Of a stretch of 64,000 bases of DNA, positions 1-64,000 are shown one piece after another. A program made the position numbers and the translations under genes. How positions within the stretch are numbered: position 1 is the stretch's first letter; the number at the start of each line of letters is the position of its first letter. A model generated the notes under the pieces. That model did no database searches. It saw only the letters and a program-made list of their open reading frames with translations, and was not told the DNA's origin. The stretch lies in contig LBWK01000001.1 in the NCBI GenBank assembly GCA_000993565.1, forward strand, positions 84,869-148,868, written 5' to 3'. Source of the stretch: a candidate division WS6 bacterium GW2011_GWF2_39_15 (lineage in GTDB: Bacteria; Patescibacteriota; Dojkabacteria; SC72).

Positions 1-327
1 AGGTTCACTAGATTCAACTATGTCGACCACATCTAGTGGACTTTCGAATATGAACTCGCGTATATGTTCAATCTCATCTTGCTCATCAGTTATAATTAGA
101 ACATCGACCTCTTTTGCATCACATGCACATGCAAGGCCTTTGGCCTGGGCTAATTTATTTCGGTCCCATCTAAATATAACAAGATCGAACTCTTCACCCG
201 TTTCCATCAGAAAAGATGTCGCCGTTGTTAAGTGATCTATTGTTGTAAAGTCTACTTGAGCAGGCCTTAAACGGTCTCCCACTTTAGACCTGTTTTCGGC
301 GTTGTCATCAATATACAATAGATTCAT
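1..327 (-). CDS. Response regulator receiver (REC) domain protein, 3' partial (C-terminus lies beyond window start)
   Basis: Reverse-strand translation from an ATG at 327..325 gives MNLLYIDDNAENRSKVGDRLRPAQVDFTTIDHLTTATSFLMETGEEFDLVIFRWDRNKLAQAKGLACACDAKEVDVLIITDEQDE... with no stop before position 1. The acidic pair (IDDN) and the DLVI / VLIIT layout are typical of CheY-like receiver domains. It is absent from the ORF track because there is no in-window stop. It displaces the plus-strand ORF 20..235. Confidence 0.4.
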   Translation of the reverse strand, partial: MNLLYIDDNAENRSKVGDRLRPAQVDFTTIDHLTTATSFLMETGEEFDLVIFRWDRNKLAQAKGLACACDAKEVDVLIITDEQDEIEHIREFIFESPLDVVDIVESSEP

Positions 328-349
328 AATATTTAGATTTAATTATATT

Positions 350-438
350 TGGTGCCGAGGACAGGACTTGAACCTGCAAGGGATATTATTCCCACATGCT
401 CCTAAGGCATGCGTGTCTGCCAATTTCACCACCTCGGC
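350..438 (-). tRNA. tRNA-Leu (anticodon TAG), class II with long variable arm, CCA encoded
   Basis: The reverse complement reads gccgaggtggtgaaattggcagacacg-catgc-cttagga-gcatg-tgggaataatatccc...ttcaagtcctgtcctcggc-a-cca. The 7-bp acceptor stem pairs, the anticodon loop is c-t-TAG-g-a, and there is a long extra arm. Confidence 0.75.
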
Positions 439-470
439 ATTCTAGCATATAATTTTACTCTAAAAGGTGA

Positions 471-1919
471 TTAATTCAAAGTATCTTTAATGCTTTTTTC
501 ATAAAGATATGCGAAATTATACAGTGTATCCTCTTTAAAATGTGGGCCGATTAACTGCATTCCGACTGATAATCCATCCTTTGTGTTCCCTGCAGGAAGG
601 GCTAATGCGGGAACTCCTACCGGGTTTATAGTCACGGTAAAAGCGTCCATCAACCACATTTTGAGGGGGTCATCTGTATTCTCTCCAATTTTGGGTGGAA
701 GAACTGGCATGGTTGGGGTTAGTAATATATCTACTTTTTTAAAGGCCTTAAGAATATCATCTTTAAGAATAGCCCTTACCTGTTGGGCCTTATGGTAATA
801 TTTGTCTGCGTAACCGGTAGAAAGAGCGTAAGTACCAACCATTACCCGCCTCTTCTCCTCAGGACCAAAACCTTCGCCCCTGGTTTTAATTATTTTATCC
901 TTCCAGTCATCAACATTTGCTTCATGCCCAAATCTGATACCATCCATACGGGCAAGGTTGGAACTTGCCTCGCTAATACCAATCACATAGTATGCCGCAA
1001 TTGCATACTCGGTGTAGGGGAGAGATACCTCAACTATCTCGCATCCAAGAGATTTGTATACTTCGATGGCTTGATTTATTGCCTTCTTTACTTCCTCATC
1101 AACTCCATCCCCCAAATATTCTTTAACTACACCCACTTTTCTTCCTTTAAGACTTAAGTCCAACGCCTGATGATAAGGTTTAACCTTCTCTGCAGAAGTT
1201 GTTGCATCCCTAGTATCTTTACCCGCTATTACGCTAAGAATAAGAGCATTATCGTATATATCCTTTGTCATAGGGCCTACTGTATCATATGAGGATGCAT
1301 AAGCTATTGAACCATATCTTGATACTCTTCCGTACGTAGGCTTAAGCCCTACAATACCGCAAAATGCTGCAGGACATCTTATTGACCCTCCAGTGTCCTC
1401 ACCAATTGAAAACAAACCTCCTCCATAAGCAACTGCTGCTCCTGAACCTCCGCTGGAACCACCTGGAACCCTATCTGTATCTAAGGGATTTCGTGTTACT
1501 CCATATGCTGAGTTTTCGGTAGAAGAACCGAAACCGAAAGGATCGCAGTTAGTTTTTCCTATGAGAATAGCATCTTCCTTGGCAAGCTTTTCTACAACTG
1601 TAGCGTTGTATGGTGCTATATATCCTTCAAGCATTTTGGAACCGGCTGTAGTAGTGTATCCCTTGGTGCTATAAACATCTTTAAGGGAGTAGGGGATACC
1701 GGCGAGTTTGCCTAATGGCTCTCCCTTAGTTCTTTTCATATCAATTTGATCAGCTGCCTTTAAAGCTTCTTCCTTTATTATAAGAAGGAAGGCATGGATC
1801 GTCGGTTCCATCTCTTCAATTCTATCTAAGCATGACTGGACAAGCTCCCTTGCTGTAATCTCTTTGCTCTCAAGCAATTCTAAAGCTTCTTTTACTGTTA
1901 GCTCGTATAATCTCTTCAT
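471..1919 (-). CDS. gatA: Glutamyl-tRNA(Gln)/Asp-tRNA(Asn) amidotransferase subunit A
   Basis: 482 aa with the amidase signature GGSSGGSGAAVA and a Ser-cisSer-Lys family layout. It sits immediately downstream of gatC and gatB. Confidence 0.9.
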   Translation of the reverse strand: MKRLYELTVKEALELLESKEITARELVQSCLDRIEEMEPTIHAFLLIIKEEALKAADQIDMKRTKGEPLGKLAGIPYSLKDVYSTKGYTTTAGSKMLEGYIAPYNATVVEKLAKEDAILIGKTNCDPFGFGSSTENSAYGVTRNPLDTDRVPGGSSGGSGAAVAYGGGLFSIGEDTGGSIRCPAAFCGIVGLKPTYGRVSRYGSIAYASSYDTVGPMTKDIYDNALILSVIAGKDTRDATTSAEKVKPYHQALDLSLKGRKVGVVKEYLGDGVDEEVKKAINQAIEVYKSLGCEIVEVSLPYTEYAIAAYYVIGISEASSNLARMDGIRFGHEANVDDWKDKIIKTRGEGFGPEEKRRVMVGTYALSTGYADKYYHKAQQVRAILKDDILKAFKKVDILLTPTMPVLPPKIGENTDDPLKMWLMDAFTVTINPVGVPALALPAGNTKDGLSVGMQLIGPHFKEDTLYNFAYLYEKSIKDTLN

Positions 1920-2216
1920 TTATAACACACTTTTTATAACTAAACTGCCCCCTTTACTCTTCTTCTGTCTATTTTTTACAACCTCTTTTTGCTCTAATGA
2001 AGGTTCAGGGATATCCTCTCGGAACACATTGATCAGGTCAGTCTGGGATTTGAATTCATAACCTTCAGTATCTACTTCCTTAAGTTTCTCCACATAGGCA
2101 AGAATATCTCCAATCTGTTTGGCATATTTTTCAGCTTCCATATCATCTACGTTAATATGAGCCAATTGTGCTATCTTTTTTACTTCTTCAATTGTAATTT
2201 TGTCTTTTGGATTCAT
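1920..2216 (-). CDS. gatC: Asp/Glu-tRNA amidotransferase subunit C
   Basis: 98 aa (MNPKDKITIEEVKKIAQLAHINVDDMEAEKY...) with GatC-like length and motif pattern. It is sandwiched between gatB and gatA with a 4-nt overlap and a 0-nt gap. Confidence 0.8.
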   Translation of the reverse strand: MNPKDKITIEEVKKIAQLAHINVDDMEAEKYAKQIGDILAYVEKLKEVDTEGYEFKSQTDLINVFREDIPEPSLEQKEVVKNRQKKSKGGSLVIKSVL

Positions 2217-3643
2217 TGTTTCAGTTTATCAAATATCATATTCTTAACGGTTTGAGCATCTGCCTGGCCTTTGAGTTCTCTCATTGCCTGACCGACAAGA
2301 AACATTGCAGCATTAGGATTTCTTCTAGCATCTTCGACAGCCTTTAGGTTACTTGTAAATATACGATTAACAACTGTTTCAAGAACCGAAGTATCACTTA
2401 CCATTTCGAGACCTTTAGTTTTAATAATATTACCAATGTATTCACCCGTATCGAAACTTTCTTCAAGGATCTCTTTTGCATTTGATCTTGTGATTTTCTT
2501 TTGAATTACCATATCAACAAGTTCCGTTAGCCATTCAGACTTAAACTCTTTACTGCGTTTATTACTGTTCACAAGAGAAAAATAATCACCGACGAACCAT
2601 TTAGAAACTTCAGATACCAATTGAGAATTTACATTCGCAGTTATGCTTTCAAATTCGAGGAAAGTATCTACGTCGTTAATTATAGCTTCAGCGGTATCTT
2701 TCTCTATTCCGTATTCTTTAATATATCTATCCTTCTTTTCCTGAGGTAATTCAGGAATTGTATTCTTGATCTCATCAATCATTTCCTGGGAGAGCTTGAT
2801 TAAGGGTATGTCTGGTTCCGGGAAGTATCTATAATCAGCTTCATTTTCTTTTGATCTCTGAGAGACTGTTTCTCCGGTCATATCAATTAATCCTCGTGTC
2901 TCTTGTTTTGGTGTCTGACCATTTTCAAGTATCTCATATTGCCTCTTCAGCTCATGTTCTATGACTTTTTCCAGTACAGAAATAGATGCTATGTTCTTAA
3001 CCTCAACCTTATACTTAGGAAGCTCTTGGTCACCCTTTTTCCTCAATGACATGTTCAACTCGAATCTCATTTCACCACGCTCCATATCAGCATTTGAAAC
3101 TCCTAAGTATCTGACAATCTGTCTTAAGCGTTTGCAATAGGCGGTGACTTCCTCTTTTGACCTGAAATCAGGCTCCGAAACTATCTCAATCAGAGGGACG
3201 CCCGATTTATTAAAGTCCAGAAGTGTTTCTCCGTTATTATGAATTGATTTTCCTGTGTCTTCCTCCTGATGAACTCTGGTAACGCCAATTCTTTTCACAC
3301 CTTCTTTGGTTTCAATGTTTGTATAACCTGAATACCCTATTGGTTGATCATACTGGGAAATTTGAAAACCTTTGGGAAGGTCAGGGTAGAAGTAGTTTTT
3401 TCTATCAAACTTTGTTTCCTGATTTATACTGCAGTTTAAAGCAAGAGCAGTTTTTATGCAGAGTTCTACAGCTCTTTTGTTTGGGACTGGCAAGGCTCCT
3501 GGAAGCCCAAAGCAAACTGGACAAACGTGAGTATTTGGAGGGGTATTAAAGTAGTTGGCATCACAACTGCAAAACATCTTTGACTTTGTTCTTGATTGAA
3601 CATGAACTTCAAGTCCAATAACAATCTCATAGGAATCAGACAT
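2213..3643 (-). CDS. gatB: Asp/Glu-tRNA amidotransferase subunit B
   Basis: 476 aa. The N-terminus MSDSYEIVIGLEVHVQ...KMFCSC and the central GatB/YqeY-like regions match GatB. Confidence 0.9.
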   Translation of the reverse strand: MSDSYEIVIGLEVHVQSRTKSKMFCSCDANYFNTPPNTHVCPVCFGLPGALPVPNKRAVELCIKTALALNCSINQETKFDRKNYFYPDLPKGFQISQYDQPIGYSGYTNIETKEGVKRIGVTRVHQEEDTGKSIHNNGETLLDFNKSGVPLIEIVSEPDFRSKEEVTAYCKRLRQIVRYLGVSNADMERGEMRFELNMSLRKKGDQELPKYKVEVKNIASISVLEKVIEHELKRQYEILENGQTPKQETRGLIDMTGETVSQRSKENEADYRYFPEPDIPLIKLSQEMIDEIKNTIPELPQEKKDRYIKEYGIEKDTAEAIINDVDTFLEFESITANVNSQLVSEVSKWFVGDYFSLVNSNKRSKEFKSEWLTELVDMVIQKKITRSNAKEILEESFDTGEYIGNIIKTKGLEMVSDTSVLETVVNRIFTSNLKAVEDARRNPNAAMFLVGQAMRELKGQADAQTVKNMIFDKLKQ

Positions 3644-3677
3644 ATAGTGGTAATATTAACAGCTAAATAGGATTTTT

Positions 3678-4778
3678 TCAATCAAATGTTCTTAATGTTT
3701 TCCCTACCTTTGGCTTATTTGTTTCATCCGCTTTTATTTTTTCACTTAGAATATAGTAAGTTCCTCTCCCAACCCCTTTTTGTTGAATATACTTCATATC
3801 CAGAAGCTCCTGGAGATCTCGGAATGCTGTCATAAATGACACGCCCATCAATTTTGAGTAATCATGCCGGGTAATACGGCGTTCTTTTTCCATAGTCTCC
3901 AGTATTTTCACCTGCCTGGGATTAAGGCTCTCATTTAGTTTACTGTACTTCTTAACTCTATTATCGTAAGTATTTTTTATAAGAGTCGATACCTCGGTCG
4001 AGGTGAGTGCAAGAGAGTATAGGAGTGTTTCAATAAATATAGTTAAATCCTTTTTTGACTTGCATATTTTAAAAGCACTTATAATTTCTTCTGAGATTTG
4101 GTTGATAGCTTTAGCAAAAGGAATTAGGTTTCTATGATTATAGCCGTATTCTTTAGCCAAAATGGAAATCGTCGTTATCGCAGTTATCTGATTTAGGGCG
4201 TTAAAAGGGGCTTTATCCATTATCTCGTAAAGGAGAACGGCCAGCTGGATTAGCTTATGAGGGACATTTTTAGGTGTGTTAATCCAGAGAAACAGCTCGT
4301 CAAGATGTCTTTTAGGCTTGAGATTAGGGAAAAAATCCCGAAGCTTATACCAGTTATCATGGATATCGTTGGGCTTTTCAGAAAAAGTTCTCAATTTTCC
4401 TATTTCCCATTCTTCCACTAAACTTTTACCAAGCAGTTTATTCAGATGTATCATTAGCTCTGAAGAAGGGCGGTAGAAAGAAGAAGCAGTATAAACATTT
4501 ATAAAGTCCTGCACACTTCTATAATTGGTAAGGATCCGATCTTTGGCTTTACCCGTAGGCAAAACCTTTCCTCTTTGGATTTGCAGTGCTTTGCTATATC
4601 CAATACTAGATCCAATTAACTCTCCAAGCTTATCTATATCCTCTGCTCTCAATTTTTCATAAACTTCTGTAAAATATGTGTCGGGTAGCGGGGTGGTTCT
4701 GATTCGCTCAAGTGCTAGTTCACACTTTACAATGTAGCTGAGGATATATTGTGTGATTGTAAAGGTTGGTGAGTACAT
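3678..4778 (-). CDS. Fic-family protein with degenerate active-site motif and C-terminal winged-HTH
   Basis: 366 aa. The region ...LYEIMDKAPFNALNQITAITT aligns to the Fic core ..IHPFxDGNGRxxR, but H, G, N, G and R are substituted. The C-terminal RHDYSKLMGVSFMTAFRDLQELLDMKYIQQKGVGRGTYYIL is wHTH-like, as in long Fic proteins. Confidence 0.5.
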   Translation of the reverse strand: MYSPTFTITQYILSYIVKCELALERIRTTPLPDTYFTEVYEKLRAEDIDKLGELIGSSIGYSKALQIQRGKVLPTGKAKDRILTNYRSVQDFINVYTASSFYRPSSELMIHLNKLLGKSLVEEWEIGKLRTFSEKPNDIHDNWYKLRDFFPNLKPKRHLDELFLWINTPKNVPHKLIQLAVLLYEIMDKAPFNALNQITAITTISILAKEYGYNHRNLIPFAKAINQISEEIISAFKICKSKKDLTIFIETLLYSLALTSTEVSTLIKNTYDNRVKKYSKLNESLNPRQVKILETMEKERRITRHDYSKLMGVSFMTAFRDLQELLDMKYIQQKGVGRGTYYILSEKIKADETNKPKVGKTLRTFD

Positions 4779-4796
4779 AGGCTTTCTATTAAAATA

Positions 4797-4870
4797 AGCT
4801 GATGGACAGGATCGAACTGTCGGCCTGCTCTTTACGAAAGAGCCGCTCTAGCCAACTGAGCTACATCAGC
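4797..4870 (-). tRNA. tRNA-Thr (anticodon CGT)
   Basis: The reverse complement reads gctgatg-ta-gctcagttggctagagc-g-gctct-ttCGTaa-agagc-aggcc-gacagttcgatcctgtc-catcagc-t, a full cloverleaf. CCA is not encoded. Confidence 0.75.
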
Positions 4871-4908
4871 GTAACGTTGATGTTACGATTTTAACAGAGT
4901 GTGTAACG

Positions 4909-7575
4909 CTATGCAACTGGCGTTGTTGGATCGGTATTTGTACTAATGACAGGTTCAGCAGGCGTTTGTGTGGGTACTTTGCTAGTAGCCTGTTGATTAA
5001 GTTTAATCGCCTCCTGTGTCGGCACATCGAAATTCCCTATAACCGGAGGAGGTTTCTTCCTATCTCTTGATCGCTTTACTATTAGGGTGGTCATTATGAG
5101 CAGGATTGATATTACAAGTCCGGCAACTGCAGTTAGTGCGATTAGTATAATATTGCCCCTTACATTAATACCCATCTCCTCAAGACGCTGTTCAATTGAT
5201 TGCATGTTGAATAACGGTGTTTGATCCTCACCGTCCTTTATTTTCTTTTCTGATATCTTAATTAATGGAGACATAATGCTTTGTGAGACAGGGTAAAGTG
5301 AGACAACCTTTTTGAAATCTACCAAAGCCAATTTATAGTATGCTTTTGAAAAATTATTAACTCCGCTGCGAATAAGTTTAGCAATTTTCCCTTCAGTTAT
5401 TTGAACAGAGTTTTCCTTTAATAATCTTGTAACTTCCTCTACAGAAATACCTGCATTAAAGTCCGCTGATTCATTTTCTGAAAGCTTGTAGGTCGTTACT
5501 CCGACAACATCACCATCACTATTTAATATTGGGCCTCCGCTGTTACCATAAGAAATAGAGGCGTCTATCTGTAAAAGTTTGAAAGTGCCGTCTATACTTG
5601 GTTTAACGGCGCTAATTATTCCATTTGTAACAGTTGCAATACTAGATGCTGAAGCGGCAAATACACTTTCGTTATTTACTGATCCAGGAAATCCTAAAAC
5701 ATATATCGGCATTCCGGAGGTCAGAACTTCATGCGATGTGAGCTTCAAGAATGGATAATCCTTGTTCTGAGTGTCAACTTTAATAAGAGCGAGATCTGGT
5801 ATTGATGGTGTAATCGGCTTATTATTTGCCTCGTTGTACAAACGCTTGTAGTGTGAATCTACCTGTCCTTTCACTAAAGTTGTTGCAAGCTGGTCTTGGG
5901 TATTTATAAGGTTATAAGTATTTAGATCAACTGAGAACGGTTTCTCCTGTTCTACAAAGTTAGTATACGAAGGTTCAAGTGTAATAACTCCTTGGTTTTC
6001 AAGCTCTATAAAAGAGGACATTAGAAAGAGAAGTGCATCAGAGTTGGAGTAGATATTTAGGTCAGTTGAGTAGTTTGAGAGGAGATACTGCTGAATATCC
6101 GTCGCGAAATCTCTCCAGAAAACATTGGTACTGCCAGTTAGTAGTAAGGAAGAAATGAGCATATCAACTGGATTAGGAGTTGCAACATGCCCATTGGTTA
6201 CAATATAACCTTGACTACTGACAAAAAAGCCAGATCCTGTACTCGCCTGGCATATATCATATGTTTTGCCAGGAGTAGTTTTAAGACCGCTATCACTGGA
6301 TACTTTTACTAGGACACATGCTTTATTGTATATATGTACAACTGATGGTTTCCCAATTAAAGCGGATCGATCAATTTCCAGAGACGAAGTTCCCAGTATA
6401 TTACTAGTCAGATTAAATGAACTCTCACTCTGTATATTTGTACTTTCTTCATACTTTACGGTTGTAAGAAGTTTATCGATGGCTTTTTCACCGTTGCTTC
6501 CAGTTACTGGCATGGTTGCCTTTATCGTAATAATATATTTATTATCCTTGCTCGTAGTTGTATAGATTTTGATCTTTGTCGCTGAACCTGTAAATGTATA
6601 AGAATATTCACTATAAAGGTAGGATGTACCGCCGATGTCCCTCTTTATTTTATCTGAGGAGTATTTTAGACCTTTATCCCTGTAAAAATTCTTATCAAAT
6701 GAAGTGTAAATATCATGACTTGTTTGTTCTGTTTCGTTTTCCCCTTTTGTAGAAGATGTTATTGCGAGGGTAGTTGTACTGTATTTAAAATCATCCAATT
6801 TCTCCTGATTCTCGCTTCTAAAGTTTAAAAACGCCGAATACTCAGTACTTGATGAAAGGATCCACATATCTCTATCATATTTTAATGAGGTACCACCTTT
6901 GGGGATTTCAACCTTTATATCGGTTGCGAGGTCCTTTGGTTCATATTCAGCCTTTGTTAGTATATTAGCTACCTCTGATATGTGATTCGTGACACTATAA
7001 CCATCGGGATATACAATGGTAGCTTTCAAAAACTTATCATTTACCTTTCTATAAACAATTTGTGTATTAAAAAGGGCTTTTGAGTTATCCAGGAAAGATT
7101 CTTTAACATAGGAAAATCTCATCCCTTTTAATTTCTCTATCTCGCTTTCTTCTTCTTTCTTTACATTTTCATAAAGTGCTTTGAGAGCATTTTCTTCTGA
7201 TTGAGGTGAAGTCTCTGTTGATGTAAGAGCTATTGTTGTATAGATATCCAGGTTATATGCTCCAATTTTGCTTACATACACAGAGCTGGAGGAGTCATTT
7301 AAAAGATATTTCGTAGAATCATACGTGAACAAAGTATTCAGAGAGGGGGAATAAAAAGTGGAGGTCTTGTTATGGGTACCCTTGTATACAAGCTGATTTG
7401 TCACCTCTTGTGCAAGTTGCGGGTCAAGGTTTGCTAGGACGATTTTCCCTTCCTTGCCCTTGCCTTGAATATCATCATAGAGACCCTTACCAATTATTAT
7501 AAAGAGGATTAATGAGTTTAAAATACTTAATACCACTCCCGTAAGGATAAGAGATTTTACATTTAACTCTTTCAT
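4909..7575 (-). CDS. Membrane-anchored trypsin-like (HtrA/S1-family) serine protease domain protein
   Basis: 888 aa. It has an N-terminal signal-anchor (LILTGVVLSILNSLILFIIIG). The central region contains GFFVSSQGYIVTNGHVA (His box) and ...GNSGGPILNSDGDVVGV (the GxSGGP Ser box). A C-terminal TM helix (ILIALTAVAGLVISILLIMTTLIV) is followed by a Pro-rich tail. Confidence 0.55.
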   Translation of the reverse strand: MKELNVKSLILTGVVLSILNSLILFIIIGKGLYDDIQGKGKEGKIVLANLDPQLAQEVTNQLVYKGTHNKTSTFYSPSLNTLFTYDSTKYLLNDSSSSVYVSKIGAYNLDIYTTIALTSTETSPQSEENALKALYENVKKEEESEIEKLKGMRFSYVKESFLDNSKALFNTQIVYRKVNDKFLKATIVYPDGYSVTNHISEVANILTKAEYEPKDLATDIKVEIPKGGTSLKYDRDMWILSSSTEYSAFLNFRSENQEKLDDFKYSTTTLAITSSTKGENETEQTSHDIYTSFDKNFYRDKGLKYSSDKIKRDIGGTSYLYSEYSYTFTGSATKIKIYTTTSKDNKYIITIKATMPVTGSNGEKAIDKLLTTVKYEESTNIQSESSFNLTSNILGTSSLEIDRSALIGKPSVVHIYNKACVLVKVSSDSGLKTTPGKTYDICQASTGSGFFVSSQGYIVTNGHVATPNPVDMLISSLLLTGSTNVFWRDFATDIQQYLLSNYSTDLNIYSNSDALLFLMSSFIELENQGVITLEPSYTNFVEQEKPFSVDLNTYNLINTQDQLATTLVKGQVDSHYKRLYNEANNKPITPSIPDLALIKVDTQNKDYPFLKLTSHEVLTSGMPIYVLGFPGSVNNESVFAASASSIATVTNGIISAVKPSIDGTFKLLQIDASISYGNSGGPILNSDGDVVGVTTYKLSENESADFNAGISVEEVTRLLKENSVQITEGKIAKLIRSGVNNFSKAYYKLALVDFKKVVSLYPVSQSIMSPLIKISEKKIKDGEDQTPLFNMQSIEQRLEEMGINVRGNIILIALTAVAGLVISILLIMTTLIVKRSRDRKKPPPVIGNFDVPTQEAIKLNQQATSKVPTQTPAEPVISTNTDPTTPVA

Positions 7576-7643
7576 CTGAGAATGGGCAAATTTAAACTAT
7601 AAAATAGTACTACTTTAGATTCTAATGATCAAATGAGAACAAA

Positions 7644-7720
7644 TGGAGCGAGAGACGGGACTCGAACCCGCAACCTTCTCCTTGGGAAGGAGACATTCTA
7701 ACCAATTGAACTACTCTCGC
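7644..7720 (-). tRNA. tRNA-Gly (anticodon CCC), CCA encoded
   Basis: The reverse complement reads gcgagag-ta-gttcaattggttagaat-g-tctcc-ttCCCaa-ggaga-aggtt-gcgggttcgagtcccgt-ctctcgc-t-cca. Confidence 0.8.
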
Positions 7721-7755
7721 ATCTCGATATTTATACCATAAATAGGGGTTTCTTT

Positions 7756-8472
7756 TTAGGGCTTATTTTGAAATAAACAAGTAATGTAAATCCTCGGAAA
7801 TTCTCCTTTATATGCTCGTGTCACAGTTTGATACTCCTCATATTCAATGAGTTTTAAAGGTGAGAAGAGCTTTTCCAGCTCTCCTTTTGTAAAAGCTTTC
7901 TCTGTTATCGTATCTTCTTCAAATTTAAATCTGTACGAATTCTCTTCGGGGCCGGGCATTTTAGCCTTTAAATCAACTACTGCAGGAGAGTTAGCCAGGA
8001 GTGTAAAAATAAGGTAGTAACCGTTTGGAGCAATTAACCTCTTAATATGCTTTACGGTCTCTCTTCTAGACGACTTTGTCATCGAATGAAGTGTAGTCAT
8101 ATCAATAATTAGGGAGTAGCTGTTTACATCTTTCCCAATCTCAAGGGCTGCATCGTTTGCAATGAAATCAATTCGGTCTGCCAGTCCAAGCCTTTTAGCC
8201 TCCTGCTTTGCCAGGTCAATAGCTACAGGTGAAAGGTCAATTGCTTTGACATATTTAAAACCGTTTTGTATTAAATAGAAGGCGTTTCTCCCGTTACCTG
8301 CTCCAATATCCAAAGCTTTATCCTTCTTTATTCTGGGATACTTCTCAATAAATCTTCTTAAAGAGGAAGAAGGGTGAAATGTATTTGAGGAGGGTAGGGC
8401 TTTACGTGTTGAATATTCTTTATTCCAGAGGTATTTTCTGTATTTGATAGAATCGATATCTAATCCACCCAT
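7756..8472 (-). CDS. Class I SAM-dependent methyltransferase, TehB-like
   Basis: 238 aa. Motif I is LDIGAGNGRNAFYLIQNGF, compared with TehB LDLGCGNGRNSLYLAANGY. The downstream acidic motif and ...APNGYYLI match the TehB GGYNLI region. Confidence 0.6.
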   Translation of the reverse strand: MGGLDIDSIKYRKYLWNKEYSTRKALPSSNTFHPSSSLRRFIEKYPRIKKDKALDIGAGNGRNAFYLIQNGFKYVKAIDLSPVAIDLAKQEAKRLGLADRIDFIANDAALEIGKDVNSYSLIIDMTTLHSMTKSSRRETVKHIKRLIAPNGYYLIFTLLANSPAVVDLKAKMPGPEENSYRFKFEEDTITEKAFTKGELEKLFSPLKLIEYEEYQTVTRAYKGEFPRIYITCLFQNKP

Positions 8473-9404
8473 TCGCTTTTCTGAATAATCTCAGATAACA
8501 CCCAGTCATAGTCACCATTCACGACATTTGCATCGCAGTATTTACATATACCTGATACAGATACTTCTATAGGAGCTCCACAGTTTGGACATTTCCTGTC
8601 GAATAATCCACTTTTTAACTTTGTTTTAAGAGTAGAGCGTCTTATGAATACCCAATATTCTGTAAATGGGGGAGTTTGCTCCTTTGTACCCTCTATAATT
8701 TTTTCGGGTGCTCCTTCCTTTACTTTATAATCCTTCATTGATGCACGGATCTTAACCGCAATTTTGTGATACTCTTCGCCCATATCAACTCGTACTATGT
8801 TAGTAGACCCTACTACTATATTTTCAAGCACATTGATTGTTTTGTTCTTCTTCATATTTTCAATCTGCATTTGGTGGCTCTGATATACCTCCTCGGACAT
8901 AAACGGTCTGCAGACTGCCTGATCTCTGTTTGTCCATCCTTCCTGAACAGACATAAACACTTTTTTAGAGTATGTCTTAAATTTCTGCTCATCAAACTGG
9001 GGGTCAGTCTTCTTTAAGGCTTTGAGACCGTCATTTACCTGTTCACTTTGCATTGAGGAATGATCAGGTGTTATTGGAGTATCAGAGACTGTAGGACCGC
9101 CAGGTCCCGAACCACCCTTTCGTCTTGAGGCTAATATTACTATGACAATGATAATTATGATTATAACGAATGTAGAACAGCCAACACCATCATTATTAAT
9201 ACCTGAGCCATTACCAGAGGTTGTAGACCATCCTGAGCCCCCAAAATCGCCGGATGATGAGCTTCCAGAGTCAAAGCCACCATCTCCAAAACTTTCACCA
9301 CCACCTGCACGTGCATAAGCAAATCCTGTGCTGGTTAATGTTAGAAGAAAGGTCAGAATTAAAGCTAAAAGTATTTTACTTCTGTTCCTGTTGTACTGGA
9401 TCAT
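8460..9404 (-). CDS. Tim44-like domain membrane protein with Gly-rich region and C-terminal zinc-ribbon
   Basis: Signal/TM at the N-terminus. There is a G/S-rich low-complexity stretch, then a poly-Ile TM helix (VIIIIIIVIVIL). A roughly 150-aa domain ending ..FTEYWVFIRR is Tim44-like. The C-terminal CPNCGAPIEVSVSGICKYC carries a CxxC...CxxC ribbon. The start is uncertain (9422 or 9404). Confidence 0.45.
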   Translation of the reverse strand: MIQYNRNRSKILLALILTFLLTLTSTGFAYARAGGGESFGDGGFDSGSSSSGDFGGSGWSTTSGNGSGINNDGVGCSTFVIIIIIIVIVILASRRKGGSGPGGPTVSDTPITPDHSSMQSEQVNDGLKALKKTDPQFDEQKFKTYSKKVFMSVQEGWTNRDQAVCRPFMSEEVYQSHQMQIENMKKNKTINVLENIVVGSTNIVRVDMGEEYHKIAVKIRASMKDYKVKEGAPEKIIEGTKEQTPPFTEYWVFIRRSTLKTKLKSGLFDRKCPNCGAPIEVSVSGICKYCDANVVNGDYDWVLSEIIQKSEWVD

Positions 9405-10284
9405 TCTTTTTGTCTTTTTCATCAGGATTTAATGCTTTCATTCCCATAGCGATTCCCATACCTGTTGCAGCAGCATCTGCAGCCGATGAACCGGCTGAAC
9501 TGCCTTGCTCAAGTCCTTTTGCCATGCCGAGCTTTACTGCGGCATCTGCAGCGGCACCATTTTGAGCGTATGCAAAATCTCTGGTCATCTGTTTAAGCGT
9601 GGCTTCATCTTCTTCCTTTATTGATACGGTTACATTTCCCAGCTTGTTTATAGCGACACCATATTCCAAAAGATCCGGAGAAACTTTATCTAAAGCCATT
9701 TTTTCAAATGCGGAGGCCTGTGATGCAATACCTAAAATATCCTGTTTATCAACTGAAACGTATTTTGAGACCATCTCACGGAAATGCTTAAGGAGAAGGT
9801 CTTTAAGCCAGTCAGTAATTTGTTCATTACTCTGAAGACTCTGTGTCCCAACAAGTGTAAGAATTAGTTTTTGGGGATCGGAAACTGTCATAGCATATTC
9901 TCCAAAAACCCTAATACCGACAGCCAGATTAGTTCTTGGATCAACAACATTATCGATCATCCCTCCAAATGGTAGATCAGTAAACTGCCTTGTTGAAACG
10001 AAATACAATTCGGAAATGAGGAAGTTGCCACCAGTCGCCGAATCAATCAGTCCACTTAAAAAGGGGATACTTGCTCCATCGAGTGTATGTGTACCAGGCT
10101 GCAGTGTCCCTACAACTTGTCCCTTTTTAAAGAAAACAGCTAATTCATCCTGTTGAACAGTTAGTTGCGTCATCATTCGGATATTCGTATCAGGCCATTT
10201 ATAGATGATTTTATCTTTAGAATCATCAGGCCTTGCTACAAACTCTCTTTTAACTTCCTTCTTGAAAAAATCAAATATTCCCAT
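9376..10284 (-). CDS. SPFH/Band-7 family (Band_7_1, YdjI-like) protein
   Basis: 302 aa. The N-terminus MGIFDFFKKEV..KWPD is characteristic of the Band_7_1 / 'T7 gp14-like' SPFH subfamily. The C-terminal Ala/Gly-rich tail (AAADAAVKLGMAKG..SSAADAAATGMGIAMG) is typical. Confidence 0.5.
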   Translation of the reverse strand: MGIFDFFKKEVKREFVARPDDSKDKIIYKWPDTNIRMMTQLTVQQDELAVFFKKGQVVGTLQPGTHTLDGASIPFLSGLIDSATGGNFLISELYFVSTRQFTDLPFGGMIDNVVDPRTNLAVGIRVFGEYAMTVSDPQKLILTLVGTQSLQSNEQITDWLKDLLLKHFREMVSKYVSVDKQDILGIASQASAFEKMALDKVSPDLLEYGVAINKLGNVTVSIKEEDEATLKQMTRDFAYAQNGAAADAAVKLGMAKGLEQGSSAGSSAADAAATGMGIAMGMKALNPDEKDKKNDPVQQEQK

Positions 10285-10288
10285 GTTT

Positions 10289-10681
10289 TTATTTACTAAT
10301 TTTAGCTGTACTCTTAACCTCCGGACTCATGGCTAATTGAACTTTCTTCCAATCCCTTCTTAACTGAGCTCCCAAGCGCTTTGCTGCATCTAAGGTTAAT
10401 GATTTATCATTTTTGAACTCATCAATGACTTCACCAATGATGGAGAAATATTTCTGCTCATCAATCTTTTTACCCGCAGCTTTAAGAGCTTCGACTTTTT
10501 GAGTTACTAGGTCCCTGGCATCTTCAAAATAGTCGTAGGTTTGATCTTTTACCTTTTTTGCTAACTTTAGAAGGTCTTCCCTGGTCTCTTTTCCTGCCTT
10601 AGGAGCGAGAAGAACACCGGCTACTGTGCCGACTACGGCGCCGAATATGAGACCTTTAATAAATGAACCTGCTTTGTCCAT
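10289..10681 (-). CDS. YtxH-like (DUF948) small membrane stress protein
   Basis: 130 aa. The N-terminal glycine-zipper TM (FIKGLIFGAVVGTVAGVLLAPKAGKETRE) is followed by a long amphipathic helix. This matches the YtxH family. Confidence 0.5.
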   Translation of the reverse strand: MDKAGSFIKGLIFGAVVGTVAGVLLAPKAGKETREDLLKLAKKVKDQTYDYFEDARDLVTQKVEALKAAGKKIDEQKYFSIIGEVIDEFKNDKSLTLDAAKRLGAQLRRDWKKVQLAMSPEVKSTAKISK

Positions 10682-10758
10682 ATTTCTTTGTCACTTAATT
10701 TATCTTCTATATTCTTACACGTCTTGTTATATAAAGTCTAGAATGATTAAATATAGCT

Positions 10759-11397
10759 ATGATACTACCATCGTTGGACTTAGAAAAAAGCCTGTGGGCC
10801 AAAGGTTATGAAAATGTCGCCGGCCTAGATGAAGTCGGTAGAGGCCCCTTAGCCGGACCTGTAGTGGCTGGGGTTGTTGTTATAAATAAAGAGGAGCAGG
10901 TTATAGAGGGGGTTAGAGATAGTAAAAAGTTAAGTGAGAAAAAGAGGGAAGAACTTAGTGAAAAAATAGTAGAAGTCTCAGCAGGCTATGGAATAGGGTT
11001 TGTAGGTAGTGAAGAGATTGATATGTTTGGGATTGCTAAAGCCGTTAATTTGGCCATGACAAGGGCTGTGGAAGAAATGGTAACATATTTCAATATAAAT
11101 CCAGGCTTTCTTATAATAGATGGTAAGGCAGTATGGGATATCTCACCATATCCTTGTCTTAAAATGGATAAGGGAGATCTTCATCACTACTCAATCGCTG
11201 CTGCCTCTATAATTGCCAAGGTTGCAAGGGATAACCTGATGAAGGAGTACGCTGCTAAGTATCCTAATTATGGTTTTGACTCTAATGTAGGGTATGGTAC
11301 TAAAAAACATCTTGAGGCTATTCAAAATTACGGCATATGTGATATACATAGGAAAAGTTTTCACCCTATTTCAAATTTTGTTGTAAATACTGAGTAA
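10759..11397 (+). CDS. rnhB: Ribonuclease HII
   Basis: 212 aa. GLDEVGRGPLAGPVV contains the catalytic DEVGRG motif. Overall length is as expected for RNase HII. Confidence 0.85.
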   Translation: MILPSLDLEKSLWAKGYENVAGLDEVGRGPLAGPVVAGVVVINKEEQVIEGVRDSKKLSEKKREELSEKIVEVSAGYGIGFVGSEEIDMFGIAKAVNLAMTRAVEEMVTYFNINPGFLIIDGKAVWDISPYPCLKMDKGDLHHYSIAAASIIAKVARDNLMKEYAAKYPNYGFDSNVGYGTKKHLEAIQNYGICDIHRKSFHPISNFVVNTE

Positions 11398-11424
11398 GAG
11401 GTTGTATAATGCTTAAGTTTGTGA

Positions 11425-11500
11425 GGGCCGTTAGCTCAGTTGGTAGAGCATCTGGCTTTTAACCAGTTGGTCCCGGGTTCGAGTCCCGGACGGCTCACCA
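11425..11500 (+). tRNA. tRNA-Lys (anticodon TTT), CCA encoded
   Basis: Sequence gggccgt-ta-gctcagttggtagagc-a-tctgg-ctTTTaa-ccagt-tggtc-ccgggttcgagtcccgg-acggctc-a-cca. Confidence 0.8.
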
Positions 11501-11513
11501 TCCTTGCAAATAA

Positions 11514-11966
11514 TCAGAACATTTCTTTCCAGTTAATTGTTGAAAAATACTGTGGAATAACTCTTTCTCTAACCTTTTCTATAAACCCGGTTGCATCAGG
11601 CCAGGTTAGTCTCTCAGGTTCTACGAGAGTCGCCTTGGTAGTATTAAGAGCAATTAATCTTATTTCACCCTTCGCATTAGTTACAGTTCCGGCAAGCCAG
11701 ACAGAATGAGTTCCTAGTATATTGATTGACACTGGATCTTGAAGATAGCCTTGCACAAGATTTCTACCATCTGACAATAATCTCACTTCATCACCAATCA
11801 CTAGATCTTTAGCTTCCATAGTATATTTAGGATCTAAACCATTCACAAGGAAATGGAGGAGGCCTTTACGGGGCACAATATATTTACTATCAGGCATATT
11901 TAGAATTGAAACAACTAAAGCAAAATAAGCTATATAGGATATTAATCGACTTTGCAAAACCTGCAC
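11514..11966 (-). CDS. Signal peptidase I-like (S26 family) membrane protein
   Basis: 150 aa with an N-terminal TM. NMPDS resembles the SMxPT box carrying the Ser nucleophile. AKDLVIGDEV resembles the KRxIGxPGD box carrying the Lys general base. SDGRN resembles the GDNR box. Confidence 0.45.
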   Translation of the reverse strand: MQVLQSRLISYIAYFALVVSILNMPDSKYIVPRKGLLHFLVNGLDPKYTMEAKDLVIGDEVRLLSDGRNLVQGYLQDPVSINILGTHSVWLAGTVTNAKGEIRLIALNTTKATLVEPERLTWPDATGFIEKVRERVIPQYFSTINWKEMF

Positions 11967-12091
11967 GAGAATGGGGCTAGAATCAAATCCCGATGGCTCT
12001 ACTCTGCATAGAGTTTAGAACCCTGGGGTCAGGCTCTAAAGCCCGATCTAACAATGTATTTGCTTACTAATAATTTCTCATCGTTTGTGGT

Positions 12092-13111
12092 ATGATCCAT
12101 AGATTCATGAAAAAGCCAGAGCTCAACTACAAGAAATTTCTAAAGATATCACTCCAAATATTTATCTACGTTTTGGTCATATACTACATTTACGAAAGAG
12201 CTTCTGTGGGAAGAGATCTTGTTAAGTCAATTGAAAATATTGACAAAATATATTTCATATCAGCGATACTTGTTTACTTGATTCAAACACTGTTCAACTC
12301 CTTTTTGTGGTTTATAATAATGGTAAAATCGGGAGAGAAAGTAAGCTTAGTGTCACAAGTAGATGTTTACTTGAAATCCTACTTACTTAGATATATTCCG
12401 GGTAATGTTGTAGGTATATTTGCAAGAGGTGAATTTAACAAGGTTTATGGTGTATCAAGACTCAAAAGCTTGTGGGGATGGTTCCTCGAAAATATTACTT
12501 TCTTAGCCGTAGGTATTGGTTTTGGCTCATACTTCATTGTAAAGAACCTTACATCTGTACTTAATTTCACGACAAGTGTTGTTTCTCGCCAGAACATAGT
12601 AATTGCTATATCGGGTGCGGTCGTTATACTAATCTTGTTTGCAGTCTACCTCTCCATGTATAAGACGAATGAGCTGTGGAAGTTTTTCGACAGTTACATT
12701 CTAAAGAAGGTGCTCAAGAAAAATCTCGGTAAAAGCATTACTATTAAATTTGACAACCAATCGAGGATACTCATAGTTTTAGGGTACATAGTCTCATGGG
12801 CAATGTACTCAATCTCATTTATTCTTATGGTTGCAGCAGTTGATCCAGCGGCCTTAGAATATCCAATAGCATTAGCCTCCGTAAACGCCTTAGCATGGTC
12901 ACTAGGCTACCTGTTTATAATCACTCCAAGCGGTTCAGGAGTTAGAGAGGGAGCCTTTCTTTCACTTCTACCTCTAATTGCAGGAATTAGTCCAGTTGGT
13001 TCCGCAATCATAACGATAGGCATGAGATTAGTCAATGTAATCGGGGAAGTTGGTGCTTTCGCCTTATTTAAGGCGTATACTGTACTTAATAAAATGTACA
13101 AAAGATTGTAG
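12092..13111 (+). CDS. Flippase-like domain (UPF0104 / lysyl-PG-synthase TM region family) membrane protein
   Basis: 339 aa and polytopic. The MKKPELNYKKFLKI start, the TM distribution and the ...ITPSGSGVREGAF motif match the UPF0104 'flippase-like' family, which is frequently coupled to glycosyltransferases. Confidence 0.5.
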   Translation: MIHRFMKKPELNYKKFLKISLQIFIYVLVIYYIYERASVGRDLVKSIENIDKIYFISAILVYLIQTLFNSFLWFIIMVKSGEKVSLVSQVDVYLKSYLLRYIPGNVVGIFARGEFNKVYGVSRLKSLWGWFLENITFLAVGIGFGSYFIVKNLTSVLNFTTSVVSRQNIVIAISGAVVILILFAVYLSMYKTNELWKFFDSYILKKVLKKNLGKSITIKFDNQSRILIVLGYIVSWAMYSISFILMVAAVDPAALEYPIALASVNALAWSLGYLFIITPSGSGVREGAFLSLLPLIAGISPVGSAIITIGMRLVNVIGEVGAFALFKAYTVLNKMYKRL

Positions 13112-14035
13112 ATGAAGAAAGTATCCGTCATAGTCCCCATATACAATGAGGGTGAAGCAGTCCGATCTTTTCTAAATGACTTGATTAAAGAAGTAGGCAA
13201 ACTTAAATATCAATCTGAAATACTGGTTTTTGATAGCCCTACCTCCAAAAATTCCGAAAAGGTACTTCGAGAATTTGCAAAAAAGTATCCCAATGTGAAA
13301 GGATATGAGGTACGACATCCTGGTGTTACTGTTACAGACAAAACAAATAAATATATGCTGGGCATACAGCTTGCACAAGGCGATTACATAATAACGTCTG
13401 ATGGAGACGGGCAGGACAGGCCTGAGGAGTTCCATAAGTTCTTCCAAGCACTGGAAGAGGGATATGATTTCGCAATCGGGCGTAAAAAGAAGAGAAGAGA
13501 TGGCCTAGCGTACATGATAACATCACGCATTGCCAACTTCATTGTCAGATCCATTACCGGAGTAAAAGTTCATGATATGAATAACGGGATAAAAGCTTTT
13601 AGAAAGGATATAGCGAGAGAATTGAATTTGAAGGCAGGTCATTTTAGATTTATTCCTGTAATCGCAGCCGCAAAAAAGTGGAAGATAACGGAAATAGATG
13701 TTGAGCATAGGGAACGTTTAGGAAAAGGTAGGTTTTCATTTATGAGCAGGCTCCAGGGAGGGTTATTTGACATGCTTATAGTTTACTTCATTACAAAAAT
13801 GGGAGATACACCTATGTACCTGCTTGGCTGGTTCTCCCTAATTATGAAGCTTTTTGCATTTGTATTCCTCCTTCTTGGCCTTTTTGGCAAGGGGGAGGTC
13901 TTCTATATACTGTCACTAATGATATTTCTTTTCTCTATAAATACCTTTCTGTCAGCACTCCTAATGGAATATCAAAGAACTTCCTATGAGAGAAAAGATT
14001 ATTCTTCACTCATTGTTGAGAAGATCGGCAGCTAA
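13112..14035 (+). CDS. GT2-family polyprenyl-phosphate glycosyltransferase (DPM1/GtrB/ArnC-like)
   Basis: 307 aa. VSVIVPIYNEGEAV marks the GT-A fold start, followed by a DGDGQD (DxD) motif. Two C-terminal TM helices match the GtrB/ArnC architecture. Confidence 0.75.
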   Translation: MKKVSVIVPIYNEGEAVRSFLNDLIKEVGKLKYQSEILVFDSPTSKNSEKVLREFAKKYPNVKGYEVRHPGVTVTDKTNKYMLGIQLAQGDYIITSDGDGQDRPEEFHKFFQALEEGYDFAIGRKKKRRDGLAYMITSRIANFIVRSITGVKVHDMNNGIKAFRKDIARELNLKAGHFRFIPVIAAAKKWKITEIDVEHRERLGKGRFSFMSRLQGGLFDMLIVYFITKMGDTPMYLLGWFSLIMKLFAFVFLLLGLFGKGEVFYILSLMIFLFSINTFLSALLMEYQRTSYERKDYSSLIVEKIGS

Positions 14036-15720
14036 AAAACACATAAGCTTTTCTTATCCTCGACCCTAAATATAAAGTAGTGATTTTTTAGAATAGATTC
14101 GGGTTTTACATCTCCCTTGAAGTATTTGTAACGTAAGCATCTTTGCCATGTTGATAAACTTTTTGAATTTGAAGAGATATCTTCTTTCGGATATACAATG
14201 TAACTCTCTACACCCAACTCGGCCTGTTTGTTTTCTTGGTAAAACCTTTCTTGCTGCCAATCTAAATTACTTCCGTGCAGATATAGATAACCGTTTTTAG
14301 TTCCACCGGTTATTTCGTTGAAATATTCTAAATAGTTTGTGAAAGCTCTTATTACAACCAACAGATGAGCAGTAAGAAGGATAGTTAAAAGCAGTATGAA
14401 GAGCCTGGATTTATATTTTTCGATGAGGATTGAAACCACATAAGCAATTAGTAAACAGAGGAAGGGGTAGATCGGTAATAGATGACGCACGCCTATATTT
14501 ATAGAGCTGGCTAAAGAGAGGAAGGTAAGGACAGTTGGAATTGCTAATAACGGTAGATAATACCCCTTATTTTTCATAAAAAGTTTAAAATTTTTATATA
14601 GGAGAACAAGAGCATAAGTGACTGAGAAAAGTGATAGCAAAATGAAAGGCAGCGTCTCTTTTATGAGAAATGAAACAGGAAAATATAGAGGGTTTCCTCC
14701 ATTAAATGAGTGACCTAACAGATATGTCTTATGTCCGTGAAAGTTGTGCTTAATTACATTATCATAGAACCCCTTTAAATATTCAGGGAAAGGAAACTTT
14801 ACCTTCCTATATATAGTATCGAGAAAAGGCAGATTATCAAATGGCAGTATTCTATCAATAGTGTAAATATGATCATAGGTAGAATATACCTTTCCTGTGT
14901 TTCCATAATCGGCCTCGTAAATAGTTGTGAATTTAAAACCATATGCCGCTGTAAGAAGGAATAGCCATACTGCGATGATACCAATACAATTTATAAGGAC
15001 TCTTTTAGAATTGAGCTTAAAATGATGGGATAAAACCCAACCGTAGATCAAAACCCAAAAGGGAATTAGAAGTGTTGCTGTATATTTTGAAAGCAATGCT
15101 ATCAAAGCAGTAAATGTAAATAGCCAAGGGAAATGCCTCTCATCCTTTTTTGTTTTCCGCAGATCATAATAAAGTGAGAGTGTCGCAATAAATATTGTAA
15201 ACATTGCAGGTACATCTGTTGTTACAAGTGAGGAATGTGCAAGTACAGTAGGGGAAAGGCTCAGCAAAAAGATTGAGAGAAAAGCATATTTAAAACTAAA
15301 TAGCTTTAAAACAAGCTGATACGAAATAAATAACAATAGAGCAGAAAGTGCCGCAGATACCTGACGTGCCTGTACAAGGAAATTTAAGGAGTACGCTTCT
15401 CTACCTCCGTTTATCCATACAAGATTCATAGCGATATCATCTTTCTTAGCGTATTTCCAGTTGTCACTATTTAGATCCTCTCCCTTAAAATCAATATCAT
15501 AGGCAATTGGTATTGATTCAAGTACGTTGAAGAGAATAGGGTGATGTTGATTGATTCTATAATCGCCTGTCCTAATAAGCATAACACCGCGGGCAATATG
15601 ACTCGGTTCATCAGTAGTAAAGGAAAGATCCTTTGAAGAATTAAAGCTCAAAAAATAAAGCAGAAAAGATAATGCTGACGGTATAATAAGAGATATTATT
15701 AATTTCTTCAAAATAGTCAT
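14032..15720 (-). CDS. GT-C fold glycosyltransferase (family 39/83-like, ArnT/PMT-type)
   Basis: About 560 aa and polytopic. A first periplasmic loop carries the FTTDEPSHIARG (DE) motif typical of PMT/ArnT-type GT-C enzymes. Many TM helices follow. The start is 15759 or 15720; the latter avoids overlapping the helicase gene. Confidence 0.55.
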   Translation of the reverse strand: MTILKKLIISLIIPSALSFLLYFLSFNSSKDLSFTTDEPSHIARGVMLIRTGDYRINQHHPILFNVLESIPIAYDIDFKGEDLNSDNWKYAKKDDIAMNLVWINGGREAYSLNFLVQARQVSAALSALLLFISYQLVLKLFSFKYAFLSIFLLSLSPTVLAHSSLVTTDVPAMFTIFIATLSLYYDLRKTKKDERHFPWLFTFTALIALLSKYTATLLIPFWVLIYGWVLSHHFKLNSKRVLINCIGIIAVWLFLLTAAYGFKFTTIYEADYGNTGKVYSTYDHIYTIDRILPFDNLPFLDTIYRKVKFPFPEYLKGFYDNVIKHNFHGHKTYLLGHSFNGGNPLYFPVSFLIKETLPFILLSLFSVTYALVLLYKNFKLFMKNKGYYLPLLAIPTVLTFLSLASSINIGVRHLLPIYPFLCLLIAYVVSILIEKYKSRLFILLLTILLTAHLLVVIRAFTNYLEYFNEITGGTKNGYLYLHGSNLDWQQERFYQENKQAELGVESYIVYPKEDISSNSKSLSTWQRCLRYKYFKGDVKPESILKNHYFIFRVEDKKSLCVF

Positions 15721-17936
15721 ACTTGTAGTATATCTGAAGGGTGATTTTTGGTAAAACATATCGTCAAATGGTGAAGAGCCCTTGTACCTGCCACGTAGAA
15801 CTTCCTTGCTGATTCAAAGGTACTTGGATAGTTATCACTATTCACATCAATCAGAAAAACACTATCAAACTCCAAACCTTTAGCATTTAAAACCGGTGTA
15901 ATAATCACTCCTGCACTGTAGTTTTCCACTCCAATTGGTATTAAATACTGTGAAAGACCACCCTCTTTTTCTAGGTGCTCATATAAACTCTGTGCGGAAA
16001 CCGCATCTTTTGTTATGACGGCAATTGTGTTTCTGCTTTTATCTAATTCTTCCTTTATTTTTTCCGCTAACCTCTTTATATCACCTGATTTTCCTTCGAC
16101 AAGCGGGGAATCAGATTGAAGCACATCTACAGGTTCACCGTGGCGAAGAACGGCCTCAGGCCTTAAGTAACTTTTAGGAAACACCCTATCTATTCGTGTG
16201 GTAACATAATTAATAATTTCGATAGTAGTTCGATAACATTTGTTAAGTTGGTGATATTCATACGAAAGTTCACCATGATTAAGCTTTTTAGTAGTCTCTA
16301 TTAACTCTATCCAGTCATCGATGCAATTAGGTTCTCTAATTGCCTGTGCTAAGTCTCCAGCTAGCATTAAATTTGATTTCTTTGTTGTCAAATACATTGA
16401 GTATATCTGGGAGTAACTGAGGTCTTGGGCCTCATCTGCAATTATATAATCCCTAAGGACATCTGCAGAGCCGTTTAAAAGTAAGTGAAGAATTAGTAAG
16501 GCAGGTAGATCGTCGGCCTCATATGTATAGTAACTCCTAAGCTTTCTGACAATCTTATCTGTCCTCTGCTTTACTGCTGATGGTATAGACATTTTTGAAA
16601 CGATTTTTTTGTAGATCATCATTATATCCAAGCCTTGCTTTAGATAATCCTCAATTTTTTCTGTAATAACATCCCCATACAATTCATTTCGTCTAAGAAA
16701 TGACGCAGTTGTACTACCTTTATACATGAGCTGATTTTTTTCCTTCTGAACAGATAGCTTGAGAGCCTCAACTGGCGTGATATCAGCCGATTTTGCACGA
16801 ATCTCGTAATAGTTTCTATATATTTTCTCACTGTTTGAAAAAGGCAAACCCTCAAGTAATTCATCAATATACTCTGTAAATCCTTCCACAAGCTGTATAA
16901 GGAATTCTTTTGAACCTTTAATCATTTGCGACTCAGGATCGGGTTTGATATTCGCAAGAATATGCTTATTCGACCAATTTAAGACTTTTTTAGCCCAGAA
17001 AAGGTATGTGTTGGTTTCAACTCCATCGATTCCAAGAGAAGGCAATACATCTGAAATATAATCCAAAAATAGTTTGTTTGGTGCAATAATCAAAGTCTTT
17101 TCAGCCTTTATCTGTTTATTATATGTGAAGAAAAGATATGCAAGCCGGTGCAGCACAATTGTCGTTTTACCGCTTCCCGCAACACCTTGTAGAACACTAA
17201 GTTTATCTATTTTATCTCTTATAATTCTATTCTGCTCATTTTGTATTGTTGACACTATATCAGTTAGTTTTTGACCGATCTTTTGATTTAACTGTGAGAG
17301 GAGAAACTCATCAGCTGCCGTATTACCTGTCTTCGCATCATAGATGCTTTTAATTCTGGCTTTTGAGATCTCGAACATCCGCTTCTGCTCAATACTTCCC
17401 ATTTGCTGACCAAGCGGGCTGGTAAACTCAACACCTTCGGTCGGGCCTGAGTTGGTATAGTAAAGATTGGCAATTGGTGCCCTCCAGTCTGTGATTAAAG
17501 AAGAATTGGTCTCACGATCAAAGTAGGCAAACTTTCCTATGTAGGAAGTGATTGAACCTTTAGGAAACTTTTCACTTCTCACTCTGTTAAAGACAACTTT
17601 GCCGAAGTAGGGGATATCTAAAATTTGAAGCTCTCGGTTAATCCGCTTCACATGCTCATTTATCATTTTCATGAGCTGATTATAAATTTTCACAGCCTCC
17701 TTTTTGTCATCTCCAGTTTCATTTTCGATTATGAGGACTTGCTTTTCAAGCTCATTCTCGAGTTCTTTGAGTCTGCTAAAAAGTGATGCAGCACGTTTAC
17801 TTACAATTGATGTCACATTTTGCAAATAGGGATACTCCTGTTTTAAAACATCTGAGGTAATATCTACATCTTTGAAATCTTTAAGCTCATCGAGCTTATC
17901 TATAAGCGGACTGAGATATTTTTTGAATGTGAGCAT
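15717..17936 (-). CDS. Superfamily-1 UvrD-like helicase, HelD (helicase IV)-like
   Basis: 739 aa. Walker A is GVAGSGKTT. The remaining SF1 motifs are IIADEAQD (motif II), LAGD..Q and CYRTT. A long N-terminal coiled-coil/extension is present, as in HelD. Confidence 0.7.
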   Translation of the reverse strand: MLTFKKYLSPLIDKLDELKDFKDVDITSDVLKQEYPYLQNVTSIVSKRAASLFSRLKELENELEKQVLIIENETGDDKKEAVKIYNQLMKMINEHVKRINRELQILDIPYFGKVVFNRVRSEKFPKGSITSYIGKFAYFDRETNSSLITDWRAPIANLYYTNSGPTEGVEFTSPLGQQMGSIEQKRMFEISKARIKSIYDAKTGNTAADEFLLSQLNQKIGQKLTDIVSTIQNEQNRIIRDKIDKLSVLQGVAGSGKTTIVLHRLAYLFFTYNKQIKAEKTLIIAPNKLFLDYISDVLPSLGIDGVETNTYLFWAKKVLNWSNKHILANIKPDPESQMIKGSKEFLIQLVEGFTEYIDELLEGLPFSNSEKIYRNYYEIRAKSADITPVEALKLSVQKEKNQLMYKGSTTASFLRRNELYGDVITEKIEDYLKQGLDIMMIYKKIVSKMSIPSAVKQRTDKIVRKLRSYYTYEADDLPALLILHLLLNGSADVLRDYIIADEAQDLSYSQIYSMYLTTKKSNLMLAGDLAQAIREPNCIDDWIELIETTKKLNHGELSYEYHQLNKCYRTTIEIINYVTTRIDRVFPKSYLRPEAVLRHGEPVDVLQSDSPLVEGKSGDIKRLAEKIKEELDKSRNTIAVITKDAVSAQSLYEHLEKEGGLSQYLIPIGVENYSAGVIITPVLNAKGLEFDSVFLIDVNSDNYPSTFESARKFYVAGTRALHHLTICFTKNHPSDILQV

Positions 17937-17988
17937 TTAGTTTGCAGTTAGATAAATGCGAAATTGATTTTACTACATAATGAAGGAA

Positions 17989-19050
17989 CTATTCAACTAT
18001 ATCAGTAATCACTCCCCCTCCAATGCATTGGTCATCTCTATATACTACAAGGCTTTGACCAACAGCTACTGCCCATTGAGGTTCAAGAAACGAGGCTAAA
18101 GCACTACTTCCGTTAAGAGATAGTGTTATTCTACTATCTTTTGATCTATACCTTACGGTAGCGGTAAAACTATCACTAAGTGTAATGTCAGAAATAATAT
18201 GGAAATGGTCTAACTTAACTGTTTTAGAATATAAAGAAGGACTATTTCTACCTTTTGTTACATATAGACGATTGTTTTCAACATCCTTCTTGCAGACAAA
18301 ATAGGGTTGGTCCAATCCACCGACCCTTAGCCCTTTTCTCTGTCCGATCGTATAAAACCAGACTCCATTATGCTGGCCTACGTCTTTGAGTGAGTCAATA
18401 TCAATAACCTCACCTAGTTTTTCCTTCAATTCTGTTTTAAGAAAGTTAGTAATATTTACCTTACCGACAAAGCAAATACCCTGGCTGTCTTTTCTTGAGT
18501 AGTTTGGAAGCTGTGACTTTCTGGCAATTTCCCGCACCTCTGGTTTAGTTAAACACGCTAGAGGAAACAGTGTTCGAGAGAGCTGTTCCTTAGTTAATTG
18601 GTGAAGGAAGTAAGTTTGATCCTTATTTGTATCCTTAGCGCGATACAAAGCTCCTCCCATTGTTCCCGCATAGTGTCCTGTGGCTATATAATCAGCCCCA
18701 TCTTCCATTGCACGATTCAGGAACTTATCAAATTTAATGAACTTATTACATAACACATCAGGATTTGGTGTATTTCCAATGCTATATTGGGAGAAAAAGT
18801 CTTTAATAACTAACTCTCTGTATTCCTTCTCAAAATTGTAAACCTTAAAGGGGATTTCTAATTTATCGGCAACTGCACGTGCACTCTTCAGATCTTCCTC
18901 CCAAGGGCACTGATCTTCAATCCCGTAATCACTTCCCGACCAGTTCTTGAGAAAAACACCAGTTACCCGATATCCCTGTTGCAATAGTAATAGTGCCGCC
19001 ACAGCACTATCTACACCACCAGATAATCCAACAAAGACATTCTTTCCCAT
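17989..19050 (-). CDS. mnmA: tRNA-specific 2-thiouridylase
   Basis: The PP-loop VFVGLSGGVDSAVAALLL is near the N-terminus, and the overall MnmA layout is present. The alternative start (MGKNVF...) at 19050 avoids overlap with the upstream gene; the ORF-track start is 19113. Confidence 0.85.
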   Translation of the reverse strand: MGKNVFVGLSGGVDSAVAALLLLQQGYRVTGVFLKNWSGSDYGIEDQCPWEEDLKSARAVADKLEIPFKVYNFEKEYRELVIKDFFSQYSIGNTPNPDVLCNKFIKFDKFLNRAMEDGADYIATGHYAGTMGGALYRAKDTNKDQTYFLHQLTKEQLSRTLFPLACLTKPEVREIARKSQLPNYSRKDSQGICFVGKVNITNFLKTELKEKLGEVIDIDSLKDVGQHNGVWFYTIGQRKGLRVGGLDQPYFVCKKDVENNRLYVTKGRNSPSLYSKTVKLDHFHIISDITLSDSFTATVRYRSKDSRITLSLNGSSALASFLEPQWAVAVGQSLVVYRDDQCIGGGVITDIVE

Positions 19051-19073
19051 ATGATTATTATAACTGATTTGGT

Positions 19074-19679
19074 CTACATTAAACTCATAACGTACTCGAC
19101 CTTTCTGGCCCATTCATTTGGTGTATGAGGGTTATAACGTGGTGCAATCTGACGCGGTGTAACAAGCCCAGATGAGTAATAACGAGAAAGACCTCTCGAA
19201 ACCGTGTAGATGGCTTCTTCCCAACTTTTGAACGTGTACGGCGACATACTACCTCCCCAGCCCCATGCGTTGTAAGGTCTATAGGTATATTTGCCCCCGC
19301 TGGATTCTATAATGGAAATTGCAGCTACAAGTCGATAATCAATTCCAAATTCCTGTGCTGTCTTAACAAGGTACTCTGCCTTGGCCGCAAGCGGAGCCCC
19401 ACGTGAGGCAAGATAAGCCCTTACTTTTCTCACCTTAATTTGATCAACATCCATTAGCTCCAATTTACGGGAGACTGTTCTGTAATCAATTTCGTCGTCG
19501 GCACTTAATATCTGAGTCCTGCTATTTACGCTAGAAGAAGCAAAGACGGAACTTATATTTCCTGAGATTAGGTAGAAGAAAACACGCTCCTGCGACTTAA
19601 GCAATGCACCTGTAAATAATATAAGGGCAAACACATAAAGAAGAAAATTATTTATTTTTGATGAATATTTTCTTTTCAT
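19074..19679 (-). CDS. Secreted lysozyme-like (SLT-type) putative peptidoglycan hydrolase
   Basis: 201 aa with an N-terminal signal/TM. AQEFGIDYRLVAAISIIESSGG resembles the SLT catalytic region (..yGvdpxLllAiixxESxf..) with its ES Glu. A conserved NAWGWGG block follows. It is a paralog of 28279..28959 and of a domain inside 35215..38490. Confidence 0.4.
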   Translation of the reverse strand: MKRKYSSKINNFLLYVFALILFTGALLKSQERVFFYLISGNISSVFASSSVNSRTQILSADDEIDYRTVSRKLELMDVDQIKVRKVRAYLASRGAPLAAKAEYLVKTAQEFGIDYRLVAAISIIESSGGKYTYRPYNAWGWGGSMSPYTFKSWEEAIYTVSRGLSRYYSSGLVTPRQIAPRYNPHTPNEWARKVEYVMSLM

Positions 19680-19747
19680 ATATAGTATAAAATATGTGAG
19701 CGATATTATACCATAAATATCCTATATAATTTGACCCGAGCTGCGAA

Positions 19748-20377
19748 ATGGTACTTTCTATAATAAACTGGCTGATATGGCTGATTGAAAAAATTGGATA
19801 CTTAGGGGTTTTCACCGCTATGTTTATTGAAAGTTTTTTCGCACCTATACCAAGTGAACTAATCCTTCCCTTTGCAGGATTCCTAAGCCATCAAGGGACA
19901 CTAAACATTTATCTAGTAATCCTTTTAAGTGGTATAGCAAGCACCTTGGGTTCCTTGCCTTTTTATCTATTAGGATATTGGGGTAATGACTTGGTTGTAA
20001 ATAGATTTCTCAAAAGATACGGCAAATTCTTCTTTATAGCTGAGGAAGATGTCGAAAAGGGAATACTTTTATTTACGAAGCATGGCAAGCTTATGATATT
20101 TGCCGGAAGATTGATACCAATTATCAGAACGGTCATATCTTTCCCCGCCGGATTGGTTAAAATGAGCTTTACGGAGTTCGTACTCTTTACACTAGCCGGA
20201 TCAACTATATGGAGCGCCTTTTTAGCCCTAGCAGGATATGTATTGGGCTCACAGTGGGAGGTCGTGAGTATCTGGATAGAAAAATATCAAACAGTTATTA
20301 TAGTGTGCGGAGTAGCGGCCTTTCTCCTGTTCGTTTTCTACAAAATAGGCAAGAAAAGGCTAAAGAGATCTGATTAG
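19748..20377 (+). CDS. DedA-family membrane protein
   Basis: 209 aa. VFTAMFIESFFAPIPSELIL matches the DedA/SNARE-associated motif, with a typical TM layout. Confidence 0.7.
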   Translation: MVLSIINWLIWLIEKIGYLGVFTAMFIESFFAPIPSELILPFAGFLSHQGTLNIYLVILLSGIASTLGSLPFYLLGYWGNDLVVNRFLKRYGKFFFIAEEDVEKGILLFTKHGKLMIFAGRLIPIIRTVISFPAGLVKMSFTEFVLFTLAGSTIWSAFLALAGYVLGSQWEVVSIWIEKYQTVIIVCGVAAFLLFVFYKIGKKRLKRSD

Positions 20378-21895
20378 GGATTTTCCTCCCATCTCAGACG
20401 GAATCGGTACATCCATAATATCCAATATTGTTGGAGCAATATCTTTAAGTGCACCGTACGGAAGCTTTCTGGGTGACATATCAGGATCTGCAATTATAAA
20501 TGGTACTGGGTTAAATGAATGTTCGGTATCAATCTCCCCGGACTTAAGGTTTATGACCTCCTCGACATTACCATGATCCGCGGTGATAATAACTACCCCT
20601 CCTGCGGCCGTAAATCTTTTTACAAGCTCGTTAACACAGTGGTCAACGACCTGAACAGCCTTTATAGAGGCATTTATATTCCCGGTGTGTCCGACCATAT
20701 CGCCATTTGCCAGATTTAAGACAATAAAATCGTACATATCTGTTGATATACGATATTTGAGAATCTCCTGTATTTCCATTGCGCTCATTTCAGGTTTGAG
20801 ATCGTATGTCGCAACATTTGCTGACGGGACTTCAATCCGGTCTTCACCTTGGTACTTTATAGACATGCCACCGTTAAAGAAGTATGTAACATGAGGGAAC
20901 TTCTCCGTTTCAGAGATCCTGAGCTGACGAATACCGTTATTAGAAAGAACCTTCCCGATTGGGAGAGTGATATACTCTTTGGGAAACAACACATGCAGTG
21001 GAGTGCCCTTTCTATACTCAACCATTGACGCAAAAAAGAGATTTGGAATCAACTCCCTGCTAAAAAATGTAAACTGTGGTTCTGTGAAGGCAGATGTCAG
21101 CTGTAATGCTCTGTCTGCACGATAGTTCATAAAAATGACCGCATCTCCGCTTTTTACCGTCGGTAGAACCCCGTTCTGGCTTATAACAGCAGGCTTTATA
21201 AACTCATCAGTAATACCATTTGAATAATTTCTATCAAAAACCTCTGACCAAGCATTGAATCTTTCTCCCTCACCTCTAGTGAGAAGGTTATAGGCAGCCT
21301 CGGTTTTTCCCCATCTCATACTTCGATCCATAGCAATTGAACGGCCACAAACGGTGGCAATTCTTCCGATACCAAGTTTATCAACTGTATTTTGCATTTT
21401 TGCCAAGTAATTCCGCCCATGATCGGGTGGTGTATCCCGGCCATCTGTAAATGCGTGGATTAATACTTCGCCAGTAAAGTTGTTGGCAGCAAAAAACTCA
21501 ATTGTTGCTATGAAATGATTAATATGCGAGTGAACCGATCCGTCACTCAAGCATCCCATTAGATGGATATTGCTACGATGCTTAATCGCATGTCTTAAAG
21601 CTTCCCAAAGAGTATTATTGTCCTGATAACTGCCACCTGTAATTGATTTATTAATCCTTGGAAGTGTTTGTGTAACAACGTTACCTGCTCCAATATTTAG
21701 ATGTCCGACTTCACTATTTCCTTTAGTATTGGCGGGTAATCCTACGGCCTCAGATGAAGCGAGTAGGTAGGTATGAGGAAAAGTATCCCAAAGCTGAATA
21801 AGGTTTTTAGGATTTGCAAGAGAAACTGCGTTCCCTCTGTTTTGAGGTGCAGCACCCAGTCCGTCCATAATTATTAATAGAACCTTCTTCTTCAT
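20360..21895 (-). CDS. gpmI: 2,3-bisphosphoglycerate-independent phosphoglycerate mutase
   Basis: MKKKVLLIIMDGLGAAP is the iPGM N-terminal motif. It is about 510 aa with the metal-binding Ser/Asp/His layout. The ORF track extends to 21928, but the internal MKKK is the likelier start. Confidence 0.85.
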   Translation of the reverse strand: MKKKVLLIIMDGLGAAPQNRGNAVSLANPKNLIQLWDTFPHTYLLASSEAVGLPANTKGNSEVGHLNIGAGNVVTQTLPRINKSITGGSYQDNNTLWEALRHAIKHRSNIHLMGCLSDGSVHSHINHFIATIEFFAANNFTGEVLIHAFTDGRDTPPDHGRNYLAKMQNTVDKLGIGRIATVCGRSIAMDRSMRWGKTEAAYNLLTRGEGERFNAWSEVFDRNYSNGITDEFIKPAVISQNGVLPTVKSGDAVIFMNYRADRALQLTSAFTEPQFTFFSRELIPNLFFASMVEYRKGTPLHVLFPKEYITLPIGKVLSNNGIRQLRISETEKFPHVTYFFNGGMSIKYQGEDRIEVPSANVATYDLKPEMSAMEIQEILKYRISTDMYDFIVLNLANGDMVGHTGNINASIKAVQVVDHCVNELVKRFTAAGGVVIITADHGNVEEVINLKSGEIDTEHSFNPVPFIIADPDMSPRKLPYGALKDIAPTILDIMDVPIPSEMGGKSLIRSL

Positions 21896-21995
21896 AGGCA
21901 GTTTCTTGTTATGTGAAAATAATAACATATACTATGGAATAATTTAAACGTATATCATATAATCAAACCAATATTACACAAACTTTTGATTTTTC

Positions 21996-22004
21996 TGATA
22001 TAAT
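21996..22004 (+). promoter_or_regulatory. Extended -10 promoter element (TGaTATAAT) upstream of rplS
   Basis: The sequence ctgatataat lies 29 nt upstream of the rplS ATG. I see no good -35, which fits an extended -10 promoter. Confidence 0.3.
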
Positions 22005-22032
22005 CAGCAGTCTTAAATAAGTAATCAAGATT

Positions 22033-22467
22033 ATGAATACAGATATTTTTAAAAAGATTGAAGAGTCACAATATAAAAAGAGACCTGATGTTAAGGTTGG
22101 AGATACTGCTAAGCTCTCAGTAAGGATTAAGGAAGGGAACAAGGAGAGAGTACAGGTATTTGAAGGCTTAGTTATAGCCCTAAAAGGCTCAGGACTGGGA
22201 AGAACAATTACCGTTAGAAAAATGTCCTATGGAGTATCTGTTGAGAGAATTGTTCCGCTTCATTCACCAACACTTGATAAAATAGAGGTTGTACAAAGAG
22301 GAAAAGTTCGAAAGAGCAAACTTTATTACGTAAGAGAAAAGATTGGTAAGAGAGCTTTGAAAGTAAGCAACCTTAAAGATCTTTACTTAACTGATGAGGC
22401 TGAAGTTGCTGAGGAACCAGAGAAGGCTGAATCTAAATCAGAAACTGAGCAAGCAACCGCTGCTTAA
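22033..22467 (+). CDS. rplS: 50S ribosomal protein L19 with acidic C-terminal extension
   Basis: The core MNTDIFKKIE...GDTAKLSVRIKEGNKERVQVFEGLVIA...RKMSYGVSVERIVPLHSP is L19. About 30 extra C-terminal residues are rich in E/A/K. Confidence 0.85.
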   Translation: MNTDIFKKIEESQYKKRPDVKVGDTAKLSVRIKEGNKERVQVFEGLVIALKGSGLGRTITVRKMSYGVSVERIVPLHSPTLDKIEVVQRGKVRKSKLYYVREKIGKRALKVSNLKDLYLTDEAEVAEEPEKAESKSETEQATAA

Positions 22468-22482
22468 GCTTATTGAAAACAT

Positions 22483-22558
22483 GCGAGAGTAGTTCAATGG
22501 TTAGAATATCTGTTTTCCAAACAGAGGGTTGCGGGTTCGAGTCCCGTCTCTCGCTCCA
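22483..22558 (+). tRNA. tRNA-Gly (anticodon TCC), CCA encoded
   Basis: Sequence gcgagag-ta-gttcaatggttagaat-a-tctgt-ttTCCaa-acaga-gggtt-gcgggttcgagtcccgt-ctctcgc-t-cca. The acceptor and T arms are identical to the Gly-CCC gene at 7644..7720. Confidence 0.8.
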
Positions 22559-22668
22559 AATTTCATGTATTAAATACGATTGATATTTAGCACCCAAATC
22601 CCCCCTTATTAACAATGTTGTCTTTTCCTGGTAAAATATAGCTATTATAATGTTTTATTAACATAAAT

Positions 22669-23355
22669 ATGCCTCAGGTAATTCCGGGAAACCAGAGTAA
22701 TACAACTCAGACACCTGTGGTAGCACCTGCTGCATCACCGATACCTTCTCAACAGGTTCCCCCTTCACAAAGTCCATGGAATGATATGGGAGGCTGGGGA
22801 TGGAATCCTGGATCGGATAATCCTAACCCAAATGAAAAGCGCTTAACTCCGCAAGAGCGGGTTGAAATGATTGAGAAATTATACCAAGAGGTATTAGGCA
22901 GAAAACCTGACACAAGAGATATAAATTACTATAAATACTCAACTCTATCTGAAGAAGAGATTAAAAAACAACTTCTCACTGGCAAAGAGCACAAGCAACT
23001 TTTAGATGATGGTCGTGACTATAAGAAAATGAAAGATAGGGCTATGCAGGCAGAAACACGTGTAAAAATGCTCGAATCACAAATAACCGATCAAGTTCAA
23101 GAGTTCAAACATTTATCCGATCTCTTAACAGAAAAGAACAAATATATTCAACAGTTGCGCGAAAAGCTAAATGACCCGTATAATCTATCAAGCTCATCTG
23201 TTAAGCCATTACCTATTCCACAGTCTCCTGATCTTGTTAAGCCTCAGCATGAAAGCAAGGAGGTCTTTTCTATTCCTACATCCTCTTCAGAAAAGCCGAT
23301 CAGTGAGACTAAGAAGAAGCTATTTAATTTAATTAAAAACTTTTTACCAGATTAA
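22669..23355 (+). CDS. DUF4214-domain protein with Pro/Gln-rich N-terminus and coiled-coil C-terminus
   Basis: 228 aa. IEKLYQEVLGRKPDTRDINYY...LSEEEI matches the DUF4214 signature (lYxxvLgRepDxxGlxyW...S.EF). The N-terminal 50 aa are low-complexity P/Q/S/N. The C-terminal half is heptad-rich. Confidence 0.45.
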   Translation: MPQVIPGNQSNTTQTPVVAPAASPIPSQQVPPSQSPWNDMGGWGWNPGSDNPNPNEKRLTPQERVEMIEKLYQEVLGRKPDTRDINYYKYSTLSEEEIKKQLLTGKEHKQLLDDGRDYKKMKDRAMQAETRVKMLESQITDQVQEFKHLSDLLTEKNKYIQQLREKLNDPYNLSSSSVKPLPIPQSPDLVKPQHESKEVFSIPTSSSEKPISETKKKLFNLIKNFLPD

Positions 23356-23356
23356 A

Positions 23357-23662
23357 ATGAGTATGAGATACATTGCCACTCGGATAAGAGGGGCACGAGA
23401 GGAGAAGGGGATCTCTCAAAGAAAATTAGGAATGATCTTAGGTCTTTCTGATAAAGCAATCAGTGCTTACGAAGCAGGAAGAACCTATCCCCCGTTAGAT
23501 ACACTTTTTAAGTTGTCAAAAGAGCTTGGGAAACCTGTTTCATATTTTATTGAAGAGGACTCTCACAAAGCTTACATCACTGAATCAATGTCCAAAATCT
23601 CTGAACGTCTAGCAACAATAACCCAGGAAATAGAAAAGCTGAAAAAGACTTTAAGTGAATAG
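23357..23662 (+). CDS. XRE-family helix-turn-helix transcriptional regulator
   Basis: 101 aa. ISQRKLGMILGLSDKAISAYEAGRTYPPLDTLFKLSKELGKPVSYFIEE is a canonical Cro/C1 HTH. It starts 2 nt after the DUF4214 gene. Confidence 0.65.
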   Translation: MSMRYIATRIRGAREEKGISQRKLGMILGLSDKAISAYEAGRTYPPLDTLFKLSKELGKPVSYFIEEDSHKAYITESMSKISERLATITQEIEKLKKTLSE

Positions 23663-24454
23663 CTAATTATCGATAAGAGTAAGAAAGTTTCCTTTGAAGA
23701 AGCTTTCAAGTGAACTATTATATAAAGCCTCATCTTTTTTGAGCGACTTATATGATGTGCTTAAGCTAGACTGCAGTGAATTGATCTCAGAGAGAGTAGG
23801 CTTATTGTGAACCTGTCTAATCGTCTCCCAATACTTCGTATAGGAACTCCAATAATTGGAAACCTCACTGAGTTGTGTCGGGAACCTTGATTTAAGCAGA
23901 TTTAGATTAGCCATACACTGATCTATAGCTTTTTTAACGGCTGAATCACTACTTTCCAAGTTAATACGATTAAAGCAGGACCTGATACTATATGTCTCCA
24001 CTATCACTGAATGATAACTAATTAAAGAAGTCCCTAAATCGGCATATACCTGGTGATTTGCAACACGTTGTCTATCTTCACGTAAAGTTTCGGCCGATAT
24101 CCCAGGAATCTTTTTTGAAAGTTCAAAAACTATCTCAGAATGGGAACTTAACTCCTGATTCAACAGGTTAAACTCTTCAATATCCTGTACGGCTACAGAA
24201 GAAGTACTCTTATAGTCATTAATACTGACAGATAACACTTCGTCTCTTAGTGTGTTGAATTTCTTTGAAATATTATTATATGTTTCTACATAAGCATTAC
24301 GAGTGATATTCAGAGTTTCAATATCCTCTTCTTTCTTACCAACTAGATACGATGTTAGTACTAAGGCAAAAGAAACAAGGATAAGTAACCCAATCAAAGC
24401 AGGTAGGAGGAACTTAAACTGCTTAATGAGTTTTACTCTGGTGGTTCTAGCCAT
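23663..24454 (-). CDS. Hypothetical membrane-anchored coiled-coil protein
   Basis: 263 aa. An N-terminal TM (LLPALIGLLILVSFALVLTSYLV) is followed by helical, heptad-like sequence. It is the last gene of the overlapping minus-strand operon. Confidence 0.4.
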   Translation of the reverse strand: MARTTRVKLIKQFKFLLPALIGLLILVSFALVLTSYLVGKKEEDIETLNITRNAYVETYNNISKKFNTLRDEVLSVSINDYKSTSSVAVQDIEEFNLLNQELSSHSEIVFELSKKIPGISAETLREDRQRVANHQVYADLGTSLISYHSVIVETYSIRSCFNRINLESSDSAVKKAIDQCMANLNLLKSRFPTQLSEVSNYWSSYTKYWETIRQVHNKPTLSEINSLQSSLSTSYKSLKKDEALYNSSLESFFKGNFLTLIDN

Positions 24455-24993
24455 TTCTTGAGTTTCTTAACAAAGTTTCTGGCAAGCAAATACAGGCCAA
24501 ATAATCCACCTAATGCAAGCAGGAGTAGAATTAACGACTTAATTATTACTGCTCCGCTGTATCCAGCGGTCTGTGGAACAGTAGTCTTGTCTTCATCAAA
24601 AGTAAGTGTAATCGAAGCAGAAGAAGTGTAATTTGTTTTAAACTCCCAGTCAGTAATATTTCCCGAAATATTGTATGTACCTGAAGTTGAAGGTTTAGCA
24701 TAGGCAGTATAAGAATAGACCTCTCCCTTTTCTACGGGGATAAACTGCGGATGTCTCTCAATTATCTCTATGCCTTCAGGGGCATCCCACGATATCTCCA
24801 CTTTATCAGCGGTTATATTCGACCTAAATTTCACATTAATAGGAACACTTTTTGTCCATGGTGATTGTGTTCCCAAACTTAGTTCTACATTGAAGTAGTC
24901 GCCTGTCGTTTCAGGAACCTCTGCATATACTGGAGAGTGTATAAGAAAGGTCCAAGTAAGAAGTAATGTTAGAAATAAGAAAAGTTTCTTCAT
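24433..24993 (-). CDS. Hypothetical surface protein (signal peptide plus C-terminal TM anchor)
   Basis: 186 aa. The signal peptide MKKLFLFLTLLLTWTFLIHSPVYA is followed by a beta-rich 120-aa domain and a C-terminal helix IIKSLILLLLALGGLFGLYLL with KK-rich stop-transfer. Confidence 0.4.
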   Translation of the reverse strand: MKKLFLFLTLLLTWTFLIHSPVYAEVPETTGDYFNVELSLGTQSPWTKSVPINVKFRSNITADKVEISWDAPEGIEIIERHPQFIPVEKGEVYSYTAYAKPSTSGTYNISGNITDWEFKTNYTSSASITLTFDEDKTTVPQTAGYSGAVIIKSLILLLLALGGLFGLYLLARNFVKKLKKWLEPPE

Positions 24994-25406
24994 CCTAGTA
25001 ACCTTGATATTAATTTATAATACGCCTGGTATCCCTTTTTAACATCTTCACGACTAACCTCAATGTCGTCGTGTACAATACTATTTCTTAGCTTGTGATA
25101 ATACCATATTTCCTCGTAAAGATCTCTTTTAACTTGCTTTCTTATTTTCTTTAAATTTTCACCGCAGGTTAAATTGTTACGATTTCTAATCTGCAACACC
25201 TTACTTAATATGCTATCTAATCTAACAATACTATCACGATTAGCAGAACTTAAATCAAGTTCAATATTTTCCTTAATACTTTTCATCTGTTTATAGATCT
25301 CATTTTTCCTCCTGGAAGATACTTTGTTTGAGCTTTTAAAAACAAATAAGAAAAAGACCAGAATTAAGAATAGGACCAGCCCTGTTATGTATAAGGAGTC
25401 TTGCAT
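24990..25406 (-). CDS. Membrane-anchored HEPN-like (DUF4145-like) protein
   Basis: 138 aa with an N-terminal TM (ITGLVLFLILVFFLFVF). The C-terminal helical domain carries HKLRNSIVHDD, i.e. R-x4-H as in HEPN/DUF4145 (lRNxxaH). Assignment is from the motif only. Confidence 0.3.
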   Translation of the reverse strand: MQDSLYITGLVLFLILVFFLFVFKSSNKVSSRRKNEIYKQMKSIKENIELDLSSANRDSIVRLDSILSKVLQIRNRNNLTCGENLKKIRKQVKRDLYEEIWYYHKLRNSIVHDDIEVSREDVKKGYQAYYKLISRLLG

Positions 25407-27265
25407 TATTTCCTTTTTCTAAATAAATATTTAAATATCATGTATATTATAGTGAATAAGAGCAGAGAAATTAAGAGATTTATGAAGGTATTACCAGTTG
25501 GATTACTAGCAGTCGATTTTAAATTTGCAGCTTTTTTGAATACGGTTCCCTCAAGATCGGCAATTGTTACAACCATTTTATCAGCCTTAGTCAGGCTTGT
25601 GGCAGAAAAGACCAGAGGGATTATCGTCTCCTGATTTGGTAAGACAGTATGTGCACTCCAAAGATTCAAGGGAGAAATGCCTGCTTTATCAACTATTATA
25701 TTCGCTTTCATTATCTGATATATCTTATTACTGCGATTTTTAACAATCAGATCGCCTTTAACTCTATTTCCATCTTGTCCCTTAACTTTAAACTCACTGG
25801 TAATCTCTTCAAAAGGAGCAATCATTGCATCTGCGATCTCAATGTTAAACTCATCCGGAGAAAATACAGACATTTGAGGTTTAATTGATGATTCGTTCCT
25901 GGAAACGAGGGCGATATGGTCTAAGCTAGTTGAAATATAGCGTTTGGGGAAATAGTCTTGTAAGGCAGGGTCTAAAATTATCCATTTACCACTATCCACA
26001 TCCCAGTACTCCCCCCAGCTATGAAAAAAACCTTTCTCTTGATATGAGTTTAGGGGTGAAATATAACCTAGTATCATACGAGTTGGGACTCCCATATATC
26101 TCAGGAGGGCGATTAAGAGATCAGTATAATCATCAGGGGAAGCACCTTCCGAAATTGTTCTCTCGATATTGGAAACACCATGCCTAATGTCTACTTTTAC
26201 GTCCTGTGATGATCCTGAAGAAGGGGTAAGCCTCTCAAGAACATAATCATATATTGAGGAGATAAATAAACTGCGGACATTTGACTCACCTTCAAAGCTC
26301 TCAGGTAATCCTTTCTCCCGTAGATAAAGCTTAACTCTCTTCAGTTCAGTATCCGTTCCAAATGACCAGTAGTTATCTATTTGCAGTAGTTTGGAAAAGT
26401 CTTTTGGTGACCTGTGACTTGCTTCATCAAAATAGATATAACCGCGTACCTTGATTGTGATGCTTTCACCTTGCTTAAGGAGATAGGAGATATTCAGATT
26501 ATCATTACTATCCAGTTCAATATCAAATGGGGAAGGAGTAACTTCAGAGTATAAAACATGCTGACCGTTACCTTCTCTGGGCAAGGTAATTCTATATACA
26601 CTTGTCTGTTCCCCGGAGTTACTTAATTCTTTAGAGATACTAAGGTTATAACCAAAGTCTTTACCAATAACCAGTGAGAGAGCAGGATTAGAAAGCAAGG
26701 ATTTTTCCTTTACTTGCACGACCTTAAAGCCCTTCGCTGTAGTACTGGGTTCAAACTCAACAGATGACCAGACTATATTTCCCCAGTCGGAGGGGTATTC
26801 TACCTTATTAACACCCTGGTCAAAACTTAATATTGGGGGGATTAGAAGCACATAGTTCTCACCGTCAACCTTAACATAATCATCAAGCACTATTGTGACA
26901 TTAATTACCAAGGGACTACCTTTCTGTGCAATCAAATTCGGTAGGCTGAGATAAACTTTACTACCTGACGATTGTTTAGTACTGCTATATTTATAATCCT
27001 TCCCCTCAATGTTAACTTTAAGGCTATCATATGAACTAAATGGGATTGTAAATGTAAAATTTGTAATGACTGAAGGGATATTACTGGATTGGGCTAAGGT
27101 GAATGCATAGTTGATACTTAAATCGCCATCTTTGTTTACGTGGTAAATGGAGGAATTTGTTCTTGTAAGCTCAGCTGCAATTAAAGGCGTTGAAGTTGAA
27201 AGAAGTATTAAAAATCCACTAAATACTAATAGAGTTCTCTTTAAATAACCAATCAAACTTGTCAT
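25406..27265 (-). CDS. Transglutaminase-like domain membrane protein (catalytic Cys position occupied by Ser)
   Basis: 619 aa with an N-terminal signal. The TGase-like core EGASPDDYTDLLIALLRYMGVPTRMILGY ... FFHSWGEYWDVDSGKWIILDP aligns to GxCxxxA..L.RA.GIPAR.V.GY...HaW.E.y...GW...DP, with Ser at the Cys position and His/Asp conserved. A C-terminal TM follows (LLISLLLFTIIYMIF) with an RKRK tail. Confidence 0.55.
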   Translation of the reverse strand: MTSLIGYLKRTLLVFSGFLILLSTSTPLIAAELTRTNSSIYHVNKDGDLSINYAFTLAQSSNIPSVITNFTFTIPFSSYDSLKVNIEGKDYKYSSTKQSSGSKVYLSLPNLIAQKGSPLVINVTIVLDDYVKVDGENYVLLIPPILSFDQGVNKVEYPSDWGNIVWSSVEFEPSTTAKGFKVVQVKEKSLLSNPALSLVIGKDFGYNLSISKELSNSGEQTSVYRITLPREGNGQHVLYSEVTPSPFDIELDSNDNLNISYLLKQGESITIKVRGYIYFDEASHRSPKDFSKLLQIDNYWSFGTDTELKRVKLYLREKGLPESFEGESNVRSLFISSIYDYVLERLTPSSGSSQDVKVDIRHGVSNIERTISEGASPDDYTDLLIALLRYMGVPTRMILGYISPLNSYQEKGFFHSWGEYWDVDSGKWIILDPALQDYFPKRYISTSLDHIALVSRNESSIKPQMSVFSPDEFNIEIADAMIAPFEEITSEFKVKGQDGNRVKGDLIVKNRSNKIYQIMKANIIVDKAGISPLNLWSAHTVLPNQETIIPLVFSATSLTKADKMVVTIADLEGTVFKKAANLKSTASNPTGNTFINLLISLLLFTIIYMIFKYLFRKRK

Positions 27266-27950
27266 ATTTTCTCAAAATTTGTTTTATTATTGGGGTCTTA
27301 AGCGTAATTCCCATTTTACCTAGAACATTTTCCCATTTTACCCTTCGCGGTGGATTTACCATGCGATAAGTAGGATTCCTAACAATTTCCTGTTTTGCAT
27401 TCTTTCTTATGACATAATAGGCCATACCATTCATATCATCAAGCTCGTCAATCTCAAGTCCATCCTCATGCACAATCTCATTGATGACAAGTAGGTTGGA
27501 TCTGGTATTAGATATACATACTGCATAATCTGGAGGAACTATTACTTTTGAGTCTTTCTTTAAGGAAACTGTAATAATATCTCCCTCGTAGCTTTTCTCA
27601 AAATTCTGCATTTGTATTGTACCTGCACCATTCACTACTTCTAGTATGCGGGCGTACTTTGACATCCTCAGACCTTTTGTCTTGACAAACTCAATTCCCG
27701 CCAGATTAGCCTGCACAAGAAAAAGGTTTACTTTTATACCTTTCTCTTTATATATACCGTCTTTATCAAAACCCGTGTATTTAGTATAAAAGACCTCCGG
27801 ACAGGTGATTTCACTGTTTAATAACTGATGTTTTATGTTATCAATACCTACAGAGTTCTTACTTTCGTAAATAAGCTCAGACTCAAGTATTTCACCATTT
27901 TCTATTATTACTGAAAAACCGAGGGATTTCTTTAAATCAATCTTCGCCAT
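27219..27950 (-). CDS. Hypothetical protein, cupin-type glucose-6-phosphate-isomerase-like (metal ligands not conserved)
   Basis: 243 aa. KVIVPPDYAVCISNT resembles the cupin-PGI motif (iPPgwaHRtvN) with the His replaced. I found no TxGHxH motif. The assignment is weak. Confidence 0.3.
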   Translation of the reverse strand: MAKIDLKKSLGFSVIIENGEILESELIYESKNSVGIDNIKHQLLNSEITCPEVFYTKYTGFDKDGIYKEKGIKVNLFLVQANLAGIEFVKTKGLRMSKYARILEVVNGAGTIQMQNFEKSYEGDIITVSLKKDSKVIVPPDYAVCISNTRSNLLVINEIVHEDGLEIDELDDMNGMAYYVIRKNAKQEIVRNPTYRMVNPPRRVKWENVLGKMGITLKTPIIKQILRKYDKFDWLFKENSISI

Positions 27951-27972
27951 TCTTTATTATACCACGAGAGTG

Positions 27973-28278
27973 CTATTCTCTAGAAAAAGCCTTTACCATC
28001 TCATAAGTGATATATCCGAGAATTATAAAGAAGGCAAGAGCTACAAGTGACGTTAGATCAAACTCTACACCAGCGAGAACAAATACATCCTGTGTTATTC
28101 CCCTAAATGGCCTGACAAAATATTCACTGTACTGATATACAAGGTTAACTAAGGAGTTTTTAGCACTGGCATCTATCAACAGCAGGACAAAACGGATTGA
28201 AACAAGCGCCTGTATCAGAAGTATTAACGAGTAAATAAGTTTTGTAAATAATCTTAACATAAATAATAGATATAACAT
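27973..28278 (-). CDS. YggT/Ycf19-family small membrane protein
   Basis: 101 aa with two TM helices. The ..ALVSIRFVLLLID...YFVRPFRGIT..DLTSLVALAFFIIL pattern matches YggT. Confidence 0.5.
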   Translation of the reverse strand: MLYLLFMLRLFTKLIYSLILLIQALVSIRFVLLLIDASAKNSLVNLVYQYSEYFVRPFRGITQDVFVLAGVEFDLTSLVALAFFIILGYITYEMVKAFSRE

Positions 28279-28959
28279 TTAATAAACACTTTCAAGGTTT
28301 CGGACATAATAATTTAGATCAGACATAAATTGCGTTACACCGTTTGCCCAGGCATGAGAGGGATTTTGACCACATGGAGGACAATAGGTTGGTTCAATTT
28401 GAAACGGAGTTAAATCAGTACCATAGCCGGCTGCGAGTCTTCCTGTTACAGTAGAAATACCTTCTTTCCAACTCGAAAAGATGCTGTAAGCTCCTCCAGG
28501 GCCGCCCCGCCAACCCCAACCATTATTAGATCTGTATGGAATAAGATTGCCAAATGCAGATTCGACTCCGGATATTGAAGCTACAAGCCTCCAGTCAAGC
28601 CCCACCTTATCTGCTTCTGAAACAAAAATATCCGCGTAGGTATACAACGGAGAGTAGTGATCAATCAGGAACTGACGCATCGCCAAAACTCTGGGATCAG
28701 AAGTTGTGACAGTTGTTTGACCGGATACTTGTGAAATATCCCCTGAGAGCAAAAAGGACGGATCCGAACTTGTTAAATAGATACTTCGTGTTTCCAAAGC
28801 AGACAGCCTGTTCACCTCCACCAACTTACGATTAAAACCAACCATTTCGCCAATGGTTTGAGCAAACTTTCCGCCAGCTACTAGATGAAAAAGGCTAAAT
28901 AGTATTATAAATCCCAATAGACTCATGCTTTTAGATATAAGACTACGGACATTAGACAT
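28279..28959 (-). CDS. Secreted lysozyme-like (SLT-type) putative peptidoglycan hydrolase, paralog of 19074..19679
   Basis: 226 aa with a signal peptide. ADKVGLDWRLVASISGVESAFGN...NNGWGWRGG has the same ES-containing block and WGWxGG block as the 19074 gene. It is the first gene of the minus-strand operon. Confidence 0.4.
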   Translation of the reverse strand: MSNVRSLISKSMSLLGFIILFSLFHLVAGGKFAQTIGEMVGFNRKLVEVNRLSALETRSIYLTSSDPSFLLSGDISQVSGQTTVTTSDPRVLAMRQFLIDHYSPLYTYADIFVSEADKVGLDWRLVASISGVESAFGNLIPYRSNNGWGWRGGPGGAYSIFSSWKEGISTVTGRLAAGYGTDLTPFQIEPTYCPPCGQNPSHAWANGVTQFMSDLNYYVRNLESVY

Positions 28960-29046
28960 GATATATTTAAACTACAGGTTAATTTATGATAAAAATATTC
29001 AGATCATTATATGATAATAGAATAGCATAATTATTTAAAAGGAGTC

Positions 29047-32000
29047 ATGTCATTTACTCACCTACATTTACACTCAGAATATTCCTTATTGGACGGTGTT
29101 ATACGTATTCCTGAGCTGATTGCGAAGATTAAGGAGTGCGGCATGAATGCTTGTGCACTTACGGACCACGGCAACATGTACGGTACATTCAAATTCTATA
29201 ATGAGATGAAACATGCTGAGCTCAAACCGATTCTCGGATGTGAGATATACTTAGCCCCACGGACAAGATTTGATAAGGAAGCCGGTACAGATAATAAAAC
29301 CCCGCATCTAACTGTCCTTGCCCAAAACCTAACCGGTTACAAAAATCTTGTGAAGCTCGTATCCTCAGGCTTCATGGAAGGCTTCTATTATCGCCCAAGA
29401 GTAGATTGGGAAATTCTTGAGAAATACTCTGAAGGACTAATAGTTCTTTCTGGATGCTTAAGCGGCCCAGTATCAAAACTTTTCAGAGATGGAAGGGGGA
29501 AGGAGGCTGTAAAAACAGCTCAAAAGTTTAAAGATCTTTTTAAAGACCGATATTTCTTGGAAATTCAAAGGAATGGCATTAAAGAGCAGGACGATTTAAA
29601 TCTGGAGCTAATCAAACTTTCAAAAGAGCTTAATATACCCCTTGTAGCAACATGTGACGCCCACTATGTAAATAAAGAAGACTATAATGTACAGGAAATC
29701 GTATGGGCCATTTCTGACGGTAAAACGCTTGATGACCCGACACGCCGTGTTGCACCAACCAAAGAATACTACTTCAAAAACCAGCAGGAGATGGAGGAGC
29801 TCTTCAAAGATCTTCCAGAAGCTATATCCAATACCCAAAAAATTGTTGATATGGTTGAGGATTTCTCAATCTCATTCGGCAGAGTAGAACCCCATTATCT
29901 GGATCTTCCCGAAGGCGTAACGCCAAAGGATCATCTTCGTGATCTTGTAATGCAGGGGGCACAAAAGAAATATAAAGAGATTACGGATGAAATTCAGACA
30001 AGAATTGACTATGAGCTGGAAATCATTGATGACAAGGGCTATAACAACTATTTCCTTGTAGTATATGATTTCGTTAGATATTGCGTTGAGAACGGCATCA
30101 TGGTTGGAGCCAGAGGTTCGGCAGTAGGTACAGTTGTCGGATACTGCCTTAATATTGCAGGTGTTGATCCGATAACATGGGAGTTGTACTTCGAAAGATT
30201 TCTTAACCCCGGTAGGGAGTCACCTCCGGATATAGACCTGGATATTTCAGATCAGAGACGTCAGGAACTCATTAAATACGCACAGGTGAAGTATGGGGAA
30301 CCCAACGTCCGGCAGATCATTACATTCAGCAAGCTCCAGACCAGGCAGGCAATAAGGGACGTATCAAGAGTTATGGGCATTGATCTTCAGACTGCTGATA
30401 AACTCTCAAAACTTGTCAAGGTCGAATTCGGAAAAACCAAACCAATTGATTATATGATGGAGAACAACCCTGAGTTTGCTGAGATAATAAATTCATCCGA
30501 AAAGCTTCAGCAGATGTCACAGGTGGTGAAAAAAATTGCGGGACTTGCCCGTGGTGTATCAATGCATGCATGTGGAGTCATTGTGGCACCTGAACCCGTT
30601 GACAACTTCATTCCTATACAAAGAGACTCAAAAGATGAAGGTGTTGGAATGGCTCAGTTTGAAATGACAGACTTAGAGTATGTAGGCCTCCTTAAGCTGG
30701 ACTTCCTGGGTTTGAAAAACCTGAACATTATTGATACAGCTGTAAGAAAAATAAAAAGGCACAAGGGAATTGACCTCGATTTAAGCACTATTGATGTCAA
30801 TGATCAAAATATTTATCAAATGCTCAGAGACGGACATACAATGGGAGTTTTCCAACTTGAGGGGGAGGGTATGACAAAAGCTTTGATTACGATCCGTCCA
30901 GAAACCCCTGAAGACCTCTGTTATCTCCTTGCAGCCTATCGTCCTGGGCCAATTGAGTTCATTCCTCAATATGCCGCGGTCAAAAAGGGTGAAAAGCAGC
31001 CTACATACATTATTGACGACCTTGAACCAATTCTTGGAGTTACAAACGGAGTCATCACATATCAAGAGCAGGTAATGAAAATCGCAACGGATATAGCCGG
31101 CTACACACTCTCAGAAGCTGACAATATGAGACGGGCGATGGGTAAGAAAAAGATGGAAATCATGGAAGCCGAAAAGCCCAAATTCATTAAGGGAGGTGTA
31201 GACAAGGGATATGCGGAAGAAAAAATCGCTGAAATATGGGACCTCCTAGTTAAATTTGCAAACTACGGTTTCAATAAATCACATGCAGCAGCCTATGCAA
31301 TGGTCTCATACTATACGGCCTATCTTAAGTACTACTACCCGTTAGAATACATGGCTGCCCTTCTTGAAGCTGATCTTGAAAACTTTAATCGTATTTCTCT
31401 TGATATCCAGGAATGCACCAGGCTTGGGATAGAGGTTGTACACCCAGATATAAACAAGAGCGGAAGCTTTTTTACAGTTGAAGAAGGTGATGTAAAAAGA
31501 ATCCGGTTCGGCCTTGGCGCCATTAAAAATGTCGGAGCCGAAATTGTTAGACAGATAGTAGCAGAGCAAACTCAAAACGGTGAATATCTCAGCCTCGATG
31601 ACTTTGTTTACAGAAATATCCAGCACAAGCTGCAAATGCGCGTCGTTGAATATCTAATTATGGCAGGGGCTATGGATGAGTGGGGAGACAGGGGTGCACT
31701 ACTTAAAATCCTTCCGGGGATATATGAGAGATTCAAAAAACAAAAACAAACCGAGGCTAACGGACAAATAGACTTCTTCAATAACGGAGAGACTCAGGAA
31801 TCTTCGATTGAGTTAATGAAAACACCTGTCCCAACAGATATTCACACACCCATGCACCAGATTCTACAGTGGGAAAAAGAGTTATTAGGATTGTATTTCA
31901 CCAGTCATCCGTTGGATGACCTTCAGGAGTTCTTTGCTCAAAAAGGAGTAATTCCTATAAAAAATTTAATAACGATAAAAGGCGGAAGGCTTGTCATACT

Positions 32001-32451
32001 TGGTGCTTTGATTACGAAAGTACGAAGGATCACAACCAAGAAAGGTGAGAGAATGGCCTTCCTTACCATTGAAGACAAAACATCCTCAATAGATGCTTTA
32101 GTCTTTCCAAGAACATATGAAGAGATGAAAGATATGTTTGAGGCTAATAAACCCATACTAATTGCGGCACGTATCTCAGAGCGGGATGAAGGTAAAAGCG
32201 TTATCCTTGAGAAGGCAAAATATGTTGATCAGGATAAATTTGCATCAGATTTTAAAGGTGTCATCTTTAAAATAACAAAGAAAAACACTAAAAAACAGAT
32301 TGCACAGTTAAAAGAGTATATTAAAACAAATGCAGGCGATACGGCAGTCCGAATACTAATTCAGGAAGGGAAAGATATGAAAACCGTTGAGATTAAAAAT
32401 AAAATTACCCTAGACCAAAAGGGCAGAGAACTAATGAATATATTTTCATAA
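29047..32451 (+). CDS. dnaE: DNA polymerase III alpha subunit
   Basis: 1134 aa. The PHP domain starts MSFTHLHLHSEYSLLDG. The Pol III alpha palm/fingers and an OB-fold C-terminus are present. GGAG Shine-Dalgarno (aaaaggagt) lies 6 nt upstream. Confidence 0.9.
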   Translation: MSFTHLHLHSEYSLLDGVIRIPELIAKIKECGMNACALTDHGNMYGTFKFYNEMKHAELKPILGCEIYLAPRTRFDKEAGTDNKTPHLTVLAQNLTGYKNLVKLVSSGFMEGFYYRPRVDWEILEKYSEGLIVLSGCLSGPVSKLFRDGRGKEAVKTAQKFKDLFKDRYFLEIQRNGIKEQDDLNLELIKLSKELNIPLVATCDAHYVNKEDYNVQEIVWAISDGKTLDDPTRRVAPTKEYYFKNQQEMEELFKDLPEAISNTQKIVDMVEDFSISFGRVEPHYLDLPEGVTPKDHLRDLVMQGAQKKYKEITDEIQTRIDYELEIIDDKGYNNYFLVVYDFVRYCVENGIMVGARGSAVGTVVGYCLNIAGVDPITWELYFERFLNPGRESPPDIDLDISDQRRQELIKYAQVKYGEPNVRQIITFSKLQTRQAIRDVSRVMGIDLQTADKLSKLVKVEFGKTKPIDYMMENNPEFAEIINSSEKLQQMSQVVKKIAGLARGVSMHACGVIVAPEPVDNFIPIQRDSKDEGVGMAQFEMTDLEYVGLLKLDFLGLKNLNIIDTAVRKIKRHKGIDLDLSTIDVNDQNIYQMLRDGHTMGVFQLEGEGMTKALITIRPETPEDLCYLLAAYRPGPIEFIPQYAAVKKGEKQPTYIIDDLEPILGVTNGVITYQEQVMKIATDIAGYTLSEADNMRRAMGKKKMEIMEAEKPKFIKGGVDKGYAEEKIAEIWDLLVKFANYGFNKSHAAAYAMVSYYTAYLKYYYPLEYMAALLEADLENFNRISLDIQECTRLGIEVVHPDINKSGSFFTVEEGDVKRIRFGLGAIKNVGAEIVRQIVAEQTQNGEYLSLDDFVYRNIQHKLQMRVVEYLIMAGAMDEWGDRGALLKILPGIYERFKKQKQTEANGQIDFFNNGETQESSIELMKTPVPTDIHTPMHQILQWEKELLGLYFTSHPLDDLQEFFAQKGVIPIKNLITIKGGRLVILGALITKVRRITTKKGERMAFLTIEDKTSSIDALVFPRTYEEMKDMFEANKPILIAARISERDEGKSVILEKAKYVDQDKFASDFKGVIFKITKKNTKKQIAQLKEYIKTNAGDTAVRILIQEGKDMKTVEIKNKITLDQKGRELMNIFS

Positions 32452-33926
32452 TGAGTGTTAATTTGAAAGAAAAAATTCTTCTATTGCCAGACTCTCCGGG
32501 GGTTTATAAATTCTATAATAAGAACGGAGAAATAATATATATAGGTAAGGCACATAGCCTAAGAAATAGAGTATCTTCATACTTCAAGTCAGACCACAGA
32601 GACCGGCCGAGAATAATATCAATGATCCCTTTGATTGCTGATCTCGAAGTAACGCAAACAGACAATGATATTGAGGCACTTATTTTGGAATCTGCTCTCA
32701 TTAAACAGAATCAGCCGGAATATAATTCAATGCTTAAGGACGACAAGAGTTATGCATGGCTTTATGTAATAACAAAAAGCAGATATCCAACCGTAAAAAT
32801 TGTTCGAACCACTAATAAGAGTGAGTTTATAAATGGTAAGCTATTTGGTCCGTACCCTAGTGGTAAAACAATTAAAAGGGTCTTCAACTATATAAGAAAG
32901 CTCTATCCTTTTTGTACAAGCAAGGATCCATCAAAACCCTGCTTCTATTCCAGAATTGGTCTATGCCCCGGACCCGATGCTTCTGAAGAGGTATACCAAA
33001 ATAATATAAAGGGCATAATAAATCTTCTTAAAGGACGAAATTATAATCAGTTAAGAGTACTTGCTGAGAAAATGCGTACATATGCACAAAACCGGCAGTA
33101 CGAAAGAGCCGCTGAAATTAGGGACCGTATTAATGACCTCAAATATTTAGGTTCGGAGATCAAATTCAATTACTTCGGAACAGAAGAAGAATATGTGGAG
33201 AGCCGGGAAGAAAGAATGAGAAAACAGCTAAATCAGCTACAAAAGATTCTGGGTCTGGAAAAACTAAATAGAGTGGAATGCTATGATATATCAAATATAC
33301 AGGGAAAAATGTCTTACGGCTCAATGGTGGTAAGTATAAACGGGGTTCCAACAAACCGGCTTTATAGAATATTTAAAATAAGATCGATGGATACACCTAA
33401 TGATTATCTGATGCTTGCAGAAGTTTTGTCACGAAGGATCAAGCACATAAATGGTGACAAAGATGAAAGTTTAACTGAAAAGCCAGACCTAATAATTATA
33501 GATGGGGGAAAGGGGCAGCTTTCAGCAGTTCACAAAATTATACCTTCTGGGATAGCGATATTAGGAATTACAAAAGGGAGGAAATATAAAAGAAAAGGAG
33601 GAAAAAAGAAAGATGAGTTTTGGATTTACAATAATGGAACGATAGAACAGCTCAAAATTGGCCCACAGCAAAGTATTTCAATCCTTAGAGATGAGGCACA
33701 CAGGTTTGCCATCATTCATCACCGTAAATTAAGAAAGTTTATGCAAAAGAAATCAATACTGGATGAGATTAAAGGAGTAGGGGCTATAACCAAGAAAAAG
33801 CTAATCAAAGCTTTTGGCAGCGTAGAGCAAATTCGAGGGGTTTCACTCGAAGAAATAGATAAGGTGATACATAATAAGAAGATATCAGAAGCGATCAACT
33901 CCGCTCTTAAAAGGTTTAAAGTTTGA
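32451..33926 (+). CDS. uvrC: Excinuclease ABC subunit C (compact form)
   Basis: 491 aa. The GIY-YIG domain is LPDSPGVYKFYNKNGEIIYIGKAHSLRNRVSSYF. A UVR-like region (YERAAEIRDRINDL) is present. The C-terminal HhH is ILDEIKGVGAITKKKLIKAFGS. The start overlaps the dnaE stop. Confidence 0.85.
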   Translation: MSVNLKEKILLLPDSPGVYKFYNKNGEIIYIGKAHSLRNRVSSYFKSDHRDRPRIISMIPLIADLEVTQTDNDIEALILESALIKQNQPEYNSMLKDDKSYAWLYVITKSRYPTVKIVRTTNKSEFINGKLFGPYPSGKTIKRVFNYIRKLYPFCTSKDPSKPCFYSRIGLCPGPDASEEVYQNNIKGIINLLKGRNYNQLRVLAEKMRTYAQNRQYERAAEIRDRINDLKYLGSEIKFNYFGTEEEYVESREERMRKQLNQLQKILGLEKLNRVECYDISNIQGKMSYGSMVVSINGVPTNRLYRIFKIRSMDTPNDYLMLAEVLSRRIKHINGDKDESLTEKPDLIIIDGGKGQLSAVHKIIPSGIAILGITKGRKYKRKGGKKKDEFWIYNNGTIEQLKIGPQQSISILRDEAHRFAIIHHRKLRKFMQKKSILDEIKGVGAITKKKLIKAFGSVEQIRGVSLEEIDKVIHNKKISEAINSALKRFKV

Positions 33927-33928
33927 TT

Positions 33929-35017
33929 TTAATTAAGAGTGCTTTTTGCGGGCTCAACCTTTTCAATAATATACTTAAGGAACGGATCACTCTCCTGATC
34001 AGCAATAAACATATAAACAACTGTATCTCTTGGATTGCCTACTATATAAGCTTCAGTCTGTACATTACCGCTAAAAAGCTTCCCGGAAAGAGCCTCCTGG
34101 CCTGCTACAACAGTGACTGTAGTATTAGAGACCTGCCATTTGGTTTTATGTGCCTTGTTGAATTTCTTTAAGCCTTTTTCTAAAAAAGCATCATAACTAA
34201 TTGCACCCATATAGCCTAAAGGCTCAATTGTAACTGACTTGTTAGAGCCTAGCTTTTTAAAGCTCACTTTAATTAATTCACCTATGTCGGTAGCTCCATA
34301 CGTAGCGATATAGTCACTTGAGAAACTCAGCTTCCAAGGGAAATCAGGACGCAAGTCTTGCATATCACTCTCAGAGAGTAGAAGTTGAAGCTCAACCTCC
34401 TTTTTGACTTCGTCAGACAGCCCCGTTGATGCCTGCTCCTGTGTTATTGACTGATACCAAATATCGTTGAGTTTAGAATAGATTCTGACTCCAATTGTGC
34501 CTTTTACCCAATACTCTCCGAACTTTTGTTCCTCTGATTCCAACGGAACGGAAAGGACCTCCTTCCATCCCGCTTTAGGCAGGTGTTCCTTATAATAGTT
34601 ATTGACATCTTCTATTGTGTGTCCAGGCTCAAGTCTGTAAACTGCCTGGCCAGTACTTAAGAACCTCTTCACATCATCGTTATTCAGTTTATCCTTGAAA
34701 ATGAAAACTGAGTTCGGGTACTCCGGTATTTCAGCAAATCCGACAACATTAGTGAGACTCACATCCGTTCCATCAAGAATATTTCTTCTTAAGTTCGAAA
34801 CGTAATTAATTAAAAGAAAAAGCACAATAACAACAAGGGCTCCAAAAGTGAGAATTAAGAATATCTTTATAAAGGATCTACCAAACATTTTTTTGTATAA
34901 CCTTCCTCTGGTCACCTCTGTATATTTAGTCTTTCTTCTTTTGAAAAAGCTCAAAACCTTCCTTTGTAGAGATTTTCTTTCCTTTATTTTTCTTTTATCA
35001 AGCTCCTTGAATTTCAT
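33929..35017 (-). CDS. Hypothetical single-pass membrane protein with extracytoplasmic domain
   Basis: 362 aa. A basic N-terminus (KRKIKERKSLQRK...) precedes a TM helix (IKIFLILTFGALVVIVLFLLINYV) and a 290-aa soluble domain. I see no recognisable motif. Confidence 0.4.
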   Translation of the reverse strand: MKFKELDKRKIKERKSLQRKVLSFFKRRKTKYTEVTRGRLYKKMFGRSFIKIFLILTFGALVVIVLFLLINYVSNLRRNILDGTDVSLTNVVGFAEIPEYPNSVFIFKDKLNNDDVKRFLSTGQAVYRLEPGHTIEDVNNYYKEHLPKAGWKEVLSVPLESEEQKFGEYWVKGTIGVRIYSKLNDIWYQSITQEQASTGLSDEVKKEVELQLLLSESDMQDLRPDFPWKLSFSSDYIATYGATDIGELIKVSFKKLGSNKSVTIEPLGYMGAISYDAFLEKGLKKFNKAHKTKWQVSNTTVTVVAGQEALSGKLFSGNVQTEAYIVGNPRDTVVYMFIADQESDPFLKYIIEKVEPAKSTLN

Positions 35018-35092
35018 ATAATTCTAATTTAATAGAAAGTTTGTTATATTACAAATCGAAATAGTATAATATACAGGATTTTTATTTATATA

Positions 35093-35166
35093 TGCGGGAT
35101 CGTCTAATGGTAGGACACCGGCCTTTGAAGCCGTGAATCCTGGTTCGAGTCCAGGTCCCGCAACCA
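35093..35166 (+). tRNA. tRNA-Gln (anticodon TTG), U1-A72, CCA encoded
   Basis: Sequence tgcggga-tc-gtctaatggtagga-c-a-ccggc-ctTTGaa-gccgt-gaat-cctggttcgagtccagg-tcccgca-a-cca. The U1:A72 pair matches E. coli tRNA-Gln. Confidence 0.7.
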
Positions 35167-35214
35167 CTTGGGACATATATACAAAGAACCAATTAAGGTG
35201 GTACTATACTAAAT

Positions 35215-38200
35215 ATGAAATCCAAGAAGAAACTTGTTTCAAGAAACTCCAAATTTATATTCACTTTAATATTTATTATCCTAATTGTTGCCGGATTTTT
35301 TTACACACGAGACCTCTTTACGTCAAAAGCCCGTAATGTAAAAATCTCCAATATAACTTCAACCTCAGTGACATTAACCTGGGTCACCACTAAGAAAAAT
35401 GCCGGTATAGTTCTCGTAAAAGAAGGCTCTAATATTGGAAATTCATGGAAGGACTTTTTTACAGCACGAAGATACTACGATGACAGGGATATCTATATTA
35501 CTGCTACAAAAACAGTGATAAATGCTGAGCGAAGATATACACATTATGTTACGATCAACCATCTGACACCTGAAAAAAAATACTATTTCAGACTTTCTAA
35601 TGGCCTTCACATCTGGGATATCAAAGACGTTAATCAGAAGAAAGAGTGGTATGGAATAGATAACATATCATCTTTTCAATTTACAACCCCCGCAATTTCC
35701 TCCTCGGGACTGACACTTCCCCAGACAGTTTATGGCAATTTGGAAGATCAGAAAGCCCTTGCATATTCAGATGGGATTATCTTTGGACAGATTTACAGTG
35801 TTAACGATGAGGGAGAGGTTGATATTCAAAACAAATCCAGAATAATTTCTACTTTTGTCAATGACGATGGGGGATGGGTTCTTGACTACTCATTAGAAAA
35901 AAATGGATTCGAAAATAACAAGGATCAAATATATCTTTATGCTCACATTGAAAATAAAAGTGATATTCCGGGACAATTCGAAAATATCACAAGCGGAAGC
36001 AGTATCGTAGACCTTTTTGACTATGACCGCACACAATCATTAAGGCCTAGTTTTCTTCTTTCGCTCTCAAAACCTGTTTCGGCGGCAGGTGACCCAGTTT
36101 GTTGTGCCTTAATTATCAGCGGTAGAAAGAACGTTCTTTTTGATTATGAGGAGGCCGGGGCATGTACAACATGTGGCGAATGCTACAAGGTGGGAACCCA
36201 GGAATCAGGCGGAACACTATTAGAAGTAGGCAGTATTAAACCAAGAGGAGACAATGATGCGGAAAGGAGAAACAACTGTGAGAGTATGGATAGACTTGCA
36301 AGTAAAGGCTTACCCGCTGGTTCTGAAGACCAAAGCTCCAGTAGTAGTAATAATAACAGTAATAGCTCAGAAAATAGTTTCAGCGGTGCTTGTAATACGA
36401 GCTTAAAGGATGAGGATTTTACAGTATCAAACATAGATAAATCGCAATTTGTTGACTACGCAAAAAGACTTGGAGGAGGTGGAACACAAGCTGACAAATG
36501 TTATAACTACGTTGTATGTAAATCAAAGCAGTATGGAATAAATCCTGCACTTGGTCTGAGTATCTGGGTTCATGAATCTGCCGCAAGTGACTACCAAAGA
36601 TTTCCAAACGTTGAGGATATGGGTATCCACTGTTATGGCGGAGCAGGGAACTATCCTGCTTACCCATGTAATCAAACTCCTAAAGAGAATCTAAAAGCAC
36701 AGACCGAAATGTTTGGCCTTTTACCTCATACACAATGCCAATCCGGTGGTAGTTTTAATATCACTAAATGGGCAACAGGATTTTGGACAGGGAATTGTTC
36801 TGAGACTTCATATGGTGAGAAATATGTGGATGATCTTGAGTTGCAATGGAGTGTCTACGGAAAAGGTGCTTTTCCAAATTGGCTGAAGAATGCAGGAACT
36901 GCAAAACCTAACCTACCGTGTGATCAAGTAGCAAGTTCAACTCCTTCAACCCCCTCAACCCCGACAACCCCTTCTACACCTTCAACCCCTTCTACACCTT
37001 CAACACCAAGTACACCGACGACACCTAGCCAAAATACCGGAGAAAAATGTTGTGCCTTTATCCTTAAAGGGGAGAATGTCTATCGAAGTGAAAAAACTAC
37101 ATCCAATAGCTGTGCTGATGCTTTCGCAAAGGGTAGTTCCTATACTAGTGGGAATATATCGGGAACTATAGACTATGGAGTGGAAATAGGCAGGAAAGAG
37201 GTTCAAGTAATTAAACCCGCATGTTGTGCAATGATAGTTACAGGGAAAGATAATGTATATTTCGATTATGTAAATGACAAAATCTGCAACACTTGCGGAG
37301 ACTGCTTCCCCGTCGGGAGGACAGTAGCGGGAGGGAGAGTTACTGCAGTCGGAAGAGAGGTTCTGACGGGTGCTAACGACAACAGAACCACCTGTGAGTC
37401 TATAAAAAGGCCCGCCTCTTCAGGTGTTCCAGCCGATACTCCAGTCGAACCAGTTTTTTCAAACAAATGTAGCGGAACACAATATGATATAGAATGTAAA
37501 AACTATTTGCCTGTACCTAAAGGGGAAAATGCAATATCAGCTCCATATGGAGAAAATACCAGATGCCTAGATCCAAATGTGAAGCCCATAGAAGACGGTA
37601 TTACTAATATAATCATCAGCAAGGAAAATCCAAAAGTATTTACAAAACTACTCTCAACAGTACAGGCGGAAGAAAGCTACGTTAAATCAGTATCAGGGTC
37701 AGTTGTAACTTTCACAAAAGACGGAATATACAATATTGAGATTGGTGACCTGAAAGTATCAAATGTACCAATTAACTCAGATGGGAAATATAGATTCTAC
37801 CAAGAAATAAATGAGGAACGAGGATATCAAAGTTCTAAAGACAAAGCTCTAACGTTCAAAAATAAAAATGAGATAAAAGCTGTAAAGGTTGAAGACGGCT
37901 TTAGAGTTGAACTCAATGCTGGTTATAACTTCATTACAATCAACTATGAACGTCCTCCGATGTCTATTATAACTACGCCTGCAAATCCGACACAGATAAC
38001 CGCAGCTTCTGTATTAAATATTGGAAATATTGATGAAATCAAAGTAACATACCTGAGCACTTATGCAGATGGCAAGTGGGCAAATGGTATAAGGCCCCGT
38101 GATGATAAAAAGCCCGGGTTACTTGGGAATGACTTTGCTCTTCTCCCGGGACAAGGTTATATGATTATTTCAAACTCAGACCTGAAGGGCGGAATGGCCC

Positions 38201-38490
38201 TGATACTGCCAGGCAAAATTACTTCATCAAAAGTTTCAGTTGAAGTGAAAACCGGGTGGAACTTTGTTGGTTTAACAGGAAAAATCCAGCCACCTTCTTC
38301 TCTCAAATTTTTGGAGAAACTAATGAAGGAACATGGTTTAGCAAAAGTGAATATTACTCAGTGGGATTCAAGCAAGGGACTATTTGAGAGTGTTCAATAT
38401 GATGGAGAGATAGTATACGGAGACGATTACAATTTGAATAATGCTTCAGGGTACTTCTTGTATACGAATAAAGCTTTCACCCTTAAATAG
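35215..38490 (+). CDS. Large multidomain cell-surface protein (FN3-like, Cys-rich repeat modules, SLT-like domain, Pro/Thr/Ser linker, beta-rich C-terminal region)
   Basis: 1091 aa with an N-terminal TM anchor. The FN3 / purple-acid-phosphatase-N-like stretch is ISNITSTSVTLTWVTT...YYFRLS. Cys-rich module copies start at CCALIISGRKNVLFDYEEAGACTTCGECYKVG...NNCESMDRLASKGLPAG, CCAFILKGENVY... and CCAMIVTGKDNVYFDYVNDKICNTCGDCFPVG...TTCESIKRPASSGVPAD. The SLT-like block is YGINPALGLSIWVHESAASDY. The linker is STPSTPSTPTTPSTPSTPSTPSTPSTPTTPS. Confidence 0.6.
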   Translation: MKSKKKLVSRNSKFIFTLIFIILIVAGFFYTRDLFTSKARNVKISNITSTSVTLTWVTTKKNAGIVLVKEGSNIGNSWKDFFTARRYYDDRDIYITATKTVINAERRYTHYVTINHLTPEKKYYFRLSNGLHIWDIKDVNQKKEWYGIDNISSFQFTTPAISSSGLTLPQTVYGNLEDQKALAYSDGIIFGQIYSVNDEGEVDIQNKSRIISTFVNDDGGWVLDYSLEKNGFENNKDQIYLYAHIENKSDIPGQFENITSGSSIVDLFDYDRTQSLRPSFLLSLSKPVSAAGDPVCCALIISGRKNVLFDYEEAGACTTCGECYKVGTQESGGTLLEVGSIKPRGDNDAERRNNCESMDRLASKGLPAGSEDQSSSSSNNNSNSSENSFSGACNTSLKDEDFTVSNIDKSQFVDYAKRLGGGGTQADKCYNYVVCKSKQYGINPALGLSIWVHESAASDYQRFPNVEDMGIHCYGGAGNYPAYPCNQTPKENLKAQTEMFGLLPHTQCQSGGSFNITKWATGFWTGNCSETSYGEKYVDDLELQWSVYGKGAFPNWLKNAGTAKPNLPCDQVASSTPSTPSTPTTPSTPSTPSTPSTPSTPTTPSQNTGEKCCAFILKGENVYRSEKTTSNSCADAFAKGSSYTSGNISGTIDYGVEIGRKEVQVIKPACCAMIVTGKDNVYFDYVNDKICNTCGDCFPVGRTVAGGRVTAVGREVLTGANDNRTTCESIKRPASSGVPADTPVEPVFSNKCSGTQYDIECKNYLPVPKGENAISAPYGENTRCLDPNVKPIEDGITNIIISKENPKVFTKLLSTVQAEESYVKSVSGSVVTFTKDGIYNIEIGDLKVSNVPINSDGKYRFYQEINEERGYQSSKDKALTFKNKNEIKAVKVEDGFRVELNAGYNFITINYERPPMSIITTPANPTQITAASVLNIGNIDEIKVTYLSTYADGKWANGIRPRDDKKPGLLGNDFALLPGQGYMIISNSDLKGGMALILPGKITSSKVSVEVKTGWNFVGLTGKIQPPSSLKFLEKLMKEHGLAKVNITQWDSSKGLFESVQYDGEIVYGDDYNLNNASGYFLYTNKAFTLK
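36937..37026 (+). repeat. Imperfect 9-bp tandem repeat (TCA/TCT-ACM-CCT units) encoding the (S/T)TP(S/T) linker
   Basis: Sequence tcaactcct tcaaccccc tcaaccccg acaacccct tctacacct tcaacccct tctacacct tcaacacca agtacaccg acgacacct. These are 10 nonamer units in frame. Confidence 0.7.
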
Positions 38491-40465
38491 CGTTTAGATC
38501 CTTTATCTGGTCTCTAATTTCAGCAGCCTTTTCGAATTGAAGGTTGCTTGCATATAAATGCATCTTATCCTCAAGATCTTTAATAACTCTTTTGATCTCA
38601 CTTTTAGGAGGTTTGGCTCCCTTTATCCATTCTGAGTAATCAAATTCAAGCTCTTCTTCACTTTTCTCAACTAATCTATCTCTAATAGCTTTAATAATAC
38701 TTTGAGGCGTTATTCCCTTCTTTTTGTTATACTCTTCCTGATATTTACGCCTTCTTTGCGTTTCCGAAATGGCATACTTCATACTCTCAGTCAGAGAATC
38801 TGCATACATAATAACCCGACCCTCAACATGTCGTGCAGCTCTCCCAATTGTCTGAACCAGGCTGGTTTTAGATCTTAAGAATCCTTCCTTATCAGCATCT
38901 AAAATAATAACCAATGAGACTTCTGGCAGATCAATCCCCTCCCTTAACAGGTTTATACCGACTAAAACATCATACTCACCTAATCTTAAATCGCGAAGGA
39001 TATCGACTCTCTCAACAGTGTCAACATCTGAGTGAAGATATTGAACTTTAATATCAAGATCCCTTAGATATTCTGCAAGGTCTTCGGCCATCTTTTTTGT
39101 GAGAGTTGTGATTAGGACGCGCTGTTTCTTCTCTATATTCTTTCTAACTTCCTCAATAACATCATCAATTTGATTATTTGTAGGACGAATATCTACCTTA
39201 GGATCTAAAAGTCCCGTAGGACGTGTCAGAAGCTCTGTGAGAGACCCTTTAGAATCAGTGATCTCCCATTCGTCAGGGGTAGCAGAGTAGTAGATTGTGT
39301 TTCCCTGTTTAGACTGAAACTCACTAAACTTTAAAGGTCTATTATCTTTTGCAGAAGGTAATCTGAAACCGTATTCAACAAGATTGTCTTTCCTAGCACT
39401 GTCACCGTTGTACATACCCCTTACCTGAGGAATAGTAATATGAGACTCATCTACAAATAGGAGGTAGTCTTTAGGAAAGTAGTCAAGAAGAGTATACGGA
39501 GGATCTCCGGCAGATCTACCGTCGAAGTATATAGAGTAATTTTCCATGCTTTTACAAAATCCTACCTCTCTAATCATTTCCATGTCGTATCGAGTTTTTT
39601 GCAAAAGCCTGTGAGCCTCCAATTCCTTACCAATACTTCTTAAAAAGGAAACTCTATCATTCAGATCTTTTTCGATTTTAACAAGAGCACCTTCAATAAC
39701 ATCATTACCGTAAACAAGCGACGTTGCAGGATATATTTCAACTTCATCAATCTCCTTTATTTTATGTGTTGAGATAGCATCTATATATGAAATCCTCTCA
39801 ATAGTATTTCCCCAAAACTCAACTCTAACAGGGAAATCATCATAAGGCATAAAAACATCAACAATGTCACCTTTGACTCTGAATGAACCTGGAACGAAAT
39901 CTTCTCCCTGTCTGTTATATCTCATTAATGTTAAGTCCATGGATATCTTGGATAGCTCTATCTCTTCGCCTCTCCTAAGTGTTAAAGCCTTGTTTTCATA
40001 GTTATCGGGGCTCCCAATATTATATATACACGATACTGATGCCACTACAATTGTATCCCTTCTCGTCACGGCAGCATTCATTGCTGAAAATCTCAGCCTC
40101 TCAATCTGTTGATTCACCTCTGACTCTTTCTCAATATACAGGTCACGGTTCGGAATATACGCTTCCGGCTGATAATAGTCATAGTATGATACGAAATACT
40201 TGACGGCATTGTCAGGAAAGAATTCTTTGAACTCTTCATATAGCTGTGCCGCTAGTGTTTTGTTATGTGAAAGGATAAGTGCAGGTCGATTAAGCTCCTT
40301 AATGATATTAGCCATTACATATGTTTTTCCAGAACCAGTTACTCCCAAAAGAACTTGCCTTTCATTACCCTTTTCAACATTTGATTTTAGGTTTTCAATC
40401 GCAATTTGTTGGTCTTTAGAAGGTGAGTATTTTGATTGTAGGTTAAAGGGATTATCTTTTCTCAT
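38483..40465 (-). CDS. uvrB: Excinuclease ABC subunit B
   Basis: 660 aa. Walker A is GVTGSGKTYVMANII. Helicase motifs, the beta-hairpin region and a C-terminal UVR domain (ASNLQFEKAAEIRDQIKDL) are present. Confidence 0.9.
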   Translation of the reverse strand: MRKDNPFNLQSKYSPSKDQQIAIENLKSNVEKGNERQVLLGVTGSGKTYVMANIIKELNRPALILSHNKTLAAQLYEEFKEFFPDNAVKYFVSYYDYYQPEAYIPNRDLYIEKESEVNQQIERLRFSAMNAAVTRRDTIVVASVSCIYNIGSPDNYENKALTLRRGEEIELSKISMDLTLMRYNRQGEDFVPGSFRVKGDIVDVFMPYDDFPVRVEFWGNTIERISYIDAISTHKIKEIDEVEIYPATSLVYGNDVIEGALVKIEKDLNDRVSFLRSIGKELEAHRLLQKTRYDMEMIREVGFCKSMENYSIYFDGRSAGDPPYTLLDYFPKDYLLFVDESHITIPQVRGMYNGDSARKDNLVEYGFRLPSAKDNRPLKFSEFQSKQGNTIYYSATPDEWEITDSKGSLTELLTRPTGLLDPKVDIRPTNNQIDDVIEEVRKNIEKKQRVLITTLTKKMAEDLAEYLRDLDIKVQYLHSDVDTVERVDILRDLRLGEYDVLVGINLLREGIDLPEVSLVIILDADKEGFLRSKTSLVQTIGRAARHVEGRVIMYADSLTESMKYAISETQRRRKYQEEYNKKKGITPQSIIKAIRDRLVEKSEEELEFDYSEWIKGAKPPKSEIKRVIKDLEDKMHLYASNLQFEKAAEIRDQIKDLNAI

Positions 40466-40494
40466 TCTTTAATTATACCTTAAAAAGGGTAGCC

Positions 40495-41052
40495 ATGCTT
40501 CAAATGATGTATTATAATACTGATACTATGTTAGGAGATCAATTTGTACGAGAACCAAAAGAACGACCAGTTGAAGCATCAGAAGTAGAATCATTACTTT
40601 TGGGATCTTCTGTGTATGTATGCCCAGCTGACGAGATCAGTGCTTCTGCGATAAGTTCCTTTTTCAATGAGGCAGAACTTAAGGAAATATTTGCATCACC
40701 CTTATTAAAACAGGGTGGTGTTATTGTTATCTGGAGAGGGATACTTTCAGTTCCATTTGGTATGGAAAAAGGTATTGTGAGGCTCAACACAAGATATCAA
40801 AACAATGAAACAACAGCCAATTTACATGGAGGAGAGCTTATAACCGATGTTGTACGGGATACGGAAAGTGGTAGAATCTTTAGATATAGCAATTTATTTC
40901 ATGACCAATACCCTGAATCTCCACACGGAGAATCCAATACTCAGCCATTAGGCAAAGTCTCACAATTGAGACATGCTATACTTATTAGGTCAGAAGTAAC
41001 CAATAGGCTTTTTGAACTAAATGAGATGATAAGGATTAGCCAAGATGCATGA
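40495..41052 (+). CDS. Hypothetical protein
   Basis: 185 aa with no recognisable motif. It lies only 29 nt from the divergent uvrB start, and its 8-nt overlap with the HIT gene suggests co-transcription. Coding status is uncertain. Confidence 0.35.
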   Translation: MLQMMYYNTDTMLGDQFVREPKERPVEASEVESLLLGSSVYVCPADEISASAISSFFNEAELKEIFASPLLKQGGVIVIWRGILSVPFGMEKGIVRLNTRYQNNETTANLHGGELITDVVRDTESGRIFRYSNLFHDQYPESPHGESNTQPLGKVSQLRHAILIRSEVTNRLFELNEMIRISQDA

Positions 41053-41476
41053 TCCAAGCTGCATATTCTGTAAAATTGTAAAAGGAGATATACCTTCATA
41101 TAAAATATATGAAGACGATAAATTTCTAGCCTTTCTAGATATCGCACAGTTTGTAGAAGGACACACCCTGCTTATCCCTAAAGAACATTTTGAGTTCGTA
41201 TGGGATATCACATATATCGGTGAATATTATAAAACAGCAAAGCAGATATCAGACCATTTCAGAAAGAGATTAGGTTATAAATATGTTGACAGTGCTACAT
41301 TTGGAAGGGATGTACCTCATGCACATTTACATCTGATACCTCATAACGAGACCGGTACTGACTGGGAGAAAGCCTTAAAAGAAATAGGTAATATGCAAAA
41401 GGATAGTTCAAGAAGAATAAATCCCAGTGAAGGTTCAATCCTTATAGAGAAATTTAGATTGAGTAGAATTACTTAG
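41045..41476 (+). CDS. HIT-family (histidine triad) nucleotide hydrolase/transferase
   Basis: 143 aa. CIFCKIVKGDIPSYKIYEDDKFLAFLD and the HAHLHLIPH histidine triad are present. Confidence 0.75.
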   Translation: MHDPSCIFCKIVKGDIPSYKIYEDDKFLAFLDIAQFVEGHTLLIPKEHFEFVWDITYIGEYYKTAKQISDHFRKRLGYKYVDSATFGRDVPHAHLHLIPHNETGTDWEKALKEIGNMQKDSSRRINPSEGSILIEKFRLSRIT

Positions 41477-41844
41477 TTTAATTCCACGAATTGGTAAGGT
41501 AGATTACTTTTTGGCCTATTAGTTATTTCAACAAAAATTATTGGGCTCGTTTCTGCTGATTTTAAGTATAACGTAAGCCCCATTCGAGAACTTAAATCGA
41601 AGTTATCTAGCAAAAAAGCTCTATTAGATTGTGCCCAGCCCTTACTTAAAGCAAGTGCTTCTATTCCGTCCTTCAATGCAGTCACATCATCAGTTAATCT
41701 CGTCTCAAGTAGCTGCAATTCCTTCGGAAGAGTACCTCTATTTTGCGGCTGTCCTTTAGCATATTCAATCATCGTAGCAGCTCTCGAAGCAAATTCACTC
41801 CATATCGTTTCAGTAGTGTTGGAATACTCTTTTGTTTCAACCAT
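41473..41844 (-). CDS. Hypothetical protein
   Basis: 123 aa, convergent with the HIT gene and divergent from mutL. It has no motif I recognise and is predicted helical. Confidence 0.35.
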   Translation of the reverse strand: MVETKEYSNTTETIWSEFASRAATMIEYAKGQPQNRGTLPKELQLLETRLTDDVTALKDGIEALALSKGWAQSNRAFLLDNFDLSSRMGLTLYLKSAETSPIIFVEITNRPKSNLPYQFVELN

Positions 41845-41900
41845 TTGTATAAATAATACTAATTTAATTAGGGTTCTAATTATACTAAAAATGGCGTAAA

Positions 41901-43721
41901 ATGGGTAATATGATTAAAGATGTCAGAAAATTGCCACAGGAGTTAATCAATCAAATTGCTGCTGGTGAGGTTATAGAACGCCCGGCATCTATTGTCAAGG
42001 AGTTGGTTGATAACTCTATAGATGCAGGAGCGAAAAGTATAAAAATCAAGTTAGAGGAAGGCGGAACTAAAAGTATAGAGATCATTGATGACGGCTTCGG
42101 AATATCGAAGGAAAATCTCTCCAAAGCATTTGAGGCTCATACGACAAGCAAAATAGAGACCTTTGATGATTTAAATAATGTCATCACAATGGGATTCAGA
42201 GGTGAAGCACTCTCCACAGTTGTTTCAGTATCAAGAGTAAAAGCAGTCTCTAAAGCTAAAAGTGCTGAATTCGGTTACGAGATCTCATTTGATGGAATTA
42301 CTCCACAACCTATTCAAAAATCACCCAAAGATAAAGGGACTTCAATTACTGTAACAGACCTTTTCTATAACATTCCTGCACGGAAAAAGTTCTTAAAAAC
42401 CCCTGAAACTGAATACCGAAAGATTCTAGAAATTCTCTACCCTTATTTCATGCTATATAACAATATACACTGGACTGTCATAAAAAACGGTAAGGAATCA
42501 TTAAATCTCACTCCAGTAGATTCAGCTTTTAAACTCTCGAAAGACCGTATACAGGCAGTACTGAAGAGTGATTTCATTTCCCGCATGTTTGAGTTTTCGT
42601 CTGAAGGCAATGGAATGAAGATTGCGGGTTTTGCAGGGCATCCAAAGGATAACTTTGAAAAGACCGCTCACCAATATATATTTATCAACAATAGACCGAT
42701 TTGGGACTTTGGTATCGCCAAATCAATACGAAATGCCTATTCAAGATTCATACCTCAAACACAAAAGATTCCATTTGTTATCTCAATTCAGATGCCTACT
42801 AATCAGGTAGATGTAAATGTACACCCTAGAAAGGAAGAGGTGAGATTCGAAAACCCCTTTAGAGTATATTCACTTGTAGAAGAAGCTGTTACAACAGCAT
42901 TAAGTAAGGTTGTAAGGCAAGAAAATCAAATAAACTCTCCATACTTCTCACCCTCCACTCATTTTAACTCCCTAAAAGATTCCTCTGCCAAAAGTTATCA
43001 ACCTCAAGCTATGTTCGGAAGCAGCGGAGAGAGTAGGGATATAAGATTCGATAAAAAGCCAAAAGATTTCAGCATTAAACAAAGCCTAGAATTCTCAAGG
43101 GAGATAATTGAGTCAAAGAATGAGCCATCATCTCAACTAAATACTGATGTCAGGAATACTTTCCAAATTTTTAATAAGTATATTATTCTTGAAACACAGG
43201 ATGAGCTGATAATTGTGGACCAGCATGCTGCAGCGGAAAGGATAAACTTTGAAAAACTTGAGGCAAGTATCGAGAATAGAAATATGGATATACAAAATAT
43301 GTTAGTGCCAATTGATATTACCTTATCTGATTCCGAAAAGTCATACCTTAGGGAGAACAGGGATTTCTTTGAAAGTTTGGGCTTTAGATTTACACTATCA
43401 GACTCTACAATTGGTATCACTGCCATCCCCGCAATATTCACAAACGTGAATATCGAAGAGCTTTTCAGATCAGTTTGGGATCTTTCCTCTGAGGAAAGGG
43501 ATATATCAAAATCATTTGAAAATGCCAAGCAGAATATACTGGCAACACTTGCTTGTCATGGAAGTATAAGAAAAGGACAACCAGTATCACCTGCAGAGGG
43601 AAACCAACTATACGGGGACCTTATGAAATGCAAAAATCCCTACAGCTGCCCACACGGTAGACCAGCAGTGTGGAAACTGAAACTCAGTGAAATAGATACT
43701 AATTTTTACCGGACATATTAA
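41901..43721 (+). CDS. mutL: DNA mismatch repair protein MutL
   Basis: 606 aa. The GHKL ATPase N-terminus is LPQELINQIAAGEVIERPASIVKELVDNSIDAGAKSIKI. The C-terminal dimerisation domain is present. Confidence 0.85.
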   Translation: MGNMIKDVRKLPQELINQIAAGEVIERPASIVKELVDNSIDAGAKSIKIKLEEGGTKSIEIIDDGFGISKENLSKAFEAHTTSKIETFDDLNNVITMGFRGEALSTVVSVSRVKAVSKAKSAEFGYEISFDGITPQPIQKSPKDKGTSITVTDLFYNIPARKKFLKTPETEYRKILEILYPYFMLYNNIHWTVIKNGKESLNLTPVDSAFKLSKDRIQAVLKSDFISRMFEFSSEGNGMKIAGFAGHPKDNFEKTAHQYIFINNRPIWDFGIAKSIRNAYSRFIPQTQKIPFVISIQMPTNQVDVNVHPRKEEVRFENPFRVYSLVEEAVTTALSKVVRQENQINSPYFSPSTHFNSLKDSSAKSYQPQAMFGSSGESRDIRFDKKPKDFSIKQSLEFSREIIESKNEPSSQLNTDVRNTFQIFNKYIILETQDELIIVDQHAAAERINFEKLEASIENRNMDIQNMLVPIDITLSDSEKSYLRENRDFFESLGFRFTLSDSTIGITAIPAIFTNVNIEELFRSVWDLSSEERDISKSFENAKQNILATLACHGSIRKGQPVSPAEGNQLYGDLMKCKNPYSCPHGRPAVWKLKLSEIDTNFYRTY

Positions 43722-44422
43722 TGGAGAAAGGCAAATTATACCTCATTCCTACGTCCCTCTCCGGAATGCCCCTAGTTGATGTGTATCCTGAAAATATCTT
43801 AACTATTATTAGAGAGATTAAGACTTTTGTAGTTGAGACACCTAAAATCGGACGATCTTTTTTAAAAGGACTGTACAAAGACGTAAAGATCTTTGATTTA
43901 AAATTTTATACCCTTAATGAAAATATAAGACAGATCAGTCCAATAATTTATGACTTAAAAAGCGGTCATGACATTGGAGTTATAAGTGATGCAGGAGCAC
44001 CAGGAATAGGGGATATGGGAACTGACTTGGTTTTTGAAGCACAGAGAAATGAAATTAACGTTATACCTATTGTAGGACCGTCCGCAATAATGCTTGCTAT
44101 AATGGCCTCTGGCCTATCAGGACAATCATTTGCCTTCAACGGATACCTACCTAAAGAGCAGGAAGCAAGAGTAAAAAAGATTAAGCAATTAGAAGAAGCT
44201 TCTCATAAACTTAATCAGGCACAAGTGTTTATAGAAACACCATACAGAGCCCAATATGTTTACGAGGATATAATAAAGTCGTGTAAAGACAATACCTACC
44301 TCTCTCTGTCCGTAGATTTAACCGATGAAAAGGGCTTCTCAAAGACAAAAAGAGCAGGTGAGTGGAAAAAAGAAAATGTTGATATAAGCAAAAGACAGGT
44401 AGTATTTATTATTCAAAAGTAA
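43721..44422 (+). CDS. rsmI: 16S rRNA (cytidine1402-2'-O)-methyltransferase
   Basis: 233 aa of the tetrapyrrole-methylase fold. GKLYLIPTSLSG matches RsmI LYLVPTPIGN, and SDAGAPGIGDMG is the SAM pocket. The start overlaps the mutL stop. Confidence 0.75.
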   Translation: MEKGKLYLIPTSLSGMPLVDVYPENILTIIREIKTFVVETPKIGRSFLKGLYKDVKIFDLKFYTLNENIRQISPIIYDLKSGHDIGVISDAGAPGIGDMGTDLVFEAQRNEINVIPIVGPSAIMLAIMASGLSGQSFAFNGYLPKEQEARVKKIKQLEEASHKLNQAQVFIETPYRAQYVYEDIIKSCKDNTYLSLSVDLTDEKGFSKTKRAGEWKKENVDISKRQVVFIIQK

Positions 44423-44436
44423 CTAAAGAAGCCGTT

Positions 44437-45342
44437 ATGACGATAAGAGGAAGATACGCACCAAAAATTTCTGGTTTTAAGTATCTATCTTCTCCTATTA
44501 AAAAGTATGACTTCATATCCGAAGGTTTTATATATAATGCCGCTGAAAGAAGCATTCACGGACAGTTTTTTCATAAAGGTATAGACTATTCAGCTCCATA
44601 TGGTACACCAGTGTATGCTGCAGCTGCCGGGTATGCTGTAGCAAGTTATCATAGGTTCCCTGTACTCAGGTCTGATTTCACAATACAGATTTTGGATGGG
44701 AAGCCATTAGGAAATGGATTAGGGTATTTTGTACAAATATATCATCCCGAAAACATATCCGGGGTAAAAGGCGGAAGAATTACACAGTACGGGCATCTAA
44801 GCTATATTATAAATAAACTGGACGTAAAATTAACTCAAGTTCAAAAGATTAACTTGCTGGATAGAATAAAGAAAGTAAATGATGCAAAGGTAAAAAACGG
44901 ACTTAGTAATGAAAAATTGAATCGTGTCTTGGACCAGCAGGAGAAAATAATGAGATCATACCCATGGGTTCAAACATATCATGGCTACAATTTTTCCAAA
45001 GATTTAGGCGAGCGAGAAAGCTATTTATATTCCCCAACAGAATTAGCGTTTCTATATGAAAAAAGATCTCCCTTTGTTAAATATGTAGAGCAAGGGGAAG
45101 AAATCGGTAGAGTTGGAGCATCAGCGTTGTTACAAGGGAAACCCAGTTACTCTGAATATGAGATACACCCGTCAATTACAGAACCAAAAGTTGTGTGGGA
45201 TGAGTACCATCTTCATTTTGAAGAAGCAGACAGGGATTGGAATAGCGGGAGAAAAGGGCTTCAAAGAGATCCATACAATATTTATAAAACAAGCAAATGG
45301 TACTTAATCAAGGAAAATCTCAAAAGCTCCTTATTCGTATAA
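44437..45342 (+). CDS. M23-family (LytM-like) metallopeptidase domain protein
   Basis: 301 aa. HKGIDYSAPYGTPVYAAAAGYAV matches HxGxD...GTPVxAxxxGxV. The later GHLS is a degenerate HxH. Confidence 0.55.
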   Translation: MTIRGRYAPKISGFKYLSSPIKKYDFISEGFIYNAAERSIHGQFFHKGIDYSAPYGTPVYAAAAGYAVASYHRFPVLRSDFTIQILDGKPLGNGLGYFVQIYHPENISGVKGGRITQYGHLSYIINKLDVKLTQVQKINLLDRIKKVNDAKVKNGLSNEKLNRVLDQQEKIMRSYPWVQTYHGYNFSKDLGERESYLYSPTELAFLYEKRSPFVKYVEQGEEIGRVGASALLQGKPSYSEYEIHPSITEPKVVWDEYHLHFEEADRDWNSGRKGLQRDPYNIYKTSKWYLIKENLKSSLFV

Positions 45343-45355
45343 GTAAAAAGGTTAC

Positions 45356-46051
45356 TTACTTGTAATATTCAATCTTTTCAGGCAACTTTCCTTTAAGGAT
45401 AAACTTACCCTCCTTTATTTTAAACTGTTCAATCTTATACTTGCTATCTGGTGAAAGTCTCTCGCTTACAAAGTTATTAACTTCTCCTGCATACTTATTT
45501 ATAGTATCTGAAGGGATACTTAAAAAGGAGACTCTCACGGATGACAAATCGGCATTCACACTGTTATTAAGTATCTCAACCTTTCCTTTAAGATACACAG
45601 GAAAGCTGCCTCCAAAAGGCTTAATATATTTAGAAACAGTATCAACAAGTGACTGTGGAACTCCAGTTGCAGAAGCATAACCTAATGCCCGCGTTACGCT
45701 AAATGTTCCTGAATACTCAAAACTATCATCGGAATTAATCTTCACGCTTGAGTTTGTCAAAGGTGCATATTTCCATGAGTCTGCCCAATGATTCATTGCC
45801 GCAGTAGCCTCAACATTAGTTATATCTGAGTCAACCTCTTTAACCCCAGAGTTCGCAATACTATTAGCCGGCTGTATCTCACCTTCAATATCTACAATTT
45901 TAGCTGTATAACCGAGTTTTTGTGTAAGTCCGTCATAATCTTTCTGAGAATAGTTTACGGATACGGTTTTAGGCTTAAGAAAATTCTTAACACCAGCTAC
46001 AGCTACGACTATAACAGCGACAATAACAAGCAGAATTATGACTTTTTTCAT
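45356..46051 (-). CDS. Hypothetical membrane-anchored extracytoplasmic protein
   Basis: 231 aa. An N-terminal TM (VIILLVIVAVIVVAVAGV) is followed by a beta-rich domain. No motif found. Confidence 0.4.
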   Translation of the reverse strand: MKKVIILLVIVAVIVVAVAGVKNFLKPKTVSVNYSQKDYDGLTQKLGYTAKIVDIEGEIQPANSIANSGVKEVDSDITNVEATAAMNHWADSWKYAPLTNSSVKINSDDSFEYSGTFSVTRALGYASATGVPQSLVDTVSKYIKPFGGSFPVYLKGKVEILNNSVNADLSSVRVSFLSIPSDTINKYAGEVNNFVSERLSPDSKYKIEQFKIKEGKFILKGKLPEKIEYYK

Positions 46052-46128
46052 CAGTATGTACGTTATATATTATCACCTCAATCTTATACCTATTCGTCAT
46101 GCAATTAAAGAGATGAAAAATCTGATAG

Positions 46129-46157
46129 TTGAATATTGCCTTAGAAAGTACTAATCT
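46129..46157 (+). promoter_or_regulatory. Sigma70-like promoter (TTGAAT-17-TAATCT) producing a near-leaderless transcript for the ABC ATPase gene
   Basis: TTGAAT is at 46129..46134 and TAATCT at 46152..46157, with a 17-nt spacer. The ATG at 46166 is about 8 nt after the -10 and no SD is present. Confidence 0.3.
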
Positions 46158-46165
46158 GTAGAGAC

Positions 46166-46831
46166 ATGATTAAAGCCAGTGATCTTAAGAAAACATACAA
46201 ATTGAATAAGAAGGTAGAGGTTCACGCCTTAAATGATATAAATTTCTCAATCCCTGAGGGAAGCAGTGTTGCAATTGTTGGGCCTTCAGGATCCGGAAAA
46301 TCAACCCTTCTGAATATTCTTGGTGGTCTGGATACAGACTATAAGGGAGAGATTCTTGTTGATGGAAAGGATATAAAAAAGTATGACACTAACTACTACA
46401 GAAGACATATTGTAGGCACTATTTTCCAGCAGTTCAACCTTGTCTCATCATTGAGCGTAACGGAAAACATATTATTGCCTATTACTTTTGGAAAACAATT
46501 TGATAAACAGCATGTAAAAGAAAGATTAAACTACCTTCTTGATACATTGGGGTTAAAAGATAGGGCTGAACATAAACCAACAGAACTTTCAGGAGGACAG
46601 TCACAGCGGGTAGCAATTGCCAGAGCCCTTATTGCTCAACCTAAGATAATTCTTGCAGATGAGCCAACAGGAAACCTGGACTCCAAAACGGGTAAAGAGA
46701 TCGTTAATATCCTTTTTAAACTAAATAAAGAAGAAGGTACAACACTAATTATTGTTACACACGACCCAGAATTGTTTAATAATGTTAATAAACAGATACA
46801 TTTAAGAGACGGTAAAATTATCGACAGATAA
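46166..46831 (+). CDS. ABC transporter ATP-binding protein (MacB/LolD/FtsE-like)
   Basis: 221 aa. Walker A is GPSGSGKSTLLNILGGLD, the signature is LSGGQSQRVAIARAL, and Walker B is ILADEPTGNLD. Confidence 0.8.
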   Translation: MIKASDLKKTYKLNKKVEVHALNDINFSIPEGSSVAIVGPSGSGKSTLLNILGGLDTDYKGEILVDGKDIKKYDTNYYRRHIVGTIFQQFNLVSSLSVTENILLPITFGKQFDKQHVKERLNYLLDTLGLKDRAEHKPTELSGGQSQRVAIARALIAQPKIILADEPTGNLDSKTGKEIVNILFKLNKEEGTTLIIVTHDPELFNNVNKQIHLRDGKIIDR

Positions 46832-46833
46832 CT

Positions 46834-48108
46834 ATGTTTAAATACGCCCTTAGCTTGGTGCTAAGAAGAAAATTGAGAACAGTTTTAACAAGCCTTGGTA
46901 TTACTATCGCGGTATTTCTCATAAGTTTTATAGTTTTTGGAATGCAAGATCTACAGAAAGTTCTTGTAGATCAGTTCAATAGAGTATTAAAACCGAATGA
47001 AGTAATAGTTGCAAAAGAATCGCCTTTCAGTATGTTTGGTACTACATCAACCTATGATCAGAAGGAAGAAAAGGAAGTAATTATGGATGATAATGTAGTT
47101 AAAAAGATAAACGACCTTAAATATGTCGAGAAAATCTCAAGGATGACTGTTCTAATGGGGCAACAGATAACATTGGATGATAAAAAGGTTCCATATCCGC
47201 AGGCTATGATGGCAGGCTGGGAGGCAAGCCCGGAGAGTTCGTACTTCACCGAATTCATTGGTGACGTTGAGAGTCAGGAAGACGGTCTTCTCTGGGTTTC
47301 GACATCATTCGCAAAGTTCTACAAAGAAGATCCTGAGAGTCTAATAGGACGCAGTGTGACACTTGAACCATCTGCTTCATCATTAATATCAAATAAGTCA
47401 AAGAGCATTATCGGCAAGAAGTTTACATTTAAAATATCAGGAGTCTTTAATCCAGGCCAGGATAAAAATGATGCGGTGCTCACAATCAATGATAGTATAA
47501 AAGTATTAAGCAGTTTAGGAGGCTTTACTGATAGTGCCGACTACATTGAGCATATAGGCTATGACGATCTTTATGTGACAGTAAACTCAGAGAAGGTAAA
47601 AGAGTTTAAAAAGTATGTCCAGGATGAATTTCACTATCAAACGTTTACAGCCGATGATATCCTATCAATACTCGGTAGTATTACTCAGGGACTGACAATT
47701 GCTTTAGTCATGTTCGGGCTTGTATCAGGGCTTGTAGCTGGCATTGGAATCATTAACACAATGATTATGAGTATTTATGAACAGACTAAAGAGATAGGCA
47801 TTATTAAGGCAATTGGTGCTTCCAATTCACAGGTATTAAGTATCTTCCTAATTCAATCAGGCTTTATAGGAATGTTTGGCGGAGTGATGGGATTAGCCCT
47901 TATTTTCCTCATTATGAAAGCAACAGATTCACTTGTTGTCGAGCAGCTTAAAAACGCAGGCTTTACAACAACATCATTCTTCAATTTTGATATAAAAATT
48001 GCATTAGGTATAACAATTGCTAGCATACTTGTAGGAATCATATCTGGGATTTACCCAGCTACCAGAGCAGCGAAATTAGACCCAATCAAGGCTCTTAGAT
48101 ACGAGTAA
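46834..48108 (+). CDS. ABC transporter permease, FtsX/MacB-like
   Basis: 424 aa. The order is TM1, a large periplasmic domain, then three C-terminal TMs with the FtsX-type motif (..IGIIKAIGASN..). It is adjacent to the ATPase gene. Confidence 0.75.
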   Translation: MFKYALSLVLRRKLRTVLTSLGITIAVFLISFIVFGMQDLQKVLVDQFNRVLKPNEVIVAKESPFSMFGTTSTYDQKEEKEVIMDDNVVKKINDLKYVEKISRMTVLMGQQITLDDKKVPYPQAMMAGWEASPESSYFTEFIGDVESQEDGLLWVSTSFAKFYKEDPESLIGRSVTLEPSASSLISNKSKSIIGKKFTFKISGVFNPGQDKNDAVLTINDSIKVLSSLGGFTDSADYIEHIGYDDLYVTVNSEKVKEFKKYVQDEFHYQTFTADDILSILGSITQGLTIALVMFGLVSGLVAGIGIINTMIMSIYEQTKEIGIIKAIGASNSQVLSIFLIQSGFIGMFGGVMGLALIFLIMKATDSLVVEQLKNAGFTTTSFFNFDIKIALGITIASILVGIISGIYPATRAAKLDPIKALRYE

Positions 48109-48705
48109 TTAAGAATTAATTCTTAGCAGGACGTTTTCCCAGTTAACCACACTCCACCAGTTTTCAATATATTTAGCCCTGTCATTTTGATAGCCCAAAT
48201 AGTAGGCGTGCTCCCAAAGATCATTAACAAGTACGGGTTTTAAACAGCCAATACCCAGCATATTATGACTTTGAACTTGTGTTATAAGAAGATTACTTTT
48301 ATCGTCCCTAACTAACATTACCCACCCGGACCCTTCCAACTGTTTGCTGACCTCACTGAACTCCTTCGTAAACATCTCGAAAGAACCGAAGTTTTTATTT
48401 ATCATCAACTCTAGCTCTTTCGGTACTTTATTCATCTTTTCGTAAGCCTTCATATTTGTCCAAAAGATCTCATGGAGCAGATGGCCATTTAAATGAAAAC
48501 TTAGATCCTTAAGTACTGATCTGTAGTTGATCTCCACTTCTCCTTTTCGGGCTTTTTCAAGGGTCTCCAAAGCCGCATTTGCACCGTTTACATATGCCTG
48601 ATGATGCTTATCATGATGTAGTTTCATTATCTCAGAGGAGATTATCGGTTCAAGTGCATCAAATGAATAGGGGAGCGGAGGTAGTTCATACCTTACATTT
48701 ACCAT
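48109..48705 (-). CDS. sodA: Fe/Mn superoxide dismutase
   Basis: 198 aa. LPPLPYSFDALEPIISSEIMKLHHDKHHQAYV and the C-terminal DLWEHAYY metal-ligand motifs are present. Confidence 0.85.
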   Translation of the reverse strand: MVNVRYELPPLPYSFDALEPIISSEIMKLHHDKHHQAYVNGANAALETLEKARKGEVEINYRSVLKDLSFHLNGHLLHEIFWTNMKAYEKMNKVPKELELMINKNFGSFEMFTKEFSEVSKQLEGSGWVMLVRDDKSNLLITQVQSHNMLGIGCLKPVLVNDLWEHAYYLGYQNDRAKYIENWWSVVNWENVLLRINS

Positions 48706-48744
48706 CGTATTAGAAATACTAAATTTAATTAATTATATAAGTAA

Positions 48745-49080
48745 TTAATTAGCTAGCTTCTCTATTACATACTGGCTGAAGTCGGAAATACCGGTACCGA
48801 ACTGTTTGCTTGGAAATAGATATATATTTTTACCCTTCCTCTTTGACTCAACGAGCCCTGCCTGCATAAGAGCCTTAACATGGTTAGAAACTGTTGGCTG
48901 AGGAATACGAAGCATCTTAGATATCCTGGTTACACAGTTGTCTGAGATATCATCACAATCCATACATGACTCGCATGCTGTATCAAGGATATCTAGAAAT
49001 ATTTTAAACCTGACTGGGTTAGAGAGTACTCTGAAGTACTTGGACATTTTGTTATTCATATATTGGAATTGTATAGTCAA
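48745..49080 (-). CDS. ArsR/SmtB-family transcriptional regulator with N-terminal Cys cluster
   Basis: 111 aa. FRVLSNPVRFKIFLDIL ... PTVSNHVKALMQAGLV is an ArsR wHTH. The insert CESCMDCDDISDNC provides four Cys. Confidence 0.6.
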   Translation of the reverse strand: MTIQFQYMNNKMSKYFRVLSNPVRFKIFLDILDTACESCMDCDDISDNCVTRISKMLRIPQPTVSNHVKALMQAGLVESKRKGKNIYLFPSKQFGTGISDFSQYVIEKLAN

Positions 49081-49142
49081 AAAGATGTTTTGGCAAGTAT
49101 TATGATATAGTTTAGATATATAATTTAAGTATTTAATTAGCT

Positions 49143-49427
49143 ATGACATACTCACAGGCGGATAAATATTCCCGTATGTTTAGAGTTTTATCAGATCCAT
49201 ACGCCCTACTTATATTAGATATACTTTTTGAAACAGATGGGGAACAAACACCAGAAGAATTAGCATCGCAAGTTAAGACTAGTGAGAGCAAGGCGAGGGG
49301 AATATGTGAAGAATTAAGGCAGCTTAATGTATTAGATAAGGATAATGAAGACGGTAGGGACGTGTACGAGGCTATAGATTCACAGTATGGTAACTTCTTA
49401 GAGGCTGTTATTGAAAAGATAGACTAG
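49143..49427 (+). CDS. Small ArsR-like HTH protein
   Basis: 94 aa. FRVLSDPYALLILDILFETDGEQTPEELASQ resembles the ArsR N-terminal helix/HTH. It is divergent from the upstream ArsR gene across 62 bp. Confidence 0.45.
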   Translation: MTYSQADKYSRMFRVLSDPYALLILDILFETDGEQTPEELASQVKTSESKARGICEELRQLNVLDKDNEDGRDVYEAIDSQYGNFLEAVIEKID

Positions 49428-49492
49428 TGGCCTCCTGTGAGCTTCTGATTTAAAATCATTGAAACCCACAGGAAATGGGGTGGCCAACTAGT

Positions 49493-49825
49493 TCAGAACT
49501 TCTCATTCTGAGTGGCTTGCCATGCAGCAAGGCTACCCAAAAGCTGAGCTCCGTTAAAAAGACCAAAAGCAAGTGATGCCAACGCAGAGATTAAGTACTG
49601 ATCGAATGCTAAAGGCATAACCATCAGAGCATAAATTAATCCCTGTGCTGCTCTCACAAGCCAACGTCTCTCCACCAATGTGCTTGCGTATCCCATAGCA
49701 AGAAGGATACCCATGAACACACTAATGTGTCCAGAATTCATCCTCGCGAGTATTACTGCAAGGATAAATCCGCATAAAGCCCCTCCAAAGTCCGAAGCAT
49801 TCTGACGAATATCTTCATTTGACAT
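49493..49825 (-). CDS. Hypothetical small membrane protein (3-4 TM)
   Basis: 110 aa, hydrophobic, with no motif. Its local GC appears higher than the surrounding sequence by eye. Confidence 0.35.
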   Translation of the reverse strand: MSNEDIRQNASDFGGALCGFILAVILARMNSGHISVFMGILLAMGYASTLVERRWLVRAAQGLIYALMVMPLAFDQYLISALASLAFGLFNGAQLLGSLAAWQATQNEKF

Positions 49826-49951
49826 AGTAGGCCTCCTTTAGGCCACCCCATTGTGTTGGATTATACCATCTCACTATAGGGTAGATAAAGGTATAATAAG
49901 GTTAGAGCTATGAAGTTTCTTTAATGTAAATATCTATGTTATATTATCTCC

Positions 49952-50626
49952 ATGTATAAAAATATTATCTTTGATTTTGACGGTACTCTCAATGACTCAC
50001 GCGATTTCACTATCGCTACATTTGTGGGAATAATGAAGGAGAGAATAAAGAGAAACTTTAATCATTATTTAAGTAAAGATAAAAGAGAAATACTCCAAGA
50101 AGTACGAACACTCACATTCAGGACACTCAAAGAACGCTTCAAACTCAACCTGATTACCTTTCTCAAAACCAATATCCGAATACAGGAATTAGAATATCAG
50201 TTCCTAGTAAATAATAGTAAAGAGACAGTACTAAAGGAACTTCCTTTCTACAACGGAATGATTGAACTTACTGAAGAGCTAAAAAAACAAGGAAGAAATA
50301 TATATATACTCTCCTCAAATAAAGCTAAGGTAATTAAATACATGCTTAAACTAATTGGAAAAGAAGATCTCTTTATAGATATAAATGGAGAAACCAGCCT
50401 TTTTGGAAAGGAAATGAAACTTAGAACATTTATGTCCAAACACAAAATGAAAAAGGAAGATACAATTTATATAGGTGATGAATCAAGAGATGCATATGCT
50501 TCTAAAAAGGTCGGTATTTCAATAGCCTCTGTGACATGGGGATATGCAAATACTAAAGTGCTCCAACTTGAAAAACCTACTTACATTTGTGAGAGTGTAA
50601 AAGAATTAAGAAAAATTCTCCTCTAA
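49952..50626 (+). CDS. HAD-superfamily hydrolase (phosphoglycolate-phosphatase-like)
   Basis: 224 aa. Motif I is IIFDFDGTLNDS, motif II is LSSN, and C-terminal GDESRD is motif IV. Confidence 0.6.
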   Translation: MYKNIIFDFDGTLNDSRDFTIATFVGIMKERIKRNFNHYLSKDKREILQEVRTLTFRTLKERFKLNLITFLKTNIRIQELEYQFLVNNSKETVLKELPFYNGMIELTEELKKQGRNIYILSSNKAKVIKYMLKLIGKEDLFIDINGETSLFGKEMKLRTFMSKHKMKKEDTIYIGDESRDAYASKKVGISIASVTWGYANTKVLQLEKPTYICESVKELRKILL

Positions 50627-50657
50627 GCTTGATTTCAAAACTAAAACAATCGGGAAC

Positions 50658-50734
50658 TGGTCGGGGAGACAGGACTTGAACCTGCGGCCTCTGCGTCCCA
50701 AACGCAGCGTTCTAGCCATCTGAACTACTCCCCG
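50658..50734 (-). tRNA. tRNA-Pro (anticodon TGG), CCA encoded
   Basis: The reverse complement reads cggggag-ta-gttcagatggctagaac-g-ctgcg-ttTGGga-cgcag-aggcc-gcaggttcaagtcctgt-ctccccg-a-cca. Confidence 0.8.
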
Positions 50735-50817
50735 AAATCTTCTGCATTTTAACACACTATTCTTAAAAACAAAAAGGGAGGATCACTCCTCCCTTTCCAT
50801 TAACAAAGTAAATAAGT

Positions 50818-51216
50818 TTAGAACTTATTCATCATCTGTAATGCATACTTGGAAAGAACAGGAACATCCCATCTCTCACCCTTGTATGCTTTCATAGCGG
50901 CAACAATGATAAGGATTAAGCTACCTAAGCTAAGCAAAGGCATAAGGCAAACGCTTAAAACCCCCATTATTACGTTTACAACAGGAATTAAACCTAAAAC
51001 AAACATAAGCACACCGAGACCTAAACCTGCTACAACAAGTAGTCCAAACTGAGCTGCGTAATATCTTACAAAAAGATCCTTCTTCTCTACGAAGAAAACA
51101 ACTGCACCAACAATTGGGATGCAGGACAAAGCTGCCATAAGAGCATTATCTTTATTGAACTTAATATCGTTCAATGATACTTGTCTTACAGCGTCCTTTA
51201 CGGTAGTTTCTGCCAT
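50818..51216 (-). CDS. Hypothetical membrane protein (DUF4870-like)
   Basis: 132 aa. An N-terminal soluble segment precedes ALSCIPIVGAVVFFV...YYAAQFGLLVVAGLGLGVLMFV, a pattern typical of the small DUF4870/TM2-like family. Confidence 0.4.
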   Translation of the reverse strand: MAETTVKDAVRQVSLNDIKFNKDNALMAALSCIPIVGAVVFFVEKKDLFVRYYAAQFGLLVVAGLGLGVLMFVLGLIPVVNVIMGVLSVCLMPLLSLGSLILIIVAAMKAYKGERWDVPVLSKYALQMMNKF

Positions 51217-51320
51217 TTAAAGTAATATAATATATTAATCTCCATAGTATAGAAGAGAAGTGGTCAATAAATCAATAGACAAATTTTTTACTACAAGATG
51301 TTGAAATATATCTCCGAGAG

Positions 51321-51335
51321 GTATACTATGTATAC
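51321..51335 (+). promoter_or_regulatory. Candidate operator: GTATAC-tat-GTATAC inverted repeat 24 nt upstream of lexA
   Basis: The 15-bp element is built of two self-complementary GTATAC hexamers. It is followed by two direct copies of ATTAATATAT (51337..51346 and 51351..51360) flanking the lexA start codon. Confidence 0.25.
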
Positions 51336-51358
51336 ATTAATATATTAGCCATTAATAT

Positions 51359-51994
51359 ATGAACCAATATTTAACAGAAAAACAGGTTAGGGTGTTAACA
51401 ACTATCAGGGACTTTTTCCTTGAGAATGGTTACGCTCCATCTCTAAGTGAGTTGCAATTAATGCTAAGTATTAATACCAAAAGGGGAGTAGTAAATCATT
51501 TGGAATCACTCGAAAAGAAGGGATATATTATTAGAACAAGTGAACCAAGAGGTATTAAGCTTGTTGAGGAGGAGGAGTATGAATATATGATCGGAATTCC
51601 CATACTCGGATATGCCAATGCCGGCCAGCCCCTCGCAATTGCAGAGGAGGATAGACTGGGTCTGCTTCACGTAGACAAGTCTCTACTTAGTCATAAATCA
51701 AACCTTTTTGCCCTAATTGTCACCGGTGACTCAATGAACCAAAGGAATATCGAAGGGAAACCAATGAGCGATGGAAGCTATATTATTGTTTCAAAGGATA
51801 GTGATGTAACCAACGGCGACGCAGTAGTTGCAGTCTTAGACAACTCTGCGACCGTAAAATCCTATAAGAAATCTGATGACATGATAATACTATACCCGGA
51901 GTCTGATAATCCCAAACATCAACCTATATACCTTGATCAGTTCAGTAACAGTTTAATTAATGGTAAAGTTATAAAAGTACTTGAAAGACCATAA
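51359..51994 (+). CDS. lexA: LexA repressor (S24 peptidase)
   Basis: 211 aa. The N-terminal wHTH is LTEKQVRVLTTIRDFFLENGYAPSLSELQLMLSINTKRGVVNHLESLEKKGYI. A linker with AG..PLAI follows. The S24 domain has GDSM (Ser) and VVAVLDNSATVK (Lys). Confidence 0.75.
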   Translation: MNQYLTEKQVRVLTTIRDFFLENGYAPSLSELQLMLSINTKRGVVNHLESLEKKGYIIRTSEPRGIKLVEEEEYEYMIGIPILGYANAGQPLAIAEEDRLGLLHVDKSLLSHKSNLFALIVTGDSMNQRNIEGKPMSDGSYIIVSKDSDVTNGDAVVAVLDNSATVKSYKKSDDMIILYPESDNPKHQPIYLDQFSNSLINGKVIKVLERP

Positions 51995-51997
51995 CAA

Positions 51998-52537
51998 ATG
52001 GCTTCAGTGTTGGAGATATACAAGGGTAATAAATATGTAAAGCTAGTCATAATACTTAGACTGCTCGGATATCTCGTTATCCCCTTTAAACCTCTTGAAG
52101 GGATCTTGCTTTCTATGTTTTTGGATTGTGTTGACTGGTGGATCCTAAGCTGGGGAGGTATACCTAAAAGAATGTACCATGTTTTGGATAAACCTTTGGA
52201 TTACATTCAATACCTAGTTATGCTTATACCTCTTTTTCACACCCCAATATTTCCTGCATATGCACTTCTTTTATTATGGAGGACAATTGGGCTAATAATC
52301 TACACAAAAAAACATAGCAACAAAATATTTGCCCTCTTTCCAAATGTCGCCGAATTGCTAGCGCTAATATACCTGATTTCCGAGAAATTCAACCTTAATA
52401 TAAACGTCCTGGATTTTAAAATTTTGTTCCTCCTCCTTGTAATCAAAGTAATACAAGAGTTTTGGCTACACTATTTTTCCAGAGGAGTAACCTACCAGTG
52501 GATCTATAACTTGAGAAAAATATTGTCGCAGAAATAG
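51998..52537 (+). CDS. Hypothetical polytopic membrane protein co-transcribed with lexA
   Basis: 179 aa with 4-5 TM. It starts 3 nt after the lexA stop. No motif found. Confidence 0.4.
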   Translation: MASVLEIYKGNKYVKLVIILRLLGYLVIPFKPLEGILLSMFLDCVDWWILSWGGIPKRMYHVLDKPLDYIQYLVMLIPLFHTPIFPAYALLLLWRTIGLIIYTKKHSNKIFALFPNVAELLALIYLISEKFNLNINVLDFKILFLLLVIKVIQEFWLHYFSRGVTYQWIYNLRKILSQK

Positions 52538-52559
52538 TAATGTAGTATTATTACTCAGC

Positions 52560-53543
52560 TTGAATTATCAATCTCGGATGATGGATATAAACACAGATAA
52601 CATTCTAATTGGCGATACAATTTATATCTCAGGACACAAGAAGCCTGACCTAGATGCAGTCGTCTCAGCATATTCATACCAGATATATAGACACGCCAGG
52701 GGTGACTTCAACTATATAGCAATTAGATCTGATGATGTAAATGCAGTTACAAAATGGATTTTCAATCACTTCAAGCTGGATATCCCAATGCTAATTAGAG
52801 ATGTAAGCGGGAAGAAACTTGTACTTGTTGATCATACAGATCCCGTACAAAGGCCAGATGGATGGGAAAGAGCTGAGATTATTGAAGTCGTAGACCACCA
52901 CAACCTCAAACTTGAAACAACAGTACCTCCAAAGATAACTATAAGACCATACGGATCAACCTCTACGCTTGTAGGACAGAAATTGATACAGGCCAATGTT
53001 AAAATCCAACCCAATGTTGCAGGCCTTATGCTCGCAGCGATTATCGATGACACTCTTGCTCTTAGGTCGCCAATAACAACGTATGTCGACAGATCTATTG
53101 CCGGACAGCTATCTGCAATTGCAGGTATCTCCGACATATCCTCGTTTGCCCGCGAACTCTTTGATCATAAAGATATATGGCTCAAGCTGAAAGCAAACCA
53201 GATTATAAATACTGACATTAAAGAATTCGATGCAAATGGTACATCTGTTGTTATAACACAAGTAGAAACCATGGATAACCAAAAACTTTCAAAAAAAGAA
53301 CCCGAACTCGTTCTGGAACTTAAAAAACTAAACCGAACACAGCCTAAGGACATTAGAATTGTTATGCTGACTGATCTTCTCAGAAATGATTGTATTATCC
53401 TTGCGGATGGGAACAAAGCACAGGATCTAGAGAAAATTTTCGGGACTCAACTTGAGAAAGGAAATAGAATGTACCTTCCAGGGGTCCTTTCAAGAAAAAA
53501 GCAAGTTCTTCCTCCAATACTTGATTATTATACTAAGATATAA
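52560..53543 (+). CDS. ppaC: DHH-family phosphoesterase, family-II (Mn-dependent) inorganic pyrophosphatase-like
   Basis: 327 aa. GHKKPDLDAVVSAYSY is DHH motif I, VLVDHTD is motif II, and EVVDHHN is the DHH motif III. LMLAAIIDDTLALRSPITT resembles PpaC LMLSAIISDSLLFKSPTCT. Confidence 0.6.
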   Translation: MNYQSRMMDINTDNILIGDTIYISGHKKPDLDAVVSAYSYQIYRHARGDFNYIAIRSDDVNAVTKWIFNHFKLDIPMLIRDVSGKKLVLVDHTDPVQRPDGWERAEIIEVVDHHNLKLETTVPPKITIRPYGSTSTLVGQKLIQANVKIQPNVAGLMLAAIIDDTLALRSPITTYVDRSIAGQLSAIAGISDISSFARELFDHKDIWLKLKANQIINTDIKEFDANGTSVVITQVETMDNQKLSKKEPELVLELKKLNRTQPKDIRIVMLTDLLRNDCIILADGNKAQDLEKIFGTQLEKGNRMYLPGVLSRKKQVLPPILDYYTKI

Positions 53544-53576
53544 CCAACAAGTGAAAAAAGTGATAGTATATTCAAT

Positions 53577-54308
53577 ATGAACCTTCTGACAGTAACAGAC
53601 CTGACGAAAAAGTACAAAGATTTCAAGGCAGTAAACAGCATTTCATTCAGTATACCTAAGGGAGAGATATTCGCCCTTATCGGTCCAAACGGGGCAGGCA
53701 AATCAACCACGCTAAAGATCATCGCAACAATACTTCAACCGACATCAGGTAAAATAACTCTTGAAAATAAAGACTTCAAAAATATGCGCGATGATGTACG
53801 AAAAATGATTACGTACCTTCCAGAAGAAGCAGGTGCATATAAAAACATGAAAGGAATTGACTATCTAAACTTTATGGCACAGCTCTACAGCACCAGTAAA
53901 GCAGAGGCGACAGAAGCTATAAAATTTGCCCGCGAGTTATCAGACTTAGGCAACAAACTGAGAGATAAAATATCCACATATAGCAAAGGGATGACGAGAA
54001 AACTCCTCTTAGCAAGAGCTCTAATGTCAAAACCTAAATTGGCAATTCTAGATGAGCCCACAAGCGGTCTTGATGTAATTAACGCTTTACACATAAGAAG
54101 AACAATTAAACAAATGAGCAAATTAGGGATGACTGTACTACTTTCTTCCCATAACATGCTTGAAATAGAGTTTCTGTCAGATAGAGTTGCAATTATCGAT
54201 AAGGGTGAAATCATTGAGATCGGAGAACCAAATGAGTTGATGAAAAAACATAATGCGAAGAATCTTGAAGAAGTATTTTCTAATTTAACACAAAAACAGA
54301 ATGAGTAA
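53577..54308 (+). CDS. ABC transporter ATP-binding protein (ABC-2 type)
   Basis: 243 aa. Walker A is GPNGAGKSTTLKII, the signature-like motif is YSKGMTRKLLLARAL, and Walker B is ILDEPTSGLD. Confidence 0.8.
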   Translation: MNLLTVTDLTKKYKDFKAVNSISFSIPKGEIFALIGPNGAGKSTTLKIIATILQPTSGKITLENKDFKNMRDDVRKMITYLPEEAGAYKNMKGIDYLNFMAQLYSTSKAEATEAIKFARELSDLGNKLRDKISTYSKGMTRKLLLARALMSKPKLAILDEPTSGLDVINALHIRRTIKQMSKLGMTVLLSSHNMLEIEFLSDRVAIIDKGEIIEIGEPNELMKKHNAKNLEEVFSNLTQKQNE

Positions 54309-55548
54309 GTTTTGGGTTTTGCTTAAAAAGGAGGTCAAAGAGCTACTCACTCCACAAATGATTGTTCCCTTCATTGCAATGGTTGTTGTCTTCATGCTTA
54401 TGGGAAATATCATAGGCAACGAGACTGAAAAGCAAACTTCGCAAAAGGTTCAAATTGTTTTTACTGATAACGATAAGACACCGTCCAGTAACACAATCAA
54501 ACAATCAATGGAAGCGGCCGGATATGAAATAACTACCAAAAGTTCAGCACAATCACATGTGGTAATACCACAAAACTTTGAAAGTGATTTAAAGGCTCAA
54601 AAACAACCAACCATTGAAATAATCACTAAGTTAGATAATCTTTCCATTGTAAACAATGTCAATACACAACGAACAGCACAAATAGGAACACTCATTAATG
54701 AATTAACGGCAAACATTGTTCTACAATCCAAGCTAAAACCAAATGATATAGCCTTTTCAAAGCAACCAGTAAAAATATCCGATACAGTTAAATTCAACAA
54801 CAAAATGGCACAAATCACGGTCGGAGAAATCTTCGGTTACCTATTATCACAATCAACCGTTGTACCAATTGTCCTCTTTTTGGTTATAACACTAGCTTCG
54901 CAATTAGTTGCAACAGCAATCGCATCCGAAAAAGAAAACAAAACATTAGAGACTTTACTATCAATACCTATCAGCAGGAAATCTATTGTGGCTGCTAAGC
55001 TAATGGCAAGTGGAGTAGTTTCATTCTTTATTTCTATCCTATACCTATACGGAATGAAATCATACATGGGAGGTTTGACATCCACAGCAACACAAAGTCT
55101 AGACCAGAGCAAGGTACAGGAAGCTATTCAGCAATTGGGCCTAAATATGGGAGCAACGGATTATGCACTTCTCGGACTCAGTCTGTTCCTCGGAATAATG
55201 GTTGCACTTTCATTCGCTTTTATATTAGGAACTTTTGTTGAAGATATAAAGTCTGTACAAGGTGCAATAACTCCATTAATGGTAATGTTGCTTATCCCAT
55301 ATGTCCTAACTCTGCTACTCGACATTTCAACTCTAGCCTTGCCCGTCAAAATGCTTGTATATGCAATACCCTTCACACACACCTTTACGGCGATGAATAA
55401 TATTACATTAGGAAGATTCCCTGAGCTCTACGCAGGGATGGCGTATATGCTTGTAATTGTCATAGTGGGTATAATTGTCGCAAGCAAACTCTTTTCTTCA
55501 GAGAAGATATTTACATTCAAGCTTAACTTTTTCAAGAAGAGTGCATAA
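54301..55548 (+). CDS. ABC-2-type transporter permease
   Basis: 415 aa. TM1 is followed by a 150-aa extracytoplasmic loop and five C-terminal TMs. It overlaps the ATPase gene by 8 nt. Confidence 0.6.
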   Translation: MSKFWVLLKKEVKELLTPQMIVPFIAMVVVFMLMGNIIGNETEKQTSQKVQIVFTDNDKTPSSNTIKQSMEAAGYEITTKSSAQSHVVIPQNFESDLKAQKQPTIEIITKLDNLSIVNNVNTQRTAQIGTLINELTANIVLQSKLKPNDIAFSKQPVKISDTVKFNNKMAQITVGEIFGYLLSQSTVVPIVLFLVITLASQLVATAIASEKENKTLETLLSIPISRKSIVAAKLMASGVVSFFISILYLYGMKSYMGGLTSTATQSLDQSKVQEAIQQLGLNMGATDYALLGLSLFLGIMVALSFAFILGTFVEDIKSVQGAITPLMVMLLIPYVLTLLLDISTLALPVKMLVYAIPFTHTFTAMNNITLGRFPELYAGMAYMLVIVIVGIIVASKLFSSEKIFTFKLNFFKKSA

Positions 55549-55609
55549 AATAGCGTTTACACCAATACTCGTTTCCTATACACTAGGATATTATTCATAA
55601 TATGCTGAC

Positions 55610-56932
55610 ATGCAAAAGATATACCGATTTCCTACAAACTTTCTCTGGGGGGCAAGTACAGCTGCACATCAAATAGAAGGAGACTGTACAAATGATTGGA
55701 GTGTATGGGAAAAGAAAAATGCCCAACGACTTGCAAAACAGGCCATACGGATATATAGACACCTTCCCAAATGGGATAGATTAAAGGAACAGGCACAGAA
55801 TCCTGCGAATTATATTTCAGGGAAATCAATTGACGGTTATAACCGTTACAGGGAGGATATGAACCTTCTCAAAGATATTGGGCTTAATTCGTACAGGTTC
55901 TCAATCGAATGGTCCAGAATCGAGCCAGAAGAGGGAGCATATGACGAAAAGGAGATTCAGCACTATCTGGAACAGCTGGAGTATATTAAATCAAAAGGGA
56001 TTGCAACAGTTGTTACTATCTGGCACTGGACAATTCCAACCTGGCTTGCAAATAAAAAAGGAGTTTTGTATCCAAACTTTCAAAAATCCTTTGTTGCTTT
56101 TGCAACTTTATTGGCAAAACGGCTTGGGAAGTATGTAGACTACTGGATTACACTCAATGAACCAGATGTTTATACAATGCAATCTTATCTGCAAGGTTTC
56201 CGCCCCCCAAGAAAGAAAAACTTTCTTAAAACACTTTATATCTACTTCATTTTACTCCCCAATGTACACAATGAGACTTATGATGCTATAAAGGAAGTTC
56301 TGCCTAAAAGCAAAATAAGTCTATCAAAACAGTTTGTAGGATATACCGCTATTGGAAACACTTTTGAAAACAGACTGATTGTTTTACTTGCACAGTTCTT
56401 TACCAATGATCTTTTCATGAACAGAGTCAAATCACATTTGGATTTTGTAGGAATTAATCATTACTTTACAACCAGAATAAATCTGTTTAGAGTAAAAACG
56501 CTTCTATTTAAATCCGCTCTAAACGAGTTCAAATATCTAGATCCACAAAATCGCATCTATTCGGATTTCGGGTGGGAACTTTACCCTAAAAGCCTTTATC
56601 TTGCTCTGAAGGATCTCAGGAAATATAAGCTTCCTGTAATGATAACGGAACACGGACTGGCGGACTCAGAAGACATTTATAGAAAGTGGTTTATAAAAGA
56701 CTCTCTCAAATACTTAGCAAAAGCTATGAACGAAGGAGTTAACGTGATCGGGTATCATCACTGGTCTCTATTAGATAACTTCGAATGGGATCAGGGCTTC
56801 TGGCCGCAGTTCGGGCTAATTGCTGTCAACAGAAAGACAATGGAGAGAAAAATAAGGAAAAGTGCCTTTACATACGGTAATATCGCGAGAAAAAATACAA
56901 TTAATCTACCTGAACATGAAGACGAAAAATAA
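55610..56932 (+). CDS. Glycoside hydrolase family 1 (beta-glucosidase-like)
   Basis: 440 aa. The N-terminal FPTNFLWGASTAAHQIEGD is the GH1 signature. TLNEPD carries the acid/base Glu and ITEHG the nucleophile Glu. Confidence 0.75.
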   Translation: MQKIYRFPTNFLWGASTAAHQIEGDCTNDWSVWEKKNAQRLAKQAIRIYRHLPKWDRLKEQAQNPANYISGKSIDGYNRYREDMNLLKDIGLNSYRFSIEWSRIEPEEGAYDEKEIQHYLEQLEYIKSKGIATVVTIWHWTIPTWLANKKGVLYPNFQKSFVAFATLLAKRLGKYVDYWITLNEPDVYTMQSYLQGFRPPRKKNFLKTLYIYFILLPNVHNETYDAIKEVLPKSKISLSKQFVGYTAIGNTFENRLIVLLAQFFTNDLFMNRVKSHLDFVGINHYFTTRINLFRVKTLLFKSALNEFKYLDPQNRIYSDFGWELYPKSLYLALKDLRKYKLPVMITEHGLADSEDIYRKWFIKDSLKYLAKAMNEGVNVIGYHHWSLLDNFEWDQGFWPQFGLIAVNRKTMERKIRKSAFTYGNIARKNTINLPEHEDEK

Positions 56933-57686
56933 AGAGTATTCCATCAAGGACTACGTGCTCGAGTATATGTTTATAACTCGTACCGGGCGACTCATCAGTT
57001 TCTCATACATTGTTATTGGAGTTTTCCTTCTCGGAGGCTACCAAGCCATAAATTATAATTACGGAAAACTCTTTGAAACGTTCCTGTTTGCTGGAGTTTT
57101 AGCTTATGGAGGTGTTTATGCCTTTAATAAATATACCGATTACACTGAGGACCAAAAGGTAGAGTACAAGTCAAAGAAAAGCAAAATTTTTGAAATATTC
57201 AGCAGAGACGATACTCTAGTTATTGCAATAGTAAATATGCTCTTAGGTTCAGTTCTGACACATCTCTTTTTACCTCAAATATTTGTTACAACCATTTCGC
57301 TTATTACCATTAATATAATATATTCCATTTACCTCAAGAAGTTTAATAGGCTTCTTGCCGTACTTCTAATATCAACAACCGGCCCACTGAAATTACTAAT
57401 TGGTATGCAGATTATAGGAGGTTCGCTAGAGCCGATTATTCCTATCCTCTTTACACATTTTTCGCTTTCCCTTGCCGTGCATATCTATAAACAACAACTA
57501 AAAGGATACCTAACGGACCAATGGTATAACCGAGTTCAAGTAGTCATCCTATGTCTTGTGCTAGTTTTCAGTTTATATATCTATACAGTACTTCAAAACA
57601 TAGTTCCTCTACTTTTTTCAATCATTGGAATTTCATCATGGACAATTTTCAGATATACTGGGTTTAAGAAAATATTTTTGCACTAA
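56916..57686 (+). CDS. UbiA-like prenyltransferase-family membrane protein (tentative)
   Basis: Polytopic. NKYTDYTEDQK resembles the UbiA NxxxDxxxD motif. The start is ambiguous (56862, 56916 or 56964) and the gene overlaps the end of the GH1 gene. Confidence 0.35.
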   Translation: MKTKNKEYSIKDYVLEYMFITRTGRLISFSYIVIGVFLLGGYQAINYNYGKLFETFLFAGVLAYGGVYAFNKYTDYTEDQKVEYKSKKSKIFEIFSRDDTLVIAIVNMLLGSVLTHLFLPQIFVTTISLITINIIYSIYLKKFNRLLAVLLISTTGPLKLLIGMQIIGGSLEPIIPILFTHFSLSLAVHIYKQQLKGYLTDQWYNRVQVVILCLVLVFSLYIYTVLQNIVPLLFSIIGISSWTIFRYTGFKKIFLH

Positions 57687-57693
57687 AATTATA

Positions 57694-58374
57694 ATGTCTC
57701 TTAGATCATGCTTGAGTAGATTTAAAGAAGAAAAGCTGCCATTCTCGCACCAGTCATATTCAACACTCAAACTTGGTGCCAGAGAAATAGTCCTTTCGGA
57801 AATCATGCATACAATTGATAATGATACTGAAAGGAGAATCCGCAGAAGAGAATATATTGTAGATAAGGCTAAATATGCGACGGTCCTTTATGACAAGACT
57901 GGTAAATCAATAACCACAAGCATAATCCGCGACCTTTTTCACAACATTGGTTTTAATACCGATACAGTGTTTGGTGAGCCGCACAATGCCGATGTAACAT
58001 GCACGGCTAATATAGGTGGCTATATATTTCCATTCTGGAGAAGTTTTATATACCTCATAAATAAAAGTTCCCCCACTAGAATTCTGCTGACTCAGCGTTT
58101 AGGACCGGGAAGGAAAAGACTCCATGTCAGGCTTTTCAACAGCGATGACGGCTCATGGATAGTAATCACACATGTGGACCATTCCAACTGGTTCAATTTT
58201 CTCGACCCTATACAATCTGTCAAATCCCATTTCGTGAAAGCGACAGGTGACTATGAACTAGGAAACAAAATGCTGGAAAGCATAATTACACAGACGTTGC
58301 GAAACTTTGATAATCAGAAGCATCTCCATTTAGACATTAACCAGATATATTTAGACAATGTTAAACAAATCTGA
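57694..58374 (+). CDS. Hypothetical protein upstream of and overlapping the DUF2779 gene
   Basis: About 226 aa from MSLRSCLSRF. Features include HNADVTCTANIGGY and ..SWIVITHVDHSNWF, with no motif I can assign. The first 23 codons of the ORF-track call overlap the preceding gene and are probably not coding. Confidence 0.35.
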   Translation: MSLRSCLSRFKEEKLPFSHQSYSTLKLGAREIVLSEIMHTIDNDTERRIRRREYIVDKAKYATVLYDKTGKSITTSIIRDLFHNIGFNTDTVFGEPHNADVTCTANIGGYIFPFWRSFIYLINKSSPTRILLTQRLGPGRKRLHVRLFNSDDGSWIVITHVDHSNWFNFLDPIQSVKSHFVKATGDYELGNKMLESIITQTLRNFDNQKHLHLDINQIYLDNVKQI

Positions 58375-59755
58375 ATTCCTAATATTTCTTGATTCGCCTC
58401 TACACTTCTGGGCCTACAAGCACGGTCTGTATACAAGTCCAAAAAGTGAACTTGCGGAACAGTTCAAACGACAGGGATATGATGTTGAAACTTGTGTCGC
58501 GGAGTATTTTCGAGCATTAATTCCACAAGGAGTAATAGAGCAAAAAACCTTTTTTACAAAGGAGCTCGAATGCAGAACGGATTTTCTTGTTTACGATGAA
58601 GGAACCAATTCATACGACCTTTATGAGGTTAAAAGCAGCACTGATGTTAAGCTGGATCACGAGTATGACATACTATTCCAATACATTGTAGCTTCCCAGA
58701 CAATCACAATCCGAAATCTTTACATTGTATATCTGAATAAGGAGTATGAAAGGGGAGCAGTACTGGATTTCGAACAACTCTTTAAAATCCGAGATGTTAC
58801 AGATCTCATTACAACTAGAAATGACGAAGTCGAAAGATTAATAAATGATGCCTTGAATATTGCAACAAAGGATTCGCCTGATGGCTTACTCGAGTGTTTC
58901 AAACCTAAAAACTGTCCCTGCCCCCAGCTTTGTTTTCCACTGCTGCCTGAATACTCAATCTACAGTCTTTCAAATTGCAGTGAGAAAATGACTCGAGAAC
59001 TCCGTGCTTCTGGAATCCTTGATATTAACGATATTCCCGACTCATTTAATCTAAGCCATAAACAAAGAATCCAGCTGATTTCTACAAAGCTTAAAAGCCC
59101 TGTAATTGATACACAAAGAATTGCAGAATTCATATCTAGAATTCAATTTCCGCTTCATTTTCTTGACTACGAGTCATATTCCTGGTCTATACCCCAATAC
59201 AATCGACATAGGGTTTATGAGAATGTCGTCTTTCAATATTCATTACATATTCAAAAGACAAGGAACAGCACATTAGATCACCACGAGTACCTTGCAATCA
59301 CCACAGATGATCCAATTAAGCTAATTGCAAAAGACATTACTGAAAAGATTAATGGCTCCGGAAGCATCCTTGTATGGAACAAAGATTTCGAGAAACGATG
59401 TAATAGAGACATGGCAAGAATATACCCGGAATATAGAGAGAAACTCTATAGTATTAATGAAAGGATTATAGATTTAGGAGATATCTTCAGTAAGCAAATG
59501 TATGTAGATTACAGATTCAAGGGTAGCTGGAGTATTAAAAATATACTCCCCGTATTAGTTCCAGATCTGGATTACAAGAAAATGGAGATCTCTAACGGCA
59601 CATTAGCAATGACAACATGGGAATCCATTGTGTACGGTAACCTAATCCCGCAAAAGAAAAACCTCTTAATAGATGCTTTATTAAAATACTGTGAGCTTGA
59701 TACGTACGCAATGTATAGAATACTGGAAGAAGTGATAAAGAGGCTCACTATTTAA
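58358..59755 (+). CDS. DUF2779-type protein: PD-(D/E)xK nuclease N-domain, Cys4 cluster, DEDD-like exonuclease C-domain
   Basis: 465 aa. The N-terminal TDFLVYDEG...DLYEVKSST gives D...ExK, followed by QYIV. The Cys4 cluster is CFKPKNCPCPQLC. The C-terminal FLDYESYSW (DxE), VWNKDFEKRC and ELDTYAMYRIL are DnaQ-like Exo I/II/III-like blocks. Confidence 0.5.
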   Translation: MLNKSEFLIFLDSPLHFWAYKHGLYTSPKSELAEQFKRQGYDVETCVAEYFRALIPQGVIEQKTFFTKELECRTDFLVYDEGTNSYDLYEVKSSTDVKLDHEYDILFQYIVASQTITIRNLYIVYLNKEYERGAVLDFEQLFKIRDVTDLITTRNDEVERLINDALNIATKDSPDGLLECFKPKNCPCPQLCFPLLPEYSIYSLSNCSEKMTRELRASGILDINDIPDSFNLSHKQRIQLISTKLKSPVIDTQRIAEFISRIQFPLHFLDYESYSWSIPQYNRHRVYENVVFQYSLHIQKTRNSTLDHHEYLAITTDDPIKLIAKDITEKINGSGSILVWNKDFEKRCNRDMARIYPEYREKLYSINERIIDLGDIFSKQMYVDYRFKGSWSIKNILPVLVPDLDYKKMEISNGTLAMTTWESIVYGNLIPQKKNLLIDALLKYCELDTYAMYRILEEVIKRLTI

Positions 59756-60491
59756 CTTTTTTGGAATGTACAATAGTAATAGTATCCGCTGTAACATATG
59801 ATATACCCCTCTGCCTACATCTTTGTTTCAAGCCTATTTTAAATATCCCTTCAGTTGGCGAAGTAGGACCCCTATCAGAAATAATAACTATTCTTAAACC
59901 CGTTTTTCCAAGATCTGTTTCGGAATGAACTTGTTTAAACCAATCTATTAGAGGATCATATTTACTTACACTAGAAGGATACCTACTCTTAAGAACATAG
60001 AAAGTAAATGCATCACTGAGAAGGTATGGTACTAATCTATCCATTTTTTGAAAAACCTCAAGAGACATACCTCGTTCACTAAGACGATCTTTAATTTGTG
60101 CAATTAAATATCCGCTATTGAAAAGGTGTGACCTTTCATCGCGATTAGTAACTATAGCCATTGCACCTTCGAAGAGAGCATCTAACTCCACCAGGGCGTC
60201 TAAGTTAAGTTCGGGGACTAATTCATCATCTGGAAGCATCTGCTTTACTAAGGATTCAAATGAACTTCTAAGGGCACCGATCGGCAATTGGTGAATAAAG
60301 CCAACCAAATTGGCCGTGATCGTCATGTCAGCATCAATTAAAAGTACTGGAGTGTATCCGTCATGAGACTCACTTAAAATATTTATAGCTGAGTCTTTGG
60401 CCTCAGGAAGACTTCCTACCTTAAGTTTAACTTCTAGAGGGCGTTTTTCGTTTTCCTTTGAATTTGTGGCTACCCACTGGAAATCCGACAT
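59748..60491 (-). CDS. Hypothetical protein with HAD-like motif I (tentative)
   Basis: 247 aa. VLLIDADMTIT fits DxDxT, and AIVTNRDE could be motif II. It is convergent with the DUF2779 gene and overlaps it by 8 nt. Confidence 0.3.
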   Translation of the reverse strand: MSDFQWVATNSKENEKRPLEVKLKVGSLPEAKDSAINILSESHDGYTPVLLIDADMTITANLVGFIHQLPIGALRSSFESLVKQMLPDDELVPELNLDALVELDALFEGAMAIVTNRDERSHLFNSGYLIAQIKDRLSERGMSLEVFQKMDRLVPYLLSDAFTFYVLKSRYPSSVSKYDPLIDWFKQVHSETDLGKTGLRIVIISDRGPTSPTEGIFKIGLKQRCRQRGISYVTADTITIVHSKKVK

Positions 60492-60667
60492 AAATTTGCA
60501 AATGATTTAAGGGTTAAGATTCTACCCTAAAATTCCCTCCTTGCCAACCAAAAAGGCACAAAATATAACCGATAATTTTACATATAGAGTATATACTACA
60601 GGCGGTTTCCTTCAAAAAGCCTCTTATGATATGATAAAGAGAGACATACCATCAAATATGAGTAAAA

Positions 60668-61387
60668 ATGAGAAAACCTATAGACCTTCACAACCTCTTA
60701 AAGGGGAAAATAGGGGATTTCAGAGTCAAAGAGTCTGTTGATACGAAAAAGCTATATCTACCTCCTGGAGAGTACTTAGAGGGACGTAAAATGCCACATC
60801 CTGCGGTCACAGTAACTCAAAAGAAACAGTATATGTCATCAAACTATCTCCAATCCGGCTGCTCGATCGTTGCAATAGATTATATTGCTGATATAAAACA
60901 GGTAAAAATACCTATAAAGGAGATCGAACAGATAGCAACAAAATATGGCTTCGGATACTATGGAATTAGTGACAGCGGTATTGTAGATACGCTTAAGGAC
61001 ATTGGTATTGAGTCAAGAATTGAATACATGAGAGACGGGAACCAGCTATCCACTCTCTTTCCTGATAATTACTTAATTGCAAGCATCTGGGCAAATTACC
61101 GTAAGCCTAGACTCGCATTTAAACTTGATTCGCAAGAGTGGGATGGGGGACACTATGTAGTCTTTACCGATACATTTGAATATAACAACAAAAGATACTT
61201 CTACACAGTTGATGAGTCCGAAATAGACAGTGACAGCAGATGGGGATATAGTGGGATTGGAATAAACGGGTACGAACATATCCGGTACACTTATACAAAC
61301 CAAAGGACGGCATCAATTAATATATCCGGTATATGTCTCGGAAATACTACCTGGACGGCCGGCTTGGTAATTGTAATTAAGAAGTAA
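60668..61387 (+). CDS. Papain-like cysteine peptidase, C39-like (Peptidase_C39_2) domain protein
   Basis: 239 aa. SNYLQSGCSIVAIDYI supplies the Gln/Cys nucleophile context as in C39. GGHYVVF supplies the catalytic His. No ABC exporter domain is fused. Confidence 0.45.
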   Translation: MRKPIDLHNLLKGKIGDFRVKESVDTKKLYLPPGEYLEGRKMPHPAVTVTQKKQYMSSNYLQSGCSIVAIDYIADIKQVKIPIKEIEQIATKYGFGYYGISDSGIVDTLKDIGIESRIEYMRDGNQLSTLFPDNYLIASIWANYRKPRLAFKLDSQEWDGGHYVVFTDTFEYNNKRYFYTVDESEIDSDSRWGYSGIGINGYEHIRYTYTNQRTASINISGICLGNTTWTAGLVIVIKK

Positions 61388-61394
61388 CAAATAC

Positions 61395-62069
61395 ATGCTT
61401 AAAATCAATCTATCTGAAATAGAGGTCGGTAAAAAGCTCCTTCTCAGAAATATTGTCTTAAATATTTCACCCGGGACAATAACCATCTTAACAGGTTCAA
61501 ATGGGGCAGGGAAAAGCACAATAGCAAAAGCCATAATGGGTAACCCCGACATTAAAACCGTAGGGGAGATATACATAGATGATTCCAATATAACAGCGTT
61601 TAATCCATATCTGAGAGCTCAAAAAGGAATTTATCTTTCACACCAAAACCCTATAGGTATAAATGGAATAAAGCTGGGTACATTTCTCCGCACTACATAT
61701 ATGCAGATGGAGTATATTAAGAGAAAAACAGACTTACTAACTTTTCGTAAAACAACAAAGTCTCTTTGCAAAGAGTTAGGACTCAGTACAGACATCCTCG
61801 AGAGGGATCTCAATGTCGGATACTCTGGAGGAGAAATGAAAAAAGTAGAGTTTCTTCAGCTCCTGCTTCTCAGTCCTAAATACGCAATTCTGGATGAAAT
61901 TGATTCAGGTTTGGACGCAATATCCCGCAAAAGGATCTTCAAATACCTCAGTGACCTTGTACAGAAAGGACTTGGGGTACTCCTAATCACACACAGGGAA
62001 AACATAGACAAAGAATTAAAAGTCGTACAAACATACAAATTGGAAAATAAAACTCTTACAAATGTATAA
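61395..62069 (+). CDS. sufC: Fe-S cluster assembly ATPase SufC
   Basis: 224 aa. GSNGAGKSTIAKAIMGNPDIKTVGEIYIDD...GIYLSHQNPIGINGI matches the SufC-specific pattern around Walker A. LDEIDSGLD is Walker B. Confidence 0.8.
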   Translation: MLKINLSEIEVGKKLLLRNIVLNISPGTITILTGSNGAGKSTIAKAIMGNPDIKTVGEIYIDDSNITAFNPYLRAQKGIYLSHQNPIGINGIKLGTFLRTTYMQMEYIKRKTDLLTFRKTTKSLCKELGLSTDILERDLNVGYSGGEMKKVEFLQLLLLSPKYAILDEIDSGLDAISRKRIFKYLSDLVQKGLGVLLITHRENIDKELKVVQTYKLENKTLTNV

Positions 62070-63396
62070 GTATCCTTTAAGCGAACAGACTATTCATGAA
62101 ATATCAGAAATAAAAGAAGAACCCTTGTGGGTTCTGAATAAACGACTTGAAGCATATAAAATTTTTCTTCAAAAGCCTTTACCTACATGGGGAGTAGATT
62201 TATCAACCTTAGATTTCACACAAATACAATACTTCACTCCAACTCAAAGTACTAAACATAAATGGTCTGATGTCCCAGAAGGAATTATAAAAGATTTTGA
62301 AAGGATAGGAGTTCCTGGTAGAGAACGAAAGTACTTGGCCGGCGTATCTACACAGTATGACTCGGGGGTTATATATCACAGACTAAAAGACCGCTTCTCC
62401 AAATATGGAATTATTTTTGAAAGTATTGAGAACGGACTGAAGATGTATCCTGAACTATTTAAGAAGTATTTTGGTACTTTAATAACCAGTGAAGATAATA
62501 AGTTTGCCGCCTTAAACACTGCTTTTTGGAGCGGGGGTAGTTTCGTTTATATCCCAAAAGGAATAAACCTGGAAATACCAATTGAAACATACTTTAGAAT
62601 TAATGCAAAAGCGTTGGGACAGTTTGAACGCACCCTCATCATTGCAGATAAAGGATCCTTTGTACACTACATAGAAGGATGTACTGCTCCGCAATACTTG
62701 GAATCATCACTTCACAGTGCTGTAGTTGAAATATTTGCCATGAAAGGAGCAACGGTTAAATATACCACTCTCCAAAACTGGTCAAAGAATGTCTACAATT
62801 TAGTTACCAAACGTGCCCTAACAGAGGAGAATGCCCATGTTGAGTGGGTTGACTGCAATATAGGTTCCCGTTATACGATGAAATACCCTTCCGTCGTGCT
62901 TAAGGGCGACAATTCAAGTGGGAAACTCATCTCCTTAGCTCTAGCATCAGAGAATCAAAACATTGATAGTGGAGGAAAAATGATACACATTGGTAGAGGG
63001 ACGAAAAGCACAATCATTTCCAAAACAATATGTCAGAAAGGTGGCACATCAACATATAGAGGGCTAAGCAAAATCACTCCTAATGCATTTAACTCCCGTG
63101 CCTATATTGACTGCGAATCACTACTCCTTGATTCAGACTCCCTGTCACAATCTCTTCCTACGGATGAGGTGAAAAATAATAGCTCAATATTGGAACATGA
63201 GGCTTTTGTATCAAGTATTTCCAAATCCCAGCTTTACTATTTAATGTCAAAGGGTTATACATCAGAACAGGCACGAGATCTGATTGTCCAAGGATTTGCC
63301 AGTTCAGTCCTCGATCTTCTACCTTGGGAATACTCAGTGGAATTAGAAAGGATTCTTTTTCATTTTTCAAAGGAGGAAGAAAATGAAAAGAACTAA
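62062..63396 (+). CDS. sufB: Fe-S cluster assembly protein SufB
   Basis: 444 aa. It has the SufB/SufD beta-helix core with conserved C-terminal blocks. It sits immediately after sufC with an 8-nt overlap. Confidence 0.75.
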   Translation: MYKYPLSEQTIHEISEIKEEPLWVLNKRLEAYKIFLQKPLPTWGVDLSTLDFTQIQYFTPTQSTKHKWSDVPEGIIKDFERIGVPGRERKYLAGVSTQYDSGVIYHRLKDRFSKYGIIFESIENGLKMYPELFKKYFGTLITSEDNKFAALNTAFWSGGSFVYIPKGINLEIPIETYFRINAKALGQFERTLIIADKGSFVHYIEGCTAPQYLESSLHSAVVEIFAMKGATVKYTTLQNWSKNVYNLVTKRALTEENAHVEWVDCNIGSRYTMKYPSVVLKGDNSSGKLISLALASENQNIDSGGKMIHIGRGTKSTIISKTICQKGGTSTYRGLSKITPNAFNSRAYIDCESLLLDSDSLSQSLPTDEVKNNSSILEHEAFVSSISKSQLYYLMSKGYTSEQARDLIVQGFASSVLDLLPWEYSVELERILFHFSKEEENEKN

Positions 63397-63820
63397 GATT
63401 AAGCTTACAAAAGACCGCAGAATATTTGTCAAACAGAGCACCGTTTACGTCATAAGCTTAGTAGGGGAAATTAGCTTTGAAGGATCTATTGAATTCATAC
63501 AGAAGGCTGAAAACATAAATATAGAGGTATATATAAATAGTTTTCTCGAAGGTAATAGCGGGTTAGTTCTTGAAGTACTTTTCAGAAACTATAGTCATAA
63601 CAATATCGGGAAATATAACCTGCAATCAAGAGTAATTATCGATGGAAACAGTTCAGCAACTATTCGCCCGATCTTAATAGTCGGTAGCAAGGAATATCAG
63701 GCTAATCATAAGCTTTCTGTAGGGGGAATTGATTCCGCAGCTTCACAATATCTAAATACAAAAGGTTTAGACAGAACCCAGATTAAAAAGCTCATAAAAG
63801 AAAGTTTCATCAATTTCTAA
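63383..63820 (+). CDS. Truncated SufD-like protein (C-terminal SufB/D domain only)
   Basis: 145 aa. The C-terminal HKLSVGGIDSAASQYLNTKGLDRTQIKKLIKESF matches the conserved SufB/SufD C-terminal helix region (H...G.ld.e.lFYL.SRGl....A..LL..gF). Confidence 0.45.
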   Translation: MKRTKIKLTKDRRIFVKQSTVYVISLVGEISFEGSIEFIQKAENINIEVYINSFLEGNSGLVLEVLFRNYSHNNIGKYNLQSRVIIDGNSSATIRPILIVGSKEYQANHKLSVGGIDSAASQYLNTKGLDRTQIKKLIKESFINF

Positions 63821-63823
63821 TTT

Positions 63824-64000
63824 CTAATTTCAACTCTATCTACATATTTACCCACTATCTCTGCGAACTCATTAAGCTCTTGCGATGTATAGCTTTTTGA
63901 ACTATCCAAAGTAGGATCAATACTTTTACCTGCTCGAAAATTTTGGATGTAGTAAACGGGAGATCCTTTTATTAAGAGCCCTATTTTCTTCATTACCTCA
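63824..64000 (-). CDS. Open reading frame running in from beyond the window end (5' partial), unknown function
   Basis: The reverse-strand frame is open from 64000 to a TAG at 63826..63824. An internal ATG sits at 63993..63991. The peptide is ...MKKIGLLIKGSPVYYIQNFRAGKSIDPTLDSSKSYTSQELNEFAEIVGKYVDRVEIRN. It is too short within the window to classify. Confidence 0.2.

Follow-up and report, generated by a model that had tools for sequence, protein, structure and literature searches.

The uvrC-uvrB interval

The window, by which is meant the whole 64-kb stretch of DNA analysed here from the groundwater genome GW2011_GWF2_39_15, carries two nucleotide excision genes, uvrC and uvrB, on either side of a short set of neighbours. 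The original prediction had placed the end of uvrC at 33926 and the stop of a convergent uvrB at 38483, with a minus-strand membrane protein gene, a tRNA-Gln(ttg) gene and a large surface-protein gene between them, and all three elements and all coordinates hold when ORF calls are set beside Pfam and NCBIfam matches. Its description of the surface-protein gene as giant is overstated, given a product of 1091 amino acids. The features are listed below; BIG denotes the 1091-aa gene, h362 the membrane protein gene, and the slot the interval from the tRNA-Gln 3' end to the uvrB stop.

29047..32451, plus strand: dnaE (DNA polymerase III alpha; Pfam and NCBIfam matches), left synteny anchor
32451..33926, plus strand: uvrC, short form, 491 aa (TIGR00194, 369.6 bits, cut-off 285.45)
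33929..35017, minus strand: h362, predicted 362-aa single-pass membrane protein (hydropathy; conserved synteny)
35041..35070, plus strand: promoter-like site TTGTTA-18-TATAAT, 23 nt upstream of tRNA-Gln (consensus scan)
35093..35166, plus strand: tRNA-Gln(ttg) with encoded CCA (ARAGORN; Rfam, 63.4 bits)
35215..38490, plus strand: BIG, predicted 1091-aa membrane-anchored cysteine-rich surface protein, sole occupant of the slot in this genome
38483..38490, both strands: 8-nt overlap of the convergent BIG and uvrB stops, CTTAAATAG (ORF ends)
38483..40465, minus strand: uvrB, 660 aa (NF003673, 984.6 bits against 743), right synteny anchor
41901..43721, plus strand: mutL (Pfam/NCBIfam and synteny), outer right anchor

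The ORF at 32451-33926 is identified by its matches as UvrC, as it scores above the NCBIfam equivalog cut-off and is predicted to contain all three expected domains (Pfam GIY-YIG PF01541, UVR PF02151 and UvrC_RNaseH PF08459). Likewise, the ORF at 38483-40465 is annotated as UvrB on a full-length score above the equivalog cut-off, the NF003673 match spanning residues 7-658. The product of h362, a gene convergent with uvrC across a 2-nt gap and divergent from tRNA-Gln, has one hydrophobic segment at approximately aa 45-77 and no cysteine; it has no Pfam match and its profile no significant PDB-sequence match, and a search of 12 of its homologues against Pfam at E <= 1 returned noise only. Upstream of the tRNA gene, the promoter-like site at 35041..35070 may act as the promoter for tRNA-Gln. 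The gap from tRNA-Gln to BIG is 48 nt, and a consensus scan found no terminator-like site between the two; together these suggest that BIG may be co-transcribed with the tRNA by read-through from the tRNA promoter.

Modules and proposed activity of BIG

BIG is modular, and the following segments were delimited, all on the plus strand.

35254..35316, plus strand: N-terminal hydrophobic anchor or uncleaved signal, approximately aa 14-34 (hydropathy; AF2 helix aa 12-35)
35326..35604, plus strand: fn3 / purple-acid-phosphatase-N-like domain, aa 38-130 (PF16656, 30.8 bits, cut-off 30)
36094..36324, plus strand: Cys-rich module copy 1, aa 294-370 (47% identical to aa 668-742, E 5e-23)
36367..36939, plus strand: predicted central lysozyme-like domain, aa 385-575 (near-invariant Glu454-Ser455 in W-x-H-E-S)
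36927..37025, plus strand: Pro/Ser/Thr linker (9-nt tandem repeat, direct-repeat family D1; peptide STPSTPSTPTTPSTP...)
37216..37440, plus strand: Cys-rich module copy 2, aa 668-742 (AF2 beta strands, pLDDT approximately 63-83)
37636..38472, plus strand: C-terminal module, aa 808-1086 (domain HMM, E 1.4e-66)

The PF16656 match is a marginal pass of the gathering threshold and the fn3 model is sub-threshold, and the same PF16656 domain is found in distant members of the BIG family at 33-47 bits. A shorter CC-containing module at aa 610-660 precedes the second Cys-rich copy, and all 26 cysteines of the protein fall within aa 296-784, cysteine content in other window proteins being 0-1.5%. The C-terminal module has no Pfam model and is common, in a search of representative proteins, to many members of a family of approximately 1,260 clusters, across which the conserved N- and C-terminal modules recur; the cluster names of 10 members of this family carried no informative name or taxon. 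The full-length AF2 model, built from 6 sequences, has a pLDDT of 49 and is unusable.

The segment at aa 385-575 is predicted to adopt a lysozyme-like alpha-helical fold, with Foldseek E-values that are weak (best 0.059). Within it, at least 90% of 16 aligned sequences keep Glu454, a candidate catalytic residue that is placed at the C-terminal end of a predicted helix and followed by Ser. Compared with established lysozyme-like glycosidases, that is, the family 1 lytic transglycosylases Slt70, MltE and MltF, the GH73 glucosaminidases and g-type lysozyme, the domain is only 8-16% identical, contains seven cysteines along with a loop insertion at aa 455-513, and is without a Pfam or PDB sequence match: Pfam models such as SLT and Glucosaminidase and the NCBIfam models do not match BIG, a PDB sequence search with the BIG profile gave nothing significant, and a 16-sequence profile of the central domain found no PDB match at E <= 10. 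One relative, P0007, pairs a central domain of the BIG type with Peptidase_M23.

In light of this fold, the most plausible activity of BIG would be to cleave or bind the glycan strands of peptidoglycan. The protein would be held in the membrane by its N-terminal hydrophobic helix and raised on a stalk made of the fn3-like domain and a beta domain, while the duplicated disulfide-rich modules and the Pro/Ser/Thr linker would flank a putative glycosidase domain bearing the conserved Glu-Ser motif, and the chain would close with the conserved C-terminal module, shared across a very large family of proteins resembling BIG. Acting at the cell surface, BIG may be directed at the cell's own wall or at that of a host cell, as would be expected of an episymbiotic CPR bacterium. 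This provides a fold-level annotation for a protein otherwise labelled fn3-domain or hypothetical, by way of a predicted lysozyme-like domain missed by Pfam and NCBIfam models, and BIG becomes a candidate agent of cell-wall remodelling or of host interaction for a lineage that has not been cultivated.

CPR genomes are known to encode large extracellular proteins rich in cysteine (PMC4736985), and BIG fits among them, although they form a descriptive class and not a homology family. Like the Peregrinibacteria proteins described there, it is large (approximately 1,100 aa), carries an export or anchor segment at its N-terminus, has a cysteine-rich exported part, lacks functional annotation and differs from lineage to lineage, and a role at the cell surface or in attachment is proposed for it. 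Its architecture is nevertheless its own: fn3, beta domain, Cys module, lysozyme-like domain, Pro/Ser/Thr linker, Cys modules and C-terminal module.

A conserved backbone around a variable slot

A scan seeded with UvrB across 185,579 species genomes yielded 26 further Dojkabacteria-like loci, and the comparison shows directly that the backbone dnaE-uvrC(+), h362(-), tRNA-Gln(+), slot, uvrB(-), mutL(+) is conserved across Candidatus Dojkabacteria (WS6, CPR), the order from dnaE to mutL being kept in all of the approximately 25-30 loci that are long enough. In every further locus of sufficient length h362 adjoins uvrC and tRNA-Gln(ttg) lies within the uvrC-uvrB interval; wherever a related locus extends far enough, dnaE precedes uvrC, and L015 and L092 are the only relatives examined in which tRNA-Gln does not adjoin h362. 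Orthologues of h362, 32-58% identical, occupy this position throughout the Dojkabacteria loci examined, with uvrC on one side and tRNA-Gln on the other; h362 is annotated from its sequence and synteny as a Dojkabacteria-specific part of this backbone. On the far side of uvrB the window has a 185-aa ORF, HIT and a 123-aa ORF before mutL, whereas in other Dojkabacteria clades mutL adjoins uvrB. As with the linkage of uvrB and uvrC elsewhere, the pair lies a few kb apart; the two genes adjoin in the Armatimonadia outgroups L038-L040 and are separated by 0.3-1.6 kb in the Methanobacteria outgroups L045, L047, L050 and L054, whereas the Dojkabacteria pair is convergent and always split by h362, tRNA-Gln and the variable slot.

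The slot is the only variable interval, and its content is highly fluid in all lineages. Its length runs from 104 nt, where it is empty (L018), to 8,567 nt (L026), and in relatives it holds ordinary chromosomal genes: those for an RRM protein, an NAD-kinase-like protein, a Na/Ca exchanger, a patatin, a polysaccharide deacetylase, ProRS, an ELP3-like radical SAM enzyme, Dus and an aldo-keto reductase. Orthologues of BIG (P0001-P0005, 33-56% identity) lie at the same position in L003, L004, L006, L007, L008 and L011, six assemblies independent of one another and of the window, in the order dnaE-uvrC-h362(-)-tRNA-Gln-[0-4 genes]-BIG(+)-uvrB(-) with mutL downstream. BIG is therefore present in 7 of 7 genomes of the window's clade and absent from this position only in distant Dojkabacteria clades (UvrB 67-72% identity), where deep N- and C-terminal HMMs found no divergent family member in the slots and matched only paralogues beyond mutL. 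Given that every Dojkabacteria locus examined has h362 and tRNA-Gln alongside uvrC, these two are part of the backbone rather than cargo; given its absence here from the other clades, BIG is a clade-restricted occupant of a variable slot.

The expectation that uvrC and uvrB would adjoin where BIG is missing is accordingly borne out in part, and at deeper divergence: BIG is missing in other clades and uvrB approaches to within 104 nt of tRNA-Gln, but h362 and the tRNA gene always remain between. It had also been allowed that conserved gene order without a compositional difference would speak against an insertion, and this is largely what is seen, since seven genomes keep the order that includes BIG, although the other clades lack the gene at this place. 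Beyond the present question, the frame formed by dnaE-uvrC-h362-tRNA-Gln, the slot and uvrB-mutL is usable for studies of CPR gene flux in Dojkabacteria.

Residence of BIG in the slot

These findings argue strongly, and with a high degree of confidence on our part, for an old and vertically inherited neighbourhood whose slot is filled by a compositionally native and ancient gene, BIG, encoding a predicted surface glycan-active protein. The original prediction held instead that h362, tRNA-Gln and BIG form an island integrated at tRNA-Gln that split a once adjacent uvrC-uvrB pair, and this is almost certainly incorrect. It draws on the tRNA gene inside the block, on the relatives that at class level lack BIG and have uvrB so close to the tRNA, and on L015, where a small GIY-YIG gene separates the intact tRNA from a rearranged fragment of tRNA-Gln, which implies that tRNA-Gln can be struck by mobile DNA. 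However, h362 and tRNA-Gln hold their position in all Dojkabacteria loci examined, so that the island is refuted for both, and with seven dispersed single tRNA genes in the 64-kb window (Poisson probability approximately 0.39 for one in 4.56 kb), a tRNA inside a stretch of 4.56 kb is unremarkable. No recombinase was found by Pfam and NCBIfam in the block's two protein genes, by a Pfam scan among 20 slot proteins of relatives, or in precomputed Pfam annotations of the slot genes of L003, L004, L007 and L092, and the block has no integrase. Nor is there a tRNA-derived direct repeat: with as many as 3 mismatches permitted, 28-nt and 16-nt patterns taken from the 3' end of the tRNA hit nothing in the window but tRNA-Gln itself, an 18-mer scan of the tRNA that tolerated up to 2 mismatches was negative for the window and for all related loci but L015 (20 of 21), L092 has no partial tRNA-Gln repeat either, and flanking direct repeats are absent from 32-41 kb. 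An 83-nt inverted repeat in that same region, 71% complementary, was set aside, as it consists of the UVR motifs that uvrC and uvrB share by homology. Further, since BIG and uvrB overlap by 8 nt, there is no space for an att site at their junction.

Composition does not set the block apart from its flanks, contrary to what an insertion had led one to expect. BIG has a GC of 0.396, a GC3 of 0.324 and a codon-usage z of 0.4, and h362 a GC of 0.382 and a codon-usage z of 1.9, against a mean GC of 0.378 +/- 0.023 for the 61 genes of the window; the tetranucleotide distance of the whole block is equalled or exceeded by 33% of windows of the same size. The arrangement is kept across orthologues down to 33% identity, and the constancy of the BIG/uvrB junction through that divergence indicates that the presence of BIG in the slot long predates the separation of these genomes. 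The locus thus resembles tRNA-associated islands in that a tRNA lies at the edge of a stretch with gene content that varies from one related genome to another, and differs from them in lacking a recombinase, a duplicated tRNA 3' segment and a compositional deviation, in having a single long-conserved gene as cargo, and in that the tRNA and the membrane-protein gene are universal backbone. Of the tRNA-associated insertion, what stands is a clade-restricted gene in a variable slot; that gene is ancient, nothing indicates tRNA-directed integration, and the tRNA once taken for an integration landmark is ancestral. The main value of the analysis is consequently negative, in that a false mobile-element call is removed: in ultra-compact CPR genomes, a tRNA beside a lineage-specific gene is normal background and carries no integration signal.

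Whether BIG was gained by its clade or was present in the ancestor is a closer matter. The loci that bear it are monophyletic, with bootstrap values of 97% for four genes, 98% for UvrB and UvrC rooted with outgroups and 80% for UvrB, all in neighbour-joining trees of one to four proteins with distant outgroups. L091, in which a BIG orthologue abuts uvrB, is sister to this clade (79% bootstrap), while L092, of a basal lineage, has an orthologue in the slot 8 kb from uvrB with tRNA-Gln inverted, and its sister L015 (100% bootstrap) lacks BIG. Given that both L091 and L092 carry the gene, two gains and three losses are about equally parsimonious, and by either route BIG has long been resident in the slot. 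A single ancient gain on the stem of the window, L003, L004, L006, L007, L008, L011 and L091, by translocation or duplication of a family paralogue within the genome and with an independent copy in L092, is a serious contender, if short of probable. It accords with the monophyly of the BIG loci and the sister position of L091, with the family paralogues found beyond mutL, within 5-8 kb of uvrB and beside tRNA-Pro (L013, L014, L019, L026 and L036), and with the different position and neighbours of BIG in L092. Those paralogues of approximately 700 aa are nevertheless not nearest to BIG (E approximately 1e-34 against 1e-191 or lower). Of 1.8 billion representative proteins, P0023 from L092 ranks in the five nearest to BIG, and its gene falls between the same anchors, which fits ancestral presence. 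Such presence, followed during CPR genome reduction by loss in L015, L021 and the large 'class B' lineages or by movement beyond mutL and shortening, is a possibility that we hold more tentatively. Orthologues in the slots of both the basal L092 lineage and the window's clade, and the fluidity of slot content everywhere, favour it, but it requires at least three losses, L015 lacks BIG although sister to L092, and the slot position and neighbours in L092 are unlike the clade A arrangement.

Two wider readings may be set beside this old residence of BIG in an inherited slot. The interval between tRNA-Gln and uvrB might be a class-wide recombination hot spot of Dojkabacteria that exchanges genes for host interaction, with BIG a cassette of the very large modular family of approximately 1,260 clusters, in which the conserved N- and C-terminal modules would display a hypervariable disulfide-rich payload at the surface. 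Here the payload would be a divergent lysozyme-like enzyme with which the epibiont breaches or remodels the host wall; we regard this as unlikely. That BIG is kept beside uvrB because their overlapping 3' ends co-regulate the two genes through transcriptional interference or antisense, tying the envelope to DNA-damage repair, is highly improbable. The overlap, in which the BIG stop is TAG at 38488-38490 and the uvrB stop is TAA on the complement of 38483-38485, is indeed conserved, the 8-nt CTTAAATAG junction being kept in six genomes (L003, L004, L007, L008, L011 and the window) and shortened to 4 nt in L006. However, BIG and uvrB lie 8 kb apart in L092 and most Dojkabacteria have uvrB without BIG. 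An overlap of this kind is also typical of the window, where 4-18 nt are shared by 5 of 11 convergent pairs and gaps of 0-13 nt separate 4 others. In a genome that is approximately 95% coding, the BIG/uvrB overlap reflects general genome compaction, and overlapping convergent stop codons, as normal background in ultra-compact CPR genomes, are no signal of integration.

Gene order between uvrC and uvrB

The original prediction held that a tRNA-Gln-associated insertion had separated uvrC from uvrB. For the whole block of about 4.5 kb between these genes this is unsupported, as there is no recombinase, no tRNA repeat and no compositional deviation, and both h362 (a 362-aa membrane protein gene) and the tRNA gene belong to the backbone. 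Of the insertion reading only a weak form remains: BIG, the gene for a 1091-aa protein, sits as a clade-restricted gene in a variable slot, the interval from the tRNA-Gln 3' end to the uvrB stop. The finding is ordinary; its useful outcomes are a synteny frame for Dojkabacteria and a fold-level annotation of BIG. BIG lies on a 721-kb contig of groundwater metagenome PRJNA268031, and its homologues carry the name Candidatus Dojkabacteria; the genome is of CPR/Patescibacteria type, in line with its compactness. The ORF map, tRNA scan and sequence upheld all predicted coordinates, and the sequence the predicted 8-nt overlap of the BIG and uvrB stops.

Genes of the uvrC-uvrB neighbourhood
29047-32451: dnaE, upstream of uvrC
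32451-33926, plus strand: uvrC, short form, 491 aa; TIGR00194, 369.6 bits (cut-off 285.45); GIY-YIG, UVR and RNase H-like domains
33929-35017, minus strand: h362, 362 aa; one hydrophobic segment, no family match
35093-35166: tRNA-Gln(ttg), from the tRNA scan
35215-38490, plus strand: BIG, 1091-aa ORF, from the ORF map
38483-40465, minus strand: uvrB; NF003673, 984.6 bits
Past uvrB, in order: 185-aa ORF, HIT protein, 123-aa ORF, mutL

UvrC is short in the window (491 aa) and in relatives (482-499 aa) against the 567-698 positions of the matched UvrC family models, and all three domains (GIY-YIG, UVR and RNase H-like) are retained in the window protein; the uvrC start codon and the dnaE stop codon overlap. 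Separating uvrB from HIT in the window, the 185-aa ORF (40495-41052, plus strand) has a low GC3 (0.259) and no Pfam match. With tblastn it matched nothing outside the window's own genome (L001, L002), and in relatives HIT directly follows uvrB; no other gene of the neighbourhood is as lineage-specific. The HIT gene and small ORF (41045-41844) between uvrB and mutL are restricted to the window's clade; in other Dojkabacteria clades (related loci L012-L036) and in L091, mutL lies immediately beside uvrB, in divergent orientation.

Mobile insertion or conserved backbone

Neither protein gene of the block matched a recombinase in Pfam and NCBIfam scans. A partial tRNA-Gln direct repeat, predicted as an attachment site, was not found in the window, which holds no second copy of the tRNA-Gln 3' part at up to 3 mismatches, and the repeat search found no direct repeats flanking the block. 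The sole long inverted repeat bracketing it (33060-33142 versus 38493-38575, 83 nt, 71% complementary) was rejected as a terminal repeat: its arms encode the homologous UVR motifs of UvrC (aa ~200-232) and of the convergently encoded UvrB (aa ~625-658). Nor do codon usage and GC set the block apart from its flanks: BIG has a GC of 0.396, GC3 of 0.324 and codon-usage z of 0.4, h362 a GC of 0.382 and z of 1.9, and the mean GC of the 61 window genes is 0.378 +/- 0.023. The block's GC (0.391) is matched or surpassed by 18% of same-size windows, and its tetranucleotide distance from the window average by 33%. The most deviant synonymous codon usage among the 61 genes is that of dnaE (29047-32451; z 4.9, GC3 0.399), which exceeds that of any gene in the supposed insertion.

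The tRNA gene is likewise not borne out as an integration landmark. Coding sequence fills about 95% of the window, which contains seven dispersed single tRNA genes, so that the probability of at least one in a 4.56-kb stretch is about 0.39; among the window's 11 convergent gene pairs, five overlap by 4-18 nt and four others lie 0-13 nt apart, and the 8-nt BIG/uvrB overlap is the norm. As landmarks, neither is unusual here. At tRNA-Gln, mobile DNA is hinted at only in L015, which is also alone among the loci in having a tRNA-Gln fragment. There (stretch 3195-3557) a GIY-YIG gene of 78 aa (Pfam E 4e-15) has on one side a rearranged 5' fragment of the tRNA (3195-3250) and on the other the intact copy (3487-3557), which is inverted and adjoins uvrB.

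Synteny upheld the prediction in part: BIG is clade-restricted and missing from this position in the other Dojkabacteria clades (the L018 slot is empty, 104 nt), but h362 and tRNA-Gln are kept class-wide. Five full-length homologues of BIG (33-56% identity) came out of a word-indexed search, on contigs from different assemblies: L003 (GCA_964621555.1), L004 (GCA_016182915.1), L006 (JGI 3300005077), and L007 and L008 (Logan). Their common order is dnaE, uvrC, h362 (minus), tRNA-Gln, zero to four extra genes, BIG (plus) and uvrB (minus), followed by HIT, small ORF and mutL as far as contigs extend. BIG and uvrB overlap by 8 nt in L003, L004, L007, L008 and L011 and by 4 nt in L006, and the junction sequence CTTAAATAG is conserved. 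The extra genes, where present, sit between tRNA and BIG (L004, cytidylyltransferase; L007, short-chain dehydrogenase; L003, DHH, dehydrogenase, unknown protein and kinase).

A UvrB-seeded scan, one genome per species, added 26 Dojkabacteria-like loci (UvrB 67-77% identical). By tblastn and ORF mapping, every locus long enough is framed by dnaE-uvrC-h362 and, at the opposite end, uvrB-mutL, and tRNA-Gln(ttg) adjoins h362 in all but L015. Since this order is kept across the class, h362 and tRNA-Gln are ancestral backbone, with fluidity confined to the slot 3' of the tRNA. Apart from the empty L018, slots measure 278-2,318 nt or 3.3-8.6 kb. Outside the window's clade they hold ordinary chromosomal genes (RRM RNA-binding protein, NAD-kinase-like protein, ~90-aa protein, Na/Ca exchanger, patatin, polysaccharide deacetylases, ProRS, ELP3-like radical SAM enzyme, Dus and aldo-keto reductase), among which no recombinase was found; the rest of the 64-kb window contains no homologue of any of them. 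Within the L026 slot, 6.4 kb (13183-19607) of 30% GC has no N runs and no ORF above 123 aa; either gene decay or non-coding DNA could account for it.

The block's most conserved feature is the fixed place of h362 between uvrC and tRNA-Gln. Its product, which bears the annotation UT34_C0001G0120 in candidate division WS6 bacterium GW2011_GWF2_39_15, crosses the membrane once and has a basic N-terminus and an external domain of ~285 aa; our searches found it only in Dojkabacteria-like genomes, with no relatives in Pfam or among PDB sequences.

Architecture and putative activity of BIG

The Pfam match in BIG is limited to an N-terminal fn3/purple-acid-phosphatase-N domain (aa 38-130); the modules below come from a six-orthologue alignment and internal comparison.

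Modules of BIG
N-terminal part: hydrophobic helix; fn3 and beta-rich domain; Cys-rich module, aa 294-370
aa 385-575: central domain, highly conserved in the six orthologues
36927-37025 of the window: Pro/Ser/Thr linker, eight in-register copies of a 9-nt repeat
aa 668-742: after a short CC module, second Cys-rich copy, 47% identical to the first (E 5e-23)
aa ~808-1086: C-terminal module, conserved

All 26 cysteines fall within aa 296-784, and cysteine makes up 2.4% of residues, compared with 0-1.5% for the rest of the window's proteins. From one orthologue to the next the linker changes in both length and composition, ranging from PST-rich to Asn/Gly/Ser-rich, and is likely a site of slippage-driven length variation.

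For the central domain Foldseek ranked lysozyme-like proteins first, with weak E-values. The near-invariant Glu454-Ser455 stands at a helix end and resembles the E-S motif seen in family 1 lytic transglycosylases; in a distant relative, P0007, a BIG-type central domain is joined to an M23 peptidase. On this fold ranking, motif and fusion, we read BIG as a membrane-anchored surface protein with a divergent, putatively active peptidoglycan-glycosidase-like domain. A 201-aa ORF (19074-19679, minus strand) marginally matches the HMM of this domain (E 0.0011) and may be a small stand-alone relative. A consensus scan placed a putative promoter, TTGTTA-18-TATAAT, 23 nt upstream of tRNA-Gln; the 48 nt between tRNA and BIG start codon hold no terminator-like site, and read-through into BIG from the predicted promoter would be possible.

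Distribution and polarity of BIG

An exhaustive profile search returned 1,260 clusters at E <= 0.001 and 168 at E <= 1e-30. Most have in common just the two end modules, N-terminal (profile 1-230) and C-terminal (~810-1088); their middle portions are unrelated and often rich in cysteine. Among ten family members checked, none bears an informative name. Large cysteine-rich extracellular proteins are a described feature of CPR genomes, with a proposed role in attachment (PMC4736985). The lineage of L013, L014, L019, L026 and L036 carries one or two BIG paralogues (700-1,019 aa) past mutL beside tRNA-Pro, outside the tRNA-Gln slot (L013 1992-7417, flanking tRNA-Pro(tgg); L019 1-7443; L036 1-4239; L026 67-936). 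The family is therefore found near the uvrB-mutL anchor in several clades, in a position differing from the slot.

In a neighbour-joining tree of DnaE, UvrC, UvrB and MutL (2,844 columns) the BIG-bearing loci split from all others at 97% bootstrap, and when outgroups from Bacteria and Archaea are included these loci come out as a clade at 98% (UvrB and UvrC) or 80-90% (UvrB alone). The exhaustive profile search added two BIG relatives. P0022 (L091), sister to the clade at 79%, has BIG abutting uvrB, which adjoins mutL. P0023 (L092) groups with L015 at 100% in a basal lineage; its BIG lies within the same inter-anchor interval, ~8 kb from uvrB, with GreA, ProRS, PPDK and others intervening, and its tRNA-Gln is inverted and adjoins uvrB. 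Given BIG in L091 and L092, two gains and three losses are about equally parsimonious. Under gain or loss alike, BIG has been vertically inherited in the window's clade for very long.

Follow-up and report, generated by a model that had tools for sequence, protein, structure and literature searches.

A probable extracytoplasmic peptidoglycan glycosidase with a predicted lysozyme-fold core and repeated cysteine modules in a candidate division WS6 (Dojkabacteria) bacterium

Here we analyzed a gene for a 1091-aa predicted surface protein in a stretch of 64,000 nucleotides (the window) of contig LBWK01000001.1, which comes from a Dojkabacteria member of the CPR bacteria. We regard it as moderately probable that this protein is an extracytoplasmic peptidoglycan (PG) glycosidase, probably tethered to the membrane, having a lysozyme-fold core along with accessory Cys modules. 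The core represents a branch of the lysozyme-like superfamily that is not yet catalogued; the nearest families to this branch are GH73 and GH23, and it is restricted to CPR bacteria (Microgenomates-group). To our knowledge, little has been learned of how the ultrasmall CPR/Patescibacteria attach to host walls and take up resources through them, and annotation is lacking for most of their surface proteins. A profile of this branch could annotate hundreds of proteins now called 'hypothetical', the Cys module lends itself well to studies of structure and binding, and the protein itself is a concrete, expressible candidate enzyme for tests of wall specificity in an uncultured lineage. Nothing is overturned by these results, and a muralytic core with repeated accessory modules follows a classical logic.

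The gene had been described in an earlier note made from the letters of the DNA, and the ORF listing gave the same frame, which runs from ATG to stop over exactly 35215..38490 of the plus strand and encodes 1091 aa. The features are given below with their window coordinates, strand and the basis of each assignment.

35215..38490, plus strand: whole gene of the 1091-aa surface protein, including the stop codon (ORF listing, orthologues, synteny)
35251..35307, plus strand: N-terminal hydrophobic segment, residues ~13-31, candidate signal-anchor or signal peptide (hydropathy)
35326..35604, plus strand: FN3-like domain, residues 38-130 (Pfam)
35605..36081, plus strand: uncharacterised region, residues 131-289 (no family match; 34-50% identity among orthologues)
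36094..36318, plus strand: Cys module copy 1, residues 294-368, with Cys 296, 297, 317, 320, 323 and 355 (pairwise identity, AF2 model)
36379..36930, plus strand: predicted catalytic domain of lysozyme fold, residues 389-572 (fold comparison, invariant residues)
36574-36576 and 36616-36618, plus strand: codons of E454 and D468
36934..37032, plus strand: (S/T)TP low-complexity linker, residues 574-606 (regex match, tandem repeat)
37042..37206, plus strand: Cys module copy 2, degenerate, residues 610-664, with Cys 612, 613 and 633 only (profile score of 19 bits, orthologues)
37216..37440, plus strand: Cys module copy 3, residues 668-742, with Cys 670, 671, 691, 694, 697 and 727 (pairwise alignment)
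37441..37614, plus strand: short conserved 3-Cys segment, residues 743-800, with Cys 752, 761 and 784 (orthologue alignment)
37615..38487, plus strand: C-terminal uncharacterised region, residues 801-1091 (hhalign for residues 897-1087)

Genes uvrC and uvrB stand on the two sides of the gene (X), and dnaE and mutL are in the neighbourhood. At its 3′ end X shares 8 nt with uvrB, which runs towards it, and the gene order dnaE-uvrC-hyp-X-uvrB-mutL is kept in two other genomes. A mobile-element or operon context was ruled out because of these neighbours and the conserved synteny. Six orthologues, 33-56% identical to the 1091-aa protein, keep all of the modules; the loss of the repeats from orthologues had been set beforehand as the outcome that would count against the earlier description.

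The hydrophobic segment at residues ~13-31 is the only Kyte-Doolittle window of 19 residues above 1.6 in the whole protein, and a Lys/Arg-rich stretch stands before it. This single segment, together with the conserved Cys of the catalytic domain and the modules, makes the surface exposure suggested earlier plausible, and as an anchor it would hold ~1,060 residues outside the cell. The FN3-like domain expected before the modules was found at residues 38-130, where the cut-off of Pur_ac_phosph_N (PF16656) is just reached (30.8 bits against 30, E 4.3e-7) and the score against fn3 (PF00041) is 20.3 bits, under the cut-off of 25. Scores for PF16656 go up to 44-45 bits in relatives, and the domain is present in 6 of the 7 module-bearing relatives scanned. 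Residues 131-289 gave no family match in Pfam or NCBIfam. The (S/T)TP linker of the earlier note was recovered as a run at residues 575-604, encoded by a 9-nt tandem repeat (7.7 copies at 36936-37004), and orthologues have G/S/N-rich linkers of other lengths in its place. About 350 aa follow the last module, as had been described: first the 3-Cys segment, which is missing from P0005, and then residues 801-1091, for which no Pfam or PDB match was found. Within the latter, residues 897-1087 are homologous to residues 90-253 of P0161 (hhalign probability 95.8%, E 7e-9), a secreted FN3/T9SS-tail protein whose matching domain is itself unannotated. Reach, and possibly ligand specificity as well, may come from the FN3-like domain, the STP stalk and the C-terminal domain.

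A special case of the proposed glycosidase is committed to the host wall as its target: the non-catalytic domains would bind the host envelope and the lysozyme-fold domain would locally digest the host wall at the episymbiotic contact for nutrients. CPR bacteria live as episymbionts or predators, and it has been proposed that the PG hydrolases they secrete degrade the walls of their hosts (PMC8080830). The long extracellular reach given by the stalk is in favor of such an attack, along with the non-catalytic domains evolving faster than the flanking housekeeping genes (in the P0005 genome X is 33% identical, versus 46-74% for its neighbours) and the tandem duplication of one-module paralogues at loci L064 and L073, a pattern common in host-interaction genes. 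On the other side, Pfam and NCBIfam searches gave no recognised adhesin domain in the protein, the gene sits among DNA-repair and replication genes, in an order that is strictly conserved and with a single copy at each locus, as would be expected of a housekeeping autolysin, the protein is apparently tethered to its producer's own membrane, and we know of no host and no cultured member of Dojkabacteria. Host attack is graded by us as possible but clearly the lesser expectation. Because the protein is apparently anchored on the cell that makes it and its gene stands among housekeeping genes, remodelling of the self wall is as compatible with the data as the attack on another cell which had been proposed. 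A bolder form takes the Cys module as a new class of glycan- or envelope-binding domain, evolved in Dojkabacteria for the specific targeting of this CPR-only lysozyme family, and the protein as a 'grappling lysin' that breaches host walls at the episymbiotic interface; we hold this to be rather unlikely, and if it were true, rapid divergence of the modules would encode host specificity and the protein would give direct molecular access to the way in which a CPR lineage not in culture breaks into its host.

The glycosidase reading itself depends on the embedded domain. In the fold test residues 389-572 have the alpha+beta lysozyme fold and resemble enzymes of the GH22/23/24/73 type in structure, the best structural match being a GH73 glucosaminidase. 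The YGINPALGLSIWVHESAAS block, described earlier as SLT-like, lies inside this domain at residues 440-458, and the description holds for the fold, which is predicted to be of lysozyme/SLT type, but not for the family, as the domain stands outside the SLT Pfam family and nearer to GH73. At E<=1, neither the protein nor any of the 46 family members searched matched SLT (PF01464). Glucosaminidase/GH73 (PF01832) was the only Pfam family matched by more than one member, at sub-threshold level (2 of 46, best E 0.017) and without a match for the window domain. No curated family threshold is reached by the domain, and its identity to any characterised glycosidase is ~10%.

The GH23/SLT enzymes have the motif triad ES … GLMQ … AYNxG. 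The window domain has ES at residues 454-455 followed by DMGIH and FWTG, a likeness of position only, and in its family GLMQ and AYNxG are not conserved as such, which together with the missing SLT match sets it apart from GH23 lytic transglycosylases and goose-type lysozymes (Slt70, MltE, MltF, MltC, MltD). Its sole PDB sequence match put HES454-455 on the catalytic ES of a g-type lysozyme with a non-significant E of 0.32. From the GH73 enzymes (C. difficile Ecd09610, 8yxk; S. pneumoniae LytB, 7pj3; FlgJ; E. faecalis AtlA), to which it is ~7-11% identical, it differs by a CPR-restricted family signature (WxHESxASNY … VEDxGIH … Q) and by four conserved Cys, which become eight in the Dojkabacteria proteins.

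No other part of the protein is as well conserved as this domain (55-74% identity versus 33-61% elsewhere), and W451, E454, S458, D468, G470 and Q496 are invariant in 117 family members; C429, C508 and C528 are also invariant. Glu454 is residue 69 of the model, at the end of model helix 59-70 and before the hairpin region. Placed at the C-terminal end of this helix in the motif W-x-H-E-S-x-A-S-N-Y, it is the predicted general acid, and Asp468 on the following beta-hairpin would likely be the second carboxylate. The invariance of Asp468 would point to a hydrolase with two carboxylates rather than to a transglycosylase with a single Glu.

In the library of proteins searched, the domain family counts 339 cluster representatives. 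A viral origin of the domain was also considered and rejected, with no confirmed match in IMG/VR and only noise among the PHROG matches of the window protein. The fused partner domains in 58 relatives are Peptidase_M23 (10), Peptidase_C39_2 (6), CHAP (2) and VanY (1), all of them murein peptidases. Two paralogue loci examined (L026 and L019) lie in T4SS clusters, with a VirB4/TraG-type ATPase or T4SS pilin genes directly upstream, in agreement with the peptidase and lysozyme homologs reported downstream of virB4 in CPR, and VirB1 analogues of Gram-positive T4SS include TrsG and CD419 (PMC12102498). The paralogues of ~1,000 aa with M23 or C39/CHAP-like peptidases, one of which (P0007) has a coiled-coil and TM N-terminus, are similar to the bifunctional hydrolases (glycosidase plus CHAP/NlpC-P60) of Gram-positive conjugation/T4SS. 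The window protein differs from these hydrolases in having no peptidase domain, and no T4SS cluster surrounds its gene at its own locus or in the same gene setting of the two other genomes; it has instead FN3, Cys modules and a C-terminal surface domain.

These relatives also bear on the substrate. The domain might act on a glycan other than PG (chitin-like polymer, capsule, EPS) or be a catalytically dead glycan-binding domain, which would make the protein a polysaccharide-processing or purely adhesive surface protein. We consider this improbable, since the invariant Glu, Asp and surrounding motif in the 117 members argue for catalysis, and the murein peptidase partners, the T4SS setting of the two paralogues and the top structural neighbours, which are mostly PG enzymes with the best-scoring one included, point to PG.

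For the accessory part of the proposed PG glycosidase, the two full and one partial module copies of the earlier note were recovered. Copies 1 and 3 are 47% identical over 75 aa (pairwise E 4e-24). Copy 2 (residues 610-664) was not detected by BLAST and scores 14-24 bits against a profile of 13 full copies, whereas the best of 2,084 scored shuffles reached 13.0 bits and their 99th percentile was 6.3 bits. Its CC612-613 and C633, an odd number of Cys, are invariant in orthologues, and its counterpart is complete with four Cys in P0005, P0006 and P0008. The nesting of copy 3 inside copy 2, with C752 as the fourth Cys of copy 2, was prompted by P0006, where copy 3 is absent and the middle copy is complete; it was rejected because adding the segment after copy 3 scores no better than a shuffled segment. 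Every conserved block named in the earlier signature is present, but the literal pattern matches neither full copy because two spacers had been miscounted, and the eight invariant Cys claimed are in fact six per full copy, with only four kept across the 25 complete copies among 30 aligned.

The AF2 model of copy 1 (pLDDT 90.5) has the order beta-beta-(short helix)-beta-alpha. The expectation that the module carries no known name was borne out by the absence of a Pfam or NCBIfam match to the module, in the whole protein or in any of 30 copies, of a PDB sequence match and of a PDB fold neighbour. On this modelling the module is a new small domain, apparently disulfide-rich, with a confidently predicted fold and no solved relative. 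The census gave 31 copies from 15 proteins, and among 80 genome loci 18 had the module. Every module found shares its ORF with the catalytic domain, through which the matches had been seeded, and in several architectures it stands no more than ~20-25 residues from that domain. The module pattern gave 118 matches on metagenome contigs, 0 of which were confirmed by tblastn.

The modular Gram-positive autolysins and endolysins (LysM, SH3b, choline-binding, Cpl-7, SPOR) likewise combine a muralytic core, 1-3 small repeated modules and low-complexity linkers. By analogy with their wall-binding repeats, the three alpha/beta modules of ~60-75 aa flanking the core may bind or position the glycan substrate. 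The window module nevertheless had no sequence or fold match to LysM, SH3b, PG_binding, SPOR, CW_binding or Cpl-7, and Cys stapling is unusual among such repeats. The modules could alternatively be intramolecular regulators, pro-domain or inhibitor-like lids that silence the glycosidase until release or a trigger. Their place ~15-25 residues from the catalytic domain, on either side in different architectures, and their occurrence only with this domain in searches seeded through it are consistent with such lids, but with 1-3 copies on either side the modules resemble binding repeats more than an inhibitor fitted to its enzyme, and the fold searches gave no resemblance to known lysozyme inhibitors, so we give this reading little credence.

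Modules that bind metal (Zn or Fe-S) or sense redox state are the least probable: the four conserved Cys are a number able to ligate Zn and the C-x2-C-x2-C shows weak matches to Pfam Fer4_10 (E 0.16) and NCBIfam ferredoxin III (E 0.15), but both are far under threshold (12.3 bits against a cut-off of 25.5 for Fer4_10), the 4Fe-4S ferredoxin motif CxxCxxCxxxCP is reduced to CxxCxxC with no fourth Cys-Pro, two of the three CxxCxxC Cys are missing from 18 of the 30 copies and are gained or lost pairwise as expected of a disulfide, and the modules would stand outside the membrane beside a catalytic domain with conserved, apparently paired Cys. The metal-binding option of the earlier note is thus unlikely, as C317 and C323 agree in their presence or absence in 29 of 30 copies and the protein is predicted to be extracytoplasmic. 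No Dsb-type thiol-disulfide oxidoreductase was found among 10 small ORFs scanned, which are too few to inform on the 64-kb window. For the disulfide-stapled module we infer two core bonds, joining the CC pair with C320 and C355, and an optional C317-C323 bond; the copies carry six Cys in 11 of 30 cases and four in 13 of 30.

The protein of gene X follows a classical modular muralytic plan. Its lysozyme-fold domain belongs to an uncatalogued family specific to CPR, and its small Cys-stapled domain has no known relative. Its open reading frame lies where the earlier note had placed it, on the + strand from the ATG at 35215 to the end of the stop codon at 38490 (1091 aa); it is preceded by tRNA-Gln (35093-35166) and is convergent with uvrB (-), the 3′ ends overlapping by 8 nt at window positions 38483-38490. 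Convergent X/uvrB overlap was also seen in the retrieved genome loci L001 (8 nt) and L004 (4 nt). The sole strongly hydrophobic stretch, residues ~13-31, is consistent with a signal-anchor or signal peptide; the remainder of the protein is predicted to be extracellular. The FN3-like domain proposed before was located at residues 38-130 by a Pur_ac_phosph_N match just over its cut-off, while fn3 stayed under its own. The YGINPALGLSIWVHESAAS block (residues 440-458), earlier read as SLT-like, and the (S/T)TP linker (residues 575-604) were both recovered, the linker being encoded by 7.7 tandem copies of a 9-nt unit. Residues 897-1087 are homologous to an unannotated domain of protein P0161, which lies there between FN3 and a T9SS sorting tail (hhalign probability 95.8%); they form another uncharacterised surface-protein domain and no recognised adhesin. 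Residues 131-289 and 743-800 gave no match to anything.

The central lysozyme-fold domain (residues 389-572) is covered by no Pfam or NCBIfam model. Exhaustive HMMER searching of 1.84 billion cluster representatives with a profile of module 1 and the central domain returned 339 proteins at E<=1e-3, nearly all matching in the central domain only, and residues C429, W451, E454, S458, D468, G470, Q496, C508 and C528 are invariant across 117 members. When members were scanned at E<=1, Glucosaminidase/GH73 was the sole family matched by more than one of them (2 of 46, best E 0.017). A PDB-sequence profile search returned goose-type lysozyme alone, at a non-significant E of 0.32; in this alignment the catalytic ES is matched by HES454-455, FGLMQ by DMGIH and AYNTG by FWTG. 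A scan of 185,579 species genomes for the domain motif gave 121 sites and confirmed 116; almost all of them lie in MAGs of Dojkabacteria, Shapirobacteria, Woesebacteria, Amesbacteria and other Microgenomates/Patescibacteria. IMG/VR viral contigs yielded none. The domain was also present in several MAGs titled ‘uncultured Gammaproteobacteria’, ‘uncultured Candidatus Saccharibacteria’ or ‘Candidatus Methanoperedens sp.’ (L021, L022, L043, L044, L046 and others), for which automatic mislabelling or contaminated bins are the probable cause and not true presence of the domain in those taxa.

The Pfam partners in 58 full-length relatives were Peptidase_M23 (10), Peptidase_C39_2 (6), CHAP (2), VanY (1) and FN3/Pur_ac_phosph_N (8), so that all partners other than FN3 are murein peptidases; the relative P0007 joins a coiled-coil N-terminus, TM segments, the central domain and M23. 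In two loci examined, such paralogues stand in type IV secretion context. One has 1131 aa, carries Peptidase_C39_2 and is encoded immediately downstream of a VirB4/TraG P-loop ATPase (L026:1871-5266, +); the other, of 808 aa, is encoded immediately downstream of two T4SS_pilin genes (L019:2066-4492, +). Both probably represent the VirB1-equivalent wall hydrolase in Microgenomates-group CPR. From the fold, the invariant acidic residues, the fusion partners and the context, we infer that the domain forms a branch of the lysozyme superfamily confined to CPR, and that its members act on peptidoglycan. The best-supported reading of X is that of a putative tethered extracellular peptidoglycan glycosidase, with Glu454 as the predicted general acid and the invariant Asp468, placed on a hairpin, as the probable second carboxylate; such a role of Asp468 would favour hydrolysis over lytic transglycosylation. 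The FN3 domain, STP stalk and C-terminal domain would give reach.

Six orthologues and one distant match were the only ones returned from 5.8 billion clustered proteins; the orthologues share 33-56% identity with X, and those bearing names belong to Candidatus Dojkabacteria. The order dnaE-uvrC-(~350-aa hypothetical)-X-uvrB-…-mutL is the same as the window in the genomes of P0002 (X at 56% identity) and P0005 (33%), which shows that X is old, vertically inherited and chromosomal, and that it belongs neither to an island nor to an operon of functionally related genes. The hypothetical protein encoded at 33929-35017 (-) of the window has 362 aa, starts with a hydrophobic stretch near its N-terminus and gave no Pfam match; it keeps its place between uvrC and X in each of the three genomes compared (46-58% identity) and is a conserved neighbour. 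X evolves faster than its neighbours (33% versus 46-74% identity in the P0005 genome), and its central domain is the best-conserved part (55-74% versus 33-61% elsewhere).

On whose wall would be cut, the evidence points both ways. The fast-evolving non-catalytic domains and the duplicated paralogues lean towards the host's wall, as the earlier note had suggested, in line with host-wall substrates proposed for other CPR (PMC8080830), whereas the strict housekeeping synteny, single copy and self-tether lean towards an autolysin acting on the cell's own wall. Action of the central domain on a non-murein glycan, or its being a dead binding domain, is not favoured beside the peptidoglycan glycosidase.

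The count of two complete Cys modules and one partial copy proved right. Copies 294-368 and 668-742 are 47% identical over 75 residues (pairwise E 4e-24), so the repeat is not due to chance. The middle copy (610-664) is undetected by BLAST; with a profile made from the 13 full copies that the window protein and its orthologues contain, the seven segments equivalent to it scored 14-24 bits, more than any of 2,084 scored shuffles of these segments (maximum 13.0 bits, 99th percentile 6.3). All three copies are kept in orthologues, as are the central block and C-terminal region; P0006 (L008) is without copy 3 and has a complete middle copy with four Cys, and P0005 lacks the 743-800 segment and carries an extra ~60-aa Cys-containing insertion (residues ~684-745) between the middle copy and copy 3. 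An iterated module profile over the retrieved proteins found 31 copies in 15 proteins, all 15 with the central domain, and the module occurs in 18 of 80 genome loci, always in the same ORF as that domain; every copy was reached by searches seeded with the catalytic domain, and the exclusivity holds within that sample. Two architectures were seen, one of ~1,090 aa with three modules (5 species) and one of ~720 aa whose single module comes right behind the catalytic domain (13 loci). Paralogues of the latter type, composed of FN3, the lysozyme-fold domain and a single Cys module, form tandem gene pairs in two Dojkabacteria-type MAGs:

L064, 3305-5497 and 5504-7627, tandem pair of one-module ~720-aa paralogues
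L073, 3305-5491 and 5498-7588, tandem pair of one-module ~720-aa paralogues

In four ~720-aa proteins (P0041, P0059, P0126, P0148) a conserved ‘YEG[VI]CC’ motif follows the module and may start another Cys unit.

The original observation was largely right, except for Cys count and motif spacing: each full copy has six Cys and not eight, and the literal signature, with two spacers miscounted, matches neither copy. Its interpretation is partly supported. The conserved core is CC…C…CE, of ~60 aa. In the alignment of 30 copies, six Cys are found in 11, the four core Cys and no others in 13, and three in 5, which are the middle copies of close orthologues; in 29 of the 30, C317 and C323 are either both there or both missing. 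This Cys pattern and the extracytoplasmic location argue for two core disulfides with one optional disulfide, and against a metal cluster; metal-binding modules are not favoured. In the window protein the middle copy and the 743-800 segment each have an odd number of Cys (3). Weak ferredoxin-like matches (E 0.15-0.16) were noise. Modules acting as regulatory lids are likewise not favoured. Most plausibly the three disulfide-stapled modules would bind or position glycan, by analogy with the wall-binding repeats of autolysins and endolysins. They stand within ~20-40 residues of the catalytic domain, module 1 on its upstream side and copies 2 and 3 on its downstream side, after the STP linker.

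These results can help to annotate surface and T4SS proteins of CPR and make X a tractable target for structure/function work; they change no concept. Two other window proteins, one of 618 aa with a transglutaminase-like core domain (25406-27265, -) and one of 228 aa with weak DUF4214/ANG-1-like matches (22669-23355, +), may likewise be envelope or surface proteins encoded in the same CPR genome.

What the first reader, a model, noticed from the sequence alone, without database searches (positions are those of the whole stretch)
57694..59755. DUF2779-type predicted dual nuclease (PD-(D/E)xK, Cys4 cluster, DnaQ-like exonuclease) with an overlapping upstream partner gene
The 465-aa protein combines three elements:
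- an N-terminal restriction-endonuclease-like core (TDFLVYD ... DLYEVKSST, i.e. D...ExK, then QYIV);
- a CFKPKNCPCPQLC four-Cys cluster reminiscent of Cas4/AddB Fe-S or Zn modules;
- a C-terminal region with DxE (FLDYESYSW), a central acidic block (VWNKDFEKRC) and a Yx3D-like block (ELDTYAMYRIL) resembling 3'-5' exonuclease motifs.

Its function is unknown. Its start overlaps by 17 nt a 226-aa hypothetical gene with a conserved His-rich block (ITHVDHSNW), which suggests a two-gene unit. The combination resembles components of nucleic-acid defence or repair systems.
Basis: partly seen in the sequence, partly recalled or inferred. Interest (0 to 1): 0.6.

Follow-up and report, generated by a model that had tools for sequence, protein, structure and literature searches.

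The report
Known DUF2779 dual nuclease, no partner
The 465-aa gene is an ordinary member of the widespread but biochemically untested DUF2779 family, a fusion of a Cas4-like nuclease and a proofreading-type exonuclease that is already described in the literature. The overlapping upstream gene is an unrelated rare orphan, not a partner.

Summary
Two real genes, of 226 aa and 465 aa, overlap by 17 nt in a Dojkabacteria (WS6, CPR) genome.

- Pfam DUF2779 matches at E 5e-38.
- The AlphaFold model is confident (pLDDT 95).
- D75, E90, K92, D270, E272, E345, Y444 and D448 are invariant in 83 homologues from many phyla.

This architecture is already published (NAR 2014; mSphere 2026), so the finding is not new.

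The 4-Cys block is conserved only in the window's clade. Elsewhere it is C-x-C-x7-H-C, three Cys, or absent. It lacks the Cas4 arrangement.

The two-gene unit is refuted.
- None of 84 other DUF2779 loci holds the upstream gene.
- None of 7 other loci with the upstream gene holds DUF2779.
- A close relative has DUF2779 directly after the DHH gene, so the orphan lies in a 4.8-kb block present only in this genome.

The most likely role is stand-alone DNA-end processing or repair. This is inferred, not shown.

The parts
58358..59755 (+). DUF2779 gene (465 aa). It is 100% identical to the GenBank protein UT34_C0001G0146 of candidate division WS6 bacterium GW2011_GWF2_39_15.
   Evidence: ORF. Pfam PF11074 matches residues 267-392, E 4.8e-38, 130.7 bits against a cutoff of 23.3. 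Identity to P0001. AF2 model pLDDT 95.1, pTM 0.89.
58358..58942 (+). N-terminal Cas4/RecB-like PD-(D/E)xK nuclease domain (about residues 1-195). Invariant catalytic residues: D75 (58580-58582), E90 (58625-58627), K92 (58631-58633). Q108 is also invariant.
58895..58933 (+). Four-Cys module C180-x5-C186-x-C188-x3-C192 at the end of the PD-(D/E)xK domain. It is a presumed structural metal site (Zn or Fe-S, undetermined).
   Evidence: Conserved 100/100/92/100% in 120 homologues of at least 38% identity. Across 83 wider homologues the module is C-x5-C-x-C-x3-C (23), C-x-C-x8-C with a His before the last Cys (25), C-x5-C-x5-C (8), absent (7), or other. There is no conserved N-terminal Cys.
58943..59149 (+). 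Helical linker region (about residues 196-264) with conserved L196, P197, S200, I201, L215, F230 and Q236.
   Evidence: Secondary structure of the model. Conservation. Its role is unknown. A DNA-binding role is only an inference.
59150..59755 (+). C-terminal DEDDy (DnaQ-like) 3'-5' exonuclease domain. Motifs: ExoI D270/E272 (59165-59173), ExoII N341-x2-F344-E345 (E345 at 59390-59392), ExoIII Y444-x3-D448 (59687-59701). Q293, D372, K394 and C445 are also invariant.
57694..58374 (+). Orphan 226-aa gene (UT34_C0001G0145). It belongs to a rare, unannotated family with invariant R142, H144, H160, H179 and G190. It is not a conserved partner of DUF2779.
58358..58374 (+). 17-nt overlap between the stop of the orphan gene (TGA 58372-58374) and the start of the DUF2779 gene (ATG 58358).
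   Evidence: Sequence read. The adjacency is seen in no other locus examined.
53544..58357 (+). About 4.8-kb block of five genes (ABC ATPase, ABC-2 permease, GH1 glycosidase, UbiA-like prenyltransferase, orphan 226-aa gene). It lies between the DHH/DHHA2 gene and DUF2779 in this genome but is absent from a close relative.
   Evidence: tblastx synteny: L003 1-3944 matches window 49967-53537, and L003 4001-5377 matches window 58358-59734. In L003 the DHH gene ends 44 nt before DUF2779. Pfam assignments.

Best explanation
The 465-aa ORF is a typical stand-alone member of the DUF2779 (PF11074) family. It is one polypeptide that joins three parts:
- a Cas4/RecB-type PD-(D/E)xK nuclease (D75, E90-x-K92) capped by a small Cys-rich metal module;
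- a helical linker;
- a DEDDy DnaQ-like 3'-5' exonuclease (D270, E272, E345, Y444-x3-D448).

Shown here: family membership, both folds, the invariance of both catalytic sets, the lack of any conserved neighbour, and the absence of the upstream gene from other DUF2779 loci.

Inferred: the protein is a divalent-metal-dependent DNA-end-processing enzyme.
- The Cas4-like domain would act on 5' ends or flaps and the DEDDy domain on 3' ends.
- One protein could then trim or degrade both strands of a DNA end.
- It would serve chromosomal repair, recombination or clearance of linear DNA in a streamlined CPR genome.
- The Cys module would be structural rather than catalytic, because some clades lack it.

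The upstream 226-aa gene is an unrelated, rare, lineage-specific orphan. It arrived with, or survived in, a 4.8-kb variable block. Its 17-nt overlap reflects tight gene packing and probable co-transcription, not a functional pair.

The confidence given (0.6) is for the whole statement. The architecture and the 'no partner' parts are about 0.9. The DNA-end-processing or repair role is about 0.4.
For: Family and folds:
- Pfam DUF2779 at 130.7 bits.
- AF2 pLDDT 95.1.
- PF01930 and PF13482 hit some homologues.
- The catalytic residues are invariant in 83 of 83 sequences spanning Patescibacteria, Chloroflexota, Acidobacteriota, Bacteroidota, Planctomycetota and Proteobacteria.

Literature:
- DUF2779 is placed in the 3'-5' exonuclease clade and noted to co-occur with DUF83/PD-(D/E)xK (PMC3985635).
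- MMSYN1_0389 is described as a Cas4-like + DEDD(y) fusion and is quasi-essential in JCVI-syn3.0 (PMC13621843).
- An M. bovis DUF2779 transposon mutant is growth-deficient in cell culture, in the same screen as replication and recombination mutants (PMC7373297).

No partner:
- 141 immediate neighbours from about 75 loci fall into 125 Pfam families. No family occurs more than 5 times.
- All-against-all clustering finds no conserved flanking gene.
- The orphan is absent from 84 loci, and DUF2779 is absent from the orphan's 7 other loci.
- Synteny with L003 shows the 4.8-kb block is present only here.

Mainly chromosomal:
- 2 partial hits in 50,697 phage records and 29 hits in 72,556 plasmids.

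Repair hint:
- In the close relative L003 the order is lexA, a hypothetical gene, the DHH gene, then DUF2779, all co-directional with gaps of 4-44 nt. The same order holds here, interrupted by the block.
Against: - No member of the family has been assayed. Substrate (DNA or RNA), polarity and biological role are all inferred from folds and motifs.
- DEDD domains are often RNases.
- A minority of family members lie in ATPase/helicase clusters that look like defence or plasmid-maintenance systems. Examples are SIR2-HerA in L046, a helicase/AAA_13 cluster in L058, and the Arcobacter and Planktothrix plasmids. A defence role is therefore not excluded for the family.
- The lexA linkage is seen only in this lineage. 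The candidate LexA box occurs only upstream of lexA.
- A genome-specific interaction between the orphan and the nuclease cannot be excluded by comparative data alone.
Confidence: 0.6

Rival explanations
1. The orphan 226-aa protein and the DUF2779 nuclease form a two-gene functional unit, for example nuclease plus regulator, inhibitor or specificity factor.
For: The two genes are on the same strand with a 17-nt overlap, which is compatible with co-transcription and translational coupling. The orphan is a well-folded protein (pLDDT 92) with an invariant Arg/His set that suggests a real activity.
Against: - The orphan is absent from 84 other DUF2779 loci within +/-5 kb.
- DUF2779 is absent from all 7 other orphan-family loci.
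- The close relative L003 has DUF2779 directly after the DHH gene, with no orphan.
- The orphan's only recurrent neighbour is a YdjM-like membrane protein, in 3 of 7 loci.
- The orphan family has 44 representatives. DUF2779 has more than 2,800 hits.
- Short overlaps are common in compact genomes (general knowledge).
Confidence: 0.04
2. The DUF2779 protein is an anti-phage or anti-plasmid defence nuclease, a 'solo Cas4'-like effector that destroys invading linear DNA.
For: - The N-terminal domain has a Cas4-like fold.
- Some family members sit next to SIR2-HerA (L046), next to helicase/AAA_13/SF1-helicase genes (L058), and in ATPase/helicase/PLD clusters on plasmids.
- The mSphere paper files MMSYN1_0389 under 'immunity-related'.
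Against: - This gene and its closest relatives have housekeeping or variable neighbours.
- There is no CRISPR array in the window.
- The window protein matches no PADLOC model other than the weak Cas4 hits.
- The gene is retained in very small CPR and Mollicute genomes and is quasi-essential in phage-free syn3.0 culture. The authors take this to mean a role beyond immunity.
- It is nearly absent from phage genomes.
Confidence: 0.2
3. The protein is a nucleic-acid turnover or salvage enzyme, or an RNA-processing enzyme. It would degrade DNA or RNA to short oligonucleotides and nucleotides for organisms that cannot make nucleotides de novo.
For: - The family is abundant in Patescibacteria and present in Mollicutes.
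- The M. bovis DUF2779 mutant came from the same cell-culture growth screen as the nanoRNase NrnA and GdpP mutants.
- Many DEDD domains are RNases (established knowledge; hits to ERI1, RNase D and ISG20).
Against: - The family is also common in free-living Chloroflexota, Acidobacteriota, Saprospiraceae and Rhodobacteraceae.
- The best structural matches are DNA enzymes: polymerase proofreading domains, ExoI, MrfB, TREX1, Cas4, MGME1 and Dna2.
- The adjacent DHH/DHHA2 protein has the domain pair typical of family II pyrophosphatases rather than NrnA. This is an inference from the domain pair.
Confidence: 0.15

Closest known systems
Pfam PF11074 / DUF2779 family (RNase H-like superfamily family F.17 of Majorek et al. 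2014; e.g. MMSYN1_0389 of JCVI-syn3.0 and Mbov_0804 of M. bovis)
   Same: A full-length Pfam hit well above threshold, and the same Cas4-like + DEDDy two-nuclease architecture. The same invariant D/E/K and D/E/E/Y/D residues are present. Like the rest of the family, it has never been characterised experimentally.
   Different: The Mollicute proteins are longer (about 650 aa, NCBIfam UU173_fam). The window protein scores only 45.6 bits against that model's cutoff of 225. MMSYN1_0389 keeps only 2 Cys, while this clade has a compact 4-Cys module.
Cas4 (PF01930; SSO0001 4IC1, Pcal_0546 4R5Q, Cas4-Cas1 7MI4) and related RecB-family nucleases (AddB, Dna2, EXO5, MGME1)
   Different: - No cas1, cas2 or CRISPR array in the window.
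- The window protein does not reach the Pfam Cas4 model.
- The Cys spacing is C-x5-C-x-C-x3-C with no N-terminal ligand, unlike the 'C...C-x2-C-x5-C' arrangement. The Cas4 pattern is from my own knowledge and.
- The domain is fused to a second nuclease.
DEDD (DnaQ-like) 3'-5' exonucleases, DEDDy subgroup (proofreading domains of family A/B polymerases; also ExoI, Pol III epsilon, MrfB, TREX1)
   Different: - The ExoII acid is Glu, not Asp.
- Additional family-specific invariant residues are present (Q293, D372, K394, C445).
- There is no polymerase or helicase domain.
- Profile-to-sequence comparison with E. coli epsilon finds nothing, so the relationship is visible only at the level of fold and motifs.
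COG2251 / PF13482 'RecB-family nuclease + RNase H-like' proteins (family F.13 of Majorek et al.)
   Same: The same combination of a DUF83/PD-(D/E)xK module with a DnaQ-like RNase H-fold module in one protein. PF13482 weakly hits 8 of 55 DUF2779 homologues.
   Different: It is a different Pfam family. COG2251 proteins often carry tandem AAA domains, which this protein lacks.

Membership tests
Pfam PF11074 (DUF2779) | HMM score above the gathering threshold | tested here: met
   130.7 bits against 23.3, E 4.8e-38, covering profile positions 1-126 of 126. All 55 aligned homologues also match.
Pfam PF11074 (DUF2779) | Full-length two-domain architecture shared with family members | tested here: met
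   96-100% query coverage in the 120 listed homologues. tblastn covers residues 1-2 to 455-465 in most of the 80 loci returned from the genome collection.
NCBIfam NF045869 (UU173 family, Mollicute subfamily) | Score above the curated cutoff | tested here: not met
   45.6 bits against a cutoff of 225. The protein is related to this subfamily but is not a member.
Cas4 / RecB-like PD-(D/E)xK nucleases | Catalytic D ... E-x-K triad, conserved | tested here: met
   D75, E90 and K92 are invariant in 83 of 83 sequences.
Cas4 / RecB-like PD-(D/E)xK nucleases | Restriction-endonuclease-like fold matching solved Cas4 structures | tested here: met
   [not shown]
Cas4 / RecB-like PD-(D/E)xK nucleases | Match to the Cas4 sequence model (PF01930) | tested here: not met
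   The window protein has no PF01930 hit at E <= 1. The PADLOC Cas4 model matches only at E 0.001. PF01930 hits 4 of 55 homologues.
Cas4 / RecB-like PD-(D/E)xK nucleases | Fe-S 'iron staple' ligands: one N-terminal Cys plus C-x2-C-x5-C | tested here: not met
   The pattern is C-x5-C-x-C-x3-C with no conserved N-terminal Cys. The identity of the metal is not testable with these tools.
Cas4 as a CRISPR adaptation component | Genomic association with cas1/cas2 or a CRISPR array | tested here: not met
   The genes from 51359 to 63396 are lexA, a hypothetical membrane-like protein, DHH, ABC transporter genes, GH1, UbiA, hypothetical genes and ABC-ATPase/Suf-like genes (the last label is my reading of the translations). 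The 64-kb window has no repeat array.
DEDD (DnaQ-like) 3'-5' exonucleases, DEDDy type | ExoI DxE, ExoII acidic residue and ExoIII Y-x3-D, conserved | tested here: met
   D270, E272, E345, Y444 and D448 are invariant in 83 of 83 sequences. The ExoII acid is Glu.
DEDD (DnaQ-like) 3'-5' exonucleases, DEDDy type | RNase H-like exonuclease fold | tested here: met
   [not shown]
DEDD (DnaQ-like) 3'-5' exonucleases, DEDDy type | 3'-5' exonuclease activity | not testable with these tools
   No biochemical data exist for any DUF2779 protein in the literature searched.
   0 of 84 DUF2779 loci carry the orphan. 0 of 7 orphan loci carry DUF2779.
Known anti-phage defence systems (PADLOC-DB v2) | Match to a system-specific model, plus system partner genes nearby | tested here: not met
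   Only weak Cas4/Cas4b hits for the nuclease and none for its neighbours in the window. Defence-like ATPases flank only a minority of homologues.

The most novel reading that the evidence does not exclude
DUF2779 may be the main bidirectional DNA-end resection and repair nuclease of genome-reduced bacteria (CPR/Patescibacteria, Mollicutes) and others. A single polypeptide would use a Cas4-like 5' nuclease and a DEDDy 3'-5' exonuclease to do what RecBCD, AddAB or RecJ+ExoI do elsewhere. In this Dojkabacteria lineage it would be transcribed in a lexA-headed gene string. That would explain why the gene is quasi-essential in the minimal cell JCVI-syn3.0.
Probability: 0.25. Interest if true: 0.6.

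Novelty: already known. Interest (0 to 1): 0.3.

Why it matters
DUF2779 is a large family: more than 2,800 clusters were hit here, and at least 547 stretches matched in one-genome-per-species data. It is found across many phyla and is quasi-essential in the synthetic minimal cell, yet no member has been assayed.

This window's copy adds no new kind of system. The comparative work does sharpen what to test:
- Both active sites are invariant.
- The Cys/metal module is dispensable and interchangeable between clades.
- The protein is usually solo, so it can be studied alone.
- A minority of copies sit in ATPase/helicase islands and on plasmids.

The claimed partner gene is a red herring for the nuclease. 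It does belong to a rare family that is predicted with confidence, has no structural match and carries an invariant Arg/His set.

Tried and rejected
- Sequence searches of the nuclease against the PDB, as a single sequence and as a profile, found nothing. Only fold comparison worked.
- hhalign of the family profile against E. coli Pol III epsilon gave no alignment. I recalled that sequence from memory and verified it as 1j53. Residue equivalences therefore rest on motif position and secondary structure, not on an alignment.
- The search for related loci with the orphan-family alignments failed, because there was no stretch conserved enough. I used the look-up of encoding contigs instead.
- The word-index search recovered only 5 members of the orphan family.
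- The afdb50 fold library was unavailable, so the orphan model was compared only with the PDB.
- The promoter and terminator scan was no better than shuffled sequence.
- A search for a second copy of the lexA-upstream palindrome near DUF2779 found none.
- I considered a link between DUF2779 and the DHH gene, which are adjacent in L003. I rejected it as general, because DHH occurs next to DUF2779 only in L003 and the window lineage.
- I considered the 125-126-aa genes upstream of DUF2779 in L002, L004 and L005 as alternative partners. I rejected this because they are unrelated to each other: a cupin versus a membrane-anchored protein.
- No model coordinates were available, so distances between the Cys residues and C445 or H16 could not be measured.
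Full report
**1. What is there**

The window comes from candidate division WS6 (Dojkabacteria, CPR) bacterium GW2011_GWF2_39_15. The two products are 100% identical to UT34_C0001G0145 and UT34_C0001G0146.

- The ORF list confirms a 465-aa gene at 58358-59755 (+).
- It also confirms a 226-aa gene at 57694-58374 (+), counted from its ATG. The open frame extends back to a TTG at 57625.
- The stop of the first gene (TGA 58372-58374) lies 17 nt inside the second.
- Alignments with homologues support both start codons.
- Both genes sit at the end of a co-directional, tightly packed run. The order is lexA (51359-51994), a 179-aa hypothetical, DHH/DHHA2, ABC ATPase, ABC-2 permease, GH1 glycosidase, a UbiA-like protein, the orphan, then DUF2779.
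- A convergent 247-aa hypothetical gene overlaps the 3' end by 8 nt.

**2. The 465-aa protein**

Sequence-model matches:
- Pfam gives DUF2779 (PF11074) over residues 267-392, E 4.8e-38.
- NCBIfam gives only a sub-threshold match to the Mollicute UU173 subfamily.
- PADLOC gives a weak Cas4 match over residues 14-194.

Structure:
- An AlphaFold2 model built on 55 homologues is very confident (pLDDT 95.1, pTM 0.89).
- Foldseek against the PDB ranks Cas4 Pcal_0546, EXO5, SSO0001, the DinG exonuclease domain, ACE1 and MGME1 first.
- A few homologues reach PF01930 (Cas4; 4 of 55) and PF13482 (RNase_H_2; 8 of 55) on their own.

Conservation:
- I aligned 83 full-length homologues of 32-56% identity. 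They come from Patescibacteria, Chloroflexota, Acidobacteriota, Bacteroidota, Planctomycetota and Proteobacteria.
- D75, E90, K92, Q108, D270, E272, E345, D372, K394, Y444, C445 and D448 are invariant.
- The motifs sit where they should in each fold. D75 is at the start of the second core strand and E90-x-K92 on the next strand. DxE lies on the first strand of the exonuclease domain. N341-x2-F-E345 starts the helix after the fourth strand. Y444-x3-D448 lies in the last helix.
The ExoII acid is E345, not D343.

**3. The Cys cluster**

- Among 120 homologues of at least 38% identity, C180, C186 and C192 are 100% conserved and C188 is 92% conserved.
- In the broader set the module changes. I counted 23 with C-x5-C-x-C-x3-C and 25 with C-x-C-x8-C, where a His precedes the last Cys (a CCHC-like set). 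A further 8 have C-x5-C-x5-C, 7 have no Cys and carry a different motif instead, and the rest have minor variants.
- There is no conserved N-terminal Cys.
- The module is therefore a replaceable and dispensable structural metal site at the same position as the Cas4 cluster. It does not have the Cas4/AddB ligand arrangement.
- Whether it binds Zn or Fe-S cannot be decided here.

**4. The supposed partner**

- The 226-aa protein matches nothing in Pfam, NCBIfam, PADLOC or PHROGs, and nothing in the PDB by sequence or by profile.
- An exhaustive phmmer search found only 44 representatives in 1.84 billion proteins. It is a real but rare family.
- Invariant residues are R142, H144, H160, H179 and G190. 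D100, D162, N165 and Y187 are nearly invariant.
- I retrieved seven other loci that carry a homologue (L001, L006, L007, L008, L091, L092, L093). None contains DUF2779 (tblastn found none).
- Conversely, 84 other DUF2779 loci with up to 5 kb on each side contain no homologue of the orphan.
- Upstream genes of DUF2779 in other Dojkabacteria are unrelated to it and to one another. They are a cupin, a small membrane-anchored protein and a DHH protein.
- tblastx against the close relative GCA_016182915.1 (L003; its DHH protein is 79% identical) shows collinearity up to the end of the DHH gene and again from the first codon of DUF2779.
- The five genes at about 53544-58357, including the orphan, are therefore a block present only in this genome.

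**5. Context of the family**

- All-against-all clustering of ORFs from 85 loci found no flanking family shared widely.
- The 141 immediate neighbours hit 125 different Pfam families. The commonest (PheS, AAA_21) occur five times each.
- DUF2779 is thus normally a solo gene among housekeeping genes.
- A minority lie beside defence-like ATPases: SIR2 + HerA in L046, and a ResIII helicase, AAA_13, DUF5677 and an SF1 helicase in L058.
- The gene is present on 29 of 72,556 plasmids. There it sits in ATPase/helicase clusters: AAA ATPase, ATP-binding protein, DUF2779 and a large hypothetical in Aliarcobacter pM830MA, and DEAD helicase, ATP-binding protein, DUF2779 and PLD nuclease in Planktothrix p2.
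- It is essentially absent from 50,697 phage records.
- The window has no CRISPR array.

**6. Literature**

- Majorek et al. 2014 placed DUF2779 in the 3'-5' exonuclease clade of the RNase H-like superfamily. They noted its co-occurrence with DUF83/PD-(D/E)xK (PMC3985635).
- A 2026 mSphere paper describes MMSYN1_0389, a DUF2779 protein that is quasi-essential in JCVI-syn3.0, as a Cas4-like nuclease fused to a DEDD nuclease. It reports a Tyr in the 'h' position and only two of the four Cas4 cysteines. It concludes that the essential role must lie beyond immunity (PMC13621843).
- An M. bovis transposon mutant in the DUF2779 gene Mbov_0804 is growth-deficient with host cells (PMC7373297).
- I found no biochemical characterisation.

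**7. Mechanism**

Shown here: two intact, invariant nuclease active sites of known types in one solo polypeptide.

Inferred:
- It is a metal-dependent DNA-end-processing enzyme. The Cas4-like domain attacks 5' ends or flaps and the DEDDy domain attacks 3' ends.
- It acts in repair, recombination or clearance of linear DNA.
- Retention in tiny genomes, quasi-essentiality in syn3.0 and the lexA-headed co-directional arrangement in this lineage all fit this reading.

Rivals are a defence effector (about 0.2), nucleic-acid salvage or RNA processing (about 0.15) and a true two-gene unit with the orphan (about 0.04).

**8. Verdict**

- The domain interpretation is correct but already published.
- The partner hypothesis is refuted.
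- The item is an ordinary member of a known, uncharacterised family, so interest is modest.

Noticed in passing
[not shown]
   Followed up: partly
window 51321-51335 (upstream of lexA 51359-51994); L003 about 1753-1767: A perfect GTATAC-N3-GTATAC palindrome lies just upstream of lexA. It is conserved as GTATACCATGTATAC upstream of lexA in the related Dojkabacteria genome, and it is the only exact copy in the 64-kb window. It is a candidate LexA box for this CPR lineage.
   Followed up: partly
window 53544-58357 compared with L003 3944-4001: A 4.8-kb five-gene block (ABC ATPase, ABC-2 permease, GH1 beta-glycosidase, UbiA-like protein, orphan) interrupts the otherwise collinear string of lexA, a hypothetical gene, DHH and DUF2779 seen in a close relative. 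It is either an insertion here or a deletion there.
   Followed up: partly
L046 1869-8333; L058 375-9850; L089 (Aliarcobacter plasmid pM830MA); L090 (Planktothrix plasmid p2): A minority of DUF2779 genes are embedded in ATPase/helicase clusters that look like uncharacterised defence or plasmid-maintenance systems. Examples: SIR2-HerA-DUF2779; ResIII helicase-AAA_13-DUF2779-DUF5677-SF1 helicase; AAA ATPase-ATP-binding-DUF2779; DEAD helicase-ATP-binding-DUF2779-PLD nuclease.
   Followed up: partly
window 59748-60491 (-) and 60668-61387 (+): Two further hypothetical genes (247 aa and 239 aa) lie downstream of DUF2779 and have no Pfam, NCBIfam, PADLOC or significant PHROG match. The 247-aa gene converges on DUF2779 and overlaps its end by 8 nt. 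It is absent from the syntenic relative L003.
   Followed up: no
DUF2779 protein residues 444-448 (window 59687-59701): An invariant Cys (C445) sits directly next to the catalytic Tyr in the Y-C-x-L-D-T ExoIII motif in 83 of 83 homologues. This is unusual for DEDDy exonucleases and its role is unknown.
   Followed up: no
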